Shown here piece by piece: positions 1 through 64,000 of a DNA stretch of 64,000 nucleotides. The stretch comes from Marsupella aquatica. Lineage: Eukaryota; Plantae; Marchantiophyta. The stretch is taken from the NCBI GenBank assembly GCA_973895155.1, contig OZ316899.1, positions 8,926,287-8,990,286 on the forward strand, in the 5' to 3' direction. A program made the position numbers and the translations under genes. The stretch's first letter is position 1, and every line of letters starts with the position of its first letter. The notes under the pieces are model-generated. The model was not told the origin of the DNA. It worked only from the letters and a program-made list of their open reading frames with translations, and did not search any database.

Positions 1-14
1 CTCAGCAGGATCTC

Positions 15-1179
15 TTGGCTAAGCAGCAGGAATTGGAAGTGGCAAACACCCAATTGGAAAACTACCAATTGGATAACCAGCAGATCAAGGAAAAATTGAC
101 GAAGGTAGAGCTGGAGTTAGCCGATTCAAAAGCAGAAGTACAGGGTCTAAATCGCCAAGTTGAGAGGCTCAAAAAGACGGCTAAGGATCAGGCCACCCAG
201 AGCGAGAAGGCCTTGGCAGAAGCCCAAAGGAAGTATGACAAGTTACTCGACCGGTTGGAGGCCATGCGTGAGAAGCATGAGGACGCCGTTTGCACAGCGG
301 CCAATGATCACCTAAGCCGAGTCCAACAAATACGCAAACTAAGAGCTTCAGGAGGAGCTAACCAGGACAAAGCAAGCATGGACGGACGAGGTCACAAAAC
401 TGGATGGCATCAACGATTCCCAAAGAGCCGCTTTGGATAAGCAAGAGTTTGAGATTGTGCAGATCTTAAACGAGGAGCTCAAGACGGCCAAAGAGGAGGC
501 GCTTCGGCTTAATGAGGAGGTTGAGGATTTATCCCAAGAGCTGGAGGAGGCCAAAGACAAGATGATCGGCTTGCAGAGGCGTGCAGATAACCAAATAGAG
601 AAGTTGCAAAAGTATGCCAAAGCCGGGCACGGATCACCAACTGGATGGTCTCCCACTAGTGGCATGGTCGCCGGGAATATGGAGATGCCGAAGCTGACAT
701 CTATTTTGTCAAGAGTAACTGGGGGTAAGGCAATGCAGTTGGTTGTGGATCTGGCCAAAACATTCATGGGGCCAGCAGGTACTTTTGGGGTACCCCTTAA
801 AGCCACGCCAGAAGAGGTCGAGAGTATGGCCGCCCATATTTGTGGGACTGTTGCTACAAAGGCAGCTGTTGTAGAGATAAGTAATGCTGATGAACTTGGA
901 GTTGCGGTAACAAGTTCAGACGCCGGTAGAGCCACCATGGACTACCAGAATGTGAAGCCGTGGAAGATTGATACAGAACGTATTGGAGAGCGAGCTTGGA
1001 TTGAGGAAATAAAGGCCATTGCTATCCAAGCCGTTTCCCAGGAGGATGCCGATGCAGCAGCCAATGCCGGGGCCGACAAACCAGAACCTGAAGTTGAGGA
1101 AGCCGAAGGGGTCAAGCCGGAGCCGATGGCAGGAGAAGGTGCAGAGTCGGAAGATTCGGACTTACCCCCGGTCATCTGA
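15..1179 (+). pseudogene. 3' accessory coiled-coil ORF of a Gypsy-type LTR retrotransposon (frameshifted, 5' end outside window)
   Basis: Two overlapping E/K/Q/A-rich ORFs with an acidic tail, directly followed by a polypurine tract and an LTR. Confidence 0.6.
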
Positions 1180-1215
1180 CAATTAAGGAGGGCCAGTCAT
1201 CGATTGGAAGGAGGA

Positions 1216-2085
1216 TGTGGCGGCAGGAGAAGGGCTTGGGCCAGAAGGGCGCGGCCGTTGTAGGATGGGACAGGGCAAGTAGCGCCCTATCGGCTTAGGT
1301 AGTATTAGATGCTCGGTTCACACAGGGTTCTGGGCTAGTCAAGTGTTTTAGGTGATAATTTTTTAGTTGGATTATCGCGATGGAAGGCCGTGAGTTGTGG
1401 TTAGGATTTCCGCCTTTTCCCCTGAATGCGCTACAAGGATAAAAACCCGGGCAGTGGCTCGGGGTGCTTTTTCTTAGTCAAGGCTTTAGTGTAAATCTGT
1501 ATTGTTGTGAGCAAAGGAAGCTCTCGGCTAAATCTAGACCGCAGGGTATCAGTAAACCACCAGTTCCCTTGGATTTCTGAGCAATTGTTTGAATTGAGTT
1601 GGCCTCGTTGCATAGTTTGCAGATTCTTGCCATCCAAAAAGTTGAGTGTTATGATATCTGTTGCTTGATCGATTTAAGTCAGATAGGGTGAATTGTTGAG
1701 CAAAATACAATCGCATTGTCTTGATTGGAGACTGCCCAATCAAACTCTGAGAGAAAAGTGAGGATTGAGAGTGTTTCGTCGGTGAAGTGTGGGTTGAGTC
1801 CGTCTGAAAAAGACCTTCAGCCGGCTTAAGAAATTAAGCCGTAGAGGTACGTTCCGGGGGCGGAATACAAATATACCTGAAGAAGTTAAAGAGGAATTAG
1901 GTGTCTCAGTTGTGCACAATTCACAAGCCCAGTGAAAGAATCGGTCCGGTAAGTGTGGATCAAAGGAGAGGATCGCATTTCCAAACCGAATAGCTGCCAT
2001 ACAGCAAGAGGACGGACATAAACGAGTGGTTTATGATCGACTGAGGGTAGTTCTTGGGGTTAGAGGTCTTGGAAAACGCGCCACA
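1216..2085 (+). repeat. 3' LTR (~870 bp)
   Basis: Preceded by purine tract GGAAGGAGGA (1206-1215); 7-bp inverted termini TGTGGCG...CGCCACA; right end abuts integrase coding sequence of another element. Confidence 0.8.
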
Positions 2086-2976
2086 CAGGTACATCCTTCT
2101 AGCTATAGATTACTCCACCAAGTGGGTCAAAGCACGAGCTACGGTGAGGGACAATGCCGCGACAAGCGCCCGGTTCTTATACAAGCAGATCTTCACCCGG
2201 TTTGGGCCTCCCTTGGAATTAGTAAGAGACCGTGGAACACACTTCCTCAATGATACCGTAGCACGGCTTACGGAGCGTTACCTAGTCAAGCACCGCAAGA
2301 CTACCCCGTATCATCCTAAGCCAACGGGCTGACAGAGAGAGCCAACGGTATCATAGGGAAGATCCTCAACAAAATGGTAGCCGCGCACAAAACGGATTGG
2401 GATGATAAGTTGTACGCAACGGTGTACTCGTATAATCTAGCTTACAAGACTACTACGAGTCACAACCCGTACTTTCTCGTGTTCGGCCAACATTCGTTGG
2501 TCCCCGTTGAGTTTGAAGTACACACTCCACGAGTCAGCATTCGGGATCGCTTACCCAAACTTGAAAGTTTGTCAGACCGAGCTTATCAGATTGAAGCCTT
2601 AGAAGAGGCATGGCTAGTGGCATCTCAACACGCCATAAAGCAGCAGGCAGCTTCCAAGAAGCAACACGACAAAGGACTACGGAAGATCAGCGTCGTGACG
2701 GGCGATCTAGTCTTGCTGTACGATAGTAGGTACATGCAATTTCTGGGAAAGCTTCATACCCGTTGGTTAGGGACTTTCCTAGTCAATCAGATCTACCCTA
2801 ACGGATCTTTGGAACTTGCGACATACGCCGGCGATTTACTCCCCACGCGAGTCAGTTACGATTGTGTGAAGAAGTACCACCATCAAGACGACGACGCCGA
2901 TAGTGATGTTTGCAAGGACACTTCACAATTAAGCAGGGAGCTATGTGATGCCGCCAGTACGGTGGGTAATGAGTGA
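2086..2976 (+). pseudogene. Ty3/Gypsy integrase (rve core plus GPY/F-like C-terminus, no chromodomain); 5' truncated, frameshift near 2330
   Basis: YILLAIDYSTKWV, ELVRDRGTHF, HRKTTPYHPK..GLTERANG, LHTRWLGTFLV..NGSLEL. Confidence 0.93.
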
Positions 2977-3214
2977 TTCAGCCTAACGACGCTTAGCATG
3001 CACGTTAGGGGTATCTTAGGCCGTAATTATGAGCATAACGATAGTATTTAGGTAGTCATTATGAGTAGGAAATCATTAGTCAATAAGGGGCGTTCATGTT
3101 CGGGCTGGCGATGGGTTGCCATTTGCACGCCCGGGTTGCGAGCGTGTAATGGGCCCTCACCTTTCCCCCTCGGGTCCGTATAACAAACTTCGGGAGGCAG
3201 CCACTAACACGAGC

Positions 3215-3322
3215 TAACCCGGACCAGCGGAGTGGCCGGTACACTGCAAGCATGAAAGGCTCGGCCTATAAGCGACGAGGAGGCGTCGGGCGATCGACGA
3301 GCTCTTAGGGTATAACAAGGGG
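3215..3322 (+). promoter_or_regulatory. Putative internal promoter of the accessory ORFs
   Basis: GGGTATAACAAG about 100 bp upstream of ATG 3417; the block aligns with the inverted copy at 55560-55740, which reads GGGTATAAAAG. Confidence 0.45.
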
Positions 3323-3416
3323 GCCAATCCTTTGCAGTGCACCAACTCTTCAGTCCACGCGCCACCTTTGACCCCAGTTCTCTCGCTTATCCTTAGTTGC
3401 CTTCTATCTCCTCTGA

Positions 3417-6035
3417 ATGTCGCACACAATCCTTTCCAGTTTGGCCATACAATTTTGGACGCAGTTCCTATCTATCGGAGGGCACTTGGCCGACTCATTG
3501 AAACTCGCCAACCCACGCCAATCGATACAAAATTGTACGCAAATACAAGAGAGCCATCCGCCTAGCAGGCCGCGACCACTATCTCCTTAACTTTGATTAC
3601 CCGTCCCAGAGTGAGCTTTACCAACCCGAAGAGATATCAGGGTACTTCTTCAACGGAGGCAACTATATCGGTTTCTGGGAGGCACTGCTTTGGCTTCTAG
3701 ACGAGGTCTTCAATATCCCGGGCACGATCAACTTACAGTGGCACCACTTCGACCACATCCCCGCTCGGGTCCGGGACATCATCAATAGCGAGTCCAGCAC
3801 TACCCAGTCTACAAGGGCGTCTACACTTGCTTTAGAAAACCTCTACCGGCACCTGCAAAATTTCATGGCAATCGTACCATCGACCACCGGTGCCAGCCCA
3901 GCCCAACCGTGCCTGTGCCCGTGCCCATGCCCGCACCAGCACCAGCTCAGCCTCAGCCTCAGCCTAGCCAAACCCCACCACCAGTCGCCCCGCCCATACA
4001 GGTGAGATCCGTCGTGAATGCCGTAGATCTCGGCGACGACGAAGAGGCTACGTTACCCCTGTTCAGGCGGCCCAAAGGAGCAAACACTCAGGGAGCCGGG
4101 ACTACATCGCCCCCTCCCCAGGCCCGGACCCGAGTAGCGGCTCCAGCGGACAACACGGTGACCGTAGCCACCCCGGCCCCAATACTAATGGCGGTGGCAC
4201 TACCTATACCCAATCAAGAAGATGGGGAGGTGTCACCCTCCCTGAGCCAGTCTCGGGGAAAGAAGATGAAGGAACCCGCAGCTGTATCCGGGTTAGTCAT
4301 GGCCATGATAGCTGCGGCCAAGGTGACAATGCACCGCATGGGGGAGAACGTGCATAAGAACATCCTCCACCCCAAGCATGCGGTGTACTTGAAGACTCAG
4401 GGGTTCGAGCACCTCGCCTCTCTCCCCTGGAACACCTGCAGGTACTATGAGGAGGACATGATAGAATTTGTCAAGAATTATGACAACATCCGTCAACATA
4501 CTCGGCTGCGGGGGAGGAATATGTCCCTCACAGAGGAGCGGCTCAGGATGATCTTTGGGGTACCCGAGGGAGATCACCGAGTTGAATCACGGGCTCCCGG
4601 GGGCAAAGGAGCCAAGTACCAATCCTTGAGTTTTTCCTCCGAGGGGTCAGTGGACAACGGGTTCGTGATGAGGACCTGCCTCATCCCCGAGATAGCCGAG
4701 CGGCTGGAGTTCCAGAGGTACGCCCTCCACATGACGGAACCTCGGGGCAAGATCTCCGCTGCCCAGGTTATCCAGGTCAAGAACTATCGACCTCGGAAGT
4801 GGGCATCGTACTTCGCTAAGATGTTCCATGAAGAGATGGAGCGGCGAAGGAAGGCGCTATACATCGGCGGGAAGACATATTTTGCAAGCCACATCAAGAT
4901 CATTCTTGAGTGGTACGCCCGGTTTGATCGACAAACCCTTCCCCGGGTCAACGTAACTAAGTTGGTCCCAACTAGGTGGGTCTTCCCGGCCCCTGGACAG
5001 ACGGCCCCAACCCGAGGCCCAAAGTCTGACGGCCACGCAGGCCTCACCCACCCCACCTCCAAAAGTAGCCATAGCCGTGGCCAAAGTGGTACCAGACGAG
5101 GCAATAATTGCGACCTTAGATGCGATCAACCAGGCCGGGCTGAGCGCAGAAGTCAAAGCGGTAGAAGACTTGGCCGAGCCCGAGGGTCCAAAAAATCCAC
5201 CAATTGGCTATTCCGGAGGAAAGGCCGATGATGGAGAAGGACACTCCATCCCCTTCCACACTACATCCCCAGGGCAAGATGTCACTACTCCGGCCCCCGT
5301 CCGAGTTGACATCTGCCCGTGCCAAAATCTGCACGGGCACAACCTGGACCACGTGGAACTCTTCGTACCGGGTACATTTTTGAACGGGCTTTTGGGAGAT
5401 TTCTCCCAACAAATTGCCCGGGATACCGAGGAGTTCATGGCCGAGAAGGTAGCCTACTTCTTCAATCAGGAGTTGGTTACCGGGGTAAAAGTAGGTCGGG
5501 CCCAGTCGGAGGCCCTTTAGAGGATAGAGCGGTACCGGGTTGAGTCCATGTTCCTAAAGGACAAAGTTGCGGCTCAAGAGGCTGAGCTTCTGCAACTACA
5601 ACCCAAGGTTGCAGCCACCGATGAGTTGTTAGCAAATGCGCACACCCTTACTGCCCTAGCCGAACAGGCCAAAGCTGGGAAGGAGGCCGAGATTACACGG
5701 CTCCGGACCCAGGTTGACAGTTTGAAGAACCAAACTGTCATCTGGCATAAAGACCTAGAGGAGGCCAAAGAGCAGGCCCAGCGTGACACTGCAAAGATTG
5801 CCACCCTGCAGACCAAAGTGGCACGGCTTCAAGCCGAAGCCGAGAAATAGATCCAGGTGATGGACAAGCTGACGAGCAACGCCCAACAACTGGAAGAGGC
5901 ATGCCAGGAGGCAGCTGAGGAGACGGACGCGGCAAAGCGAGAGAATGGATCTCTGCTAGACCAAGTCCAGCTCCTCAAGACGGACAACGACAGACTCCGG
6001 CTCTGGCAAGCACAGCAGGCATTAGCGGAGGGTTA
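3417..6035 (+). pseudogene. Gypsy 3' accessory ORF region, family A (aromatic N-domain, Pro-rich linker, Athila-ORF-like helical domain, coiled coil)
   Basis: Lies between integrase and PPT; MIEFVKNY..RLRGRNMSLTEERLRMIFGVP..KWASYF..YFASHI; clear homology to 50553-55469(-); frameshifts and stops. Confidence 0.75.
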
Positions 6036-6180
6036 GGCTTAGAATAGAACTAGGAGTAGCTAAAATAGGCTGTTAGGACAAGCCGTAACCAGCTTAGCGA
6101 GGATATAAGTTAGCATAGATTTGGGCACGAGGCCAGGCTGGTCCTCAGCCCTTAGTATTTAGCAGCCCCCCGGTAGAGGC

Positions 6181-6839
6181 AAGGGGGGGGGGGGATTTTA
6201 GACTCAGAAGTTGGCCACTCGCGGTACGCGTGGGGAGTCCCAAACTTGGTGAAGTACCGGAGTGCCAAGGGGAGGGTATACGACTAAGCTTGCTGGGCGA
6301 GTGCGGAGCCGCGCTCCGTTGTAGTGTATACTCCTCGGCCTTGGGCCCGTGCGTTCAGGAGGTGTCGGGTCAACCAATCGTAAGTGTATGATCATAAATG
6401 AATGAAATCCTTTCCCCTCAATTCCTTTGTGTAAATCAAGATTTATGTTTATGGGTAAATGCATGTATGAGTCTCGTGTGCAAGTATCAATGTCGGGCCG
6501 AACACGTTATGCCAAGCATGCACGGGGTGCAGGTTACGGATACGGGGTTGCGAGCCGGGGTTGAGCACTTGTACTAATGGATCCGGATCAAAGGCGGTAA
6601 CACGAAGGCTTAGAAGTCTGTAAGCCGGGGTCGACCCCGTGTCGACTAAGGTACGTTCCGGCGGCGGAACACAAATTATACCTAGGAGGTGTCTGTACAT
6701 AACAGTAAGCGCACTTAGCGCTAGTTTACGTGAGTTAGGAGCATTCCGTGCGTCCCTCCCTGCCCAAACCCTCATATTTATGAAGGATGTGCCTGTCTAA
6801 TCCAAAGCCCGGGTTAAGGCCTAGGCTGACGACGTGACA
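6181..6839 (+). repeat. Polypurine tract plus probable 3' LTR
   Basis: AA-G12-A at 6181-6195, then non-coding sequence ending GACGTGACA at 6839; 5' TG not intact. Confidence 0.6.
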
Positions 6840-7244
6840 TGTGAAAAGCCTCGTCTGGGAGGGCAGGACAAGTGACATCACCAGGCACAATGCAGGATGG
6901 CGAGTGGTTCTAGATGATACATTGTGCTTTGTGCAAATATTGACAAGAACAGTCATCCAACTCTGGGCCAAAAGCCCTATAGGCAGGACAGTCATTTGGC
7001 AACTGTGCACACATCCTTGGCACCTTATTTGTGGTGGGTCATGTACAAGAGACACAAATACCAAGGATGTTGGGAAGGGTACTGAAGCAGGTTGAGGCCA
7101 ATTGTAGTTGTTCCTGGCAACAATAGGGTACTCAAAGTACCATGCAGACTGGGCTGGAAGGATCCCAAGTCTAACAAACTCAAGGCGCAACATCTCTGCC
7201 TTGCGTGCAAGTTGCACATGTTCAGCGTTGCGGGTCCTCACCAT
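6840..7244 (-). CDS. Unknown Cys/His-containing ORF, 3' end cut by the LTR junction
   Basis: ATG start, about 135 open codons up to the LTR boundary; no recognised domain. Confidence 0.25.
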
Positions 7245-7705
7245 ACGTGTTGCTTTTGCTGTGATGTCCTCTATTCACGTCCTTTGATGAGCAAGGCAAG
7301 CAGGAGGTCGACTTGCCTTGCCAACAACAACCAACCTAAACTTATCAGTTCCCACTTACTGACTTGGTTCCAACTACAGGTCACAGTATACACAGATAGC
7401 ATGAAAAGTGCATAGTACATATTTGATGTTGAGTTTCCTAAGACAAAGAGCTTGCTGATAAACCCATGTTCTTGTCGGACATGTATATAAATCATATTTG
7501 GATAACGTTTTTTCATCCAGAAAGAGCAAAAGTCTCACCTTGCAGGTTGTAGGGGTTTCTGCCATATTTAGTATCAAACACATTTCCTTTGCAAGTGATG
7601 TGACCTTCCATGGTGACAACCAGGGTTCATAGTTAGTTGATGTAAAGATTATTATTATTCGCTCATGTGTCTAGTCATTTGCTTGATTGTTCTTTCATAT
7701 GATAA

Positions 7706-7850
7706 GTGCAAACCATGGTTCATGCACTTGTTAATTTATTTGAAAATAAAATATGCATTGTTAATTGTTAATTATTTGAGAGTGCAAACCATGGTTCATT
7801 GTTAGCTTATTTGAGGGTGCAACCTATGGTTTATTGTTAGTTTATGCAAA
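7706..7850. repeat. Degenerate short tandem repeats
   Basis: About 3 copies of GTGCAAACCATGGTTCAT..GTTAnTTATTTGA in AT-rich intron-like sequence. Confidence 0.55.
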
Positions 7851-8032
7851 AATGATAAGGATGGCTTGAACTGTTAGTTTATTTGAGACTATAAGCCATA
7901 TATAGTTTCTTTGAGTTTATGTTCATAAATTGTCGACCATGATTGTACATTCTTGGTTGTTTTATATGACATAATATTTAGGCTCTAAATTAATGATTGA
8001 CACTAATATATCTGGTTCTTAAATTTTTGCAG

Positions 8033-9333
8033 CAAATTCACAATCATTGGATGCGTCTACTACCTTCAAGCCTCTCCCAAGAGTTTTGAAGTTACAACTT
8101 GACAATTGTGCAGGAGATAATAAAAACAGATACGTGTTGGGTTATTTGTCACTACTGACAACACGAGATGTTTTTGAAGAGATTCATCTAGGATTTCTCA
8201 TGGTTGGACATACTCATGAGGATGTTGATGCCATGTTTGGCCATTTCTCTGAAAGTTTAATGCGTAACCCAACCTATTCTTTGGCAGATCTATGTCATTG
8301 TTAATGGAGGCAAGGAGTCCAAATCCAGTTCCCCATTTTGTGCAAGAGGTACCTGATTTTAAATCATACTTGGAACCTTACTTGCTTAAAGGAGAGGACT
8401 CATTGGTGGGGCATTTGCAACCGCGGTTATTTCAATTGTATGTGCATGATGATGGTATGCCATGCCTTCAATACAAAATGAAATGCCAAGATGATGATTG
8501 GCTCCCAAGAGAAGGCATTGAGATGGGGTCATGGGCGGATAATAATAGTCCAAAACTTCCCATAGGAGAACCAAAGAGATTACCAATGATAGAGATGGCC
8601 ATGTTAGAGGAGGTGCAACAAGGTCTACATAAGCAAGTGAATTTTTTTAATTTTGTTTGCAATCAAACTACGTCAGAAGAAGGAAAGGGTAGATGGGTGG
8701 CACTGATACAATACTGAAATCATATTATCCATACTTTGGAGACTGAGGCGGTGCAATATAGATCTGGAGATGAACACTTGGTTCATGGATTTTGGCCCAT
8801 GTCAAAATGGAGAGATGGTGTTCCTTTGCAATACCGCAATGTGGCATGTGAGTTGGATGCAAAGATCGGGTACGTGGGGCCAAGGAAAAATAAACCTCGT
8901 GAAACTTTCAACCCAAGAGCTGATATTGTGAAAGGTAATTAATTATATCTTGGTTCAACCAGACACAGCTGACCTAGATATTTACCCAGTCTATTTGGGT
9001 AAAGTGATTAGTGATGTGGAAGAAGGAGAATTTAATGCCAACAATCAACTTGAACATGTGTGTATTGTGGAGTGGTATAGACCTTACATGCTAAGAAAAC
9101 ATGGTCAACCAGAATATGAACCACGACAGCGGTGGTTAGATTGCTGGAATCAACAATGGGAACGTGATCCGGGGTATTCCAATGAGACAATAAGTGTGAA
9201 CACTGTACTATGGTGTTTCAAGGCACAGACCGCAGCCAAAAGTGGTTTAGTTAGAATAGCAAAAAGTCATGCAATGAAAGCAAGAGACAATTTGAATAGA
9301 TGCTTAGAGGATGAGGCAACATCAACTTCATGA
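8033..9333 (+). pseudogene. Sola1-like (DUF7869-type) DDE transposase, C-terminal part
   Basis: LQLDNCAGDNKN...FLMVGHTHEDVDAMF motif; C-terminal beta-rich domain (YPVYLGKV..IVEWYRP); preceded by splice acceptor ttttgcag; stops and frameshift. Confidence 0.7.
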
Positions 9334-9806
9334 TACTTAGATAGTGTAGTTTACTTAAATGATAAGTGATATCATCACTACTTTGTTATTTGGTTTATTT
9401 GACAGATTGAAAAGACCAGAATCGTTGTTTAATAAAAAATATTGTCTTCATTGATCACAAGAAAGGAACCTGACTGAGCATTGAATGGTTTCCATATGTG
9501 GATGTTTATTCATAACTGGACCATGGATTATGCATTTCACTCTTACTTGTAAATTTGTACAAATAATGTGATTGTACACTGCTTGTAACAGTTCATTCAT
9601 TATTGGACCATGTATTGTGCATCTTTCATTGTAATTGTGCACATTATAATAATCCAAGTTATGAATTCTGTACCAGAAATTATGGTTGTTTGGTTCATGT
9701 GAGTGTTAGCTTAGTAATAATCAATTTATTTTGATTAAATATGATTTAATTGAAATATTAATCAATCCAAAATTGCACTAATTGACCAGTTTTATCTAAA
9801 TAGGGG

Positions 9807-10500
9807 TTAAGTGGAATGCTCAACATATGCTTGGAGATGAATCTCCATCATGGAGAGCCAACTCAGGAACATTTTCCCACTTTTCTCGTAGGCCCCGTCG
9901 TAAGTTGGAGGATTCGATAGCTGATTCACTTGGAACATACTCCGTCCAACCACCATTCCCCCCTTAGGACGCATCTCACTCTGACTACCCAGACTAAGTA
10001 AGTACATAATCTGGCCCCCCTTGTTGTGTTCCAACTGCTCATAAATGAGTTGTTGGTCTTGAGTCAACGGACCCAAATCGTCCAAGCGTCTTTCCTTTGC
10101 GGGCTGTCTGTCGTTAGGTTCTCTAGTGGACTTTGGTGACACCCCCCGTGACTTGCGGGCACCATGACCTCCCGGGGCTAAGGCATCACCCGCATTGCCC
10201 TAGTTTTGCTTGGTCAAATTGTCCATGATGACGTCCAACTTGACATCATCCTCTGGTTTTGCATCCAACCCTCTCAAGGCTGGGATCAGTTCCTGTTTTG
10301 GGTCCTGACCCTCTTCCTCCAATTCAACCTCTGAACCATCGTTGCTTCCATCCGAGTTGGAGCCGTCATTGTCTGGCTTGTCCTCTAGAGGATCGACCAC
10401 CTCCTTCCCTTTAAGTCGACGGCGCTCTGCACTTGACGTGTTTGTTACGACGGTCAACAGTTTGGCCGCCACGTCCTCATCATCCTGCTTGTAATGTTCA
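9807..10500 (-). pseudogene. gag: Gypsy gag N-terminal fragment
   Basis: NPPTYDG..FLSWLSMMEIHL; lies downstream of PBS and LTR on the minus strand. Confidence 0.7.
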
Positions 10501-10735
10501 TCTAGGGAAGTAGACCCGTCCTCCTTCTATTCTTCTTGAACTTGGGCCCTCCCCTTGGTGGGAGGAGCCTGTTTGCCACTCTTTGATTGCGTGTTTTTAG
10601 CCATGTCTCCAGCAACCAAATCTGCTCGCAATCAACCCATAGGGCACGTTGAAGCACTAAGTCCCCACAAAAATCCGTTATGATTTTTGGATTCCGACCT
10701 AGCACAACCCCGTCCCGGTGTCTATACCGGCAATC

Positions 10736-10747
10736 GCTTTGATAGCA
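10736..10747 (-). other. Degenerate tRNA-iMet primer-binding site
   Basis: Minus strand TGCTATCAAAGC matches canonical TGGTATCAGAGC at 10 of 12 positions, 4 nt after an LTR end ...GGTCCACCA. Confidence 0.6.
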
Positions 10748-10751
10748 CAAG

Positions 10752-11845
10752 TGGTGGACCTTGCCACCCAGCGCCCTCACCAATCCCAACACCCATGCCT
10801 AAGTGCCCTTGGTGCCCAAACGCCTCCAAAAAATTCCTTGAGAAAGCAACCTAGTGCCCTCTGCACCACCAGCGGCCCTCCCATACGAAGCCGCACTTGC
10901 TCTCCAACACAATCGCTACTCAACGGTCCTCATTGTCTGCACAAGCAACCAAGCGTCTCAGTAAGTAACCCTTTGGGATCTAGATCTCCTCAAGTCTAGC
11001 ATCCTACTCAAGCTCAACAGCCATTGGTAAGTAGGTCAACGATAGGTCCTTCCGATGCCATAAGCCGGAACCAAAACCCACGCCCACTGTTTGTCCAGAA
11101 CAACTCCTTCCTTGGGCGCGGCCCGGGTTCCCCCTTGTACCTATCCATCACCAACTGACCACCCTGACCCCAGGACATGCTCATGGCCAAAGTAGCGTAA
11201 CTTGTCCTAAAGCTTGTCCCAAGCTTGTCCCAACATGCCAGGACCAGAATGGCCCCAACTCTAGCAACCAACTCCCGGTTTGCCCCACTGATGGTCTAGG
11301 GGCAGAGCACCCTTGGAACTCAACCTCCATGCCTACTTGGCCTTGCCTCCCCAACGCAAGCTCCCTTGGGAGATTGAATGGGGCTTGGCTGCTGTTCGGC
11401 AGGATTTGGCAAGCGGGCGAGCCAACACCCACAAACCTCAAGAACCCATGGCGCCCTAAGACCCAGCTGAGCTCAGTATGACATATCCCTCCTTGAGAGA
11501 TTTCCAACGCACCCAATAAGTCCTCCAACAGACTTCCCGTTGGGAAGATATCATCGTTTCCATTTGGCGCTATTCCTTAGTGTTGCAACCACTGCGGCTC
11601 ACGACTTCGGCTCGCCCTTGGCCCCTAGGGAGACACCACTCCCCTCATATAGGCTTCTGGAGACCTACCACCCCTGGACCAACTTTGGTCCCTAAACATT
11701 GGGCCTCCAACCCGGATCCTATCGCGCATACTGGGCGTGGCAGCAACTGGCAACGCCCATAACTTTCTTGTTAGGCGTCTGCAAGCGAAGTGCCTTGGCC
11801 CATTGTGATCAGGCCGACCCAGTGCTCATGCCTAGGCCCTCAGGA
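10752..11845 (-). repeat. 5' LTR of the gag-bearing element (truncated)
   Basis: 10945-11845 aligns co-linearly with 21883-22770; adjacent PBS. Confidence 0.8.
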
Positions 11846-12249
11846 CTACCTCTATGAACCCATTTTGGACAAACCCTGGTGTGGATATGCTGGCAAAATC
11901 ATAGGATGTTTGCAGCAGGGATGATAGGTACCTTGCTAGGGGCGACTACCACCATAGTGCGCACCCCACTATTTTTAGTGACAGATATGCTGACATTGGG
12001 GGTTGGTCCAGCTGATGTGTTCAGATTGGTAGGCACATTATGCAAGGATACTCCAGTTTTGGCTTCTCATGTAGAGGCAGCATGCAGTTCTAGAGCAGTA
12101 GAGTTGACACCACCTACTACTACTAGTGAGACATGGCATGCAGCAGTGGAAAAGTTGATGGATTTGTCAGCACGCCTTGCATTTGAGAGGACTAAGTTTA
12201 AACCTAACATTGTGTCATTGGATAATCAAAGTGGTATTTGACAATTAGT

Positions 12250-12640
12250 TGGGCCTACTAGAGCAGTATACCAGCCAGAGAGAGTGTTACTGGATACTGG
12301 TGCCCAACCCTTGATGTTGGGTAAGTTTGCAATACGAGGATTGGGATTGCATCCAAATGATCTGGAGGAGTGTTCCTTTCCTATTCAGACTTCATTAATG
12401 GGGGGACCTACACCCACACAAAATATCACCGGACAACCACTTGACTTGCAAATTCAAGAGGGTCATGCAAAGGATAGCTCTCACATATAGACGCGAGTTA
12501 TTTTGACTAAGGCAGAGTCCTATGATGTGTTGGTGGGATGTACAGTGCTTTACCCCATGGGATTCATCCTTGATTTTTGGGATGAATCAATTTCCTATCA
12601 ACCTGCTTGGCAGTCTGGAGATGCTAGATTGAGAAGATTG
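12250..12640 (+). pseudogene. Retroviral-type aspartic protease domain
   Basis: VLLDTGAQPLMLG ... YDVLVG..VLYPMGFILDF. Confidence 0.88.
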
Positions 12641-12954
12641 TCAGTGCAATTTAGTGGACTTGTGGGGGGCCCTAAACCTGCACCATATATTGTCTTTGGC
12701 AGCATTCAGTGGTGTGATCATTGATCCTGATTATTAGATTGAGGGTAATGCACATGCAGCAGATATCCCAGCAGTGGAGCAATCACATGAGGAGTTGGTC
12801 ATGCGTGGGCTACCTGTTGGTAGTGTTGTGACACCAGTGTGGGGCACTAGTCAGGCCTTGCCACAAACAGCAGCATGATTGGTACATGATGCATGACGTA
12901 ATGCTTTTACACCACAGCTAGGAGCATAGCAGTCTCCTGCAGGTGGGCCGGTGA

Positions 12955-13700
12955 CTCTTTCACCATTGGATACTACTCCCATTGCATGGCAATATCCACC
13001 GAAGGGTATTTGTTTGTTGGATTTATTTGGTGGGATTGCTGGTTGGCCATGTCAGGGCCAATCTAGAGCTGGAGTTGGACATGGACTTCATAATCCATAA
13101 TTTGCATTGTTTTGGGAGATGTTACGGGTGTTGCGTCATCTCCAGTTGCATCAGACATAGCCTCCAGTCTACATTTTGGAGAATGTGCCACTCTTCAACG
13201 GATTGTTGCCAGTGTTCATCAGGTGAGATCTTGGATTGGACCTACTGTGTTATTGGATGTTGCATGCGTGGATTCTTGTGCACATTGTCCATGTTTGTGG
13301 TGGACTAATTTGTTACCAGGTGAGGTGTTGAAGCGAGCATTTGACAACATCCCTTGCTTGCCAGCCTTGGTAGTGGATGATATTTTGGATCCAGGGTGTG
13401 ACCCAGCCTGACAGATCTCCACTGGCCATAGTCAATGTTGTTGGGCGCCCATGTTGTGCATTACCCACTTTTGTGAGCCATTCTGCTTCATATGCTTTCA
13501 GCGCATGTGGTCCTAGACTTGCATGGGATACAGCTCTACAACAGTTAGTAGAGCCCATTGTTGATGAGAGAGAATAGGCCATGGGATTCTCCACAGGTAC
13601 AACAACTATTGCATCTATGTCAAAGAGTTCATGCCGCCAGGTCCTTGGCCAAGCCATGGATTTGAATTGTTTGACTTGGATTGTCAGCTTGGGAGTAGTA
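12955..13700 (+). pseudogene. C5 cytosine DNA methyltransferase domain (DNMT3-like) inside pol
   Basis: Manual translation: LLDLFGGI (motif I), AGWPCQG (IV, PCQ at 13047-13055), YILENV (VI, ENV at 13179-13187), LLD...S.AHCPCLWWTN (VIII, degenerate HRPR), ERE*AMGF (IX), RQVLGQAMDLN (X). Confidence 0.9.
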
Positions 13701-13939
13701 GAGTAGTTCCGGATGCGCTCTGCTAGTGTTACAGATTATCCATTGGTGAGCTTGCGGCCTACTGAGACAATAATGGCCATAGTTAGGGGCACGCAGACAA
13801 TCCATGGACCTATGGCATGATTGACCAAGGCTGGACAGATTGTTGAGCAGGAAGGGACTGCCCAAAGTATTGCTAAATAGCGATCATTGGCTATCTCTTC
13901 TACCCTACAAAAAGATATTAGGGATTTGGTGGAGAGTTG

Positions 13940-14150
13940 GGAGCCACAGATTAGCCCTAAGTTACTAGGGGAGGAGAGACGTTGCATGCATTGATTCTTA
14001 AAGAGTTACCGGAATCATTTTGCATTCAGCATGAAGGATTTGGGGACATTGAAGGGCCCTGGTATTTAGATTGAATTGGCTAGTGATGCATCAATCTTTC
14101 GTAGACCATACCGTTATAGTGACATGGAGAGAGCTTTTATTCGGAGCAAA
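13940..14150 (+). pseudogene. Reverse transcriptase N-terminus
   Basis: FAFSMKDLGTL..IELASDASIFRRPYRYSDMERAFI. Confidence 0.8.
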
Positions 14151-17100
14151 TGTGAGATGATGTTTATTTGGTAAAAGGAGAAATAAGGGAAATTTTAAAA
14201 TTTTAACCCTTGGAAACACTAACTCTTATGACCTTTTAGACCTGTTAGCTTCCTATGAGCACTTTAAGGTGCTAACCGGAAAAGTTGCTTGGTTGAGATG
14301 GCCGGTTCGACAGAAGAAAGCCGTTTTAACCTCCCCAACCCGTGGAACCGGTTTCCCTAATGATCTAAGTCCGGTCCATTCCACCGGAGGATCTCAATGC
14401 AAGGAGCGGCTTAACCATTAAACCATAAGTCTTGGATCAGCCTGTAGCCGAATCTGAGACCAAAACAGGCTGAACCGGCTTTCCTCTCCTCACACCTCTC
14501 AAGGCTGAACGAAGTAAGTCTTGAGCTCCCGAGCGAATAGTGATGCGATGACGTTGTAGTGTGAGGAATCTCTTCCGTCTGGTTGAGGGTCTTTGGTCCG
14601 GATGAGAGGACCATTCTTGATAACTCTGTGAGTGCATGGTATAGGAGAGAATTGACTTAATCGTGTAAGGGGGCAGCCTACTCCTATAGAGGGAGGGAAG
14701 GCTGGGGAAGTAAATAGGCTTCGATCTTGGAGAAGGAAGGCCAGACGTTTGAACCGGCTTCCGCTTTGAACCGGATTTCACCTTAACGAGAACCGGTTGA
14801 GCCACCATGAGGAACCAGAGACCCCAATCTGCTGAGAAGGCGAAGGCGGACACTACCCCTGTCAAAAGCGAGGTTTGACGGTCTAAGAGGAAGGATTTAC
14901 CTATTGCTTTGAAGCCTCTAAGGCCTGTACTACCAACCGGACCAGAAGAGAAGGAGAGGTTGCGGATTGATCTAGAGAGGATGGGATGCCACAACCTACT
15001 TCTGATGACCTGGGCATGGCAGAGTGAAGATGTTATCCGAGAGATGCTCACTGGAGAAGCCCCAAGTGAGTTTTCTAATACCATCAGAGCCCAACCTAAG
15101 CTTTGGACCAAAGAGGCTATTGGCAAAGCTTACCAAGTGCATACAGATGGCTCTGGTCTACTTCCTCGAGGAGAGAACCTCACCATAGAATACTTTGCAG
15201 GAAAGATGGACGAGAAAGAAGGATGGAGTGTTAATCAGTGCATAGATGGAGACTTGAGAAGGGTATTGGCTTTCCTGGTTCCCCTGTTATACCCAGAGAA
15301 ACCAAAACGAGTCATCCAGAGAGTAGGGAGCACTATCATTGCTGCCCTCTACAAGGGGAAGACTATTTCTTGGGCTACCATCCTGTATGATGTGATACAG
15401 AAGCTGGCAACTAATCTCAATGGGAAATCGGCCACCCCCTTGTCTTCCTACGTGATTCATTTGTATGCCCAAGCAGGAGTCCTGTTCAAACAGGAGAAGA
15501 ATCTTTTGGGGACAAAGAACAGTTATGTCCTTTATGGAGTCCCAGATCCAGAGATTGTTAAGGTAGAGGACACAGAAGAGGACGAAGAGGAAGCAGAGGT
15601 ACAAGTTGTTGAACCTCCCAAGCGCCGTAAGTTAACTTTAGGAGGGAATCCGGTTCAACCGGCCAGCACCTCTATTCCTACTTCCGGTTCGCTCTCAGAA
15701 TCCTCTCAGAATCATTTCTCAGTCATCCAGCGAGAGATGGAGGCAATACAAGTGAAGATGGGTATCATGGAACAGAACCTGGCCAAGATGGCTTGAGTAG
15801 CAGGTGTTCCAGTCTCAGAATTAGTAGCAAACTTTGAGCATGTAATACAGACTGCTGGCAACAAGGAGAAGGTGGAGAGAATGGAAAAGGACCTCAAGGA
15901 GAAGTCTATTAGACTCACAGATTGTGAAAACCAGCTGAAGGAGAGAAGACAAAGGAGTAAGAAGGAGGAAGAAGCCATTGAGAGTCTGAAAGATTTAGTG
16001 GATCGTTTGGACCCTTTCCTGAACACCAGAGGTAGAGATTTGGTCCAGATAGAACTCTTTCGAGAGTACTTTGTAAAAGTACCCAATCCTACTTGCCTTG
16101 CTACTGTCATTCGTATCTCTCAAGACTATGGAGATAAACTTGAGGACTGCCTGAATGCAATGAAGGAGATTTTGGGCCAAATGAATGAGTTACACCAGAT
16201 CTGGGCTAAGGATGATGGGGAGACACCAGTTCAGTATTCTCCATCCCCTCTATCAGGAGAACCTACCACTCTTGATACTACTGCTCCTGATTTCATCTCT
16301 TCCTCAGGGACCATTCCTACCACCACTCCCGGACCTTTCGATTGGACTTCCCTCATGAGCAAGTATCCTACCAACCCGGTTCCCTCTGGCAACATTGTTA
16401 CTACCTCCACAGGAGTGACCTATGTTATAGAACCCCTCCAAAGCCAAGCACCTACTCCCAATATCACTCCAGAGATTCCTGAAGAGCCAGAAATTCCTGA
16501 AGCCATAGTTAAACACCAAGACGGATGAACCGGATTCTGTAAAAACAGGTTCAACCGGAATTTATATTAAAAAGGAGGTTGAACCGGAAATTTGATTTCC
16601 GCCTTTGTTCCGACCATTTTCCATGTTTTGTAGGAAAGGAAGGAAGTGATATGACCTCCTCTTTCACACAGTATAGTTATTTTTATCTAGTTAACCTTAT
16701 TAGTTTTTACATAATGAAAAGGCATATCTTTTCATGTAGTTTTTCAAGCGGATCTCTCTTATATATAAGGGAGAGATTCTTCCTTGAACCTCAGACTTAA
16801 TATGACTTTCATGAAATTAGCTTTCAACTTTAAGTCTCCTTCTCTTTGAAGTAATTAATCAATGAGAAGTCTATTTTAGTAATCTTTGGTAATCTATGGT
16901 TTGTGATTCAATCTTAGTGTGTGATTATCCCTTACTAGAAAAAGTTGTTTGATGTGACTAGTAATGCTTGGTTGACCCGTAGGCTGACTGGAAACGCATG
17001 CTTGAGATCATGCAAAAGCCTATTGATTCATGTTGACTATAGAGCTCTTGTATTCAATAAGGAGCTGATACAAATTCACCACTAGAATTCCACAAATTGC

Positions 17101-17580
17101 ATAGATCCAAAAGAACAATCTGATGGATTGAATAAAAGAATAAGTTGGTTCGGAGTGATTAGTACCACCTTGCTTTGACATAGGTCAGAAAATCAATACG
17201 GGCTACCTTATGCTAATCTTTTATAATTTTCTAAAGATGGCTGGTTTGAAGAGGATATGTAGGCGTCAGTTTTACTACCGCTGGTCATGAGTTACTATGT
17301 AGTGATAAGGTGTATTTCCATCTATAACTCGCCTTCTATCAGTTTTCACGCCGCTGGCTTTTGGTTTTGTTTAACACTTTTTACCCCTTTTTGATTGCAC
17401 TATGGACGATACAAACGTCATACCTTTCATGGAAGTATCATAAAATTCCTTCCATAAACCTGAGCATGTTAAAAAGGCTTGTAACCTGAGTATGTTACTC
17501 AAAAGTACTCAAAGTATCATATTACAATCTTTTAGGTCTCAATAGCTCTTAACGGGAACGAATCTAGGCTATTAGGCTAT
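14151..17580 (+). mobile_element. Nested retroelement-derived insertion (accessory ORF flanked by LTR-like sequence)
   Basis: Interrupts RT; abrupt composition change; many GAACCGG/CCGGTT motifs; TATATAAGGG near 16760. Confidence 0.7.
14807..16528 (+). pseudogene. Gypsy accessory ORF, family B (helical domain, acidic linker, coiled coil)
   Basis: One reading frame with two internal stops; FLVPLLYPEKP..ISWATIL..VIHLY matches FIVPILTP.KP..INWASVL..LFHLY at 31600-31800. Confidence 0.7.
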
Positions 17581-19800
17581 TAGGATTTTGTCAGATGTTA
17601 CATTGATGATATTTTGGTCTATTCTTCCACTGTGGAAGAACATCAGCAGCACTTGCAGATTGTATTGGAGAGATTGAGAGAACATGGGTTGAAACTCCAC
17701 CATGACAAGTGTAAGTTTTTCCAAGACCAGATTGAGTACTTGGGCCACACTATATACCCAGGGGGATTGGGTGTGCAGCAGACTAAGGTTGAGGGCATTA
17801 CACAAATTCCTTGTCCTACTAATGTGAGTAGAGTTCATGCATTCTTGGGATTGGCAAGCTACTACATGAGGTACGTTAAAGGATTTAGCCAGCTTGCTAA
17901 ACCTTTAACCATACTCACTAAGTTGGATCAGGAGTGGATTTGGGGTGATGACCAAGAGCATGCCTTTCAGGAGTTGAAAGAAGATTGGCATCATCCCTAG
18001 GTATTTTGAGAAGACCCATTTCAGGGAGACCATTTCAACTACACATTGATTGGAGTGGAGCAGGACTTGGAGCAGTGCTGACTCAGAAAGATGATGAGGG
18101 GAATGAGTTTGTTGTGGCTTATGCTAGTAGATCAAACAATTTAGCAGAGGCTAAGTAAAGCTCTTATGAGAGAGAGTGTTTGGCAACAGTATGGACTGTG
18201 TCACACTTCCATTGCTACTTGTTTGGTAACCCCTTCACCTTGATCATTGATCATCAGCCTTTCAAGTGGTTAATGGAGTCTGACAAGCTTACAAGGAAGC
18301 TTGCACGATGGGCATTGTTGTTACAGGATTATGATTTCCAGGTGGTGCATAGGCCTGGAAAAGTGAACTTGGACGCAGATGGGTTGAGCCGCAATCCATG
18401 TACCAGTCAAGAGGATGAGACTGGAGCCAGATGACATGATGAATCAGATAAAGCGATGGTGCCAGGATGGCATGCATCTGCCTTCCTTTGTTGGGTTCCA
18501 ACACACAATGGATCTGGGGATTCTACTTCATTGGATGAAGTAGATGATGAGTCTACATATATGGATGTTGGTGAGGTTGTGGTTTGACAACAAGATATTC
18601 ACAACAATGAGAGAGTGTTGGAATACTTGCGCACTGGTTCAATTGGTGGCAGTGTTGATGCCAAGGAGCGTGGCAGGGTTTTGCAAAGAGCCAAGAGGTT
18701 TTGATGGGAAGGAAACCATCTTTTGAGAGTACTACGTGATGGTAAGGTATTGGTGGTACCAAAATCATTACAACAAGTACATTTGGTGCGACATGCGCAT
18801 AAGGAGTTGGATCACTTTGGTGTGAAGCGCACTTGCAATTTGTTGCAGACACAGTATTGGTGGTGTGGTATGCACACTCATGTCCAGCAACTGATAGCTA
18901 AGTGTGTGGTATGTGATCAAGTGAGGGCATCATTTAATGCTCTCATTCCCCAGTTGCATCCATTGCCGATCACGGGTTTGGGGTACAAATGGAGTTTGGA
19001 CTTTGCTGATCCATTGCCTCTCACCCAACGGCATAATTGTTATATTTTGGTTATGGTGGAGCATTTCTCCAAATAGATTGAGCTAGTGGATGAGTTGCTG
19101 CCACATTTTTGGATCGTGTACTCTGTCATTTTGGAGCACCAGCTGAGGTGTTGACTGATCAGGGAACTAAGTTCCGTGAAGAGTTTGAGAGTTTGTGCAA
19201 GCAAGCTCTGATTGATCATTGTACTACTTCTTGTGATCATCCTGAGACAAATGGATTGGCTGAGAGAGTAGTGCAAACTGTGAAGAGAGGATTGCGCAAG
19301 TATGGCTTGCAGGTTGGTCATCTGGGAGATTGGTTAGCTATGGGCTGCCATTCCAGTCGTCAAGCATCACTTGCATCCTTCTCACCTTATTTCTTGCTCT
19401 ATGGTAGAGAGCCAGATTTGCCAACAGCTATTTGTCGTGATACTACATTGATTGTGAACTTGGATAATCCCGATGTTTGGGTCAAGGTTTGTTCAGAGAG
19501 GGCAAAGATTTTTGAGAGAGTCATGCCCATGGCCTTTGACAACCTTGTCATTGCCCAACATTGTGATACTTTGCAGTATGCCACTATTTGTGGAGGAGAT
19601 TATTGTGCGAGGATTCAATAATTTCATCCTGGTGATTATGTTTATTTACAGCAGACATCACCAACTACACTTGATGTGACCACGGGTCGGACCATTTTAC
19701 GTGTGCATGAAACAGCCTTTTGGTGCCCTGATGTTGGAAGGGTGTGATGGTATGGTTTGTGATCATGTGCGCAACTATGCACCATGTCATCTTCCAAACA
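17581..19800 (+). pseudogene. pol: RT C-terminal half, RNase H and integrase of the DNMT-bearing element
   Basis: CYIDDILVYS, FLGLASYY, HIDWSGAGLGAVL, DHQPFKWL..LARWALLLQ, H-H-C-C zinc finger, WSLDFA, VLTDQGTKF, NGLAERVVQT. Confidence 0.95.
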
Positions 19801-19844
19801 TTGATGGTACGGTGGATCCAAGCTTAGCACATGTTCATGCTCAT

Positions 19845-19990
19845 TTGAAGTGTATGTTGTGTGGATCTGCTCAGAAAACAACTACTATGTTGATTTGTGA
19901 TAAGTGTTATAGAGGATGGCACATGTAGTGTTTGACACCACCATTGCAGGTGATTTCTAGTGGATCATGGTTGTGTCCTCAGTGTTGGTA
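19845..19990 (+). pseudogene. PHD finger at integrase C-terminus
   Basis: CMLC..MLICDKCYRGWHM*CLTPPL..GSWLCPQC gives Cys4-His-Cys3. Confidence 0.92.
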
Positions 19991-20159
19991 AATCCGACTA
20001 GTTATCAATGAATTGTGTTCTCTTGGAAGATATGGATTGTAGGTAGGTGATTGATGGGACTCACTTGCACCCGGCCTCCTGATCTTCACACCTAAAAAGG
20101 TGTATATCAACCTTGTAGAACTCATGGCTAGCTAGAGTTAGGGGACCTTACTCCCAGCT

Positions 20160-20769
20160 AGGGGGACAATTGTGGGTTTTGGACATGTGTGGACATGAGT
20201 TCCACTTGTATTTCATTCTCTTGTGTTTGTGATGTGGTAGTGTGACTATGTTTGGATGTATGTGACAAGCAATGTGTGTTGTGTAGCAATGTGTATGCAC
20301 ACAACAACTGTCACACCATTCTAGGTAGTCTTAGAGTGTATCGTACTATCTAGATCCGTATGTTTGGTATGTGTGCTATATGAGCCAATAAGGTTCCGTT
20401 AGGTTTTTGTGAGAGGGTAGTTATCTCTTGTGAGGCATGAAAGGTTATCTTTCAATGTTGAGCCTTGGAGAGGGGAGCTTGTGTGGTGGCTATGGTGGCT
20501 GCAAGCTCTCTCTATGTAGCATGGATTCCTTGAGTGCAAGGTGCGTTGGCTCAACATACGTGTGTGATCGGATCGGACGGGATTGAGTGCGTATTGTTGG
20601 CGTCGATCGTTGTTCAGATTCTATTGAGATTATTGTGGGTTTTGGACATGTGTGGACATGAATTCCACTTGTATTTCATTCTCTTGTGTTTGTGATGTGG
20701 TAGTGTGGCTATGTTTGGATGTATGTGACAAGTGATGCATGTTGTGTAGTGATGTGTATGCGCACAACA
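20160..20769 (+). repeat. PPT plus 3' LTR of the DNMT element, with a duplicated 136-bp LTR end
   Basis: AGGGGGACAA; 20171-20306 nearly identical to 20634-20769; TGTCACACC at 20309 and CACAACA ending at 20769. Confidence 0.85.
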
Positions 20770-21718
20770 TATAAGATCGGGAATGTGAGATGCCTGGGCT
20801 CTTTGCAATGTCAACATTCAGATTGTCTGGCTTTTACAAGTAATAATGAGCGCAATTCCATAAAATGGCAGCAAGATAGGGGTGGGAGAAATGAGGTTCC
20901 ATTTCCTGCTGGGCGACTAGTTCTAGTAGAGAGTGTGATTTGGGCGTTTTGTGATTGGCCTTCTAAGTGCATAGCGAAGTGTCCAGCCAAAATACTCTAC
21001 ATCATTCCAACCTCTCATGACCATTACATTTATAAGCACATGACACATGTTGCTATGCATGTTGGAGGTCACTCACATCCAGCCAAATTTGTTCTCAAGA
21101 AAGATCAAAAAGCTTTCTTACATAAGTTAATGGAGGAGAAATTGAAGAAGAATCCTCATGCAATATCATCTGTGATCAAGAGTGACACAATTAAAGCTCT
21201 AAGGGATATATTTGATGACAAGGTTGTTGGGATTGTCACATTTGAGGAAGTGTGGGATCTAAATAAAATATTGGCGATCCTATCAGATTGATCAGTTGTA
21301 AGATCTATGATATAGAGCATGCGCAAGTATACCCATGCCTCATCCGACCTCCAAGTCATCCTTGATCTTCGAAAAGAAACAGTGTTTTCATTTGTCCATA
21401 GCACTCTATTTCCAAACCAGAAGCTAAATATAGATGAGCGCCCACACATTTTCAAGATGACTATAAAAGGTCCAGGGTTTGGAGTTGATCTCATTCAAAG
21501 GATGCAGCCTGGTGGAGATCTACAAGACTCATGGGTGATGTTTGATGTTATGCATTGGATGACTGAGAAGCAATGGTGCACAATGTCAGCTCATGTATAC
21601 GACCACCTATACAAAGGTCTATGCACAATTTTTGTATGCAAGCTAGTTTTGGAAGATACTGTTGCACTACAAACTGCATGGAAGGTCATGAAACAAGTGT
21701 GTAAGGCAAATGGGCTAA
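20770..21718 (+). pseudogene. MULE/Mutator-like transposase fragment with GCM/WRKY-like Zn domain
   Basis: CLGSLQC..C...CIAKCPA..HVGGHSHP, then WVMFDVMH..TMSAHVYD..LED; truncated on both sides by LTRs. Confidence 0.6.
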
Positions 21719-21882
21719 TGTGTTTTGTTAATTTTATCTTTGTTTGAGATTTAAAGTTTAGAGCAAGAGCTCTAAAGTTCTCGTTAAATCATTCAATCTA
21801 CTTCCAATCTATTCTTAAAAGGGATCGAATTCCAAGTTTATAAAGATAAATTACTATTTTTTGTTCTTTCGGTCATACGACA
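21719..21882 (+). repeat. 3'-terminal fragment of the LTR family seen at 59439-61149
   Basis: Aligns with 60980-61149; ends CATACGACA. Confidence 0.8.
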
Positions 21883-23004
21883 AACCAAGCATCTTGGTAA
21901 GTGACCCCTCAAAATCTAGATCTCCCAAGTCTAGCATCCTAACTCAAACTCAATAGACGTTGGTAAATAGGTTAGCAATAGGTCCTCTCGATGCCATAAG
22001 CCGGAACCAGAACCGACACCCACTGTTTGTCCAAAATAGCTCCTTCTTGGGCGCAGCCCGGGTTCCCCCTCGTACATATTCATCACCAACTGACCACCCT
22101 GTCCCCAAGACATGTTCATGGCCCAAATAGCGTAATTTGTCCTAAAGCTTGTCCCAACACGTCGGGACCAAAATGGTCCCGACTTTAGCAACCCACTCCC
22201 GGTTCTTGCCCCACTGATGGTCTAGGTGCCAAGTGCCCTTGGAACTCAACCTCCATGACTACTTGGCCTTGCCTCCCCAATGCAAGCTCCCTTGAGAGAC
22301 TGAACGTGGCTTAGCAGCTATTTCGGCAGGGTTTGGCAACCAGGCAAGATAGCACCCATAAACCCTGAGAACCTATGGCGTCCCTAGACCCAGATGAGCT
22401 CAGGAGTATGTAGCCCTCCTTGAGAGCTTTCCAACGTACCCAAGAAGTCCCCCAACAAACTTCTCGTTGGGAAGTTATTGCCATTTCCGTTTGGCGTTTT
22501 CCCTTAGTGTCGCGACCATCGCGGCTCGCAACTTCGGCTCGCCCTTAGCCCCCAGGGAGACACCACTCCCCTCGTATATGCTTCTGGAGACCTGCCACCC
22601 CCGGATCAACTTTGGTCCCCAAATTTTGCCCCCCTACCTGGGCCCTAACCCGCATGTCTAGGCCTGCCACCAATTGGGAATGCCCATAACTTTCTAGTTA
22701 GGCGTTTGCAAGCGGAGTGCCTTAGCCCATTGTGATTGGGTCAACCCAGTGCTCATGCCTAGGCCCTCATATCTCATTGCCGTCTGGGGCCCCCGATCAG
22801 CCAAACTTGGATCAGGCCATAACTCGCGCCCCAAGCGTCCGTTGCCCATGGCATCAAGTCCATTGGCCTTGAGCCCAAGAGGAGCTCTCACTCAAGCCCT
22901 CAAAAATCCAAGTCCATCTAGGGGTCCGGACGGTTGACATTGAGCCCAACCCTTTTTCCCCTTGACCCAACCAGCTCTCATCCAATCTAAGTCCTTAGCA
23001 TCAC
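21883..23004 (-). repeat. LTR copy, same family as 10752-11845
   Basis: Long co-linear identity; minus-strand start TGTGATGC at 23004. Confidence 0.85.
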
Positions 23005-23510
23005 AAAACTGAAATTTTGTTTGTTTTGTATCTATTGGACATAAGAGTGATTGCTACAAATGGCTATGTCCAATTTATGTTTTATGCATGACACCATGCC
23101 ATCTTAATATGCTATAACAAATTCATCTATTTATATCTGTATGATGTCTCTGCAATACTGAAAGTTCATTTAATCACATTATGAAACATATGCACTTTTG
23201 ATGTAGATTTGCTATTGAGATTTTAATTTATTTGATATAAACCTTATGTTCCATCTATAATTGGTGTGTAAACTACACATATATAACTTTCATAAATTTT
23301 TGACCAAATAAGCTTAAAAAAAATGAATTCAAGAAATTTGGAGGAAATATTTACCCAAAATAAGCAGTGAAAGATTTCCACAAAATTCTCATAGAAGTTA
23401 AAGTAAGGAGAAAGGGAAAACTTTATTTCAATAAATTTTGTTCCTCTAAACCACATAGTATTTCCCAGAGTCTTACTTTGTCAGCCAATTTTGTTTGACT
23501 GTTTCTATAC

Positions 23511-24104
23511 TTGGAGACCAACCCTGTAGTTGTATATCACTCGATTTGGCAGCATGATCCCCGAGTCCGAATGCGGCTGCCTTACCATGAGGATGACCCA
23601 CCATTGAGCCTTCTGGCTCAACTCAGGCAATGGATAAATGCCCTTACATGTCGATATCCTTTCGGGTATTCACTTGCGGATCCCTGCTACTTTCAGTGGT
23701 ATTATTTTGCGCGTTCCTTAATTGAGGTAGTGGATCGATCCGAACGAGCAGGCAAGGTTGATGTGGATCTTAATGGGGAGATACAGTGCAAAGGTATGAT
23801 TATGTGGAAGCTGTTTAGCGCGCGGATGTACAATCTATTAATAGACGTCAAGTTCTTAAAGGAGGAGGACCCCATAGTTAGATGCGGAGGACCACCAACG
23901 CCAACTCGGGCATACCTCATGGTATACCAACCCAACCCTGACACTGTGGATGAAGAAATCAAGCTTGAGGACAAGTGGGATACTAATGTTTACAAAGAAT
24001 ACTACAACTGGTGGGTGATCGCGGGCGAGACGCCAGGGGAAATGGAAGAACGACCTCGGGGGGGTCATACATGGGGGGGCCATACATCGCGTGTGACGTT
24101 TTAG
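23511..24104 (+). CDS. Unknown 197-aa ORF inside the CACTA element
   Basis: Uninterrupted, aromatic-rich, higher GC than its AT-rich flanks; no recognised domain. Confidence 0.4.
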   Translation: METNPVVVYHSIWQHDPRVRMRLPYHEDDPPLSLLAQLRQWINALTCRYPFGYSLADPCYFQWYYFARSLIEVVDRSERAGKVDVDLNGEIQCKGMIMWKLFSARMYNLLIDVKFLKEEDPIVRCGGPPTPTRAYLMVYQPNPDTVDEEIKLEDKWDTNVYKEYYNWWVIAGETPGEMEERPRGGHTWGGHTSRVTF

Positions 24105-24199
24105 GGTTTGACCCCCCTAACTTATAAGTGAATTTTTTTTTTTGCAAAACCCTTTCTTTCTTTAAATTTTATCATTTTTTACTAAAAAACCCCTAAAAA

Positions 24200-27100
24200 C
24201 AAGTGTTGTAAGTATGAAAGGAAAGCTATGGAACAACGAGCATACGTGAAAGCCAAAATTGCAGAACTGGATCTGGAAAAGGATGTGGCTGAATTGTAAG
24301 GGAATGATTCTCAACTACACCCCTCCGCTGAGTTTGTGTGACATGAATAGTTCAATGTGGCACTGAAATTGTGACTGTATTCTCATATTGGAATGTCGCA
24401 GAGCAGCAGGATTTTCAAAGAAACAAAAGGAGTACGCAAGAAGGGTGACCAACACTATCTCTGGGCCTGTGCATCGGAGTGAAAGGTTGAGCAAGAAGGT
24501 CGTACCTACAATGGCAGAATGTGGAGATGACATGGATGCTGCACAAGTGGGTGCAAACACTAGACAAGAAGATGCAGATGATGAGTATTTTCCAGAGGAA
24601 ATGGATGAGGATGGGGGTTGTGAAGATGAATACATTGCAGAGCAGCCCCAAAAGAAACAGGTAAGTAGTTTTCCCAACAAGGTTTAGAGTTAAAAACTCT
24701 TGTTGAGAGGTTTCATATGTTCAGTACTACACCCTATGTACCTTGCTTAGTTCCTGACATTGTAGTTGGTGATGTGATGCAGCGTCCTGCCAGTTCTGTT
24801 TTGCCTGCAAAGCCTATGCATGCACCATACCAGCAGGGGGCTGACCTCTGATCAAGGTTGGCAAGGTGATAGTAGTGGTAGATCCCAGGCTGGTGCCCAA
24901 TACTATGGCAGGGGGCAAGTTCTAGGTTATGCCCGTGGTAGAGGCAGAGCAGGTCCAAACCCGCAGTCTCGTGGGTATGGACGTCCACCTCAACCATGGG
25001 GATGTGAGTATATATCTATATGCCAGTTATTTGTGAAGGCATGGCACTCCTAAATTTCAGACTACATATCAATTTTTGACATTGTTTGGGATGTAGTGGA
25101 TTCAGACAACATGAAATTCTGTCCACCTGCCATTGCATACAGATTTTGCCCAACCTGATTGGGCAAATGCTGGTAATGATCAGTTCCAATGTCCACAAGG
25201 ACAGACATGGATTGAACCAGGTTGGGAGGATGGTGGTGGGTCGTGGAATGAACAAGGTTGGGAAGGTGGTGAAGGTAATTGGTAGGGATTTCAAAATACA
25301 GTACCTACAAATGTTGGAAGAGGGGCAAGTAATGTCTGATCTTGTCAGCAATGGAAGAACTCATTATATGTGGAGTCCATTGACGTGGGGGGGATTCTGC
25401 ACATGTATAATAATAGAAAATGTATGTGTGTAGGTTGGACAGTCGAACCATCGACTCAAGTATTCACTAATGCCCCTATGCAGATGCAGCACGGAAGGGG
25501 GCTAGGTATGTTGGTGAATGTTCATATGTTTTCCTATAGTTTGTACTTAGTTTTCAGTACATATGTTTGCACACACATACCTAGAAAGTGACATCATCCG
25601 GCCCCTATACTTGGTTGGACAGGTGGTCTAGGGTCACAACAATTCCAGAGTGCAGTCCCTGCACAGGCATCTACAGGCAGAGCTACAGGTATGTATGTTT
25701 GAAGAATTTTTCTTGAAGTGAAGCATTGAATGTTGCTGTCATCCATTCTGCTGTATGTAGTTCTCAAGCATGAATGGCATTATATTTTCCCAGGTGGCTT
25801 CAGAACCCCAGGTAGGGTGAATGAAGGGGTGGCCAATACAACGCCCAGTACTACCGAGAGCAGTGCACTAGGGGAGGTGACAAAGAAAGGGAACGTAAAG
25901 TTGAATGAGAGACAATGGGTGGATGCTGAGTGTCCTTGTAAGAACCAATGGCATGCTGATTTGAAAGCTGAAGTATTGCGTTGGTTAGATGTGAGTGTTA
26001 TTAATTTAAAAAAACAACATCCAAAAGATTGGAAGACTGTATGTGAAAATGTTGCTGCCAAATGGAATTATGTGGGCAGTGATGATGGCGTGGACATAGG
26101 TTGCCTAGAGAGTACAACAGGTAAAATCATAAAGCAAGAGAGGTGGAGAATGCATAAGGCTTGGAAGGAAGGTAGGGAGAAGCCAGATGTGCCTCCACCA
26201 GCCAATTGTGATGATAAAGTATGGGCAAGGTTAGTAGCTTATTTTGTAACAGATGCTTTGAAAAAGAAGAGTTCACAGATGACCGAGGCCAGGTTGAGTG
26301 TTCAGAACCCTAATCTGACAGGAAGGACCGGCACTGCACCGACAGCAAAACGTTTGGTAAGAATCAATGGCCTAGCTATGTAATTTATGCTACACTATGT
26401 ACTGTTTTTTACTGTAAACCCATACATGTAAACTTTGTTTTTTAGTGTACGTTCCCTGAATAATAATGATAAGTTGTGTTTGCCATGCATGTGCAGAAAG
26501 CCCAATTGGGGCAAAGCCCTTCAAAAGAAGAGTTGAGGGCTGAAATTGTGAACACCCGGGCTCAAGAGGGTGCATCCGAATCCTCCAAGCATGTAAGTTA
26601 TATGAGTTCTGGTTGGTAATTGAATGACCTGCGTTGAATTTCAGGTGTACACTGTATATAACATTGATTGTGCATATATTGCCCAACATTTCATATGGAG
26701 TGATTGAACCTATACCCCTGTGTCATGTGGGGAGGTGGATCTTCACTTATAGAGATAAGTGGTCGTTTGAAGGCTGTTGAAACATGTCTTCCAGAGATCA
26801 ATGAACGTTTGAATTCATTGACTAACTTGTTCCATGTGAACTTCAAGACATTAATGAAAGCTGTTGTGTCAATGAGAGATAAAATTGATTCCAATTCTGC
26901 AGGAGTTCCACCATCACCACTTGAGGTGGCAAAGTTGATGCACTCTTCTGGCATGCCAACGACATGTAGGCTTGAAGGTAAGGCCTTTACAACTCTGTGG
27001 GATATGATTAGTAAATGTATAGTTTGAATTGACATTGTTTGTTGAATGTGTTATTTTCAGTAACATATATTGTGGTTGTTGTGTCCTAGAGAATAAGACA

Positions 27101-27886
27101 GGTGCTGCAGAGAAGAAGTATGAGAACCTGGCAAATACTCGCTGTAATTTAGAGGCAACAAAGTTGCAATCTGTACAAGCAACTTGTTTGACAGAGGGCA
27201 GTCAACCATGTTTGGATGAGGATGACATTGGCAAGGGAGTGGATGATATCAATGTTGGGGCAAATGAGGATATCGGCAAGCATGACAATGATACCATTGA
27301 GCCAGATTCATGCTATGTCGATCTTGACTCCATTGCAGAGATAAATGATTTGCACAATGTATCATTCTCAATGACAGGTGTGCCTCTTGTTGAGATAAAT
27401 CCAACCAAAGAGTTAGTTGGTATGACACTCCCAGGTGGTGAACCTGCTACTGTGACAGTCCTAACAGAGGAACCTACTGAGCCTAGTTTCACTACTGTGA
27501 AGAGAGGAAGCATGCGCACATGAAGCAAGTTTGTCGGTGGGAGCAGAGCCACGTCAAAGGTTTCATACAAACCTCCAAGAGCGGTGCTGGCAGAAAGATC
27601 TAAGGTGGAAGTGGGGAAAGCACCTAATGCTGAGGGACAAAGTGACTTGTTAGCTGTTGATGAGAGTGGAACACGAGTAGGATTTGGCAGAGTGCAGGTT
27701 GGTTCCACAACGTTCCATGGCAAGAGGATTCCCCCAAGTTATTCAGTAGTGTTAGTCACATTACTAGTGAAACCTAAAGCTGTCCTTCCCATTCCAAACA
27801 CAAATGATGATCCTCCTCAAAAGACACTTGGAGATGCTGCAGGTTCTTTGGTATTATGGCCAAGCAAGTTCATAGAGGATCCATAA
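24200..27886 (+). pseudogene. Multi-exon TnpA-like gene (Ptta/En/Spm-type and Tnp1 C-terminal domains)
   Basis: PPPANCDDKVWARLVAYF..SSQMTEARLSVQNPNLTGRTG (25790-26360); FHGKRIPPSYSVVLV..TLGDAAGSLVLWP (27640-27886); GT-AG introns. Confidence 0.8.
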
Positions 27887-28379
27887 CAATGTCATGCCAT
27901 TATTTGTTTGTAGTGTGAGTCATGTTATGTAGATTTTAGATGTCAAGGAGTACAAGAATCATGTCCTCTTGGAGATTCATAGTATCATGCATGTGCTTTC
28001 AGTTATCTCATCCTGCAGTCATCAATTATGAGTTCTTGTTTTGTCTAAATTACATTGATCACATTGTAAACTATTCCATTGGAATTCAAATGATCTACAT
28101 TTTTTAGCAAGATTATGATTCTGTTTAATTCTTATGAATGTTTTATGTAGGATCTGCTTATATGATGCTTTGTTTCATATGGATGTCATTCATGCTATGT
28201 TCATTTCTTGTATTGAATGTGTTATATTTCTAAAGTTAGAACATCAGGTTTCTATGTATTGTAATGTGGAGTGCTCTCTCTCCTTATGAACTGTCCCTCT
28301 GTGTTCATTAGTCATGGTTACAACTTGCATGTGAACCTTATTAGTTATAAACAACGGTATATAGAATCCCAAATGGTTC

Positions 28380-28700
28380 TGTTGTGTGACGCGGGCCAGG
28401 GTCTCCATTAGTCTCTCCTGTGACACTAAATGGTCACACGCTAGTCGTTGTTGAATGCGGGTAAGTCATGTATGTGACTTACCATGTGACTCGTTAAAGT
28501 CATATTGCAGTCACGTAGAAACAAGGCTAGATTCCACAATAAAGTCACAGATCAGTCACAAATGGGTATCAAGCAAGTTGCAAAGCCCGGTATCAATAGT
28601 GACTTCCATTTTTTGGTCTCAACTTTTGCAACTCCAAGGGTCACAACGTGGGTCAAGTCACGTTGAGTCACAATGAAGTCACATGAGCCAAAATGAGTAA
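28380..28700. repeat. CACTA subterminal repeats
   Basis: More than 10 GTCAC/GTGAC motifs in both orientations next to the TIR. Confidence 0.75.
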
Positions 28701-28738
28701 CATATTACGGTCTCAGTTCACCTCAGATTCTTCTAGTG

Positions 28739-29468
28739 ACCTCAAACTCCTCAACATCCTCCACCAGCATGGCGTCTGGATGCAAGACTTGATCCCGGTT
28801 GGGATCATTGTCTTTGACAAATTTATTGAGCCGGCTAACATGGTAGCTTTTGTCTACGCCCATTTCCTTGGGTGTCTCCAACACCACCAAAACTGGATTA
28901 TCCTTGTGGGCCCATCGTATGATGCGATAAGGCCCTGTATATCTAGGAGCCAACTTCCTACTTATGTTCCCATGGTATTGTTCAGGTCTCAACTGCAACC
29001 AAATGCTCTCCCCAATTTCAAAGCTTACCTGGTGTTGATGTTTATCCCCTTGCTCCTTGTACCGACTTTGGGCAAGGATCATACCCTTGGTAGCCGCTTC
29101 CACAACTAGGCCCCGCTCTTGAATAAAATTGTCCACAGAAGGAACCTTGCTTTCCATCCGCCAAGCTTCCAGATTTATGAACCAGGAGGATGCCCTTGGC
29201 ATCCTCCTTGTGGCCAACACAAACGGTGCAAACCCCATCCCCGAATGCTTGGTCGAGTTATACCTAAACTCAGCCATTGTTAAGTGCTTTGCCCAATCCT
29301 TTTGATTGGTCGTCACAAAGTGATGCAAGTAGTCCTCCACAATACTATTCACTCATTCCTTTTGGCCATCCGTCTCATGATGATACGCTGATCCTCTAGT
29401 AAGGTCTGTTTTGGATAACCGGAACAACGCCTTCCAGAAATGGCCCGTGAACTTGGTATCGTGGTCGC
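28739..29468 (-). pseudogene. Chromoviral Gypsy integrase C-terminal half; chromodomain cut after EEFEV
   Basis: DTKFTGHFW, YHHETDGQ, AEFRYNS, KLAPRYTGPY, YHVSRL, VEEFEV. Confidence 0.9.
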
Positions 29469-29474
29469 AATTTC

Positions 29475-30788
29475 CAATGTGTTTCCTGATGAGGAGTTAT
29501 TTCACATGGAGGGTGAACAATTGCTTTATGCTGAGATTGTTTCGTGTCTCATTACTGGTTGACCTCCTCAACACATGAATGCAGAGCAACAGGCAGTTTT
29601 TGTACATAAGGCGGGGCCTTACACTCTCATTAAAGGTGTGTTACATAAAGCCATGCCTGACCTTAAGCTTAAGCAATGTTTGGAGACGCACGAGGTGTCC
29701 AAAGTGATTAGTGCATTGCATGAAGGAATTTGGGTGGACATTTTGCTATGAACACAACGGTGGCCAAAGTTTGTGATGCGGGTTACTGGTGGCCCTCAAT
29801 GCATAAGGATGTACTTGACTTCATTAAAGGGTGTGACCCTTGTCAACGCATGGGAAAACCTTTACTCAGTGGGAGATGGCCCTTAGTTCCTATAATGCCC
29901 CTTGCCCCCTTTGAAAAATGGGGCATTGATTTTGTGGGTCCAATACAACCTGTTACTCAACAAAGGAGGAATCGCTACATCATTGTGGCAACCGATTATG
30001 CCACCAAGTGGGTGGAAGCCAAAGCGGTACGGAAGGATGATGCAGCTGTTACAGAACTTTTTCTTTTTGACAGTATTATCACTCGCTATGGGTGTCCCTT
30101 AGAGTTGGTTAGTGATAGAGGCACTCACTTCCTAAATAGCACCATAGAGCTTCTCACCACCACTTACCTGATCAAGCACCGCAAAACTACTCCCTATAAC
30201 CCTAAGGCAAATGGTTTGACGGAGAGGGCTAATGGCATCATTTGTAAAATCCTCACAAAAATTGTTTCTGCCCATAAGAGTGACTGGGACATGAAGTTAG
30301 CATCTGCACTATGGGCATATAGAACTGCACAAAAGATCACCACAAAACAAACTCCTATTTACATGGTTTATAGGATGGACTCTATTGTTCCTATCAAATT
30401 CAGTTTGCCCATTGCACGCGTCTTGGAAGACCGATGTTTACCCCCTGAAGAAAGCCAATTAATCAGACTAGCAGAATTAGAACACTTGGAGGAAAATTGC
30501 CTTTATGCACTCACACATACTCATGTTCAGCAAGTACGTAGGAAGATGAATTATGATAAGAAGTTGAAGCCAACAACCATTAAGGCAGGCAATTTAGTTT
30601 TATTATATGACAATTGTTATTTGAAGTTTCCAGGAAAACTCCACACTAGGTGGGGCGGTCCCTATGTAGTTAAGAATGTTTGGTCTAATGGTAGCTTACA
30701 GCTTACCACTCCTAATGGAGAAGAATTAGTTACTAGAGTAAATGGTCATAGAGTAAAAAAATACATGGACCAGCCATTAGAAGAGTAG
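29475..30788 (+). pseudogene. Non-chromoviral Gypsy integrase (H2C2 zinc finger, rve, GPY)
   Basis: GGHFA..GYWWP..CDPCQR, WGIDFVGP, SDRGTHF, NGLTERANG, RWGGPY; related to 2086-2976. Confidence 0.95.
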
Positions 30789-31215
30789 GGTCGTGTGGTC
30801 ACTCCCTTATATAAGGAGGGGATGGCTTTGTAGAGATTAGATGACAATAGAAGTTAAGATAACCATTTTAGGTTAAATTTTTAATATTTTCTCAAGCTCT
30901 TTCAACCACATACCTTTAGGGAAAAATGGAAAATGATTAGGAGAAAGGCTGAATTGTTTTTCAACTTTGAACTGGTTTGTTTTGGCGGCAAAGATGCATA
31001 CGTGTATGGGAAGCGAGTACACAGAGGGCAAACAAATACTTCATACCGGCTATCAACAAATTGTTCTTGGAAGAAGATTGGAAAAATGCATGTGGCAGAG
31101 ATTGAGAAGAGAACGTGGACTGAAACATTGAGCGCAGGCCAGAAGGAGGCCAAGAGCAAGATTGATTGCCTGTTGTGGTCAAGGTGTCCATTGTAAGCGA
31201 AGTTCAGGCAACAAT

Positions 31216-32227
31216 GGCAAAGGAGAAGACAATTGTGATGCCTCCTGAATCCGAGATGGCCAGTAATCGAGAGAATTACAAGAAGGTGGGCATTGATTCA
31301 TTAGCCGACTTTCCTAGGGTGATCAACAATGTCAAGATGGTAGACGAAATACACATGCAGAATAAACGTGGGAAGAACGTGATTGCCCGATCGGATTGCA
31401 CAACAATTTCTGAGGAGATGATGGCAATTGTTATGGTGTTTCTTTGGTAGGCCTGATTGCAGAAGATTTCACCTCCTCCAGATTGTTCCATGACATTTGC
31501 GCCAGGCATTTGCGAGGACCATTTTTGTGTTGAGTTTGCGAAGGAAGGCTATACACCAAACTCAACAAAGGATCCAGCACTTTGAGCAATCCTCCGTTTC
31601 ATTGTACCAATTTTGACACCGATAAGCCCAAACAAATTGCAAGCAAGTTGGCCGCATGATTGTCACCGCCTATGACAAAGGTAAACCAATCAATTGGGCT
31701 AGTGTGCTTTTAGATTCTTTTCAGCTGAGATGCAAGAAGGTGAAGGATGGTATCAATTTGTTTGTTGCACCCATGTTGTTCCACTTGTACAAGCTCGACA
31801 AGAAGCTTTTGACGGCAGACTTACAGTTCTATGAAGAAGAAGAGGCAAACAAAGCCCTCATTGAAGACCCATCCTCCAAAGATGAAGACAGTGAGACAGA
31901 GGATGAGGATGCTATAGAGATTCCTGTCAAAACCGAGTTTCAGGCAGCCCCTGTGCGAGTGTTGGGGGTCAACCACGAGGTTCAACATCAATCAAGAAAC
32001 CTCAAGAAATCTCTGTTATTCAGGTGGATTTGGATGACTCGTTGTGTCCATTGGAAAGGCGACTATGCAGCACGGTGGATGATTTTTGCAGAGCTAATTC
32101 CATCAATGCTTGTTTGATTAATCAGTTACAAACTAGATTTTCTTGTTCAGGAGATACTTTACTCGCTAAGATCAAAGACCTATACTCATCTTCTACGCAA
32201 ATTGATCAAGAAAGGAAATAGTGGAGG
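31216..32227 (+). pseudogene. Gypsy accessory ORF family B, 5' part (split by the CACTA insertion)
   Basis: Homology to 14909-15796; TATA-like CCTTATATAAGG near 30805; frame continues after 48287. Confidence 0.7.
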
Positions 32228-33170
32228 CACTAGAAGGAAATGATGTTTTTATTACTGAAAAAATGACTAGCTTATGAGTGGTTTGGGACAATTTACAACT
32301 CATTCATTTGAGTTCACAAAGGCAAGTCGCTTTGGTATAGTAGTCCTTTTGGACATAGTGTTTTTTTATCAACAACTGCAAATTGCAGGTTGTTTATGAC
32401 ACCGTCCATTGGGAGACTGACGGTCTTAAATAACTCAAAATCTTAGTTGAATTGTGTTTCATTAAAAAGAACTGATGGTCTTAATAACTCAAAATCGAAG
32501 TTGAATTGTGTTATGACTCATCAAATAAGGAAATGACATGTGTCTAAAGGCATCAAATAGCATTTAGACACGTGGAAGGTCTGAGCCACACAAACCAAAT
32601 TACAAGTGGACACGTGTCTCCTTTATATCATCCCAGCAGCCAACAGGTGACACTTTGATAGCTTAATTCCCAGTAGGGTACACGTGGAGATAATTGTAGT
32701 TGTTTAGGACGTTTATAATGACTACTATTGGAGTGATTTTGTTGATGTCTTATATTACCAATATTTGAGTCTTTTCCGCTCAGTCATTTATGACTTCATG
32801 GAAGTTATTTAGTCAGTCCTTTGTGTCATTTCATAATTGGACCAATTCTCCCAATTGGTCCTATTTCCAATCATCCTGACAATTTGCCTAGCTAGAAAGA
32901 CATGTCTTAGAAATCAACTGCAAGAGGATATATACATTGCAAATATACACAAAAAGCCATTGAATGAATATAAAATTCTGCATAGAGACTGCAGACTTCA
33001 TTTCACCCCCAATGTACAGGTGATCGACTGTTCAGAATCACAGTAAAGTATTTCCTGGATGAACTAATCACAAAACAAGTCTATTGGCCAACTCAGCTTG
33101 TGCATCAAAACTACTCGAGCTTGAACCAAAGAGCTCAAGTCACTACATTCTATCAAAAAACAACTCCTTG

Positions 33171-36100
33171 CTACTTCCTCATCAACTTCTGGTACCACAA
33201 GAAATGTCTGTCGCCCACATCCTTCAGAAATTTGACTTGAGAGTTTGGATGCTTTTTCTCAAGTAGAGGTGCATCCTGTTCAAACACCTCATTTGCAATC
33301 ACGATCAAATGTCCTGGTGGAATTTCATTGCCATTGTAAAAATCTTGCCCCCAGACTCCCTGCACTGTTGCAAGAGCAACAACCCGAGAGTCCACTGGGG
33401 ACTTCAATTTCACCACGTCCCCAATCTTGAACTGCCAGCAATAAATCAATATATTACGGCTAATTTAATTAGAGACCATATTTTCAATCTGCGGTGCCAA
33501 TGAACCCTTGGCTTGCAACAATACTGATGCGCGCCATTTCAAGGGATGTAATCACTGCTAAGTGAATCATGCATAATGCAGGATAGTGAACAGATGCAAA
33601 ATGATAGTAATTAATTTAGAAAAGGAGAACTCTATGAAGATTGTCACCTTCAACACAGTTGGTGAAGACGCTGACTTCAGAACATCCGTAGTTAGAGGTC
33701 TTGAAGGGGTTGGGTGTTCTGAGATTGTTTCATTGCCCTCTTCAAGAGCCTGCATGATTCCCACCTTTGGCATCTGATCAAAGGAAAAATTAGACAAACT
33801 TAGACCAAGAGCATAGAATCAGGTTTGCATATATATTGGACTGAAAAAAATTCTACATACTGTGCATATTCCACTCAAACATCCACCATCCGTGACATAC
33901 AAGACATAGAGCTAATTTGTAAGAACACGGGCCTAAGAACACTTTGAATGTACACAATTCCTGAGCCCCTGCGCTAAGCACCTTGTCACAAAGTTTGCAT
34001 CTATACTATGAGATAGTTGAGTGCAGCACAAAAACCTTACCTTTCCTTTAGGTTTTCGGCCCTTGCCTGTCTTAGGAGTTAGTTGAGGTGAACTGGAGAT
34101 ATTAAGGACCTTTGTGGGATCATCTAAGACCTCTTGCTTTACAGTCACAGAGTGACTATACTCCGCATCGTCCATCAGGTCTTTTTGCTCCGCACTTTCC
34201 TCACCGACATGGACATATATTATTCAATTTTGCAGATGATCGAAATGTTTTACAAATCATTTGCATTACAATGATTTTACAAAATTAAGCTCTTAATTTT
34301 TTATCACCCAGAGCAAATGGTCATGACCTAGCTTAGAGTACAAATTAGACAGACATACCCTCTTTGGACAGATCCGCAAAATTCAACTTCATTGCATAAC
34401 TCTTTGGTGCTGAAGTGCCCGATGCAGCCTTAATTGTGGAAGTGGGTAGGCTTGGCGTACCAAGTTCCTCCCTAGCTGGTGAGCAGGTGTACCAAGGATG
34501 GACTTAGTACTTGCCAAGGATGGGCTTACATCTGACCTCCAACCCAAAACATTTGCTTTGTCATCAAAAGGATTAGGTCAAAGGTCTGATAGACCTGGAC
34601 TATGACCTCTCTGCCTCTTCTGAAAAAGGCAGGAACAACTATCAGCACAATAATGCAATCAAACATTTATCAGCACACTCAGAGAATGTATGGCACAAAC
34701 TGAAAGATGATCATGTCATAAGGGTTAGCACACTCACATAATTTGCCTCCCTCCCACGATAGCCACCTCGTCCAACTTTAGATGGATTCTTCACTTCTGC
34801 TCTCGCTCTAGTCATTTTCTGAATGCTGGTTAGTCCTTCTGGGGACAACCACCACTCACAAAGTGTTTTCCATTGCTCAGGCTTGACATTTTCAGGAGGC
34901 TTCTTGTCCAAGCGCTTCCCAATCGCTTGAAAATGCTTGTGAAGTTTTGCACGTTGAGCCTTCATTATTTTTGACAAGTGGGACCTGAACTTCTTCTCAG
35001 AAAAAGTCCCCCCTACATACTGCCAATTAGTAGCCATCACATCATACAAATGGATAATAATGTCCTTGTCTTGCTTAGCAATGTTACACACGGAAGGGTC
35101 GAGTCTGCCAACACAAGCTGCACGAAGGTCGTCTGCCCAACGTCCCCGGAATTGGTCACTTGCATCAATATCGTCATTCCAAATCTGCACACGAGACATC
35201 ATTGTCGATTGTGATTGATTCAAACTAACCGATGCTGTCAGTAGGATACAGGTCGGGGCTGTTTCCAACTTCTATTTAAAAATTGGCAAGCATCCTATTT
35301 TGATCCTATGTTGATCTGCTAGAAGAGTTTGAATTAAAGTTGGCATGATACCTGAATACTTGCTTTCTTCATGCCCATTTTACTTTGCTCAGTTGTGTGA
35401 TCCACCCAATGTTTCTTTGCAGCTCGAGACATCTGCCGCATAATTGACTGTTGGGACGGTCCACTTGCACTGGCCATCATAGCACAATTTCCCTGAGGGA
35501 TAGGGGTCACTACAATATCAAAGATTTACATCTTAGTTCAGACTTAGAATTTGCCACCAATATACTTGAACCCTGACTTGAACTTGGCATTAAGCCTTGC
35601 AACGTACATTGACAAGTAATTAACAGCCATGGTCATCCCATCATATTTTACATTCAATCACAATCATAGCTAGGCTGTGTCATATTCAAATTCATACATA
35701 GCTAATGTAAAGAAGCTAGTACAGGTGGAAACTTACGCAAGCTGACAACTCCCGTGATGGGATCTTTATAATACTTAGCAGAGGTGTGTGAGACAGCCTA
35801 AAACAATATACAGTCAACAATCAGTACATTTACTAAATGTCTTCAATATTCTTATAAGTTGCGGACATATTTCATATATTAGTAAGATATAGCACCATAA
35901 TTGGTGTCCTTCACAGCACAGCAAAAAAATGAAAAATTAATTAGACACGTACCCCTGCGCGTTGTTTGTCCCCAATGGTTATCTTGTCGTCACAATTCCC
36001 CCAGTCGGCGCCTCCCTCATTCCCAGAGTCACTGTAAGGTGTACCTTCTGACCGCTCATTGCCCTCAATATCTGAGCCGTTGTCTGCCATAGTTGGTATG

Positions 36101-36589
36101 TTCATCGCTTGCTGCCTTGCACTCTTCCTTGTTGGTAGAGAAGGTACCTGCAATTGCGCTGGTTTCTTTCTATAAACACGTTTCGTTTTGCTTCTTCCCA
36201 CACCTTCTGAACTGCCTTTCATCAACCCAAACTAATGTTAATTAATGTCATTCATGCAAATTTTCAAAGGCCACATTATTTAACAATGCCAATAGCAATT
36301 CCCAGGCCACTGGACGCATTCAAATTCTACTCTAATGTTAATCATATAAAGATTGACTTAAGGTGGACTACCAAAGTTGGGAGGGACTATATATTCAAGA
36401 CCTGTTCAAATCTGCTGCAGATTTTCCAATAACAACTGCAATGAAGGCGTTGTTTGCTTTTATGTTCCTCAATCTCTCCAACTCATAGGCCGTGAGTTCA
36501 GCATTTGACTCTTCTGGGGACTCATCAGCCGAATCCAAGACCGAATCACTTGAGTTCTGCATCCACACACTACCAACACAGCTCCACAC
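33171..36589 (-). pseudogene. TnpA-like multi-exon gene
   Basis: AYELERLRNIKANN; PPENVKPEQWKTLCEWW..MTRARAEVKNPSKVGRGGY; C-terminal VALATV..NEIPPGHLIV..FLWYQK. Confidence 0.82.
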
Positions 36590-36633
36590 AGTTACTCTTC
36601 CTCAGAATCTTCCTCATCTTCCCAAACATCATC

Positions 36634-39600
36634 CTATATTATCTCTTCAACTGATTCATCTGTCACCCTTGCAACTGTTTGCTGAGCGACTAAGCTCTCT
36701 CCTTCCTCCAATGGCACAGCTCGGTTAGCAGCTGCAACAAGCTCCGCTTCAACTACCTCGTGATGGTCTACAAGATCATTGTATTCAACATCATAGATAC
36801 CCTCAACAACTCTACGAGACCTTCCCTCCTTATGAAGGACATGCCTCCATGAGGTTCTAGCCTCGTTAGGATAGAAGAAAACTTGCTCAACTTGACCAGG
36901 CAAGACATAGTCTAACTTCTTGGCTGCAGGATAAGGCATGTTAAAGTTGGCCAGCCAGAGACCAGTTTCATCATGTTTCATAGATGGACCAGTATTGTCT
37001 GGTCCCCACTTTGACCGGACCCATTTTGCCTTGAGGATAATGGCTGGTTCTAAACGCAATAGTGGTCCATAGTCAAGTTTAAGAATCTGGGTGAGAACCC
37101 CAACGTAGGTTTGCTTAGCCAAAGCAACTCCTGACTGATCCCTTCTCTGCTCGTGGAAAGTGGTGGCCAGCCCACTGTCAAATGTAGCGTACCCTTGACA
37201 ATCTGTGTCCCTGAGATGGGAGAGCTCACGCCAACTACCATCCCTTCCTTTACAGCGCATTACCCTGTAATGATTTCCATAAGCCTTCATTGAAGTATAC
37301 GTCAGACCATGCTGGCTTGGGGGAAAGGAAATAGCCGTCAACAACAACTTGTTTTCATCATCATCAAGGTTAGCTTCGGAAATTCATTCCTAAACCAAAC
37401 CCCAAAGGGAATTCCCTCCAATTCTTGAGGATAAGTTGCTGCTATACGACTGCATGGAGGCCGTGTCTGGTTATTTTGTTGGACAAAAGCTTCCCTCTGT
37501 CTTCTTCTCTCTTCCTCTGCATTCTCATAGAGCCTGCAAACCAATCCAAAAACGTACAATATCAACCACTAATTACAATATCTGAATAATTATCAGCAAG
37601 TTACAAAGTGTGTCATAAATAATAGTTGCGCAAGTAACAATTTACCTCAATCATGGTGTTACCAACAAATTATTCTGTAGGTAGTATGTATGAGCAACAT
37701 CTCGATCTACCACAGTTAGAGTGACTTTGCATGAGGCCCCTTCCAACACCACCCCTTTAACTCCTTCCTCCTCTTCAGCATCCCAAACACGCCTCCTTGT
37801 AGATTGGCAGTCTACCATATACTCTGTCACAAATCCTAAAGCCTCTTTGAGAATGTATCCTTCTGCCATTGATGCCTCTGGTCGTGCCTTGTTCCGTACA
37901 AAACCCTTCAGATTCTTGAGGTATCGCTCAATTGGATACATCCATCTTTGTGATACAGGCCCACAAATGTCCAACTCTTCCACTATATGCACCATGATAT
38001 GAGTCATAACATCAAAAAAGGACGAAGGGAAATGCATTTCCAAAGCACAGAGTGTTTGTGCTACATCTTTCATCAACGCATCCTTTGTTGTAGGGTCCCA
38101 AACTTTACAGCAAATCTTACGCCAAACTCTGCACACACTCACAATGGCCAATCGGGGTCCCTTGTCCATCAAATTCCTCAATGCCAATGGAAGGATCTGC
38201 TGCATTAGGCAATGATAATCGTGAGATTTCATACCTGCCAGCTTATTGCTAGGCCGCACACACTTAGCTAATGAGCTGCCAAAGTCTGTGGGAACTTTCA
38301 GACACTTCAAGGTTCCCAGAAATTGTGCTAGCTCTGATTTGCTCATGACATATGGTGCCTTGGGTTTCACAAAGTGATCTTTTTTCTGGTTTGGATGAGG
38401 CTTCATCCACAATTGCTCATGAACACCTTCAGCTTGCATATCATTCCGAACAGCAGCAGTGTCCTTCTTCCCAGAAGTTGTGTGGATAAGATTATGCTCA
38501 ATGTTTTTCTCCGTGTGCATTGGATCAAGGACATGATTGATCAGAAGTTTATGCGCGCCAGATATAATAGAACATGAGTAACAAGTTATAAACATGAGAG
38601 CAAAGTCTTGACCAGTCATTTCTTGTGGCCAATTAGATTCATCTACCTTCGAAATGCATAGGCGACAGATACAAAGAAAAATAAACTGACTCTGGCCACT
38701 GTGGCTCCCCTGCCATAATAAAAAACAACGATTGGTAGTGGGCTCTTTCTGAAATTTTCCCATCCCAATTGAAGTGGCCAGAGTCGACTAATTTAGAATA
38801 CAATTTAGAATACTAATGAAGAAACAGTTCTGTTAGTAACGAAATTGTAGGGTTTTGAGCAAACTCTATGGGTTTTTTAAGTTATCTTAGTCTTTCCAAG
38901 GAAGTGAAGTGGACAGGTAGCGATAGCAGATTGAGGCAACATGACCCGTAAGATAAGCGACTCTATATCGTGGTTCCTGGCCTTGGACGGCACCACAAGA
39001 AATAGAAAGGGCACTATGATGACCAGGAAAGGAGGAATCATACGACAGGCCCTTATTGCTTATCAGAATGAATTAGATTTTAATTTAGATTCTAAAGTTT
39101 TGCAGGCAGCCCTTCAAACGGTTGTAGGTAGCATCAAGAACTACTACAAAGCATTATTAATCATATCTCGCTAGTTCAAACATTAATTTACGCATACTAC
39201 AATCTTAAAACAAAACAATATATTCTAATCGTTTGATTCATTCATTTGCACAGGCCTACACAAAAACAAATACTAAAAACCCAAAAAGTACCAGGTCATC
39301 AAAGCAGGGGTAAGAGACCCTTGGAGAACTAACTGAAGAGCCGACTAGGCAAAGACCCAATTCTACAGATGCCCGTCCTCGCAGTCCCCACAATCAATCC
39401 AAGAGCCAGACTGCCTGCCAGCTAAGAGATCGCCAAACATCTATGCGACTTAGCACATTACACACTGTAATTAAACACTGTGGGCCTGTTCCCTCACAAA
39501 GACCAAGAATGTGCTCGAGCAAAACTGATGAATAGCTGTTCAATTCAAACTTCCACACGAAAGAGTCTTGTAGATAACTAGTTTAAATAAGAGAGATAAG

Positions 39601-41426
39601 AAAAGGTAAAGTGATAACTCACAGTCCAATATGGCAGCACGGCAAGACCCTGTTTCCTCTTGACTCCATGGAGCTTTGATGGGCAGTGCTTGCTTCCTTG
39701 CTTGGCCCCTTCGTTTTTCAGAAACTCTTCAACTTCAGCAGCATAAGCCAGCTTTAGCTCACATGTCATCCTGGGGGAGGGCCTCGTGACTCTATCTTTC
39801 CATCAAACTTTGCAGCATAGTCCGGAGTACAATACTTGTGATTGGCCTCCAGCCATCTACGGCTTCCAGGGAACACATTTTTTGATAGAGACTGGGACCT
39901 TCTACAAGTGACATTGGGTCCACACACTACACAACCATGGTATCCTTTGGTCACTTGACTAGAAATGAGGCCCAAAGCTGGATAGTCATTCACTATCCAT
40001 AATAGAATGGCCCTCAGTGTAAACCACTTTTGTTTACCCGGCCTATCTAGTGCATCAAAGCACTTGACTCCTTTCCAGAGCTCTGAAAGCTCTTCTATCA
40101 GTGGGGCCATGTAGATATCTATGTTACAATCAGTTACAGATTCAGGTCCAGGAATCAGTAAAGACAGCATAATAAAAAACTTCTTAGTAGACAACCAGGG
40201 AGGTAAATTGTAATTTAATAACATTACGGGCCATGTGGAATGCTTTAGATTGTTCTCACCAAACGGGTTTACACCATCCAAGGCTAATCCAAGATGAACA
40301 TTCCGTGGCTCACTCTCAAAAGTATCATCTATACTAGCTTCAATTTCTGCCCAAGCCCTTGAATCTGCTACGTGACGGACCTTTCCATCCTTGCTCTTAT
40401 TGTCTGCATGCCAGGTCATAAGCTCCGAAATGGCTTTACATCTATACATGCGTCTCAGTCTTGGTATGAGGGGAAAGTGACGGAGAACTTTGACTGCTTG
40501 CTTTGACTGCCCAACCTGCTTGTACCTAGGTTTTTTGCAGGTTGGACAGTGATCGCACTCTGATAAATCCTTTCTGAACAAAACACACCCATCCTCACAA
40601 GCATGGATTTTGACATAATCTAATCCAAGATGACCAATGAGCTTCTTACATGCATACAGATTCTTAGGAAGCAAATGCTTTGATGGCATAGTGTGTTTTG
40701 CCATCAAGGAAAGAAGCTCATCAACACCTGAGTTAGTAAACCCATTGTTATGGCAGGTGTTCAGAAAGGTCAATACAAAGGACAGCTGGGAAGTATTGCA
40801 CCCCTCATATAGAGGCGCACATGCCTCTGTAAAGGCATTCATCATTCTTTCTTCTGACTCTTGATCCCAACACTCCTCTCGACCAGTCTGCTCCTGAGCT
40901 GTGGAAGTTGTGGACTCCAAGAGCTCATCATATTAAACATCTCTTCCCCACTTCTCTCTGGATTTTCCCTCGAAGGACTTTCATCTACAGGATCACTTGG
41001 ATGGTTTTCCATTGGCAACGTCAAATCCTCCAACAACCGGGGAATTTCCATATCACAGGTTACATCAATGACAGACCCTCCTATAGCTCCAGTATCTATA
41101 TTGCTACCCTCTGATGGAGGATTGACCTCACATAAGTGTTCATTCCACTCCTCATCTGATGTGTCACATTCATCCCCCCACCAATGTCGTTGAGATGGAT
41201 GTTGGGAGTACAGTAACAGGTGCTTCTTGACTATGTGAACACTCACACGGTTACCCCTACAGTTGCAAATGGTGCAAGGGCACTTTATCTTCCCTATACT
41301 TGCAGACCTACAAGCAGCCAGCTGTCGACGCCATAATTTGTCATCCCTAATATGCAACTGAAGATCACTCCTTCGGAAGTCTCTGAATAGCCGAGACTAT
41401 CCAAAGCCTACACGATTGGCACTCAT
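36634..41426 (-). pseudogene. TnpD-like CACTA transposase (Transposase_21, DUF4218 and DUF4216 type domains)
   Basis: KCPCTIC; IHACEDGC; HFPLIPRL; LALDGVNPF; NDYPAL; DPMHTEKN; MKSHDYH; RWMYPIERY; RPEASMAEGY; LPGQVEQVFF; frameshifts near 40900 and 39766; introns near 39622-38560 and 37645-37535. Confidence 0.95.
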
Positions 41427-43224
41427 CTTTGCCAATAAACTTAAAAGACTCTCACCTTACCGGACCACGATGACATGCAGTACAGCACACCTCAAAGTTG
41501 AATCAGCGCAACGAAGCTACTGAATTTTTGCTTCAATTTGATCACGTAAGTGGGACTGCACATTGCCAAGTTCAAATTTGAACATAAGTTCTTCTAATCT
41601 ATACGTCCAACATGAGCACTCAATAATGTGAACTCCACATAGTGTTTCATTCCCTCTCATCATTTTTGCTGTATATGGAGAGTAGCATGTACTCACGATT
41701 ATATTCATTGTCACATTCTCACTTCATGCTAACCTTCTCATGTAACTGGCAGTGATTGAACCACTTCTAGGAGATGATACAGAATTTAAATCCATGGCAT
41801 CACATGCAATAAAAAGAAACCAAAGGCGTTGATACCTGCTGAGTCGAGGAGAATCTTGAAGTCTTCAAACCAAGGAGCTTGCACCGTAAACCCCTCACAC
41901 CTTCAAGGTCACGGACAGACAGCATGAAATGACATCCATCAGCCATGGTCCGAAGTAGTACTACTCCATCTAAGTCTGCTTTGAGTCCAGGATGACAGAC
42001 TTACACGCAAATAGACCACAACAAGAAGTTAAAGAAACTTGACACGCATTGACCAGGCGCGACAACAGAAGTTAACAGGGTTGCGACTGCGAGGGCGGTG
42101 AAGTTAACAGGGTTGTGACTAAAAACCTGAGCAATGAATAAGTTGTTGCTCCTGCAGTCTTGCTGCAAGTCACTGATTTGTCTGCTGACTCTACTTCAGC
42201 ACCACAACAATTCAAATAGATGGCAACCTCGATTTCCTTTCTTGCTGAGGTCCTGGAAATCACCGAGTTTACGACTTCCAAAGCGGGCGGTATGATCACC
42301 TTGTCTGTCCCACTCCAAACTTTGATTCTATCATGCAAATCCGTCCAACATTTGAAGAATGAGTTCACCAACGATTAAGCCAAGACGCGAGGCGGTTCAG
42401 GGTGAGACTTGCGACGGGCACTGCAGATCAAACTAAGAATGCGAGAATGAGCCTAAGGCAAAGAGTCGAGAAACCAAAACCAAAATGATGCGAACAAATG
42501 TAAAGACTCTGTGCCACGCGGAGCCGGGCGGGAGTAGGGATCTTACTGCAGAGTGAAACCCGCCCTCCCAATAAATGAACTTCTCATTTAATTACCATTG
42601 ACATTACCCTAAGACAACAATATTAGTGGAGGTCCTTCACTCTTACCTCAAATTCATAATAAATTCCCTCCATATCCTAAGATATTTATTCACTAGAAAG
42701 TGAACCCCTACTCCTTAAGTAGTCCCCTACAAAGTCTACCACTAAACTCCACTATCAAAATTAACCCTTTGAGTGTTTTACATAACTCATTTCCAAAGCT
42801 TCTTCCAAAGTCAAAAGGGCCATCTATCATGTAATAATTTGATGTCAATTAACCATACCCATACCCATACCCATTTTGGCCAAACTACTGGCAACATCTT
42901 AGCTAGGAAAGTGTGACAAAGCTAACAGTCTTTTGTTGGATATTATAGCCAGATTCAAAAATGGAAAGTATAGGGTGAAGATATATGGTACAATATTAAA
43001 TGCACTACCTTTCTGGTCAGACAATAGTCCAAATTGACCTGTGGATCAAGTATGTTAGAACGCAAGCTACCTCTCTTTTTGTCCACCCCTTTTTGTAAAG
43101 TGCCCCGGTCTTAAGAAAGGGTCAGATAGATTAAAATAATTAGTATTGACTAGGTACTGAATTTTAGCCTGGCCTGGGGATTCTGAAATTTACGGTCAAA
43201 CACCATTCAGCACCCACCAGTCTC

Positions 43225-44308
43225 AAACCACTCGGGTGATTCAGTGATTTTATAAAACATGGCTCGCACCACTGCAATGAGAGTGGTATAAGCAGTGCTT
43301 TAATTCTTGTCATCTCAAAGCACCTGATTATGAGTGGATTCTGAGTGGGTTCTTCAAGTTGCAAAGACCCAGGCTAAGAGGGCTGGCACATTGTATTTAT
43401 AATTTTAGAACATGGGGTGCCAATGGTAGGCTCGTGGTTTTTGGTTGTAGCCTTCCTCATTCCTCCAACTTAGCTCCATCACATTGCTCCTGAAGGACAG
43501 CTCTAACACAATGGCCTCCCAGTTTGAGCAAAACCACCCACCCCATCACACAAGAAATCAAAAGGTGCTAAGTTTTGGGGCACATAGAAGTTGAGCAACT
43601 CCTTCCACCACCTTTAGCAACATCACTCCAAGAGTTTGTGGAATTGGAGAAATAGAGTTAGTGGGTGACCCTACCATGTACCACTGGTGAAACCACTCAG
43701 ACCTCTTAGTGGTTTTATAAAACATGGCTCGCACCACTGCAATGAGAGTGTATAAGCAGTGCTTTAATTCTTGTCATCTCAAAGCACCTGATTATGAGTG
43801 GATTCTGAGTGGGTTCTTCAAGTTGCAAAGACCCAGGCTAAGAGGGCTGGCACATTGTATTTATAATTTTAGAACATGGGGTGCCAATGGTAGGCTCGTG
43901 GTTTTTGGTTGTAGCCTTCCTCATTCCTCCAACTTAGCTCCATCACATTGCTCCTGAAGGACAGCTCTAACACAATGGCCTCCCAGTTTGAGCAAAACCA
44001 CCCACCCCATCACACAAGAAATCAAAAGGTGCTAAGTTTTGGGGCACATAGAAGTTGAGCAACTCCTTCCACCACCTTTAGCAACATCACTCCAAGAGTT
44101 TGTGGAATTGGAGAAATAGAGTTAGTGGGTGACCCTACCATGTACCACTGGTGAAACCACTCAGACCTCTTAGTGGTTTTATAAAACATGGCTCGCACCA
44201 CTGCAATGAGAGTGGTATAAGTAGTGCTTTAATTCTTGTCATCTCAAAGCACCTGATTATGAGTGGATTCTGAGTGGGCTCTTCGAGTTGCAAAGACCCA
44301 AGCTAAGA
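43225..44308. repeat. Tandem repeat, about 465-bp unit x2.3
   Basis: AAACCACTC anchors at 43225, 43690 and 44154; near-identical units. Confidence 0.95.
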
Positions 44309-46683
44309 CGGGTGACATATTATTTTGACAATCTAATTTGAGTAGATGAGATGCAAATAGTGTATGTGTGCAAGTTTTTTTGTTATAACTAACAGCTGCA
44401 TGCTTCTTCACTCCTCCACGTCAGCCCCTTAGTGATATTAAATTTATTCATTTTAAGCAAGAACTAAAGATTGTCTTGCGCAAGACTAAGTGCCAAATTG
44501 ATAACATTTAAATTAATTAATTTGTGGTAGAGTTGGGAGGTAGCGATGTCCAACCACCGTATCAAACTACATTCTTTTTATTCAGATTTGTTCTGTAGAG
44601 ATTAGTTGAGAAATATTTACTTTGGGTGTATATGCTTCTATGTCCCTAGTCTAAGGTAAGAACCTTTGGATCAACGTAAGTTTGTGTGCTAGTTAAGTAG
44701 TTTAAACATACACTGTCTGCTTCTAGCATTGGTGTAGTCACTGGTGCTGCGCGTTAAGTTTAGTTCAAGAAGAGGAATTCTCGCTACGAGAAGACTTTGC
44801 CAGAATGCACTCCTTTGCCAGTTTTCCAGAATGCACTCCCCTTGCATTCCTTTTGAGTGAATCCTGAAACGCGAGCAGAGGGGACGACACACACCCGCAA
44901 GCTGTAAACCACAAGCGCAAGCTGCTGCCATAGGACTCTTGTTGAAATCGAGTACAATTTTGTAGCATAGCGGATTTCCTATAGCGGTTCATTGGCATCA
45001 GTGAGTGAGCACGCGAGAGGAAGGGAGGTGGAAGGGAAGCAAGGAAGGGAGGGGGAAAGAAAATCTGACTTCAAGAGTTCTGTCAAGGCGCAAGCGGCAG
45101 TTTTCTTTGGCACGGATCAATGCTTACTCGAAGCAATTCTTACTCAAAGCAATACGAAGGACGGATTGACGTCAAGCTTACTCAAAGCAATTCTTTCAAA
45201 TCTTAGTGATCACTCTGGCTCGGCACAAATGGAGGGCTCAGTTTCTTGATAGAAGGTCAATCACTCACCGCCCTCGCGAGCTGCGAGGCCGTCAACTTCC
45301 TAGTTTGCCACGCCCACAACCATCATCATCAGCTCTTCTCTTGAATGCTACCACTACATTTCTCATTTCAAGAAGGCGGGCAATCGCAATAGGAAGCCAT
45401 TGAGAAGTGATGACCTTCATTAGATGCGAATTGCACCTTAGCTAAGACAATTTAGGGTTTGCAGATGGAATAATTTCATGGCTGTATGGGATAGTTGCAA
45501 TTGGGAGGGACGGGTCACAGGGTCATTTCTCTCTTATATACAACGTGAGGCCAGGTCATAGGGTTGACAGTCTGGAAATTTGGAATATTTTTACAAGTGT
45601 TGTTTCTTACGAAGGAGGAATTTAATTTGGTCGCGCCCAGGTAGGCTACAGGTAGGCTACGTAAGGGGATGAGTGTGAGGTTAAGACGATTGTTGGGAAA
45701 CCTGGTGGAGGGCAGGCAGGAGGCCATTAGGATAACAGAGAGGAACAAAAAGTTTGATTCAAGCTGCTGGAATTGTTGAGGCCGACGTCCAACTTTTGTC
45801 CGCTTCCATGGAGAGGAAAGCCACAGGAAGACTTTGTATTCCCTATCTTTGTATCTGTCATCATCTACTAGCTCTTTGTGTTCCTGGTTAGACTAGCTTG
45901 GTGGTCTCTCATACATTGCACGGTTTTGGAAGAAAGTGTGGTGGCGAGTGGCTGGACTATCTACTTAATACTATCTCTCCGGTAAGTCTCATTATTTGTT
46001 CACCTATAATTAATTGGATCTATTGTCTGCTTACTCAGACAAGCGTTCAGTTTGTCAGTTTTGCCTTTCGTTCCTTGGCGACTCAGCCTAGCTACTTCAT
46101 ATGCATTGTAATATCTCGTAGCACCTGTGTCCGTTACTATCCAGAGTTTGCAATTGGGTTGGGGAGAACCCCATTGCACTGTCAACAAGAAGATTGCAGT
46201 GATTTGTCAAGGGCAATCAGCCATTAGACTCTACTTTTATTAATTAGTTGGTCACAAATGTTATTCTTCAATTGTTGTTTCAGCACGCCTGGCATGGTAG
46301 TATGTTGCTGATCAAAGCCCGATCGGACTGCATTGCAGAGTTTGCAGCTTCTCATTTGATTAAGAAAATAATGACCAATTGCAACAATTTAAGAAAAGCT
46401 GCTTTGAGCCGTTCATTGATGTACGTTGTTGATGTCTTCGCAACAAAGAAATCTGCAACAAGGTTTTGCCAAATTAAGATCATGCTTGTCGTTGAGGGGT
46501 CCACGTGCTTTCAGAGTCACTTTGTATTCTTCTATATCCCTTAGGGCTGATTGTTATACATTGAGTCAAAACTAATTCACAATATTTTTGTGGCTTTCTC
46601 AGGTAAGTTTCCTCGCTAGGGTACATCATCGATCCTTTGCAAGCAAACGGGAGACTAAGCTAGTAACTGAGTCCGCTTGCAGT

Positions 46684-47433
46684 ATGGCAATAGAGGCAAA
46701 GTTGGAGGATGCGTGGAGCACCTGTAGGCAAGCTTTTGGTGCAATTTTGTGGTCACCTGTGGCCTTAGTTTGTGACGGCCTGTTTTGGTCTTGCCTTGGA
46801 CTACTGAGCGAGTTTTTCCGCTTTTTGCATGAGCTGCTTGAGCGTCTCATTGCTGTTGCTCGTCCTCAACCAGAAGTTCCTGATTTCAGCCCTTAGTCTG
46901 CTGGTAATCTCACTGTTGTTGCTCGTCCTCAACCAGAAGGTCCTGATTTCAGCCCCCAGCCTGTTGAGAATCTCACTACTGTTGCTCGTCCTCAATCAGA
47001 AGGACATAGTTCCAGCCCTCATCCTGCTAAGAATCCAAAAGATGAGCATGGAGAGCAGCAATGGATGCATCCTGTATATGAGCACCATAGCCAGCCAGCT
47101 CAAATTCCAGCTCAGCAACCGATAGTGAGAGAGCGACATCTACTGTATGAGCATGGGCAGGCAGCTCAAGTTTCAGGGCATGGCCAGCATCAGATTGATC
47201 CAAGCTTTGATGTATTATATTTTAGATGCAATCATCCCTCCTTGCATAGTAGGAAACGGTGGTATGCAATGGGGAAAGGCCGGAATCCTGGTATCTATGA
47301 ATGTTGGGAAGAAGCAGAGCGCAAAGTCTCAGGTTTTAGTGGCAATAAACACAAGTCTTTTAGGCTTATAGAAGAAGCAGAGAACTGGTTATTGGGTCAT
47401 GTGCCGATAGAAGGTCTACATAGGAATTTATAA
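46684..47433 (+). pseudogene. CACTA cargo gene with C-terminal RNase H1 hybrid-binding / caulimovirus viroplasmin (Cauli_VI) domain; one premature stop
   Basis: WYAMGKGRNPGIYECWEEAERKVSGFSGNKHKSFRLIEEAENWL; ORFs 46588-46896 and 47065-47433 share a frame. Confidence 0.85.
46845..47020 (+). repeat. Coding minisatellite, about 60-63 bp x3 (VARPQPE.PDFSP)
   Basis: GTTGCTCGTCCTCAAnCAGAAG occurs three times. Confidence 0.9.
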
Positions 47434-47846
47434 GAACTTTTGCGGATCTAACTTGGCAGTGTTGTTGCACTGCACATTGTAATACATTTTGTAAAATTAA
47501 AACAATTTCAATGTTTATTTGTACTCACACGTTGTACAAGATGAAGTCTACTTATGGTTGAGTAACCAGCAAACTCTCTTGCGATCCTTTGCAAGATTGT
47601 ATTTCCACCAGAATATTTGTACTCCCACCCGCAGAGCTTGCGTTGTAGTAGTTCCGTGCTCATTACCAACTGGCCCATGCAAGTCCACATTTAACTGCGT
47701 AAAGAGCTTGCTACCCTGGTTGCTACTAAGAAATGATTTGTAGGCCAAATCAAACTACACATGGTCCAACATATATTTGTTCAGCAAATATATAGCAGCT
47801 GCTCAAGATAGAAGTGTACAACTATATGTTCCTGCCAAGTCTTTTA

Positions 47847-48029
47847 ATGGAAAACACTGATGTCTCAAGGTTTCTGTTGGGCCAGTCTTTTCTCACCGTT
47901 GTCCCATATAACTCTATGTGTCATAGTCATTAGCCACCATGGAAAACACCGATGTCTCAAGGTTTATGTTGGGCCAGTCCTTTCTCACCGTTGTCCCATA
48001 TAACTCTATGTGTCATAGTCATTAGCCAC
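47847..48029. repeat. 92-bp tandem duplication near the CACTA end
   Basis: ATGGAAAACAC...ATTAGCCAC twice. Confidence 0.92.
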
Positions 48030-48287
48030 AGTCACCCAAACAACTACAAAACTACCTTAAACAACTAGAATCCTCTTCATCTCTAATTAGAGTAGTTTTA
48101 AAAATTGTCCTTAGTCACTCAAATAAAACAAATGAGTTATTCTTTCTATTGCAGTGGTAAACTTAGTTGCTTTTACAAGCCAGATACCACTCTTCAAAAA
48201 CGCAGTTGTTGGGATTGCTTAAGAGTTGTTTCCGACCAGGAGTAAAAAAGGACATAGTTGTAAAAACCCAATTTCCTTCTAGTGAGG

Positions 48288-49051
48288 GTGGAGAAACGTG
48301 AACTTGAGAAGAGATTGAAGGAATTGCTCCACGGCTCAGTCTTATCAGTAATCCAACAATTGGATAATACTCTCTCAACTGCTATAGCTGGAATAGCACT
48401 CTCTATTACTGACACCCTTTAGCTTGCTACATTGACGTCTGAAGGATGGAAAAATGACACCAAGAACTTGACGAAATTGCTTCAGCAATTACCAACCAGA
48501 AGAATTTGTTGGACAGGAAGTATGAAACGATTCTGAACTTGATTGGAGATTTGAAAAAATATACTGAGAATCATTTGGAATTCTGTTCAGCCTTCACACT
48601 TGTCCAGGGTACCCCATCAGACGTACCACAGGGAGTAACTCATGTTTCAAAGGAGGACAAAGCGAATGCAGTCGAAGCCATTGCTCCCTGTGAGAAGGTT
48701 GTTGATCAACAATCGAATGTTGCTCCAACCCTAGTCATGACATCATAGGACCAGCCCTTTTATTCTCTTCTTGCTCCAACCAATGTTTTTATTGATCAGA
48801 ACAAGGCATTACCAGTAGTTGATGCAAATTGTCTTCGCGTACCTACTCCTAGACAGAAATCACCAGTTTCTAATGCTTATGACAATTTTTCCAACACTGC
48901 CCTACTACGGTCCATGACTACTCCAACAACAGATTTATTAGCACAGACTGATTTACAGAAGGAGATTGAAGTAGACAAACCAGAAACTGAGTCTGAAGAA
49001 GTGAATAAGGCTTCGCTTCCAAAGAAAAAGAAACTGAAGCGAAAACACTAG
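48288..49051 (+). pseudogene. Accessory ORF family B, 3' part
   Basis: VEKRELEKRLKELL continues the frame broken at 32227; basic tail KKKKLKRKH. Confidence 0.7.
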
Positions 49052-49539
49052 GAGATATCTCTCACGTTTTCAGTGCAGTTAGTGGAAATGATTTCCAATT
49101 CTGGTTGAAGTGACATTATGAGCATTTTCCTTGGATTTATTGCTCCTCTGGTACGGTGATGAAGAGATCTCATTTTGATGTTGAAGTATTTTGATGGAGA
49201 ATTTCTTCCAGTGTATCACTTCACTGTACACTGTTGGAGATTTATTTGCACTTCACTTTCTTTGATGCAGATTTTACCTCCCTTCAATGCCATTTCTATT
49301 CCGTGTGTTTCTTTCCATTACACTTCTCACCCTGAGTTTACTCAAACCTGAAAAGACTCACTGAATCACATACAAAGTCAACCCAAGCGCAAATTCAGAC
49401 CTGAAGTCCTCAAGTTCAATCTGTCCACTATTAATTTTTTTGAGTAAGAAATGTTATTATCTTTAGCAATTTTCACCTGAAGCATTTTTCTGAAGAAAAC
49501 TGTTTGAAGACTTACTGTTCGCGGGGTCGCTTAACATTT

Positions 49540-50552
49540 AAGGAGGGGATTATGTGGAAATCTTTTTTTGTGGAAGTATTATAAAGGAGTATTAAACCTA
49601 AACTTTTCAAATCTTTTGAAGCATTTTAAGTGACAAAATGAAGTCACTTAGAGAAGATGAAGGAGTTAAGGACATAAGAAGATCAATTTAAGCCAACAAA
49701 CTGTTTTTCACTGAAGAATCCTTTTGAAATCGACAAATCATTTTCACATCTGAAGAATCACTCTGGCGTTTTAAGTTGAATTCTGATTCAACATCTCTTA
49801 GACCGTTTTCTCTCCCTTTTCCCTAAATTGAACTCATTAGATAGAATTTAGCTTAGCTAAAACTAGTTTAGCCATCATTAGGAGTCTTAGCTTAGAAAAC
49901 TAGACAGTTGAGACTACTCACCTCTTCATATCTTCAATTGATAGTTAGTTTGGAGGTAGTTTAGCAATCTTTTCAGATCTCTTTGATCTGTGAGGGAGTA
50001 TTACATTTTTGAACTCCCAGGCAAAATTGCCTTGTCATTTTCTCTAGAAATGATTTGTGACTAGTTTGAGTCATTTCCTCATGCCAGGTTGGGCTTAGGA
50101 GGAATAATTGCAGAAATGAGAAAATGCACCACCAAAATTTCACTGTTATTCATGATTTCCTTGTGCCTTTCTTGCAAACCTTGGAATGAATAAATACATT
50201 TTAAGAAAATGTTTCTTTGGTTTTGTATGGTTTTGTATGAGTAAGTTCTGAAATCTAGAGTTTAGAGAATTGTAGTGAAATCCCTAATGTAAAACCGATC
50301 TTTGTTGAATATAAGGAATTTAGGAATGGAGCGAAAATCAAACTTCTATTGAGAAGGAGCGATAATCAGAGAGTTTTCATATTAAAATGATTGATCATAA
50401 ATATTTTGAGTGTTATATAGTAGTTGTGTAAGGAAAGAGATTTCTAAAGATCTCAAAGACCTTAACACTATCATAAGTTGATTTCCTTTATTCCATACAA
50501 GAATGAATTCAAGTTTCTAAGACACGTTTTATAGAAGTTTCATCTAAAATGC
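49540..50552 (+). repeat. PPT plus truncated 3' LTR of the 29475-49551 Gypsy element
   Basis: AAGGAGGGGA, then TGTGGAAA at 49553; right end not identifiable. Confidence 0.7.
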
Positions 50553-53500
50553 TTACCACACTTGCCCCTTCAAGCTGTCAATCTGAGCTCGAAGCCGTGA
50601 GATTTTGGCATCCTTTCCAACTCTGGCTTGAACGGCCAAGGCTAACTTGGCTTTAGCGTCACTGACCTGGGTCAGGGCGGTCGCAAGTTGAAGTCGGAGA
50701 AGTTGCAACTCGGTATCTTGGCTTGAGGCTTCATCCAAGAGCTTGGCTGCCTCAACACAATACTGCTCAATCTTGGTTGTGGCTTCAGCGTGAGCTCGCC
50801 CCGCTTTTACTGCCGCCACCAGCTCTTGGCTGAAGAAGTAAGCCACCTTGCGGGCCATGAACTCCCCCATGTCCCAACCAACTTGTTAGGAGAAGTCGCC
50901 CAACAACCCATTCAAATACATGCCCGGTGCAAAGAGTTCCGGGTTCACCAGGCTGTGCCCAGTCGGGTTTGAGTAGGGACAAACCTTGACTCGGGCAGAG
51001 GCCAAAGATGTTACATCTAGCCCTGGGGTGGTAAGAGTAGAGGGGGAGGGGTTCCCAGAAGGGAAAAGGGGACCCACTTGTACAGTTGCAAAGGGTACCA
51101 AGATTTCCTCCGGGATCACGGCCTCTGGTTCGGGGCCAGCTTCAACCCGCTCGGCTGTGATTGCAAGGGCCTGGTTTTGGGCATCTAGGGTTGCAATAAC
51201 CGCCAAGTCTGGCATAGAAGAAGGTGCCTCAACTGTTGTTGGTGGGGTCAAGGTGGACACCACAGGCGCTGGACTCTGGCTCTCGGGTTGTGGCCGCCTC
51301 TCTTGAGCAGGGAAGACTCACCTGGCTGGGGTGAGTTTGGGCTCGTTGCACCTCGAAAGGGTAACTTGACAATCAAAGTGGGTGTACCACTCGATAATGA
51401 TCTCGATGTGGCTTGCGAGGTACGCCTTTCCCCCAAGGTACAAGGTTTTCCTTCGTCGCTCCATCTCTTTGTGGAACTTCTTGACAATGAAAGAAGCCCA
51501 CTTCCTAGGCCAGTAGTTTTTGACCTGGATCACCTGGGCAACGGATATCTTGCCCCGCAGCTCCATCATGTGGAGAGGATACCTCTGAAACTCCAGCCAT
51601 TCTGCAATCTCCAAGATGAGGCATGTCCTCATCAGGAAACCATTGTCCACCACACCCTCAACCGGGAAGCTTGAAGATTGGTGTGCGCCCCCTTAAAGGT
51701 GTCACATAGGGGCGTTAGTTAATTTTTGAGCTTATTAAGACTTATAGTTACCTCTTTGTGTGTAATTTCAGTGTAGTTGAAGGCTTTAGGCCTTGGTAAA
51801 CTTTGAACCTAGAAGATTGAGTGAGAAGTTAATAGTGAAGTCAATTCAATCTTCTAGGTTTAATAGTTAATCTTTGTAATATTTTAATCAAATCTTTGTA
51901 GGTCATGAAAAACTCTGAATTTTTCATGATTAGATAGATTTTAGATAGAGAAATCTACCCAAAAAAATGTCAGGCGAAATGGACATGTCATTAGTAAGTT
52001 AGTCATTTTTGTTTCGCATATTAACACTTAATTTGGTTCTTTGACACTTAGAATAGTTTTTTGTTTTTGCAACTTTATACTAAATTGGTATCTTTAAGTA
52101 TTTTATTGGTAAACTTAGATTAGTCCAAAAAGTCTGAAAATTTGCCATAGTGGAGACTATACGTAGTAGAAGGAGCTGAAAAACTTTTGGTACTTTTGAA
52201 GATCAGGTTAAGGAGTAAACAATAGTTGTGGGAGATACTTTGAAGGTTTTGATGACTTGGATGTCCCGGTCGGACGATGTCCAGGATGTCAAGGACATCA
52301 ACTCCCGACTTTAGACGGCCAAGACTACTTTCCAACATTTTTCACCAAAAAACTCAAAGCTTTAGGCCCTAGTCGGTGATCAGCCTGATTGAGGCATGAG
52401 ATTAGGTAGGAGTGAAGACTCCATGAACAATCAATTGATGAGATATGGTGGATTAGGTAGTCATCAGTTGCAGACAACAAAGTGAAGCAGTTGTGGCCTG
52501 GAAGGACAAGTCGAATTGGAGAAATAATGTCAAATTACAAGTAGCCGAAGTTGAAATTTGCAAAAAACAAATGGTAGGAAAGCTCAGCGACACCAAATAT
52601 TTTATGGAGCCACATTTGCTTAACCGAATTGGTTAAAATTTGGTGTGAAGGTAGAAGGAAAGTAGAAGCACCTTCTAGAAAAATATGAGCACCAACCAAG
52701 CTGTGGTTGGTGAGAGAAAAATCAGATGCCAGAGGGGGGTCTGCAACTTTCTAGCTTTTGTTGCAAATCTGATTTCACACCTTCAAGCAAACGAATGTTG
52801 TTGTAATCAATGATTGGTGGGAAGATGGTGATGGTGATTAGTTGTGATTGTGAAGCACATGAGATAGAAAGTAGTAAGCTGGAAGGGAAGGTCGAAATGG
52901 AGTTAGGAGTTCCAATCGCAAGTCGCCAAAGTTGAAATTCATGCAAAACGAATGACAGAGAAAATCAGCAATGGTAAATATTTTCTAGAGCAACATTTGC
53001 TTGACCAAATTGGCTCAAATTTGGTGTGGAGGTAGAAGGGAAGTAGGCGCACTTTCTGGCAAAGTATGAACACCAAAAAAAGTCTGGTTGATGAGAGAAA
53101 AATCAGATACCAGAGGGGGGTCTGTAACTTCCAATTTTTCTATGCGAAATTCGATTCTATGATTTGAATCAGTGGACCAGAGTTTGAATGGAGGTTAGAA
53201 GCTTGATTAGGAGCTAGTAAGAGAGGGAAGCACTCAACCCATGGTGAGGTTTGGATTGGAGTGGATTGGAGTGGCTGAAGAGTATTTAAGGATTGTAGTT
53301 CTTGTGTTGAGGGACAGATGCCTTGTTGCTCAAGTGGAAACTTTACCCACATGGAGTGGAAACTAAGATCAACAAGCATATGATCCCAGAGTGGATAGTT
53401 GTAGAGAAATGAGGAGAAGGACCCTGGATAGAGGTTTCATTTGTACCAGGAAAATTTATGATATTACATAAAGTCTCTTTTTCTTGCATTCCTTCTTTGC

Positions 53501-55740
53501 TACGATTCCAATGTTGTAGTTGGCATGAGAACTGAGCTTTAGAGGGATCAAGTACCTAGATGTTACCTTTTACCCAATCTGGTTGATTTACTAGAGGTTC
53601 AGTGAGAGAATATTGTGTTGTGATTTCAGGTTTTCCTTGGTTCGGGCAATATACCTTGGCAGCATATTGGCGATTCCTTATGGTGCTTTGGTGTCTCTAG
53701 TTGTGGGCTTTTGGCAAAGCGATTACAGGTTTTCCCTGGTCGTTGTGTTTGGAGTACTTTAATAAATCTGGAAGTGCAACCTTCTCGCCATGTGTGTTTT
53801 GCTGTCTTGATTTGGCTGCTCTGTTGGCCGAAGTTAGTCGACACCCCCAGGAGTGACAATCTGAACTTCAGAGCTGGGAGGTGACTCGGGAGGTGACAAA
53901 AAGTATTGATTTGGCCAAAGGCTGCTGAAACTTGGGTGCTTGAGATTGGGTTGCAGTCGGGACCAATGGGCTCAGCCCCTAGTTTCATCCTGCAAACCAA
54001 TTGATGGTAGGAGGAGTTGATATGACCCCAACAACATGGTTTGTTCCAGTGAGCTTTTAGCAGGGTGATTTCTTACAGGTTTTCCCTGGTCACCTTGTGT
54101 AAAGAACTTTAGTAAAATTGGCACTCTCATGAGGGGGCCTTGTGGAGAGTTAGGTCTTGTTGTTTTGTCGTTGTAGTTTGTTGTTTTGAAGTGGATAAAG
54201 CTCTCTAGCCTCTTGGAAGATAGAGGTGGGGTTTTGTTTGGTTTCTAAAAAAGTCTGTTCATCCATCTTCCGCTTGTGGTCTCACCCTAAGCTCTTCCAT
54301 GGGAACAAACTGGTAGAGATAGCAATATCTTTGCTTGGGTTGTGTGCTACCCGTGAGTTACCCTCCACAACAATTGGTACTTCGCTCCCTTGCCTCTCGA
54401 GGCTTGTGATTCCACCCAATTTTGTCCCTTGGGTAGACCAAAGATGAGTTTTAGTCATTCCTTGGTCAGGGACATTACACGTCCATCCGCACGGGTTTGT
54501 TGACAGGCCTTGTTGAAGTTCTGGATGAACTCCGTCGTATCTTGCCCATAGTACCTGCAAGTGTTCCAAGGGAGGGTGGCGAGGTTTTCAAACCCTTGGG
54601 CCATGCATGGTCAGCTTGGCCACTACGACGGTGGCCACGGGTAGTCTGGATACTGCAGTCGGCTCCTTCCTCTTCCTACTCTGGGATTGGTTTTTGGGGT
54701 GACTTGTGGAGGGGGACATCTCCCCATCTTCTCTCTCTGGCAGTGGTATTGGTACCGCCATTAGAACTGGTGTCGAGGATGCAACTGTCACCGTGTTGTC
54801 TACCAGGACCACCTTCCGGGTTTGGGCTTGTTGGGACGGCGATGTGTTACCCATCCTGGGTCAGTGCATCCCTGGTGGTTTACGGACAAGGGGTGGAGGA
54901 ACCTCCTTGTCCTTCGAGCTTAGGTTCACCACGTTCACCATGGATCATACCTGAGCGGGCTATACAACCGGTAGTGGGGAGCGGCTTGAGGGAGGCCAAG
55001 GCGGCGTCTGAGCTTGGCTGTTCCCGAGGAGGATGGATGTCGTAGCTACTGGTGCCATAGAAGCTGAGGTTGAACCGCACACTTGGGTCATGGTATGCCT
55101 AGGCTGGGCGAGTGCCTGTGCTTCGGCAAGAATATCATTGAAGTGGTGTCGTTCTAGGTTGATAGTCCCTGGAATTTGGAAGACCTCGTCGGGGAGGCGG
55201 AGGATGGCTTCCCCAAAGCCGATGTACTTATCCCCATCGAAGAAGAGTTTAGAGATCTCTTCATCCTTATAGTACTTGCTTTCAAAGTTGAGTCCAAAGT
55301 CACAAATCCAGTGGGAACGGCCTAGCAGACGGACTCGACATTCAAAATGCTTCTCAATGGCATACCTCCGCAGATTGGTATCAGCGAGCGAAGCGGCAAG
55401 ATGACTTCCTATCAAAAGAAATTGATACCAAAACCGGACAGCTGAACTGGAAAGGATAGGGCCGGTCATATGGCAAGCTGTGTTGGGTTCCTAAGGGGGA
55501 GACAGTGGAGCTGATAGCAAAGTTGGCGCGAGGAGTGAACTGTTGATTTAGAGGCAGGGAAGAGCTTGCCTTTTATACCCTTGCGGGGCGTCGACCAATC
55601 GGCTCCTCCTGCTCTGATAGGCCAAGTCCCTCACGCCCAAAGCGTACCAACCACTCCTCAGGTCCGGGTCAGGGCGTGTCAGAGGGCCGCCTCCGGATCA
55701 GTTATACAGATTTGAGGTAGACGGCCATAACGCGCTGTCC
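50553..55740 (-). pseudogene. Second, inverted copy of accessory region family A (interrupted at 51682-54479)
   Basis: Shared peptides with 3417-5850: DNGF.MRTCLI.EIAE.LEFQRY, LNGLLGDFS, EFMA.KVAYFF.QELV, DEVF.IPGTINL. Confidence 0.9.
51682..54479. repeat. Probable solo LTR (~2.8 kb)
   Basis: Begins TGTGCG, ends ATTACA; non-coding; internal diverged direct repeat (about 52560-52750 vs 52945-53132); no TSD, and about 100 bp of target is missing relative to the other copy. Confidence 0.65.
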
Positions 55741-58176
55741 TGAGGATAAGCAAAGAGGTGGGAAAAGAGGCTCAAGGGACACGCAGGGTGTATGGCTGCT
55801 TGAGATAGGAAACGGTTGCAAACAAGATAAAGTAGACCCTAAGCACTTCCTTTCATCCACATCATCACAAGCAAGCAAGCAAGCAAGCATGCATGCATGC
55901 TTTCGAAACTCAAGCCATTTACATACTCATATCCAATCACAATCAAAATAACTAGTTCAAGCTTCCCAATGTAATCCTCACAAGTCTAAGCCCAACATTC
56001 AATTGGTCACCATTCCTTTTCCAACACTTGATTGCACACAATCCCTTGCAACCTTCTAAGGTACACAAGTTCAAGTGTACATTCAATGTGGTCAAGTTAA
56101 GGGTCACTCTTGGTTGTGGCTAAGACAAGTGGGACATCCAAAGGTATGCAAGGCATCTCTATGCACCATTCAAACATCCAACTTTCAAAACATGGGAAAC
56201 TACTTTCGAAAAGTGACCTAGGGTTGGTCAACAAACTCCTTAACAAACATGGAATTGACCTTAGTCCCTTCCTCTAGTAGAACCACCAAGTATAATCCAC
56301 AAACAACCCAATCCATCAATCGAAAATGCCTTCACTCTTTACTCTTGCAACTTCCCTCATGCATAATAACTACTTTCAAAAGTACCTTCATTCAACCCAT
56401 CTACTTTCAAAAACACCTTCAAGCTCACAACAACATTCGAAAATGGCATGAAGACATTCATTCTAACCATTCCATCACTCATAGCCAAAGCAAGGCATCA
56501 ACACACATCTCAAAAACGAGGATACCTCTCCTCAAAATGCATAGCAAGAAGGCACATGTAGCATCATGGCCTCCAATTAAAAACATGGGTCACAAGCAAG
56601 ACCCTCCTAGCAAAAATGAATCATCACCAAGTGTAATCATCAACCAAGCATTCAAAATCCCTCCATAGCCTATCCAAGCTTCAAAACCCTAGTCTCCTTC
56701 TCTCATACTTCCTTCTATCAACCAAATCTACTTTCGAAGCTTCAAGTCAAGGAGTTTACAAGAGAGTAGTCCTTCTTAGTGAGCCATCTCTAATGCAAGA
56801 CTCCCAAGCTTCAACAAGATTAGGTCTCATCTCCTCTAAGCTTTCGAAAATCTCCTACAAGTCCATTCTCCTCAAAACTTGAAGCAACAAACCTACATTC
56901 GAGTATGCCTTCTTGTGGGCAATCTCTCATGCAAGCTCCTTATACTTCCTACTCACATCCTACCTCCTTCCTAAGGCTTCGAGTCAGCCTCTCCTACATT
57001 CGAAACCTCTCTCCAAATCCCTAGAAAAACCGTCACAAAACTCAATCTCTTCACATTCAAAGCTTCTACTCCATCTATCTCTTCACAAAATTGCCTCTAC
57101 ATCTCCTACCCTCAAAATCCTAAGGCCATGGCCAAGGAGGAGGGCTCCCCTTCACTCATGCCTCATGCTCGAGCTCCCCTCAAGAGGTTCGCTCCTACAA
57201 CTAAAAATGGGACTTAACACTCCAAAACGGCAGCACTTCAGCAGCATCTAACCTCCGAACCCTTGGCCACTCGAACTTCCTCCTTTAGTATCCACGTGGG
57301 AAGGCCCAGGGCACCCACAAGCTCCTCCACTTATGGTTTTAATCCTCGTTGAATCACAGCCCTCGATCTCACACCAATTAGATCAAACGGCCAAAAATGA
57401 GCCAAAAAACCTCTCCTTAGTAACTTGCAAACCAAAAGAGCTTCGACCTTTTTGAAAAAGCCACAACCTCCACCAAGCCCTAACTCACATCTCCACCTTC
57501 AATCCAAACCATCCATTAACCAAAACCAAGATCCACCGTTGAAGTAGATACATTGAATCTGGTCCATTTAACACAAAAATCTGAATCTGGTCCAAATCTC
57601 ACAAAACTGATGCACTTGGTCCAAACCCTCTTACATGCCTTGAACCTGGTCACCTCCTCCATGTATTCAATGAACCTGGTCACCATGTCGCCAAAACCCT
57701 AAATACCTTGCCTGTCGAGCAAGCAACCTCCATTCCGCTGATCCGCCAAATGATAACTTAATCGCTGGTCACAAATGAAAAACATACCCCACAATAGTAA
57801 CAAGGGTGGATAGGCTCGACCTCATCCCTACCTTGACCCTCATAACTCTACTTCCTCCTTCACCTTGGTCAAGTTAGCTCAAGTCAAGTCAACTTGCCCA
57901 AGTTAGAAGCAAAATTGGTTTCAACTTCCTTCACAAAACATGAAGATTCCTCCTTTAGGATGGAAACCTCATGACAACGCCCCTAATCTGATGGTACGTT
58001 TGGCGCAGCACCGCCAGCCCGAGCATGAATGCTCATTATTGACTAAACTTGTCCTAAACATCATGACTAGCTAATTTGTGTTGCTATAATAACTATGGAT
58101 TCCTAAGTCTACTTTGTACATGCTTAGCATGGGTTAAGCCGTATTACTCATTACCAGTCCTGCTGGCGACGTCACA
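55741..58176. repeat. LTR-like non-coding segment
   Basis: Strong A/C strand skew; ends GACGTCACA at the junction with CACTA sequence; left boundary unclear. Confidence 0.5.
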
Positions 58177-58249
58177 ATCGACAACCAAATAGGGACAATC
58201 AGCACACTAAATTCAAAGTATCAATCAATTTCATGCATATTCAACTATC

Positions 58250-61200
58250 CTAAAACAACATTCCAAGAAGCAATTCCTGTTCTGTGACTCTGTGCAGGTA
58301 GTCATCCTCAACCTCATCAAAGTGAATCGCCAGCTGCTGCCTATTGCACATCATCAACCTCATCATATTCCATCTCCCTAGGTTCATATGTCTCTCTCAA
58401 TGTTAAGGGGATGTAGTCAGTCCCTGCCCGAGTTGGAAGTACAGTCTCATGACTAGGATGCTCGAATGCAGCATGGTCATCCAAACTGAACTCTACTTTA
58501 CTTCCATCCATCCGCCTATTCCGTGCTTGGCTATGGCATACTACCCTCCAGCCATGTGACCCCTCCACATCTAGAAAGAAAGCTTGTTCAACTTGGCTAG
58601 GGAAAACAAAAGGCTTAGACTATTTTGGTACTCTAGACCTAAAATTGGCCAACAAGAACCCACCAAGATCACGCTTTGTGGTGGCCCTTGGTCTCTGCCA
58701 CTCTAATTTCACCCATGCTCCCTTCATCAATATTACAGGGACACTTGTGTTACCATAATTCAATACCCAAATCTCTGTCAACTCCCCCACGTAACCCATC
58801 GTCATCCACCCCCTCTGTTCTCCAGAGGTTCTCTGCTCAAACACAAATATCAAACCACAATCATATGATACACAATGGTCACCCTGCTCATATCTCACTC
58901 AAAAATGATTTCCATAAGCTCTCATCCGTTTGTAGGTCAGAATAGACACTTGCGGTGGCACAAATAGAAGATACAAATCTTTCTCCTTATTTGGGTGATG
59001 TCTACTATGCTCTCAAATTGCCACCCAAATCCACTGCTTGAACTGTGGGAATGGACCATCCTGTCCAGAGTGTGCAACTTTTTGCATATCATATTCCCTG
59101 CAATACGAGGTACACATAGTTAGGTCTAAATAACTCATGACAATCTAAGATCACGCTTGGAATAGACAACAAGCATCACAACAAACGCAAGTCAATTCAA
59201 TCACTCACTGACACCATGGTTGCATAGGCTTTGTGTTTGCCAGCACATATGAATGAGCCTTGTCTCAAATTGCAACAGACAGTTGCACAACACGTCCCAC
59301 ACCTTCAGCAACCTCGCCACTCAATCCATCATCTTCACCAGATTGCCAAACTCTTGTCATAGCTTCACCAGATCTAGCCATGTACTCTGTTAGGAACCCC
59401 AACATCTCATCCTTAATGTACCCCAATGCCATGGAAGCTGTGGAAGATTTTTTTTTTCAAAATCCATCAATAATGAGTTTATTTGGGAAATTTTCAAACT
59501 TTTTGGAGCAAAAGACAACGCTTTCTGAAGCGTCCCCACTAATTTGATGCTTCATGAGGCGTTTGCCTTTTGTTACTCTGTTTCAAGTAATTCCTGCTGA
59601 GGACACAACTCAAGTCAGGACGCTTTATGAAGTGTCCACCATGAGATAGACACCGACTTGTGTCCCAGCTCTGAAGTAAAAAAAATAGGCCCGACACTTT
59701 CTGAAGTGTCCCCCACAATACAAGCGCCTTCTGAAGCGTCCTCATGAGTACTTGGAAGACTCGACGCTTTTTGAAGCGTCCGTTATCAAGTCCTTCCAGA
59801 CCTCGACGCCTGAAGCATCCACTACCCCAAAGGCGACATCAACACTAACCCTGACTGAAGCGTCTGCCACAGACCCCGACGCTTTGCAAGGCGCCCACCC
59901 AAACGCCAGAAGATGGACGTTGCGACCAAAACCTCAAATTTCAGCTGACACTTTGAAAAGCATGCACAAGTTCCTTTGTATTTTGGACGCCTCGTGAAGC
60001 ATCCACCAAACTCGTGACACTTGGAAAAATTTTGGTTTTCCATTTTTTATAACATTGCGACAATGTTACCGATTTATTTGAAGCACTTAGAGATCTTGGA
60101 AAAATCTGAAACTTTGCAAGCATAAAGACTATATGTAGTAGAGTGCCCTAGGAAAGTTTCACCTCATTTTGACTTTAAGTTTAAAAGTTAAAATTATATT
60201 AATATCATTGTTTATTTGTTTTACCAAAAACACCGACGCTTTTTCACTTTCCATTGCATTTTTCACTCACTTCATCTTTTCTCAGGCTACCCCTTTAGAT
60301 ATTTGAGATTTGAAAAGTTATATCCCTTCAGTTCCCTTTTGTTAGAAGTCTACACCTATAAGACCCCTTAGTTTATCCATCTCAAGGGGGACAAACTTTA
60401 TTTAGAAGGAGAAGTTTTGAATAGTTTTTTCCACCTTCCATTTTAACAAGGATGTCTTGTATGGAAATAAAGCATGTGTTATCAATTGTGAATGAATTCA
60501 GGAGATTCCTTTGGGTGACTGAATTTTTAAATCACAACCTTTTGGGATTCTTATCAAATTCACCGCTAAGCTTGCTTGATGTGTCAAGATTCGTTAGCTA
60601 ATTCAAGAATAGATGTTTCAATTGAGGGAGCAAAATTTCGTCTTTAGAGTATCATAGTACCATTGTTTTACTTTGGCATATGTATTAGAGTTTGATTTGA
60701 ATTGCGTTCCGCTGACAATCAAACCATGTTGACGGCATTTTAATACATATCTCAGTAAATCAACCATAAATTACTGTGGATTTGGTGAGCAAGAGAATCC
60801 TTTTATTTTTCATCTTTATAATTCCAAAAGAAAATAGAGGATCTGACTTAATAGTTTTAATTCTGTCTACATTGAGTCCATAGTCCTTTCTGAAGGAGTG
60901 ACAGTAGCATGTTAAAACCAATCCAATCATAGATTTCTTCTTCCTTTTGGATTTATGACTCAAGAGTTATCTTTTCCTTGTGTTTTGTTAATTTTATTTT
61001 TTGTTTGAGATTGAAAGTTTTAGAGCGAGAGCTCTAATCCATCCAAATTTGTTAATTCATTCAATCTATTTCCACTCTATTCTTAAAGGGATCGAATTCC
61101 AAGTTTTTAAGGTTATATTGTTACTTTGTGTTCTTTTGGCCATACAATAGAAGCCTTTGGCCTATAGTATGTTCTCACATGACCTTTCAACAACTTTATG

Positions 61201-62759
61201 TATCGCTCCATAGGGTACATCCATCTGGTACTAACTGGCCCATACTGCCCTAGCTCTTCTACCACATGGATTAGGAGATGAGTTATAACATCAAAGAAAG
61301 CAGGGGGAAGTATATCTCCAAGTCACAGAGGACATAAGCAACATCTTGCTTCAACTGCTCCAATCCTTGGGGATCCCACACTTTCACCTATATACGGCGG
61401 AATACATTGCACAGTTGAAGAATGACATTACGGACCTCTGAGGCATAGGGGCAAAATGTGTTGCATCAGCACATGTAGTCATGTGTTTTCATACTGTCAA
61501 GTTTATTCTTTGTAATATGCTTCTTGAAGGCACCAGCATAGCGAGAGGGCACTTTCAAACAGCTCAATCTATACAAGAATGTCTTCCATTGTTCCTGTGT
61601 GCACACATAGGGAGCTTGGAACTTGAGAAGTACATTGGGATTGCTTGCATGGGGCTTCAACCAGAGGTGAGGGCGCACCCCCTTCTATTGCATATCAGCT
61701 CAAACTGCTCCTGTATCTTTCTCAATGTGCATGATGTCCACATTGTGTTTGCTGGGCTCAAATTCCTACACTCCACAAAGCAAAGAATTCAACAATAGAA
61801 ACATTAATTAACCAAATAGGATGTTTGTAACCAACATCTATCCACCGTTGCTCCAATCTAAAATTGCAATCATGCAGGGGCTGGAGGTTAAGTACATTAC
61901 CCTCCAGTGTTCCAACTCCAAGTTTATCAAGGTCTGTCTTTTCACATCATGTTTCACCAATGGATCCTCAAGCTCTTCTACAGTGGCAACTCTTTTATCC
62001 CAATCAGCCTTCTTGGCTGCCCACCTCAGGACTTGTTTTCTGGTGACCCTCTGTGGTGGGCCACAAAGCTCTGTTTTGATGTTGAAGTGTGCAATTTGAG
62101 ACCGTCTATGTCTGTGAGGATGATCAACAAGCAGATACCTTCTATGCCCCTGAAATTTCATATTGTGCAGGGCATGCGACCACTCACTTGTCACATTTTT
62201 CCCACATGGTGTGCACCCCACGTAACCCTTTGTCACTCGTCTAGATATGATGCCATGGCCTGGGTAATCTGCTATATCCAACAAACAAATTGCATGCAAT
62301 TTAAAAGGGCTGGGTCAAAGGAGCCCCTTCAGAACATCATGGGTTAACACCCATTTTATCCACAAAGTCGTCCACTCTTCCATTGCTGGAGCCAGCATGA
62401 TATCTATGAATTGCTTGGTCACAGAAGCTGGTCCAAGGAATAGCAACACCATCATCACAAAAAACCTCTTTGTATTCATCCATGGGGGAAGGTTGTAATT
62501 TAGCAGCATAACTGGCCAACATGAATAACGGTTGTTTTAGTCTCCAAATGGGTTTACTCCATCCAGTGTTAGACCAAATCAAAAGTTCCGCTTCTCTACA
62601 GAAAACTGTGGCCACCTCTCATCAACAAATTCCAATGGGTTGGAATCTCCAATGTGACGTTGGAGGCCATCACTACTCTTGTTATCAGGTGTCCATGTCA
62701 TCAGCTTGGAAATGGTAGGGCATCTAAATAGACGTTGTAGTCTAGGAATGAGAGGAAAA
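58250..62759 (-). pseudogene. Second degenerate TnpD-like CACTA transposase
   Basis: FPLIPRL, LLNYNLPPW, ADYPGHG, MKTHDY, RWMYPMERY, RPKASMA (after LTR removal), FPSQVEQAFF. Confidence 0.92.
59439..61149 (+). repeat. Solo LTR (1711 bp) with 5-bp TSD
   Basis: Starts TGTGGAAG; GAAGC on both sides (59434-59438, 61150-61154); removal restores the RPKASMA motif. Confidence 0.92.
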
Positions 62760-63308
62760 CACTAGTACATTTTCAGTGTTTTTCCGATGCTCCGGTATCG
62801 CGAGCACTCAGAGGGGTAGTCACTGATATCAGTTATCAGTTTGGTCGCCTTGAAATTTCTGAATCTCAGCTGAGCAGCTGAGATAGGGCCTTCGCACTTT
62901 CGCGCATCTCAACTGACCTCGCCGAGATCGGCGTAAGGACAAAAAAAATTTCAAAAATTCTCAAACAAAAAAAATCTAAAAAAAAATTCCGACAAAATTC
63001 GGTGTCCGTACCGTACGGACATCGGACTATCTCGGCAGGTCTCGCCGAGAAGTGGTGTCCGTACGGTACGGACACCCATAGTGAAAATAATATTTTGGGG
63101 GAATTTTATTTTTTTTGGAGAATTTTTGGAAAAAAAATTAATTTTGTTTTTCATTTTTTTTGGCCTTACGCCAATCTCGGCGAGGTCAGCTGAGATGCGC
63201 AAAAGTTTTTTTTTCACATTTTCTTCGGCGCCCCAACTTGGCGGCCTCTCTAAGATGACGTGGCGACTGATATCAGGTCGACTAATGGAAAACACTGATA
63301 ATTGATGA
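62760..63308. mobile_element. Non-autonomous CACTA-like fold-back element end
   Basis: Starts CACTAGTACA where TnpD is cut; nested inverted repeats centred near 63037. Confidence 0.65.
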
Positions 63309-64000
63309 TGTAGCTTTACTCGCACTCAGACGTATATTTTTAAACTTTTTGACTTTACTTGAAGCTTCCCCAAGTCAATCGGTTACCCCTTAATACATTA
63401 TAAGCCTCAAAGGATCATCTTGGAGAAAGTTGAGGAGTTTGGATTTTTTCCGGAACAATCGCTTTCGAAGCTATCCGAAAGAAATTGCTCTGAAAGCTGC
63501 AAAATCGGTTTAGACTTTCGACTGGAACTTTGACAAATGATTACGGATCGGCCCAATGTTGGTTTGAGGAGATTTTTAGTGCGTTGGAAAGTTATTTCCA
63601 AGGGCTACAATGAAAATTTTAGTTTGGACCCAAAAGACCAACTTCAAAATATCCCAAACCAATTCTCCGAGGTTTTTTGGCATATGTTACTTAAACCGTT
63701 TTCTATCTCTTTTGCACCTCTTGAGCTTTTCCATTAGATAGAATAAGATATAGAGAGAATTAGATTAGGACACTCTTAGGAGTTAGATTTAGAGAGTCTT
63801 AGTTTGATCTCACCTTTTAGGACTTTAAGTTTAGATAAGAAAAGGTTTGTAGACTTTTAAACCTTTTGGCATCTCAAGCCTTTTGAGGGAGCCTACAATT
63901 GGACTCCCAAGACCATTTTTAATTTTATTTTCCTTTGAATATTAATCTCTGACCATTTTGGGTCTTTCTCTCATGCCAATCTTGGGCTTAGGAGAGAAGA
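63309..64000. repeat. Probable LTR start running off the window
   Basis: TGTAGC start where the fold-back symmetry stops; AT-rich non-coding. Confidence 0.35.

Follow-up and report, generated by a model that had tools for sequence, protein, structure and literature searches.

A decayed Ty3/Gypsy retrotransposon from a green-plant family encoding a DNMT3-like methyltransferase and a PHD finger

Does a Gypsy retrotransposon of a land plant carry both a cytosine methyltransferase and a histone reader of its own, as a preliminary description of this locus had proposed, and what would such an element do with them? We analysed the whole stretch of 64,000 nucleotides (the window) and find that the element is almost certainly a decayed copy of an abundant Ty3/Gypsy family with its own DNMT3-like methyltransferase and PHD finger, a judgement that covers family identity and anatomy jointly. 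Profile searches and tblastn placed all domains on the plus strand in the order already described, namely protease, methyltransferase, reverse transcriptase (RT), RNase H, integrase and PHD finger. The protease-RT-RNase H-integrase order with a DDE integrase is a Ty3/Gypsy trait; a tyrosine-recombinase identity of the DIRS/PAT kind is ruled out by the DDE integrase, the protease and a 4-bp target duplication. Matches in the window include RVT_1 (E 3.5e-17), RT_RNaseH (3.4e-32), Integrase_H2C2 (4.3e-12) and rve (2e-4), and the profile search suggested for the two unusual domains returned both PF00145 (1.2e-7) and PF00628 (1e-10). The LLDTG protease at about 12290 matches PF13650 with E 0.0016, below the curated cut-off. 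The element comprises:

11921..12240, plus strand: remnant of the gag end and gag-protease linker (tblastn of P0003, P0005 and P0007 begins at 11921-11948)
12269..12565, plus strand: aspartic protease (LLDTG) with one in-frame stop (profile searches)
12996..13697, plus strand: DNMT3-like C5 cytosine methyltransferase, broken (PF00145)
13878..13886, plus strand: family-conserved TAG and next hexamer at the methyltransferase/RT border, predicted readthrough signal (19/19 relatives)
13938..14150, plus strand: truncated beginning of the RT region (tblastn, 59% to P0007)
14151..17565 (end approximate), plus strand: fragment of another, unrelated element inserted here (Transposase_32/ATHILA-ORF1-like; ORFs at 14879-15796 and 15797-16528)
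17566..17922, plus strand: C-terminal half of RT (YIDD) and thumb (PF00078, E 3.5e-17)
18024..18338, plus strand: RNase H (PF17917, E 3.4e-32)
18759..19714, plus strand: integrase (HHCC zinc finger, DDE core, C-terminal part), frameshifted (profile searches, tblastn)
19848..19991, plus strand: Cys4-His-Cys3 PHD finger, last in the ORF, with Gly at the aromatic-cage Trp site (PF00628)
20150..20170, plus strand: polypurine tract (PPT) and 2-nt spacer ahead of B1 (sequence comparison with relatives)
20171..20306, plus strand: terminal repeat B1, TG...CA, 136 nt (repeat comparison)
20303..20313, no strand: B/A junction ACA-nn-TGT, predicted integrase cleavage site (common to L009, L011, L013, L019 and L022)
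20309..20631, plus strand: terminal repeat A2, 323 nt (its second copy is the 5' end in complete relatives)
20634..20769, plus strand: terminal repeat B2, right end of the element (127/136 identical to B1)

The copy in the window is dead. It has lost 79 methyltransferase residues, and a nested fragment of about 3.4 kb (14151 to about 17565), absent from the preliminary description, stands in place of about 136 RT residues; sequencing depth over this fragment is far below that over the surrounding Gypsy element. The window lacks most of gag as well as the 5' A repeat, A occurring in it only once, and the 3' region with the PPT is the only terminal part that resembles relatives. This 3' end had been read as a PPT and a single LTR; it is actually PPT-B-A-B, and the TATA directly after B2 would be one half of the 4-bp target duplication.

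When stops are translated as X, the methyltransferase scores 31.9 bits with PF00145, for which the cut-off is 22. Its motif order, I-IV-VI-VIII-IX-X, is Dnmt3-like and non-rearranged; motif I (FGG) lies at 13026, the PCQ cysteine at 13050, ENV at 13179, and motifs IX and X within 13410-13712. The motifs first listed are present for I, IV, VI, IX and X, but motif VIII has lost both arginines, and motif I adjoins motif IV because the 79 missing residues (motifs II-III, judged against the uninterrupted relative L013) are deleted. The deleted segment is kept by other copies in the same organisms, as loose ends before 13034 show in runs X1 and X2 (seven contigs in each). Two frameshifts and stops break the domain, PCQ and ENV being kept; the set of motifs I-III, PC, ENV and RxR, incomplete here, is complete in most relatives. 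By best-match ranking against the PDB, on which the DNMT3 likeness is based, the relatives' enzyme is closest to DNMT3A both in sequence (E 5e-12) and in predicted fold (pLDDT 90.5, E 2e-20).

The family is widespread. That it should occur in land plants, and as a family trait, is supported by 23 matches, including 13 from Marchantia and one from Sphagnum, and by a further representative in Calypogeia; relatives also exist in Closterium and, with the Pol part only, in Coleochaete, and the tally stands at 39 long polyproteins and 532 clusters at E<=1e-30. Two architectures are found. In type A (land-plant type) the methyltransferase lies between protease and RT, a stop and RT-RNase H dividing it from the PHD finger; in type B (chlorophyte type) it lies between RNase H and integrase, directly ahead of integrase-PHD. 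The catalytic cysteine is kept in 40/42 type-A and 141/142 type-B proteins and the ENV glutamate in 48/48 and 140/141, and glutamate replaces the proline ahead of the catalytic cysteine in 21/42 and 64/142, a variant that we count against the proposed activity. Comparison of dN and dS, another check that had been proposed, gave ratios of 0.12 for the window copy against L001 (dS being close to saturation in the window pairs), 0.13 for L013 against L014 and 0.03 for L034 against L036, near those of RT and RNase H, which indicates that the methyltransferase of the family is under purifying selection. In four runs its depth resembles that of RT and integrase, and the methyltransferase and Pol trees are congruent (Mantel r 0.79, 152 shared rows, 0/499 permutations reaching r). 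As judged from these sequences, the lineage is an old green-plant Ty3/Gypsy with a family-wide methyltransferase and not a one-off insertion. From its place in the trees, the host of the window copy is likely a land plant. The clade also takes in three Klebsormidium nitens Pol proteins, of which one has a PHD finger and none a methyltransferase. KnitGypsy-Dnmt3 from that alga (de Mendoza et al. 2018, PMC5890265) is probably of the same lineage as the element, so that this kind has been known since 2018.

Stops had been said to hide the methyltransferase from the open reading frames. Frameshifts and stops do so, but the one at 13878 is, by its conservation, a family feature and not decay: a homologous stop in the context TAR-CAR-YYN stands in 19/19 relatives' loci of the land-plant branch, and in L013 it is the only stop of a 7.2-kb frame. 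Contigs of four runs agree with CAR-YYA at 13878-13886; CAR YYA is the readthrough signal of TMV (PMC2754532), follows the stop exactly in L013 and L014, and is approached to within one base by the CAA-CCC of most land-plant-type loci. In the relatives, Gag-protease-methyltransferase closes at this stop, in frame with RT-RNase H-integrase-PHD, and the stop is very probably passed by readthrough. No stop divides methyltransferase from RT in P0025, P0027, P0029 and the Closterium proteins, where a single frame spans both. The suggested pair of writer and reader is thus encoded by the family, but in those 19 land-plant loci the two are parted and would belong to products of different expected abundance. 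Since readthrough would make RT-integrase-PHD the minor product, the methyltransferase may be made and packaged at Gag level, and a prediction is that it is a major particle protein.

The ends are equally distinctive. In integrated copies the order is A-internal-PPT-B-nn-A-nn-B; the termini are TG..CA, the target duplication is 4 bp long, and two full flanking LTRs are absent. The A-internal-PPT-B-A-B layout is present in the window (right end only), L011, L019 and L022; L019 and L022 have the full A...B-A-B together with the duplication, L009, L011 and L013 a partial layout, and L012 and L007 finish A...B, without the second A-B. All three relatives with both ends (L012, L019, L022) show the duplication. 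Among chlorophyte-type loci the palindromic GACAGCTGTC lies 3' of the ORF in 4/13, against 0.025 expected; the exact junction is missing from 9/13, several of which have less than 1.3 kb of 3' sequence. Such ends suggest a normal two-LTR cDNA (LTR = B-nn-A), circularly permuted, and integration would probably proceed by an integrase cut at the internal B/A junction. Directly behind the 5' A repeat, in two families of unlike sequence, lies a sequence complementary over 15-16 nt to a stretch of A 26 nt past the TATA box; the match is 16 nt in L019, 15 nt in L013 and 11 nt in L022, but 9 nt in L009 and less than 8 nt in L012. Tf1-type self-priming of reverse transcription is a confident prediction from this complementarity.

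The PHD finger had been thought unusual at the end of a Gypsy integrase. Its place there is real, and profile searches found no chromo match, the chromovirus trait, at the integrase C-terminus. REM1 of Chlamydomonas is a PHD-bearing Gypsy element. As PHD fingers are described as widespread in retrotransposons (excerpts of PMC6673714), with Chlamydomonas Gypsy-7a an example, the finger alone is less unusual than had been stated. Within the family, glycine occupies the aromatic-cage site in 54/60 and 96/110 proteins. The tryptophan of the cage would, on our assumption, stand two residues before the PHD histidine. Lack of this cage and a hydrophobic residue ahead of the third cysteine are traits of H3K4me0 readers, under a rule taken from PMC3241642, and the family's finger shows both. 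Such readers are also expected to carry an acidic residue ahead of the first cysteine; at the single position counted, three residues ahead, aspartate occurs in 16/60 and 46/110 proteins and is lacking in the window copy. The 60 PDB matches listed include CHD4, DPF3, ATXR5, KDM5B, PHF21A, UHRF1 and AIRE, and none of the ING, BPTF, TAF3 or RAG2 fingers. We lean towards the prediction that the finger reads H3 unmethylated at Lys4.

A replication cycle can be proposed from these features. After readthrough and packaging as above, self-priming would start reverse transcription and yield an ordinary linear cDNA with B-nn-A on both ends, as the position of the PPT implies. The cDNA ends would be joined and then opened at the B/A junction with loss of two spacer bases, integrase cutting after CA on both strands and inserting the resulting ends. 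In the least secure step the packaged enzyme would methylate CG in the cDNA, giving the incoming copy the marks of host repeat DNA, and the PHD finger would steer it away from H3K4-methylated promoters. A likely target of the methyltransferase is the DNA copy newly made by the element itself; whether cDNA is the enzyme's main substrate we regard as evenly balanced. CpG loss at silent sites (0.06-0.12 in the element; 0.12-0.16 in a CACTA element and 0.15 in another Gypsy of the window) is about equal among the transposons, and host methylation therefore accounts for it. The sole published assay, of the Klebsormidium enzyme, detected no methylation in yeast, an outcome its authors call inconclusive in the excerpted text. 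Taken whole, the combination of a self-methylating DNMT3-like enzyme, an H3K4me0-reading PHD finger and integration by a palindrome cut inside the end repeat is marginally favoured. We are doubtful of the broadest version, an ancient green-plant-wide Gypsy clade with a cycle unlike that of any studied LTR element (self-primed, with obligatory cDNA end-joining, internal-palindrome cleavage, a Gag-level DNMT3 methylating the intermediate and a PHD finger picking H3K4-unmethylated chromatin), whose enzyme was captured once near the green-plant base and later moved within pol.

Other readings can be set against these. A methyltransferase that was inserted just once from a host gene, or that is carried along as a neutral passenger, might be argued from the broken window copy and from closely related decayed copies with dN/dS of 0.58-1.15; this has hardly any probability, as position and catalytic residues are conserved across streptophytes, the enzyme co-diverges with Pol, dN/dS between families is near 0.1, and family-wide occurrence and depth already contradict it. 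The enzyme might instead have host chromatin as its target, or the element's copy once it is inserted, damping the element itself or methylating its flanks, with the PHD finger in a role like that of the ADD domain, which belongs to animal DNMT3. The combination of a DNMT3-type enzyme with a PHD of the unmethylated-H3K4 type, its place directly ahead of integrase-PHD in type B, and the free enzyme that Gag-level synthesis would leave in the cell all agree with this, but in type A the stop and RT-RNase H divide the two domains, and we judge it unlikely.

For the ends, strand transfers could copy the split repeats through the RNA, a route that has been proposed for DIRS/PAT-type elements, and integrase would then process ordinary linear ends with no internal cut. 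The published description, as excerpted, likens the repeats to DIRS, and no circle or cDNA intermediate has been observed; against it, plus-strand priming from a PPT ahead of B1 would put B at the left cDNA end, whereas integrated copies begin with A, and in the window, L011 and L022, though not in L019 or L038, the same two bases stand at the A/B junction and at the PPT/B boundary. It is the less probable account. An improbable further reading ties enzyme to ends: at the CG by the integrase site (CGACA), methylation or enzyme binding would select which of the two B/A junctions is cut, or would protect the joined intermediate. Split ends and methyltransferase do occur together in both architectures, and CGACA ends B1 in 9/12 elements read although the elements are CpG-poor overall, the other three having TGACA or CAACA, deamination products. 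This is pure correlation, however; integrase may simply need the CG to recognise its site, and the window copy reads CAACA in both B repeats.

Integration through the B/A junction, the reading we prefer for the ends, has partial precedents. HIV-1 and foamy virus integrases can cut an internal palindromic att junction, in HIV-1 that between two LTRs (excerpts of PMC1905944 and PMC1180852), as a side route at end-to-end junctions; in the window family the repeat itself permanently contains the palindrome, and cutting there, as split ends and target duplication predict, would be the regular route. Tf1/Sushi and Tcn1 chromoviruses share a primer-binding site complementary to their own 5' LTR and a chromatin reader at the integrase C-terminus (excerpts of PMC6317226 and PMC4600332); the window family differs in its PHD for chromodomain, split ends, methyltransferase and 4-bp duplication. 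Gypsy-7a_cRei of Chlamydomonas is likewise a green-algal Gypsy with a PHD finger, but has near-complete LTRs at both ends and a legend that names no methyltransferase (excerpt of bioRxiv 2022.06.16.496473). SymbioDIRS-Dnmt3 also bears a cytosine methyltransferase, with A-B-A-B repeats and proven CG activity (excerpt of PMC5890265); DIRS elements use a tyrosine recombinase, the window family a DDE integrase with target duplication. EpiLTRs, too, combine a methyltransferase and a chromatin reader, but their enzymes are DNMT4-related and paired with chromodomain and Dam (excerpt of bioRxiv 2026.05.21.726589).

KnitGypsy-Dnmt3 itself agrees in its Gypsy domains, non-rearranged Dnmt3-like enzyme under purifying selection and DIRS-like A-coding-B-A-B repeats; its enzyme lies in the ORF of RT, where the window branch keeps the same frame divided by the conserved stop. 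The excerpted text of PMC5890265 reports it from K. nitens only, calls the capture lineage-specific and makes no mention of PHD, moss, fern or embryophyte. New here are the land plants, Closterium, Coleochaete (Pol part only), the chlorophyte architecture, the stop and the proposed end mechanism; later papers by that group say 'streptophytes', so the group may know of a wider range. Liverworts, mosses, Closterium and chlorophytes join the one alga in the range of methyltransferase-carrying Gypsy elements, and the question left in 2018, the role of a transposon's own DNMT, becomes testable in the model Marchantia with existing methylation mutants. Surveys that need two matching LTRs (PMC6317226, as excerpted) would miss a split-ended clade. 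Gene annotations list pieces of it as hypothetical host proteins with PF00145, falsely raising bryophyte DNMT counts.

The element under study is a decayed Ty3/Gypsy copy at about 11921-20769 on the + strand of the window, and translation together with Pfam scans places protease, C5 methyltransferase, RT, RNase H, integrase and PHD finger on that one strand, in the order proposed in the preliminary description. The methyltransferase had been said to be concealed from the ORF track, and Pfam indeed makes no hit to it in the three uninterrupted ORFs, while the domain scores E 1.2e-7 when stops are read as X; the PHD finger scores E 1e-10. Motif VIII, one of the methyltransferase motifs listed in that description, has lost both its arginines in this copy. 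A stretch of 79 residues is deleted between motifs I and IV, some 136 RT residues are replaced by a 3.4-kb fragment of another element, and the left end and most of gag are missing from the window. The window copy is dead. Its neighbouring and nested features are as follows.

9807-10526, - strand: gag-like ORFs near the left 900-bp repeat
10947-11842 and 21883-22769: a 900-bp repeat belonging to a different element, present twice, with about 83% likeness between the copies
14151-17565: nested fragment whose ORFs resemble Transposase_32/ATHILA ORF1
20770-21747: right flank of the methyltransferase element, with broken ORFs that have no Pfam hit and that we take to resemble a DNA-transposon protein
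36637-41396 and 61841-62314 (- strand), and 25730-26380: CACTA/EnSpm transposase pieces (Transposase_21, DUF4218, Transposase_24)
43225-44332, 46838-47035 and 47847-48029: three tandem arrays, with units of 464, 63 and 92 bp respectively

The repeat copy at 10947-11842 truncates the methyltransferase element on its 5' side, and the fragment at 14151-17565 substitutes for part of RT and is no clean insertion. A short stretch near 21783-21878 is repeated at 61051-61145, and the 63-bp tandem array sits inside an open frame.

A one-off insertion of the methyltransferase, which the preliminary description had named as the reading that would overturn its own, is contradicted by three queries and by contig depth. 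The window methyltransferase region matches 23 longer proteins, of which 13 bear the name Marchantia polymorpha and one Sphagnum fallax, the methyltransferase domain of a relative matches 39 polyproteins, and a profile built from 10 such domains retrieves 532 clusters at E<=1e-30. In contigs of four public runs, depth over the methyltransferase is similar to that over RT and integrase and far above that of the nested insert; in one run (X1) it is about 2,200-4,500 over the element versus 135-475 over the insert, depth being distinct from copy number. Segments absent from the window copy are present in these contigs. No RNA data set was listed for the window, a result that carries no information about expression. 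As the preliminary description had proposed, dN/dS was also estimated: between families it is 0.03-0.2 for the methyltransferase, like RT and RNase H, and among close, decayed copies 0.58-1.15. From these sequence comparisons we take the methyltransferase to be a family trait of the element and no accidental insertion. Four Marchantia and Sphagnum gene models (P0002, P0003, P0004 and P0007) are filed as hypothetical host proteins.

Relatives occur in two architectures, with the methyltransferase before RT, as in the window (type A), or between RNase H and integrase (type B), and 320 proteins were sorted into 52 of type A, 145 of type B, 46 with the enzyme alone and 77 without it. Most of the 77 start at RT; no clade member among the 320 joins protease directly to RT, and with 73 proteins beginning at RT, enzyme-free members of the clade may exist. 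Named proteins of the type-A clade are streptophyte, and those of type B are chlorophyte (Scenedesmus, Haematococcus) except for one metagenome label. Several type-B proteins (e.g. P0019, P0021, P0023) carry an extra unannotated domain of about 300-400 residues after the PHD finger. A FastTree built from 241 rows of RT-RNase H-integrase sets the whole clade on one long branch (support 0.96) and puts the window copy beside rows that are Marchantia, Calypogeia or Sphagnum-like, Coleochaete branching outside them (0.99). The host is therefore likely to be a land plant; the atlas placed it no more finely than Streptophyta. Type B has support of 0.98 and type A only 0.62, and an unfinished IQ-TREE analysis of 54 of these rows, without supports, nests type B within type A on very short branches, which leaves the root and the direction of the domain's move weakly supported. 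The methyltransferase tree, which is rooted on a single distant sequence and in which P0013 is wrongly labelled B, separates A from B and follows the Pol tree (Mantel r 0.79). The simplest reading of these trees, given a weak root, would be that the enzyme was captured once, long ago, and later changed its place within pol.

The linker between the enzyme and RT is spanned by 19 type-A loci, and each of them has a TAG or TAA there with CAR-YYN directly after it; two loci (L013 and L014) have exact CAR-YYA after the stop, and in L013 it is the sole stop between gag and PHD. The window TAG at 13878 is homologous to this stop, and contigs from all four runs are compatible with CAR-YYA there. Six Marchantia and related proteins terminate 75-82 residues past the enzyme, at the position of the conserved stop, and in other type-A branches a single frame stays open from methyltransferase into RT. 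CAR YYA is given as the readthrough signal of TMV in PMC2754532; readthrough at the conserved stop would place the enzyme within the abundant Gag-protease product. The stop is bypassed in P0002, P0003, P0004 and P0007, apparently via predicted introns.

Among solved structures the methyltransferase matches DNMT3A and DNMT3B best, followed by HaeIII, HhaI and DRM2, and the predicted structure of a relative's enzyme (pLDDT 90.5) is closest to DNMT3A. The catalytic Cys, the Glu of ENV and the Arg of motif VIII are near-invariant in the family, and Glu replaces Pro before the catalytic Cys in about half of the clade, including P0025, P0027 and P0029. A methylation role for the enzyme is a guess. 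In yeast assays published in 2018, dinoflagellate DIRS enzymes methylated CG and the Klebsormidium enzyme did not, the latter a result that the authors call "inconclusive" (PMC5890265). The CpG value of the element is 0.24, compared with a minimum of 0.28 over 101 overlapping stretches of the same size in the rest of the window; CpG depletion was dropped as a mark of self-methylation because silent-site values equal those of other old transposable elements, the loss being no greater.

The PHD finger lies at the end of the integrase, the place occupied in chromoviruses by a chromodomain. All eight of its ligands are nearly invariant among relatives, the cage position is Gly in 54 of 60 and 96 of 110, and among the closest solved fingers are some known to read H3 tails without modifications; the acidic patch is incompletely present, and H3 binding is a prediction. 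A Gypsy integrase ending in a PHD finger had been presented as unusual; the finger is there (E 1e-10), but the rarity is less than supposed, PHD fingers being common among retrotransposons according to PMC6673714 and bioRxiv 2022.06.16.496473.

The right end of the window element reads PPT-B-A-B, where A and B are terminal repeats. The full layout, A-internal-PPT-B-nn-A-nn-B (nn, two spacer bases), with TG..CA ends and 4-bp duplications, is found in L019 and L022 and partially in L009, L011 and L013. L012, which has a 4-bp duplication, stops after the first B, as does L007; both could derive from a one-LTR circle or B-B recombination. The B|A junction is ACA-nn-TGT and frequently the palindrome GACAGCTGTC, which 4 of the 13 type-B loci also carry downstream of the ORF, against an expectation of 0.025 and one occurrence in 204,891 control bases. 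If the LTR is taken as B-nn-A, the integrated form would be what results when the two ends of a standard cDNA are joined and the product is opened at the palindrome, two bases being lost, which gives A...B-A-B; cleavage by integrase after CA on both strands would yield this form, and HIV integrase cuts 2-LTR junctions likewise in vitro (PMC1905944). Behind the 5' A, L019 and L013 have a 15-16-nt complement, differing in sequence, to a stretch 26 nt past the TATA, the arrangement described for self-priming in Tf1 and Tj1; the complement is 11 nt in L022, 9 in L009 and absent from L012. The replication anatomy is well supported by sequence.

Retro-methyltransferases of Klebsormidium and dinoflagellates, named in the preliminary description, both appear in PMC5890265, where KnitGypsy-Dnmt3 shares enzyme type and repeat layout with the present element. 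An RT-RNase H query brings in Calypogeia, Klebsormidium, Closterium, Haematococcus and Coleochaete; Klebsormidium Pol proteins fall in the clade, and none retrieved contains the methyltransferase. The element probably belongs to the KnitGypsy-Dnmt3 lineage, a placement based on enzyme type, repeat layout and these Pol proteins. The accessible text of PMC5890265 mentions no PHD finger and no land-plant member, and two later papers write "streptophytes" for the range. Our literature search, whose scope did not extend to Repbase, theses, subscription journals, Fig. 4c and the supplementary figures of PMC5890265 or bioRxiv supplements, all of which may bear on novelty, found no description of land-plant or chlorophyte members, of the conserved stop or readthrough, or of split LTRs with an integrase or end mechanism. 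The element is real, its kind already known and its range new. Two clade members, P0359 and P0318, carry the public labels cyanobacterium and Minisyncoccia, and are likely eukaryotic contigs in metagenome bins.

What the first reader, a model, noticed from the sequence alone, without database searches (positions are those of the whole stretch)
46684..47433. CACTA transposon carries an RNA:DNA-hybrid/dsRNA-binding cargo gene
Seen: inside the TIR/TSD-bounded element and divergent from TnpD, a 249-codon frame with a hydrophobic N-terminus, three roughly 20-aa repeats, an H/Q-rich linker and a C-terminal RNase H1 hybrid-binding/Cauli_VI domain, with no RNase H catalytic domain. The only stop (TAG) aligns with CAG in the next repeat, consistent with a single C>T. 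Known: this domain binds hybrids and dsRNA and occurs in caulimovirus P6, a silencing suppressor; some DNA transposons encode anti-silencing proteins. Inference: a candidate transposon-encoded anti-silencing or R-loop factor.
Basis: partly seen in the sequence, partly recalled or inferred. Interest (0 to 1): 0.8.

Follow-up and report, generated by a model that had tools for sequence, protein, structure and literature searches.

The report
Transposon-borne nuclease-free hybrid-binding gene, broken copy
A 16-kb cut-and-paste (CACTA) transposon carries a broken copy of a small, undescribed gene with an RNase H1-type grip for RNA:DNA hybrids and no cutting domain; intact relatives are under selection and also ride in Copia retrotransposons, so it is probably a transposon helper gene of untested function.

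Summary
Window 46684-47433 (+) is a 249-codon frame with one in-frame TAG. It has a hydrophobic N-terminus, three 63-bp repeats, an H/Q-rich linker and a C-terminal RNase H1 hybrid-binding domain (HBD; Pfam PF01693, E 3e-14; the model superposes on human HBD 3bsu). No nuclease domain is present. The frame lies inside a CACTA element (32228-48284) with 14-bp perfect TIRs and an AGG/AGG duplication, and is divergent from the transposase.

It is not a stray RNase H1 fragment. It belongs to an unannotated protein family: conserved N-terminal helix, variable repeat-prone linker, HBD, and in some members a Cys/His tail. At least 14 diverged members were found. An intact 218-aa relative gives dN/dS 0.13 (N-terminus) and 0.38 (HBD). 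Only the coding sequence is conserved between loci.

Two diverged Copia elements carry a relative as an antisense ORF just past pol. Another assembly has a copy in a motif-studded transposon-like unit.

This copy is dead: one stop here and a frameshift in the transposase.

The anti-silencing or R-loop function is plausible but untested. The analogy with caulimovirus P6 is weak.

The scan's first stage noted the same kind of gene in another CACTA of this genome (s1-327522).

The parts
32228..48284 (-). CACTA (EnSpm-type) DNA transposon, 16,057 bp; transposase genes are on the minus strand
   Evidence: Inverted repeat I5, ends read, Transposase_21 and DUF4218 hits
32228..32241 (+). Left terminal inverted repeat, 14-bp perfect core CACTAGAAGGAAAT; similarity continues to 32256 (83% over 29 nt)
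48271..48284 (-). Right terminal inverted repeat, the same 14 bp in reverse complement
32225..32227 (.). Target-site duplication AGG, left copy
48285..48287 (.). Target-site duplication AGG, right copy
46684..47433 (+). Cargo gene (pseudogene): 249 codons, N-terminal helix, repeat linker, HBD; a single exon as far as can be seen
   Evidence: the intact relative P0001 aligns end to end
46684..46860 (+). Conserved N-terminal hydrophobic/amphipathic helix domain (aa 1-59); 53 of 57 residues identical to P0001
   Evidence: dN/dS 0.13; helix 2-59, pLDDT above 90 in P0001
46894..46896 (+). Premature stop TAG in repeat 1; aligns with CAG in repeat 2 and in relative L001
46845..47035 (+). Three 63-bp (21-aa) tandem repeats forming the first part of the linker; the relative has two
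47036..47259 (+). H/Q-rich low-complexity linker plus a short conserved Cys/His-containing extension before the HBD
   Evidence: disordered in the model
47260..47388 (+). RNase H1-type hybrid-binding domain (Cauli_VI, PF01693)
39766..41357 (-). Transposase (TnpD) 5' coding part with the Transposase_21 domain; frameshift relative to three relatives at about 39772-39781
37651..38763 (-). Transposase continuation with DUF4218
43225..44620 (.). About three copies of a 464-bp tandem repeat in the 5.2-kb spacer between the transposase and the cargo gene (end coordinate inferred from the repeat spacing)
   Evidence: families D1, D2
47847..48029 (.). 92-bp tandem duplication (97% identical) between the cargo gene and the right TIR
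   Evidence: family D4

Best explanation
Window 46684-47433 is a recently inactivated copy (one premature stop) of a gene from an undescribed, transposon-associated protein family. The protein has three parts. The first is a strongly conserved N-terminal helix of about 58 residues with a 25-30-residue almost uncharged hydrophobic core, most likely a membrane anchor or otherwise a self-association helix. The second is a fast-evolving, repeat-prone, disordered linker. The third is an RNase H1-type hybrid-binding domain with no nuclease.

The gene is a separate transcription unit inside a 16-kb CACTA element, pointing outward between the transposase promoter region and the right end. This element is itself dead, with a frameshift in the transposase.

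Inferred mechanism: the protein is a tethered, non-catalytic binder of A-form duplexes, meaning RNA:DNA hybrids and, more weakly, dsRNA. It would serve the transposon by occupying such duplexes. That could shield them from host RNase H1 or from the small-RNA silencing machinery, or protect reverse-transcription intermediates in the Copia-borne relatives.

Shown: the anatomy, the domain and its fold, family membership, purifying selection, and carriage by two transposon classes. Inferred: nucleic-acid binding, the nature of the anchor, and any benefit to the element.

My odds: transposon-lineage accessory gene under selection, about 0.6. Acts by binding hybrids or dsRNA, about 0.45. Specifically counteracts silencing, about 0.2.
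For: Anatomy is confirmed.

Family: an HMMER scan of 1.84 billion representatives gave the intact relatives P0001, P0005, P0007, P0010, P0078, P0052 and P0084 with the same helix-linker-HBD order at 27-56% identity. It also gave P0108 and P0121 (helix + HBD), and P0087 and P0126 (HBD + Cys/His tail).

Selection: against L001, dN/dS is 0.13 in the N-terminus (4 nonsynonymous vs 8 synonymous changes, Fisher p 0.0008), 0.38 in the HBD (p 0.04) and 0.77 in the linker. Between loci only the coding sequence aligns; the flanks do not.

Transposon linkage:
- This copy lies in a CACTA with intact TIRs and TSD.
- L018 and L020/L021 carry HBD ORFs antisense and tail-to-tail with the 3' end of Copia RVT_2 pol genes that are only 52% identical to each other.
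- L019, from another genome assembly, has a full-length copy with one stop inside a unit studded with an 11-bp motif in direct and inverted clusters.
- P0010 sits beside an N6_N4_Mtase-like ORF.
- Several diverged paralogues occur in one sequencing run, SRR18067351.
- First-stage notes report another CACTA copy and a Copia antisense HBD ORF in this genome (not checked by me).

Fold and residues: the window's HBD model matches 3bsu at rmsd 0.6 A. The equivalents of human Y29, W43 and K59 are kept. W43 is essential for hybrid binding in human HBD (PMC6846478).

Context for the proposed benefit: loss of RNase H1 in mouse oocytes leaves R-loops at transposons and impairs their silencing (PMC13392016). 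Transposon-encoded anti-silencing proteins exist, namely VANC (PMC5735166, PMC10398659).
Against: This copy is broken and so is its transposase, so nothing here is active.

Three CACTAs with about 55% transposase identity carry a SET gene and no HBD gene, so the gene is not a general CACTA feature. The only closer transposase relative (81%) is on a 1.6-kb contig without context.

Most family members sit on 1-3-kb contigs, so I cannot tell whether they lie in transposons.

Human F58 and K60 equivalents are His and Ser/Ala in the family. In human HBD, deleting F58-K60 abolishes binding and K59A/K60A lowers it about 10-fold, so binding strength or specificity may differ.

A membrane anchor would keep the protein away from chromatin R-loops. 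The Copia-borne members lack the hydrophobic core, so the anchor is not essential to the family.

There is no expression data and no functional data. The HBD tree has 48 columns and weak support.
Confidence: 0.55

Rival explanations
1. Captured host gene (Pack-CACTA style). The family is an ordinary, fast-evolving host gene family. This CACTA, and separately some Copia elements, picked up copies that do nothing for the element.
For: Gene capture by CACTA elements is common (established knowledge). The copy here is dead. Related CACTAs lack the gene. The genomic context of most relatives is unknown because the contigs are short.
Against: The cargo is a complete ORF with its own start and stop and no host-gene flank.

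No named or annotated protein with this architecture appears in 5.8 billion clustered proteins; the only named hits are bacterial RNase HI.

The antisense position just past pol is kept in two Copia lineages whose pol genes are only 52% identical. That is hard to get by independent random capture.

Three of the roughly ten loci examined are visibly broken (window, L005, L019), as expected for transposon-borne copies. dN/dS is below 1.
Confidence: 0.2
2. Host restriction factor. The family is a host gene that binds retrotransposon reverse-transcription intermediates or transposon dsRNA to restrain them, and it lies in transposon-rich DNA by accident or after capture.
For: An HBD would recognise RT intermediates. 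The fast-evolving linker and many paralogues resemble arms-race genes.
Against: The gene lies inside the TIR/TSD boundaries here. In the Copia elements it occupies a fixed internal position. A host defence gene would not be expected to be carried and kept there.
Confidence: 0.08
3. Neutrally decaying fragment of a host RNase H1 gene, or of an endogenous caulimovirid P6 gene, that happens to lie in the element.
For: The domain is the one found in RNase H1 and P6, and the frame has a stop.
Against: The N-terminal two thirds has no similarity to RNase H1 or any Pfam family, yet is the most conserved part across relatives.

There is no RNase H catalytic sequence in the element.

No Pfam hit reaching its gathering score (no RT, movement or coat protein) was found in the ORFs of 41.5-48.3 kb.

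Intact relatives end after the HBD.
Confidence: 0.03

Closest known systems
Hybrid-binding domain of eukaryotic RNase H1 (Pfam PF01693; structures 3bsu human, 1qhk yeast)
   Same: Clear sequence match (53 bits) and predicted fold (rmsd 0.6 A over 45 residues to 3bsu). The equivalents of Y29, W43 and K59 are kept.
   Different: No RNase H catalytic domain follows. F58 is His, K60 is Ser/Ala and T42 is Cys. A short conserved Cys/His-containing strand precedes the domain. The domain sits at the C-terminus behind a hydrophobic helix and a repeat linker.
Caulimovirus P6/TAV (the other carrier of the Cauli_VI domain)
   Same: A mobile or parasitic genetic element encodes a nuclease-free copy of the same small domain.
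   Different: No other P6 region is present. The protein is 218-250 aa against 520 aa for P6. In the paper I read, P6 silencing suppression is ascribed probably to its interaction with DRB4, not to this domain (PMC3836500). There is no evidence of common descent beyond the domain.
VANC anti-silencing proteins of VANDAL (Mutator-type) transposons in Arabidopsis
   Same: A DNA transposon carries an extra, non-transposase gene thought to help it against host silencing.
   Different: VANC binds specific DNA motifs in its own element's non-coding regions (PMC10398659). Here the domain is a structure-specific duplex binder, no target motifs were identified, and the function is untested.
Accessory or cargo genes of bryophyte-type CACTA elements (SET, PHD, BRCT and others) noted elsewhere in this scan
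   Same: Extra small genes sit between the element end and the transposase. I saw SET genes upstream of Transposase_21 in L012 and L014.
   Different: Those genes are co-oriented with the transposase and chromatin-related. This one is divergent, lies near the TIR and binds nucleic-acid duplexes. The SET-bearing relatives lack it.
Antisense ORFs of plant LTR retrotransposons
   Same: In L018 and L020 the HBD ORF lies antisense between pol and the 3' end of a Copia element.
   Different: To my knowledge, described antisense ORFs have no recognised HBD. Here the same protein family is shared with a DNA transposon.

Membership tests
RNase H1 hybrid-binding domain (PF01693 Cauli_VI) | Match to the Pfam model above its gathering score | tested here: met
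   53.4 bits against a cut-off of 21, E 3e-14, model positions 2-44 of 44
RNase H1 hybrid-binding domain (PF01693 Cauli_VI) | Three-stranded sheet packed against two helices, superposable on solved HBDs | tested here: met
   AF2 model of window 47164-47430 has a core pLDDT above 90. Foldseek top hits are 3bsu (TM 0.90-0.92 normalised to the target, rmsd 0.6-0.7 A) and 1qhk
RNase H1 hybrid-binding domain (PF01693 Cauli_VI) | Binding-surface residues of human HBD (W43, K59, K60; also F58 and Y29) | tested here: inconclusive
   In the profile alignment to 3bsu, Y29, W43 and K59 are kept, F58 is His and K60 is Ser/Ala. The roles of W43, K59, K60 and of the F58-K60 segment come from PMC6846478; the role of Y29 is from my own knowledge
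RNase H1 hybrid-binding domain (PF01693 Cauli_VI) | Preferential binding of RNA:DNA hybrids over dsRNA and dsDNA | not testable with these tools
   Needs EMSA or fluorescence anisotropy with purified protein
RNase H1 enzyme | C-terminal RNase H catalytic domain (PF00075) | tested here: not met
   Pfam finds only PF01693. tblastn with three HBD+RNase H proteins matches only the HBD. The relatives lack it too
CACTA / EnSpm DNA transposon | Terminal inverted repeats starting with CACTA | tested here: met
   14-bp perfect TIR, 83% over 29 nt
CACTA / EnSpm DNA transposon | 3-bp target-site duplication | tested here: met
   AGG on both sides
CACTA / EnSpm DNA transposon | Tnp2-type transposase (Transposase_21 with DUF4218) | tested here: met
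   E 4e-63 and 8e-34. The gene carries a frameshift near 39772-39781
Pack-CACTA captured host gene fragment | Cargo is a fragment of a host gene and evolves neutrally | tested here: not met
   The ORF is complete in relatives, dN/dS is 0.13-0.38 in the two domains, and no host parent was found. The absence of a parent rests on incomplete databases
Caulimovirus P6/TAV | P6 architecture beyond the Cauli_VI segment, and neighbouring caulimovirid genes | tested here: not met
   No other Pfam family in the protein and no Pfam hit reaching its gathering score in surrounding ORFs
Transposon-encoded anti-silencing factor (functional class, e.g. VANC) | Loss of silencing marks or small RNAs on cognate elements when expressed | not testable with these tools
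   Needs expression and methylome or small-RNA assays

The most novel reading that the evidence does not exclude
A single family of nuclease-free hybrid-binding proteins has been passed among, and kept by, both DNA transposons (CACTA) and LTR retrotransposons (Copia) of a bryophyte-type lineage. In this reading it is a general counter-defence factor. The tethered HBD would coat RNA:DNA hybrids or dsRNA made from the element and so block host RNase H1 or the small-RNA silencing pathway.
Probability: 0.18. Interest if true: 0.85.

Novelty: new variant of a known kind. Interest (0 to 1): 0.6.

Why it matters
Few transposon-encoded proteins are known that act on the host's control systems rather than on transposition itself; VANC is the main plant example. 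This is a candidate of a different type: a structure-specific duplex binder on a tether, kept under selection and shared by cut-and-paste and copy-and-paste elements. If it shields hybrids or dsRNA, it would tie R-loop and dsRNA biology directly to transposon counter-defence. It would also offer a natural nuclease-free HBD with altered contact residues for comparison with the engineered HBD probes used to map R-loops. If it proves to be only a captured host gene, it still defines an unannotated protein family.

Tried and rejected
- Whole-protein fold searches said nothing. Foldseek found no hit with E at or below 0.001, and VIA-align wide was filled by generic long helices matching residues 1-64. 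Only the HBD-alone model was useful.
- The word-index protein search with the window piece found one relative. The profile search added few more.
- The metagenome scan failed with a too-diverse alignment. A narrower alignment then gave one more member, L005, which is frameshifted, plus bacterial RNase H genes.
- I looked for the gene in related CACTAs (L012-L014). It is absent, and they carry SET instead.
- I tested whether the gene came in with a nested Copia. No pol remnant was found anywhere in the window.
- I tested for a caulimovirid remnant and found none.
- Flanking ORFs of the short contigs have no Pfam family.
- Zinc-site idea: C153, H159, C178 and H194 (P0001 numbering) are invariant in one subfamily, but two of them are not kept in the P0052/P0078/P0084 subfamily. 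No coordinates were available to check the geometry, so I dropped it as a claim.
- Origin of the HBD: the nearest non-family hits are multi-HBD proteins of oomycetes and fungi, which score high only because the domain is repeated. The 48-column tree is unresolved, so the donor remains unknown.
- Organism: cluster look-ups gave no names and the assembly accession appears in no paper. 'Bryophyte' rests on earlier scan notes only.
- Complex prediction (self-association of the N-terminal helix) was not available.
- The ESM Atlas was busy on three tries.
- Literature searches for an HBD or Cauli_VI gene in transposons found nothing.

Full report
**1. The observation**

Window 46684-47433 on the plus strand reads as 249 codons plus a terminal stop, with one internal stop, TAG at 46894-46896. 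Tandem Repeats Finder reports a 63-bp unit repeated 3.0 times at 46845-47035, with 83% matches and no indels. In repeat register, the TAG sits where repeat 2 has CAG and repeat 3 has CAT. The intact relative described below also has CAG there.

Pfam finds the RNase H1 N-terminal (Cauli_VI, PF01693) domain at nt 47260-47388, with 53.4 bits against a cut-off of 21 and E 3e-14. It finds nothing else in either piece of the frame. The domain matches the solved hybrid-binding domains (HBDs) of yeast (1qhk) and human (3bsu) RNase H1 by sequence.

An AlphaFold2 model of the window's own last 89 residues has a core pLDDT above 90. It superposes on 3bsu at 0.6 A over 45 residues, with TM 0.90 normalised to the target. 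There is no RNase H catalytic sequence in or near the frame.

**2. The carrier**

Inverted repeat I5 and direct reading of the ends define an element at 32228-48284. Its 14-bp termini are perfect (CACTAGAAGGAAAT) and it is flanked by AGG on both sides. On the minus strand lie a Tnp2-type transposase (Transposase_21, E 4e-63) and DUF4218.

The cargo gene is therefore divergent from the transposase. It lies about 5.2 kb from the transposase 5' end and 850 bp from the right end. The spacer between them holds about three copies of a 464-bp tandem repeat. No nested element is visible, and no Copia pol remnant was found anywhere in the window.

Three relatives of the transposase align across 39772-39781 only by changing frame. 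The transposase therefore carries a frameshift, and this copy of the element is dead.

**3. It is a member of a protein family, not a stray fragment**

The word-index search with the C-terminal piece found one close relative, P0001. It is 218 aa and intact, and comes from two Logan runs. Its first 57 residues match the window's at 53 positions, it has two linker repeats instead of three, and its HBD is conserved.

Nei-Gojobori counts against that locus (L001) are as follows:

| Region | dN/dS | Fisher p |
|---|---|---|
| N-terminus (4 nonsynonymous, 8 synonymous changes) | 0.13 | 0.0008 |
| HBD | 0.38 | 0.04 |
| Linker | 0.77 | not significant |

Nucleotide similarity starts about 10-40 bp before the ATG and stops about 90 bp after the stop codon.

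A full HMMER scan of 1.84 billion representatives with P0001 returned further proteins with the same order of parts at 27-56% identity:
- P0005, P0007, P0010, P0078, P0052 and P0084: the full helix-linker-HBD order.
- P0108 and P0121: helix plus HBD.
- P0087 and P0126: HBD plus a Cys/His-rich tail that P0078, P0052 and P0084 also have.

In a 48-column tree of 153 HBDs, the ten anchor-type members form one group (SH-aLRT 86). The others sit next to it. The tree is weak and says nothing about the donor of the domain. Among loci, only the coding sequence aligns. No member carries a name from any source.

**4. Shape of the protein**

The model of P0001 gives one helix over residues 2-59 at pLDDT above 90, a disordered stretch over 60-128, and then the HBD preceded by two short strands. 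The helix contains 25-30 nearly uncharged residues, with Kyte-Doolittle 19-residue maxima of 1.4-2.4 across members. A conserved amphipathic segment follows.

Against human HBD, the equivalents of Y29, W43 and K59 are kept, while F58 is His, K60 is Ser/Ala and T42 is Cys. In human HBD, W43A abolishes hybrid binding, deletion of F58-K60 abolishes it, and K59A/K60A lowers it about tenfold (PMC6846478). Binding is therefore plausible, but it may differ in strength or preference.

**5. Link to transposons beyond this window**

- L018 carries the P0087 ORF antisense to a Copia RVT_2 pol gene, overlapping its 3' end by 17 bp.
- L020 and L021 carry the P0109 ORF in the same tail-to-tail position, next to a Copia pol that is only 52% identical to the first.
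- L019, from NCBI assembly GCA_965154635.1, holds a full-length family gene at 9830-10546 with one stop in the N-terminal helix. Clusters of an 11-bp motif surround it. The same clusters sit between the ORFs of an adjacent SNF2 helicase gene. The motif also recurs, in inverted orientation, in a 136-bp satellite of 14 copies. This looks like a transposon with subterminal binding-site arrays, but I found no transposase within 10 kb.
- P0010 lies beside an N6_N4_Mtase-like ORF.
- One run, SRR18067351, holds three diverged paralogues.
- First-stage notes of this scan report a second CACTA-borne copy (s1-327522) and a Copia antisense HBD ORF (s1-759755) in this same genome. I could not read those places.

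Against a general link: three CACTAs with about 55% transposase identity carry a SET gene and no HBD gene. The one transposase relative at 81% identity is on a contig too short to show neighbours.

**6. Most likely mechanism**

The protein looks like a tether (helix), a flexible stalk (linker) and a non-catalytic duplex-binding head (HBD). Carriage by both a DNA transposon and retrotransposons points to a need common to both, which is more likely RNA-based host control than transposition chemistry.

The best-supported reading is a transposon accessory protein that occupies RNA:DNA hybrids or dsRNA. Shielding hybrids from RNase H1 could favour open chromatin: in mouse oocytes, loss of RNase H1 leaves R-loops at transposons and impairs their silencing (PMC13392016). 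Binding dsRNA could blunt small-RNA production. In Copia elements the protein could also protect reverse-transcription intermediates.

All of this is inference. A membrane anchor argues against action on chromatin, unless the protein acts at the nuclear envelope. The analogy with caulimovirus P6 adds little, because P6 suppression is ascribed probably to its interaction with DRB4 (PMC3836500).

**7. Comparison with what is known, and novelty**

The domain is a true HBD (membership rows met). The protein is not an RNase H1, because it has no catalytic domain, and it is not a P6. The carrier is a true CACTA. Full-text searches found no report of an HBD or Cauli_VI gene in a transposon.

I file it as a new variant of a known kind: a transposon accessory or cargo gene, with a new architecture and a domain not reported in that role. 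The copy in this window is a pseudogene in a dead element, so the interest lies in the family.

**8. Limits**

- I did not identify the organism. 'Bryophyte' comes from earlier scan notes only.
- There are no expression data.
- Selection was measured on one pair of sequences.
- Most contexts are short contigs.

Noticed in passing
window 39772-39781 (minus strand): The CACTA transposase changes reading frame here relative to three relatives (P0154, P0155, P0156). This is a frameshift, so the element is non-autonomous or dead.
   Followed up: partly
window 61871-62863 (minus strand): A second, different Tnp2-type transposase fragment (38-44% identity to the same relatives) lies near the window's end. 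It belongs to another CACTA element.
   Followed up: no
window 43225-44620: About three copies of a 464-bp tandem repeat (two of them 100% identical over 300 nt) lie inside the CACTA between the transposase and the cargo gene.
   Followed up: no
window 47847-48029: A 92-bp tandem duplication (97% identical) lies in the subterminal region next to the right TIR.
   Followed up: no
window 46600-46683: A consensus-like splice donor (CAG|GTAAGT at 46600-46608) and acceptor (TTGCAG at 46677-46682) lie just before the ATG, suggesting an 80-nt intron in the 5' UTR. It is not conserved in the relatives' loci.
   Followed up: partly
L018 332-877 with 861-2738; L020 253-630 with 687-2351: Two Copia elements whose pol genes are 52% identical each carry an HBD ORF antisense, tail-to-tail with the end of pol. 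This conserved arrangement deserves its own study.
   Followed up: partly
L019 8200-19100 (assembly GCA_965154635.1, contig CBCUJL010000020.1): Clusters of an 11-bp motif (GGTTTATGTGT) flank the HBD gene and lie between the ORFs of an adjacent SNF2 helicase gene (13352-16025). The motif also recurs, in inverted orientation, in a 136-bp x14 satellite (17018-19085). This looks like a large transposon with binding-site arrays and helicase cargo.
   Followed up: partly
L012 8893-9363 and L014 8820-9359: SET-domain ORFs lie directly upstream of Transposase_21 in two CACTAs from an ENA assembly. This matches earlier scan notes on SET-bearing CACTAs.
   Followed up: no
P0041 (184 aa; from the representatives search): This protein has two HBDs and a C-terminal hydrophobic tail-anchor-like segment. 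It is another case of an HBD joined to a probable membrane anchor. Its origin is unknown.
   Followed up: no
window 62896-63206: A 54-nt inverted repeat (93% complementary, 203 nt apart) lies next to a perfect 21-nt palindromic pair at 63001-63076. The structure is MITE-like or hairpin-like.
   Followed up: no
window 4104-4934 versus 51366-54845: Long inverted matches (317 nt at 77%, and 138 and 107 nt) link two distant G+C-rich stretches. They are probably two copies of one retroelement in opposite orientation.
   Followed up: no
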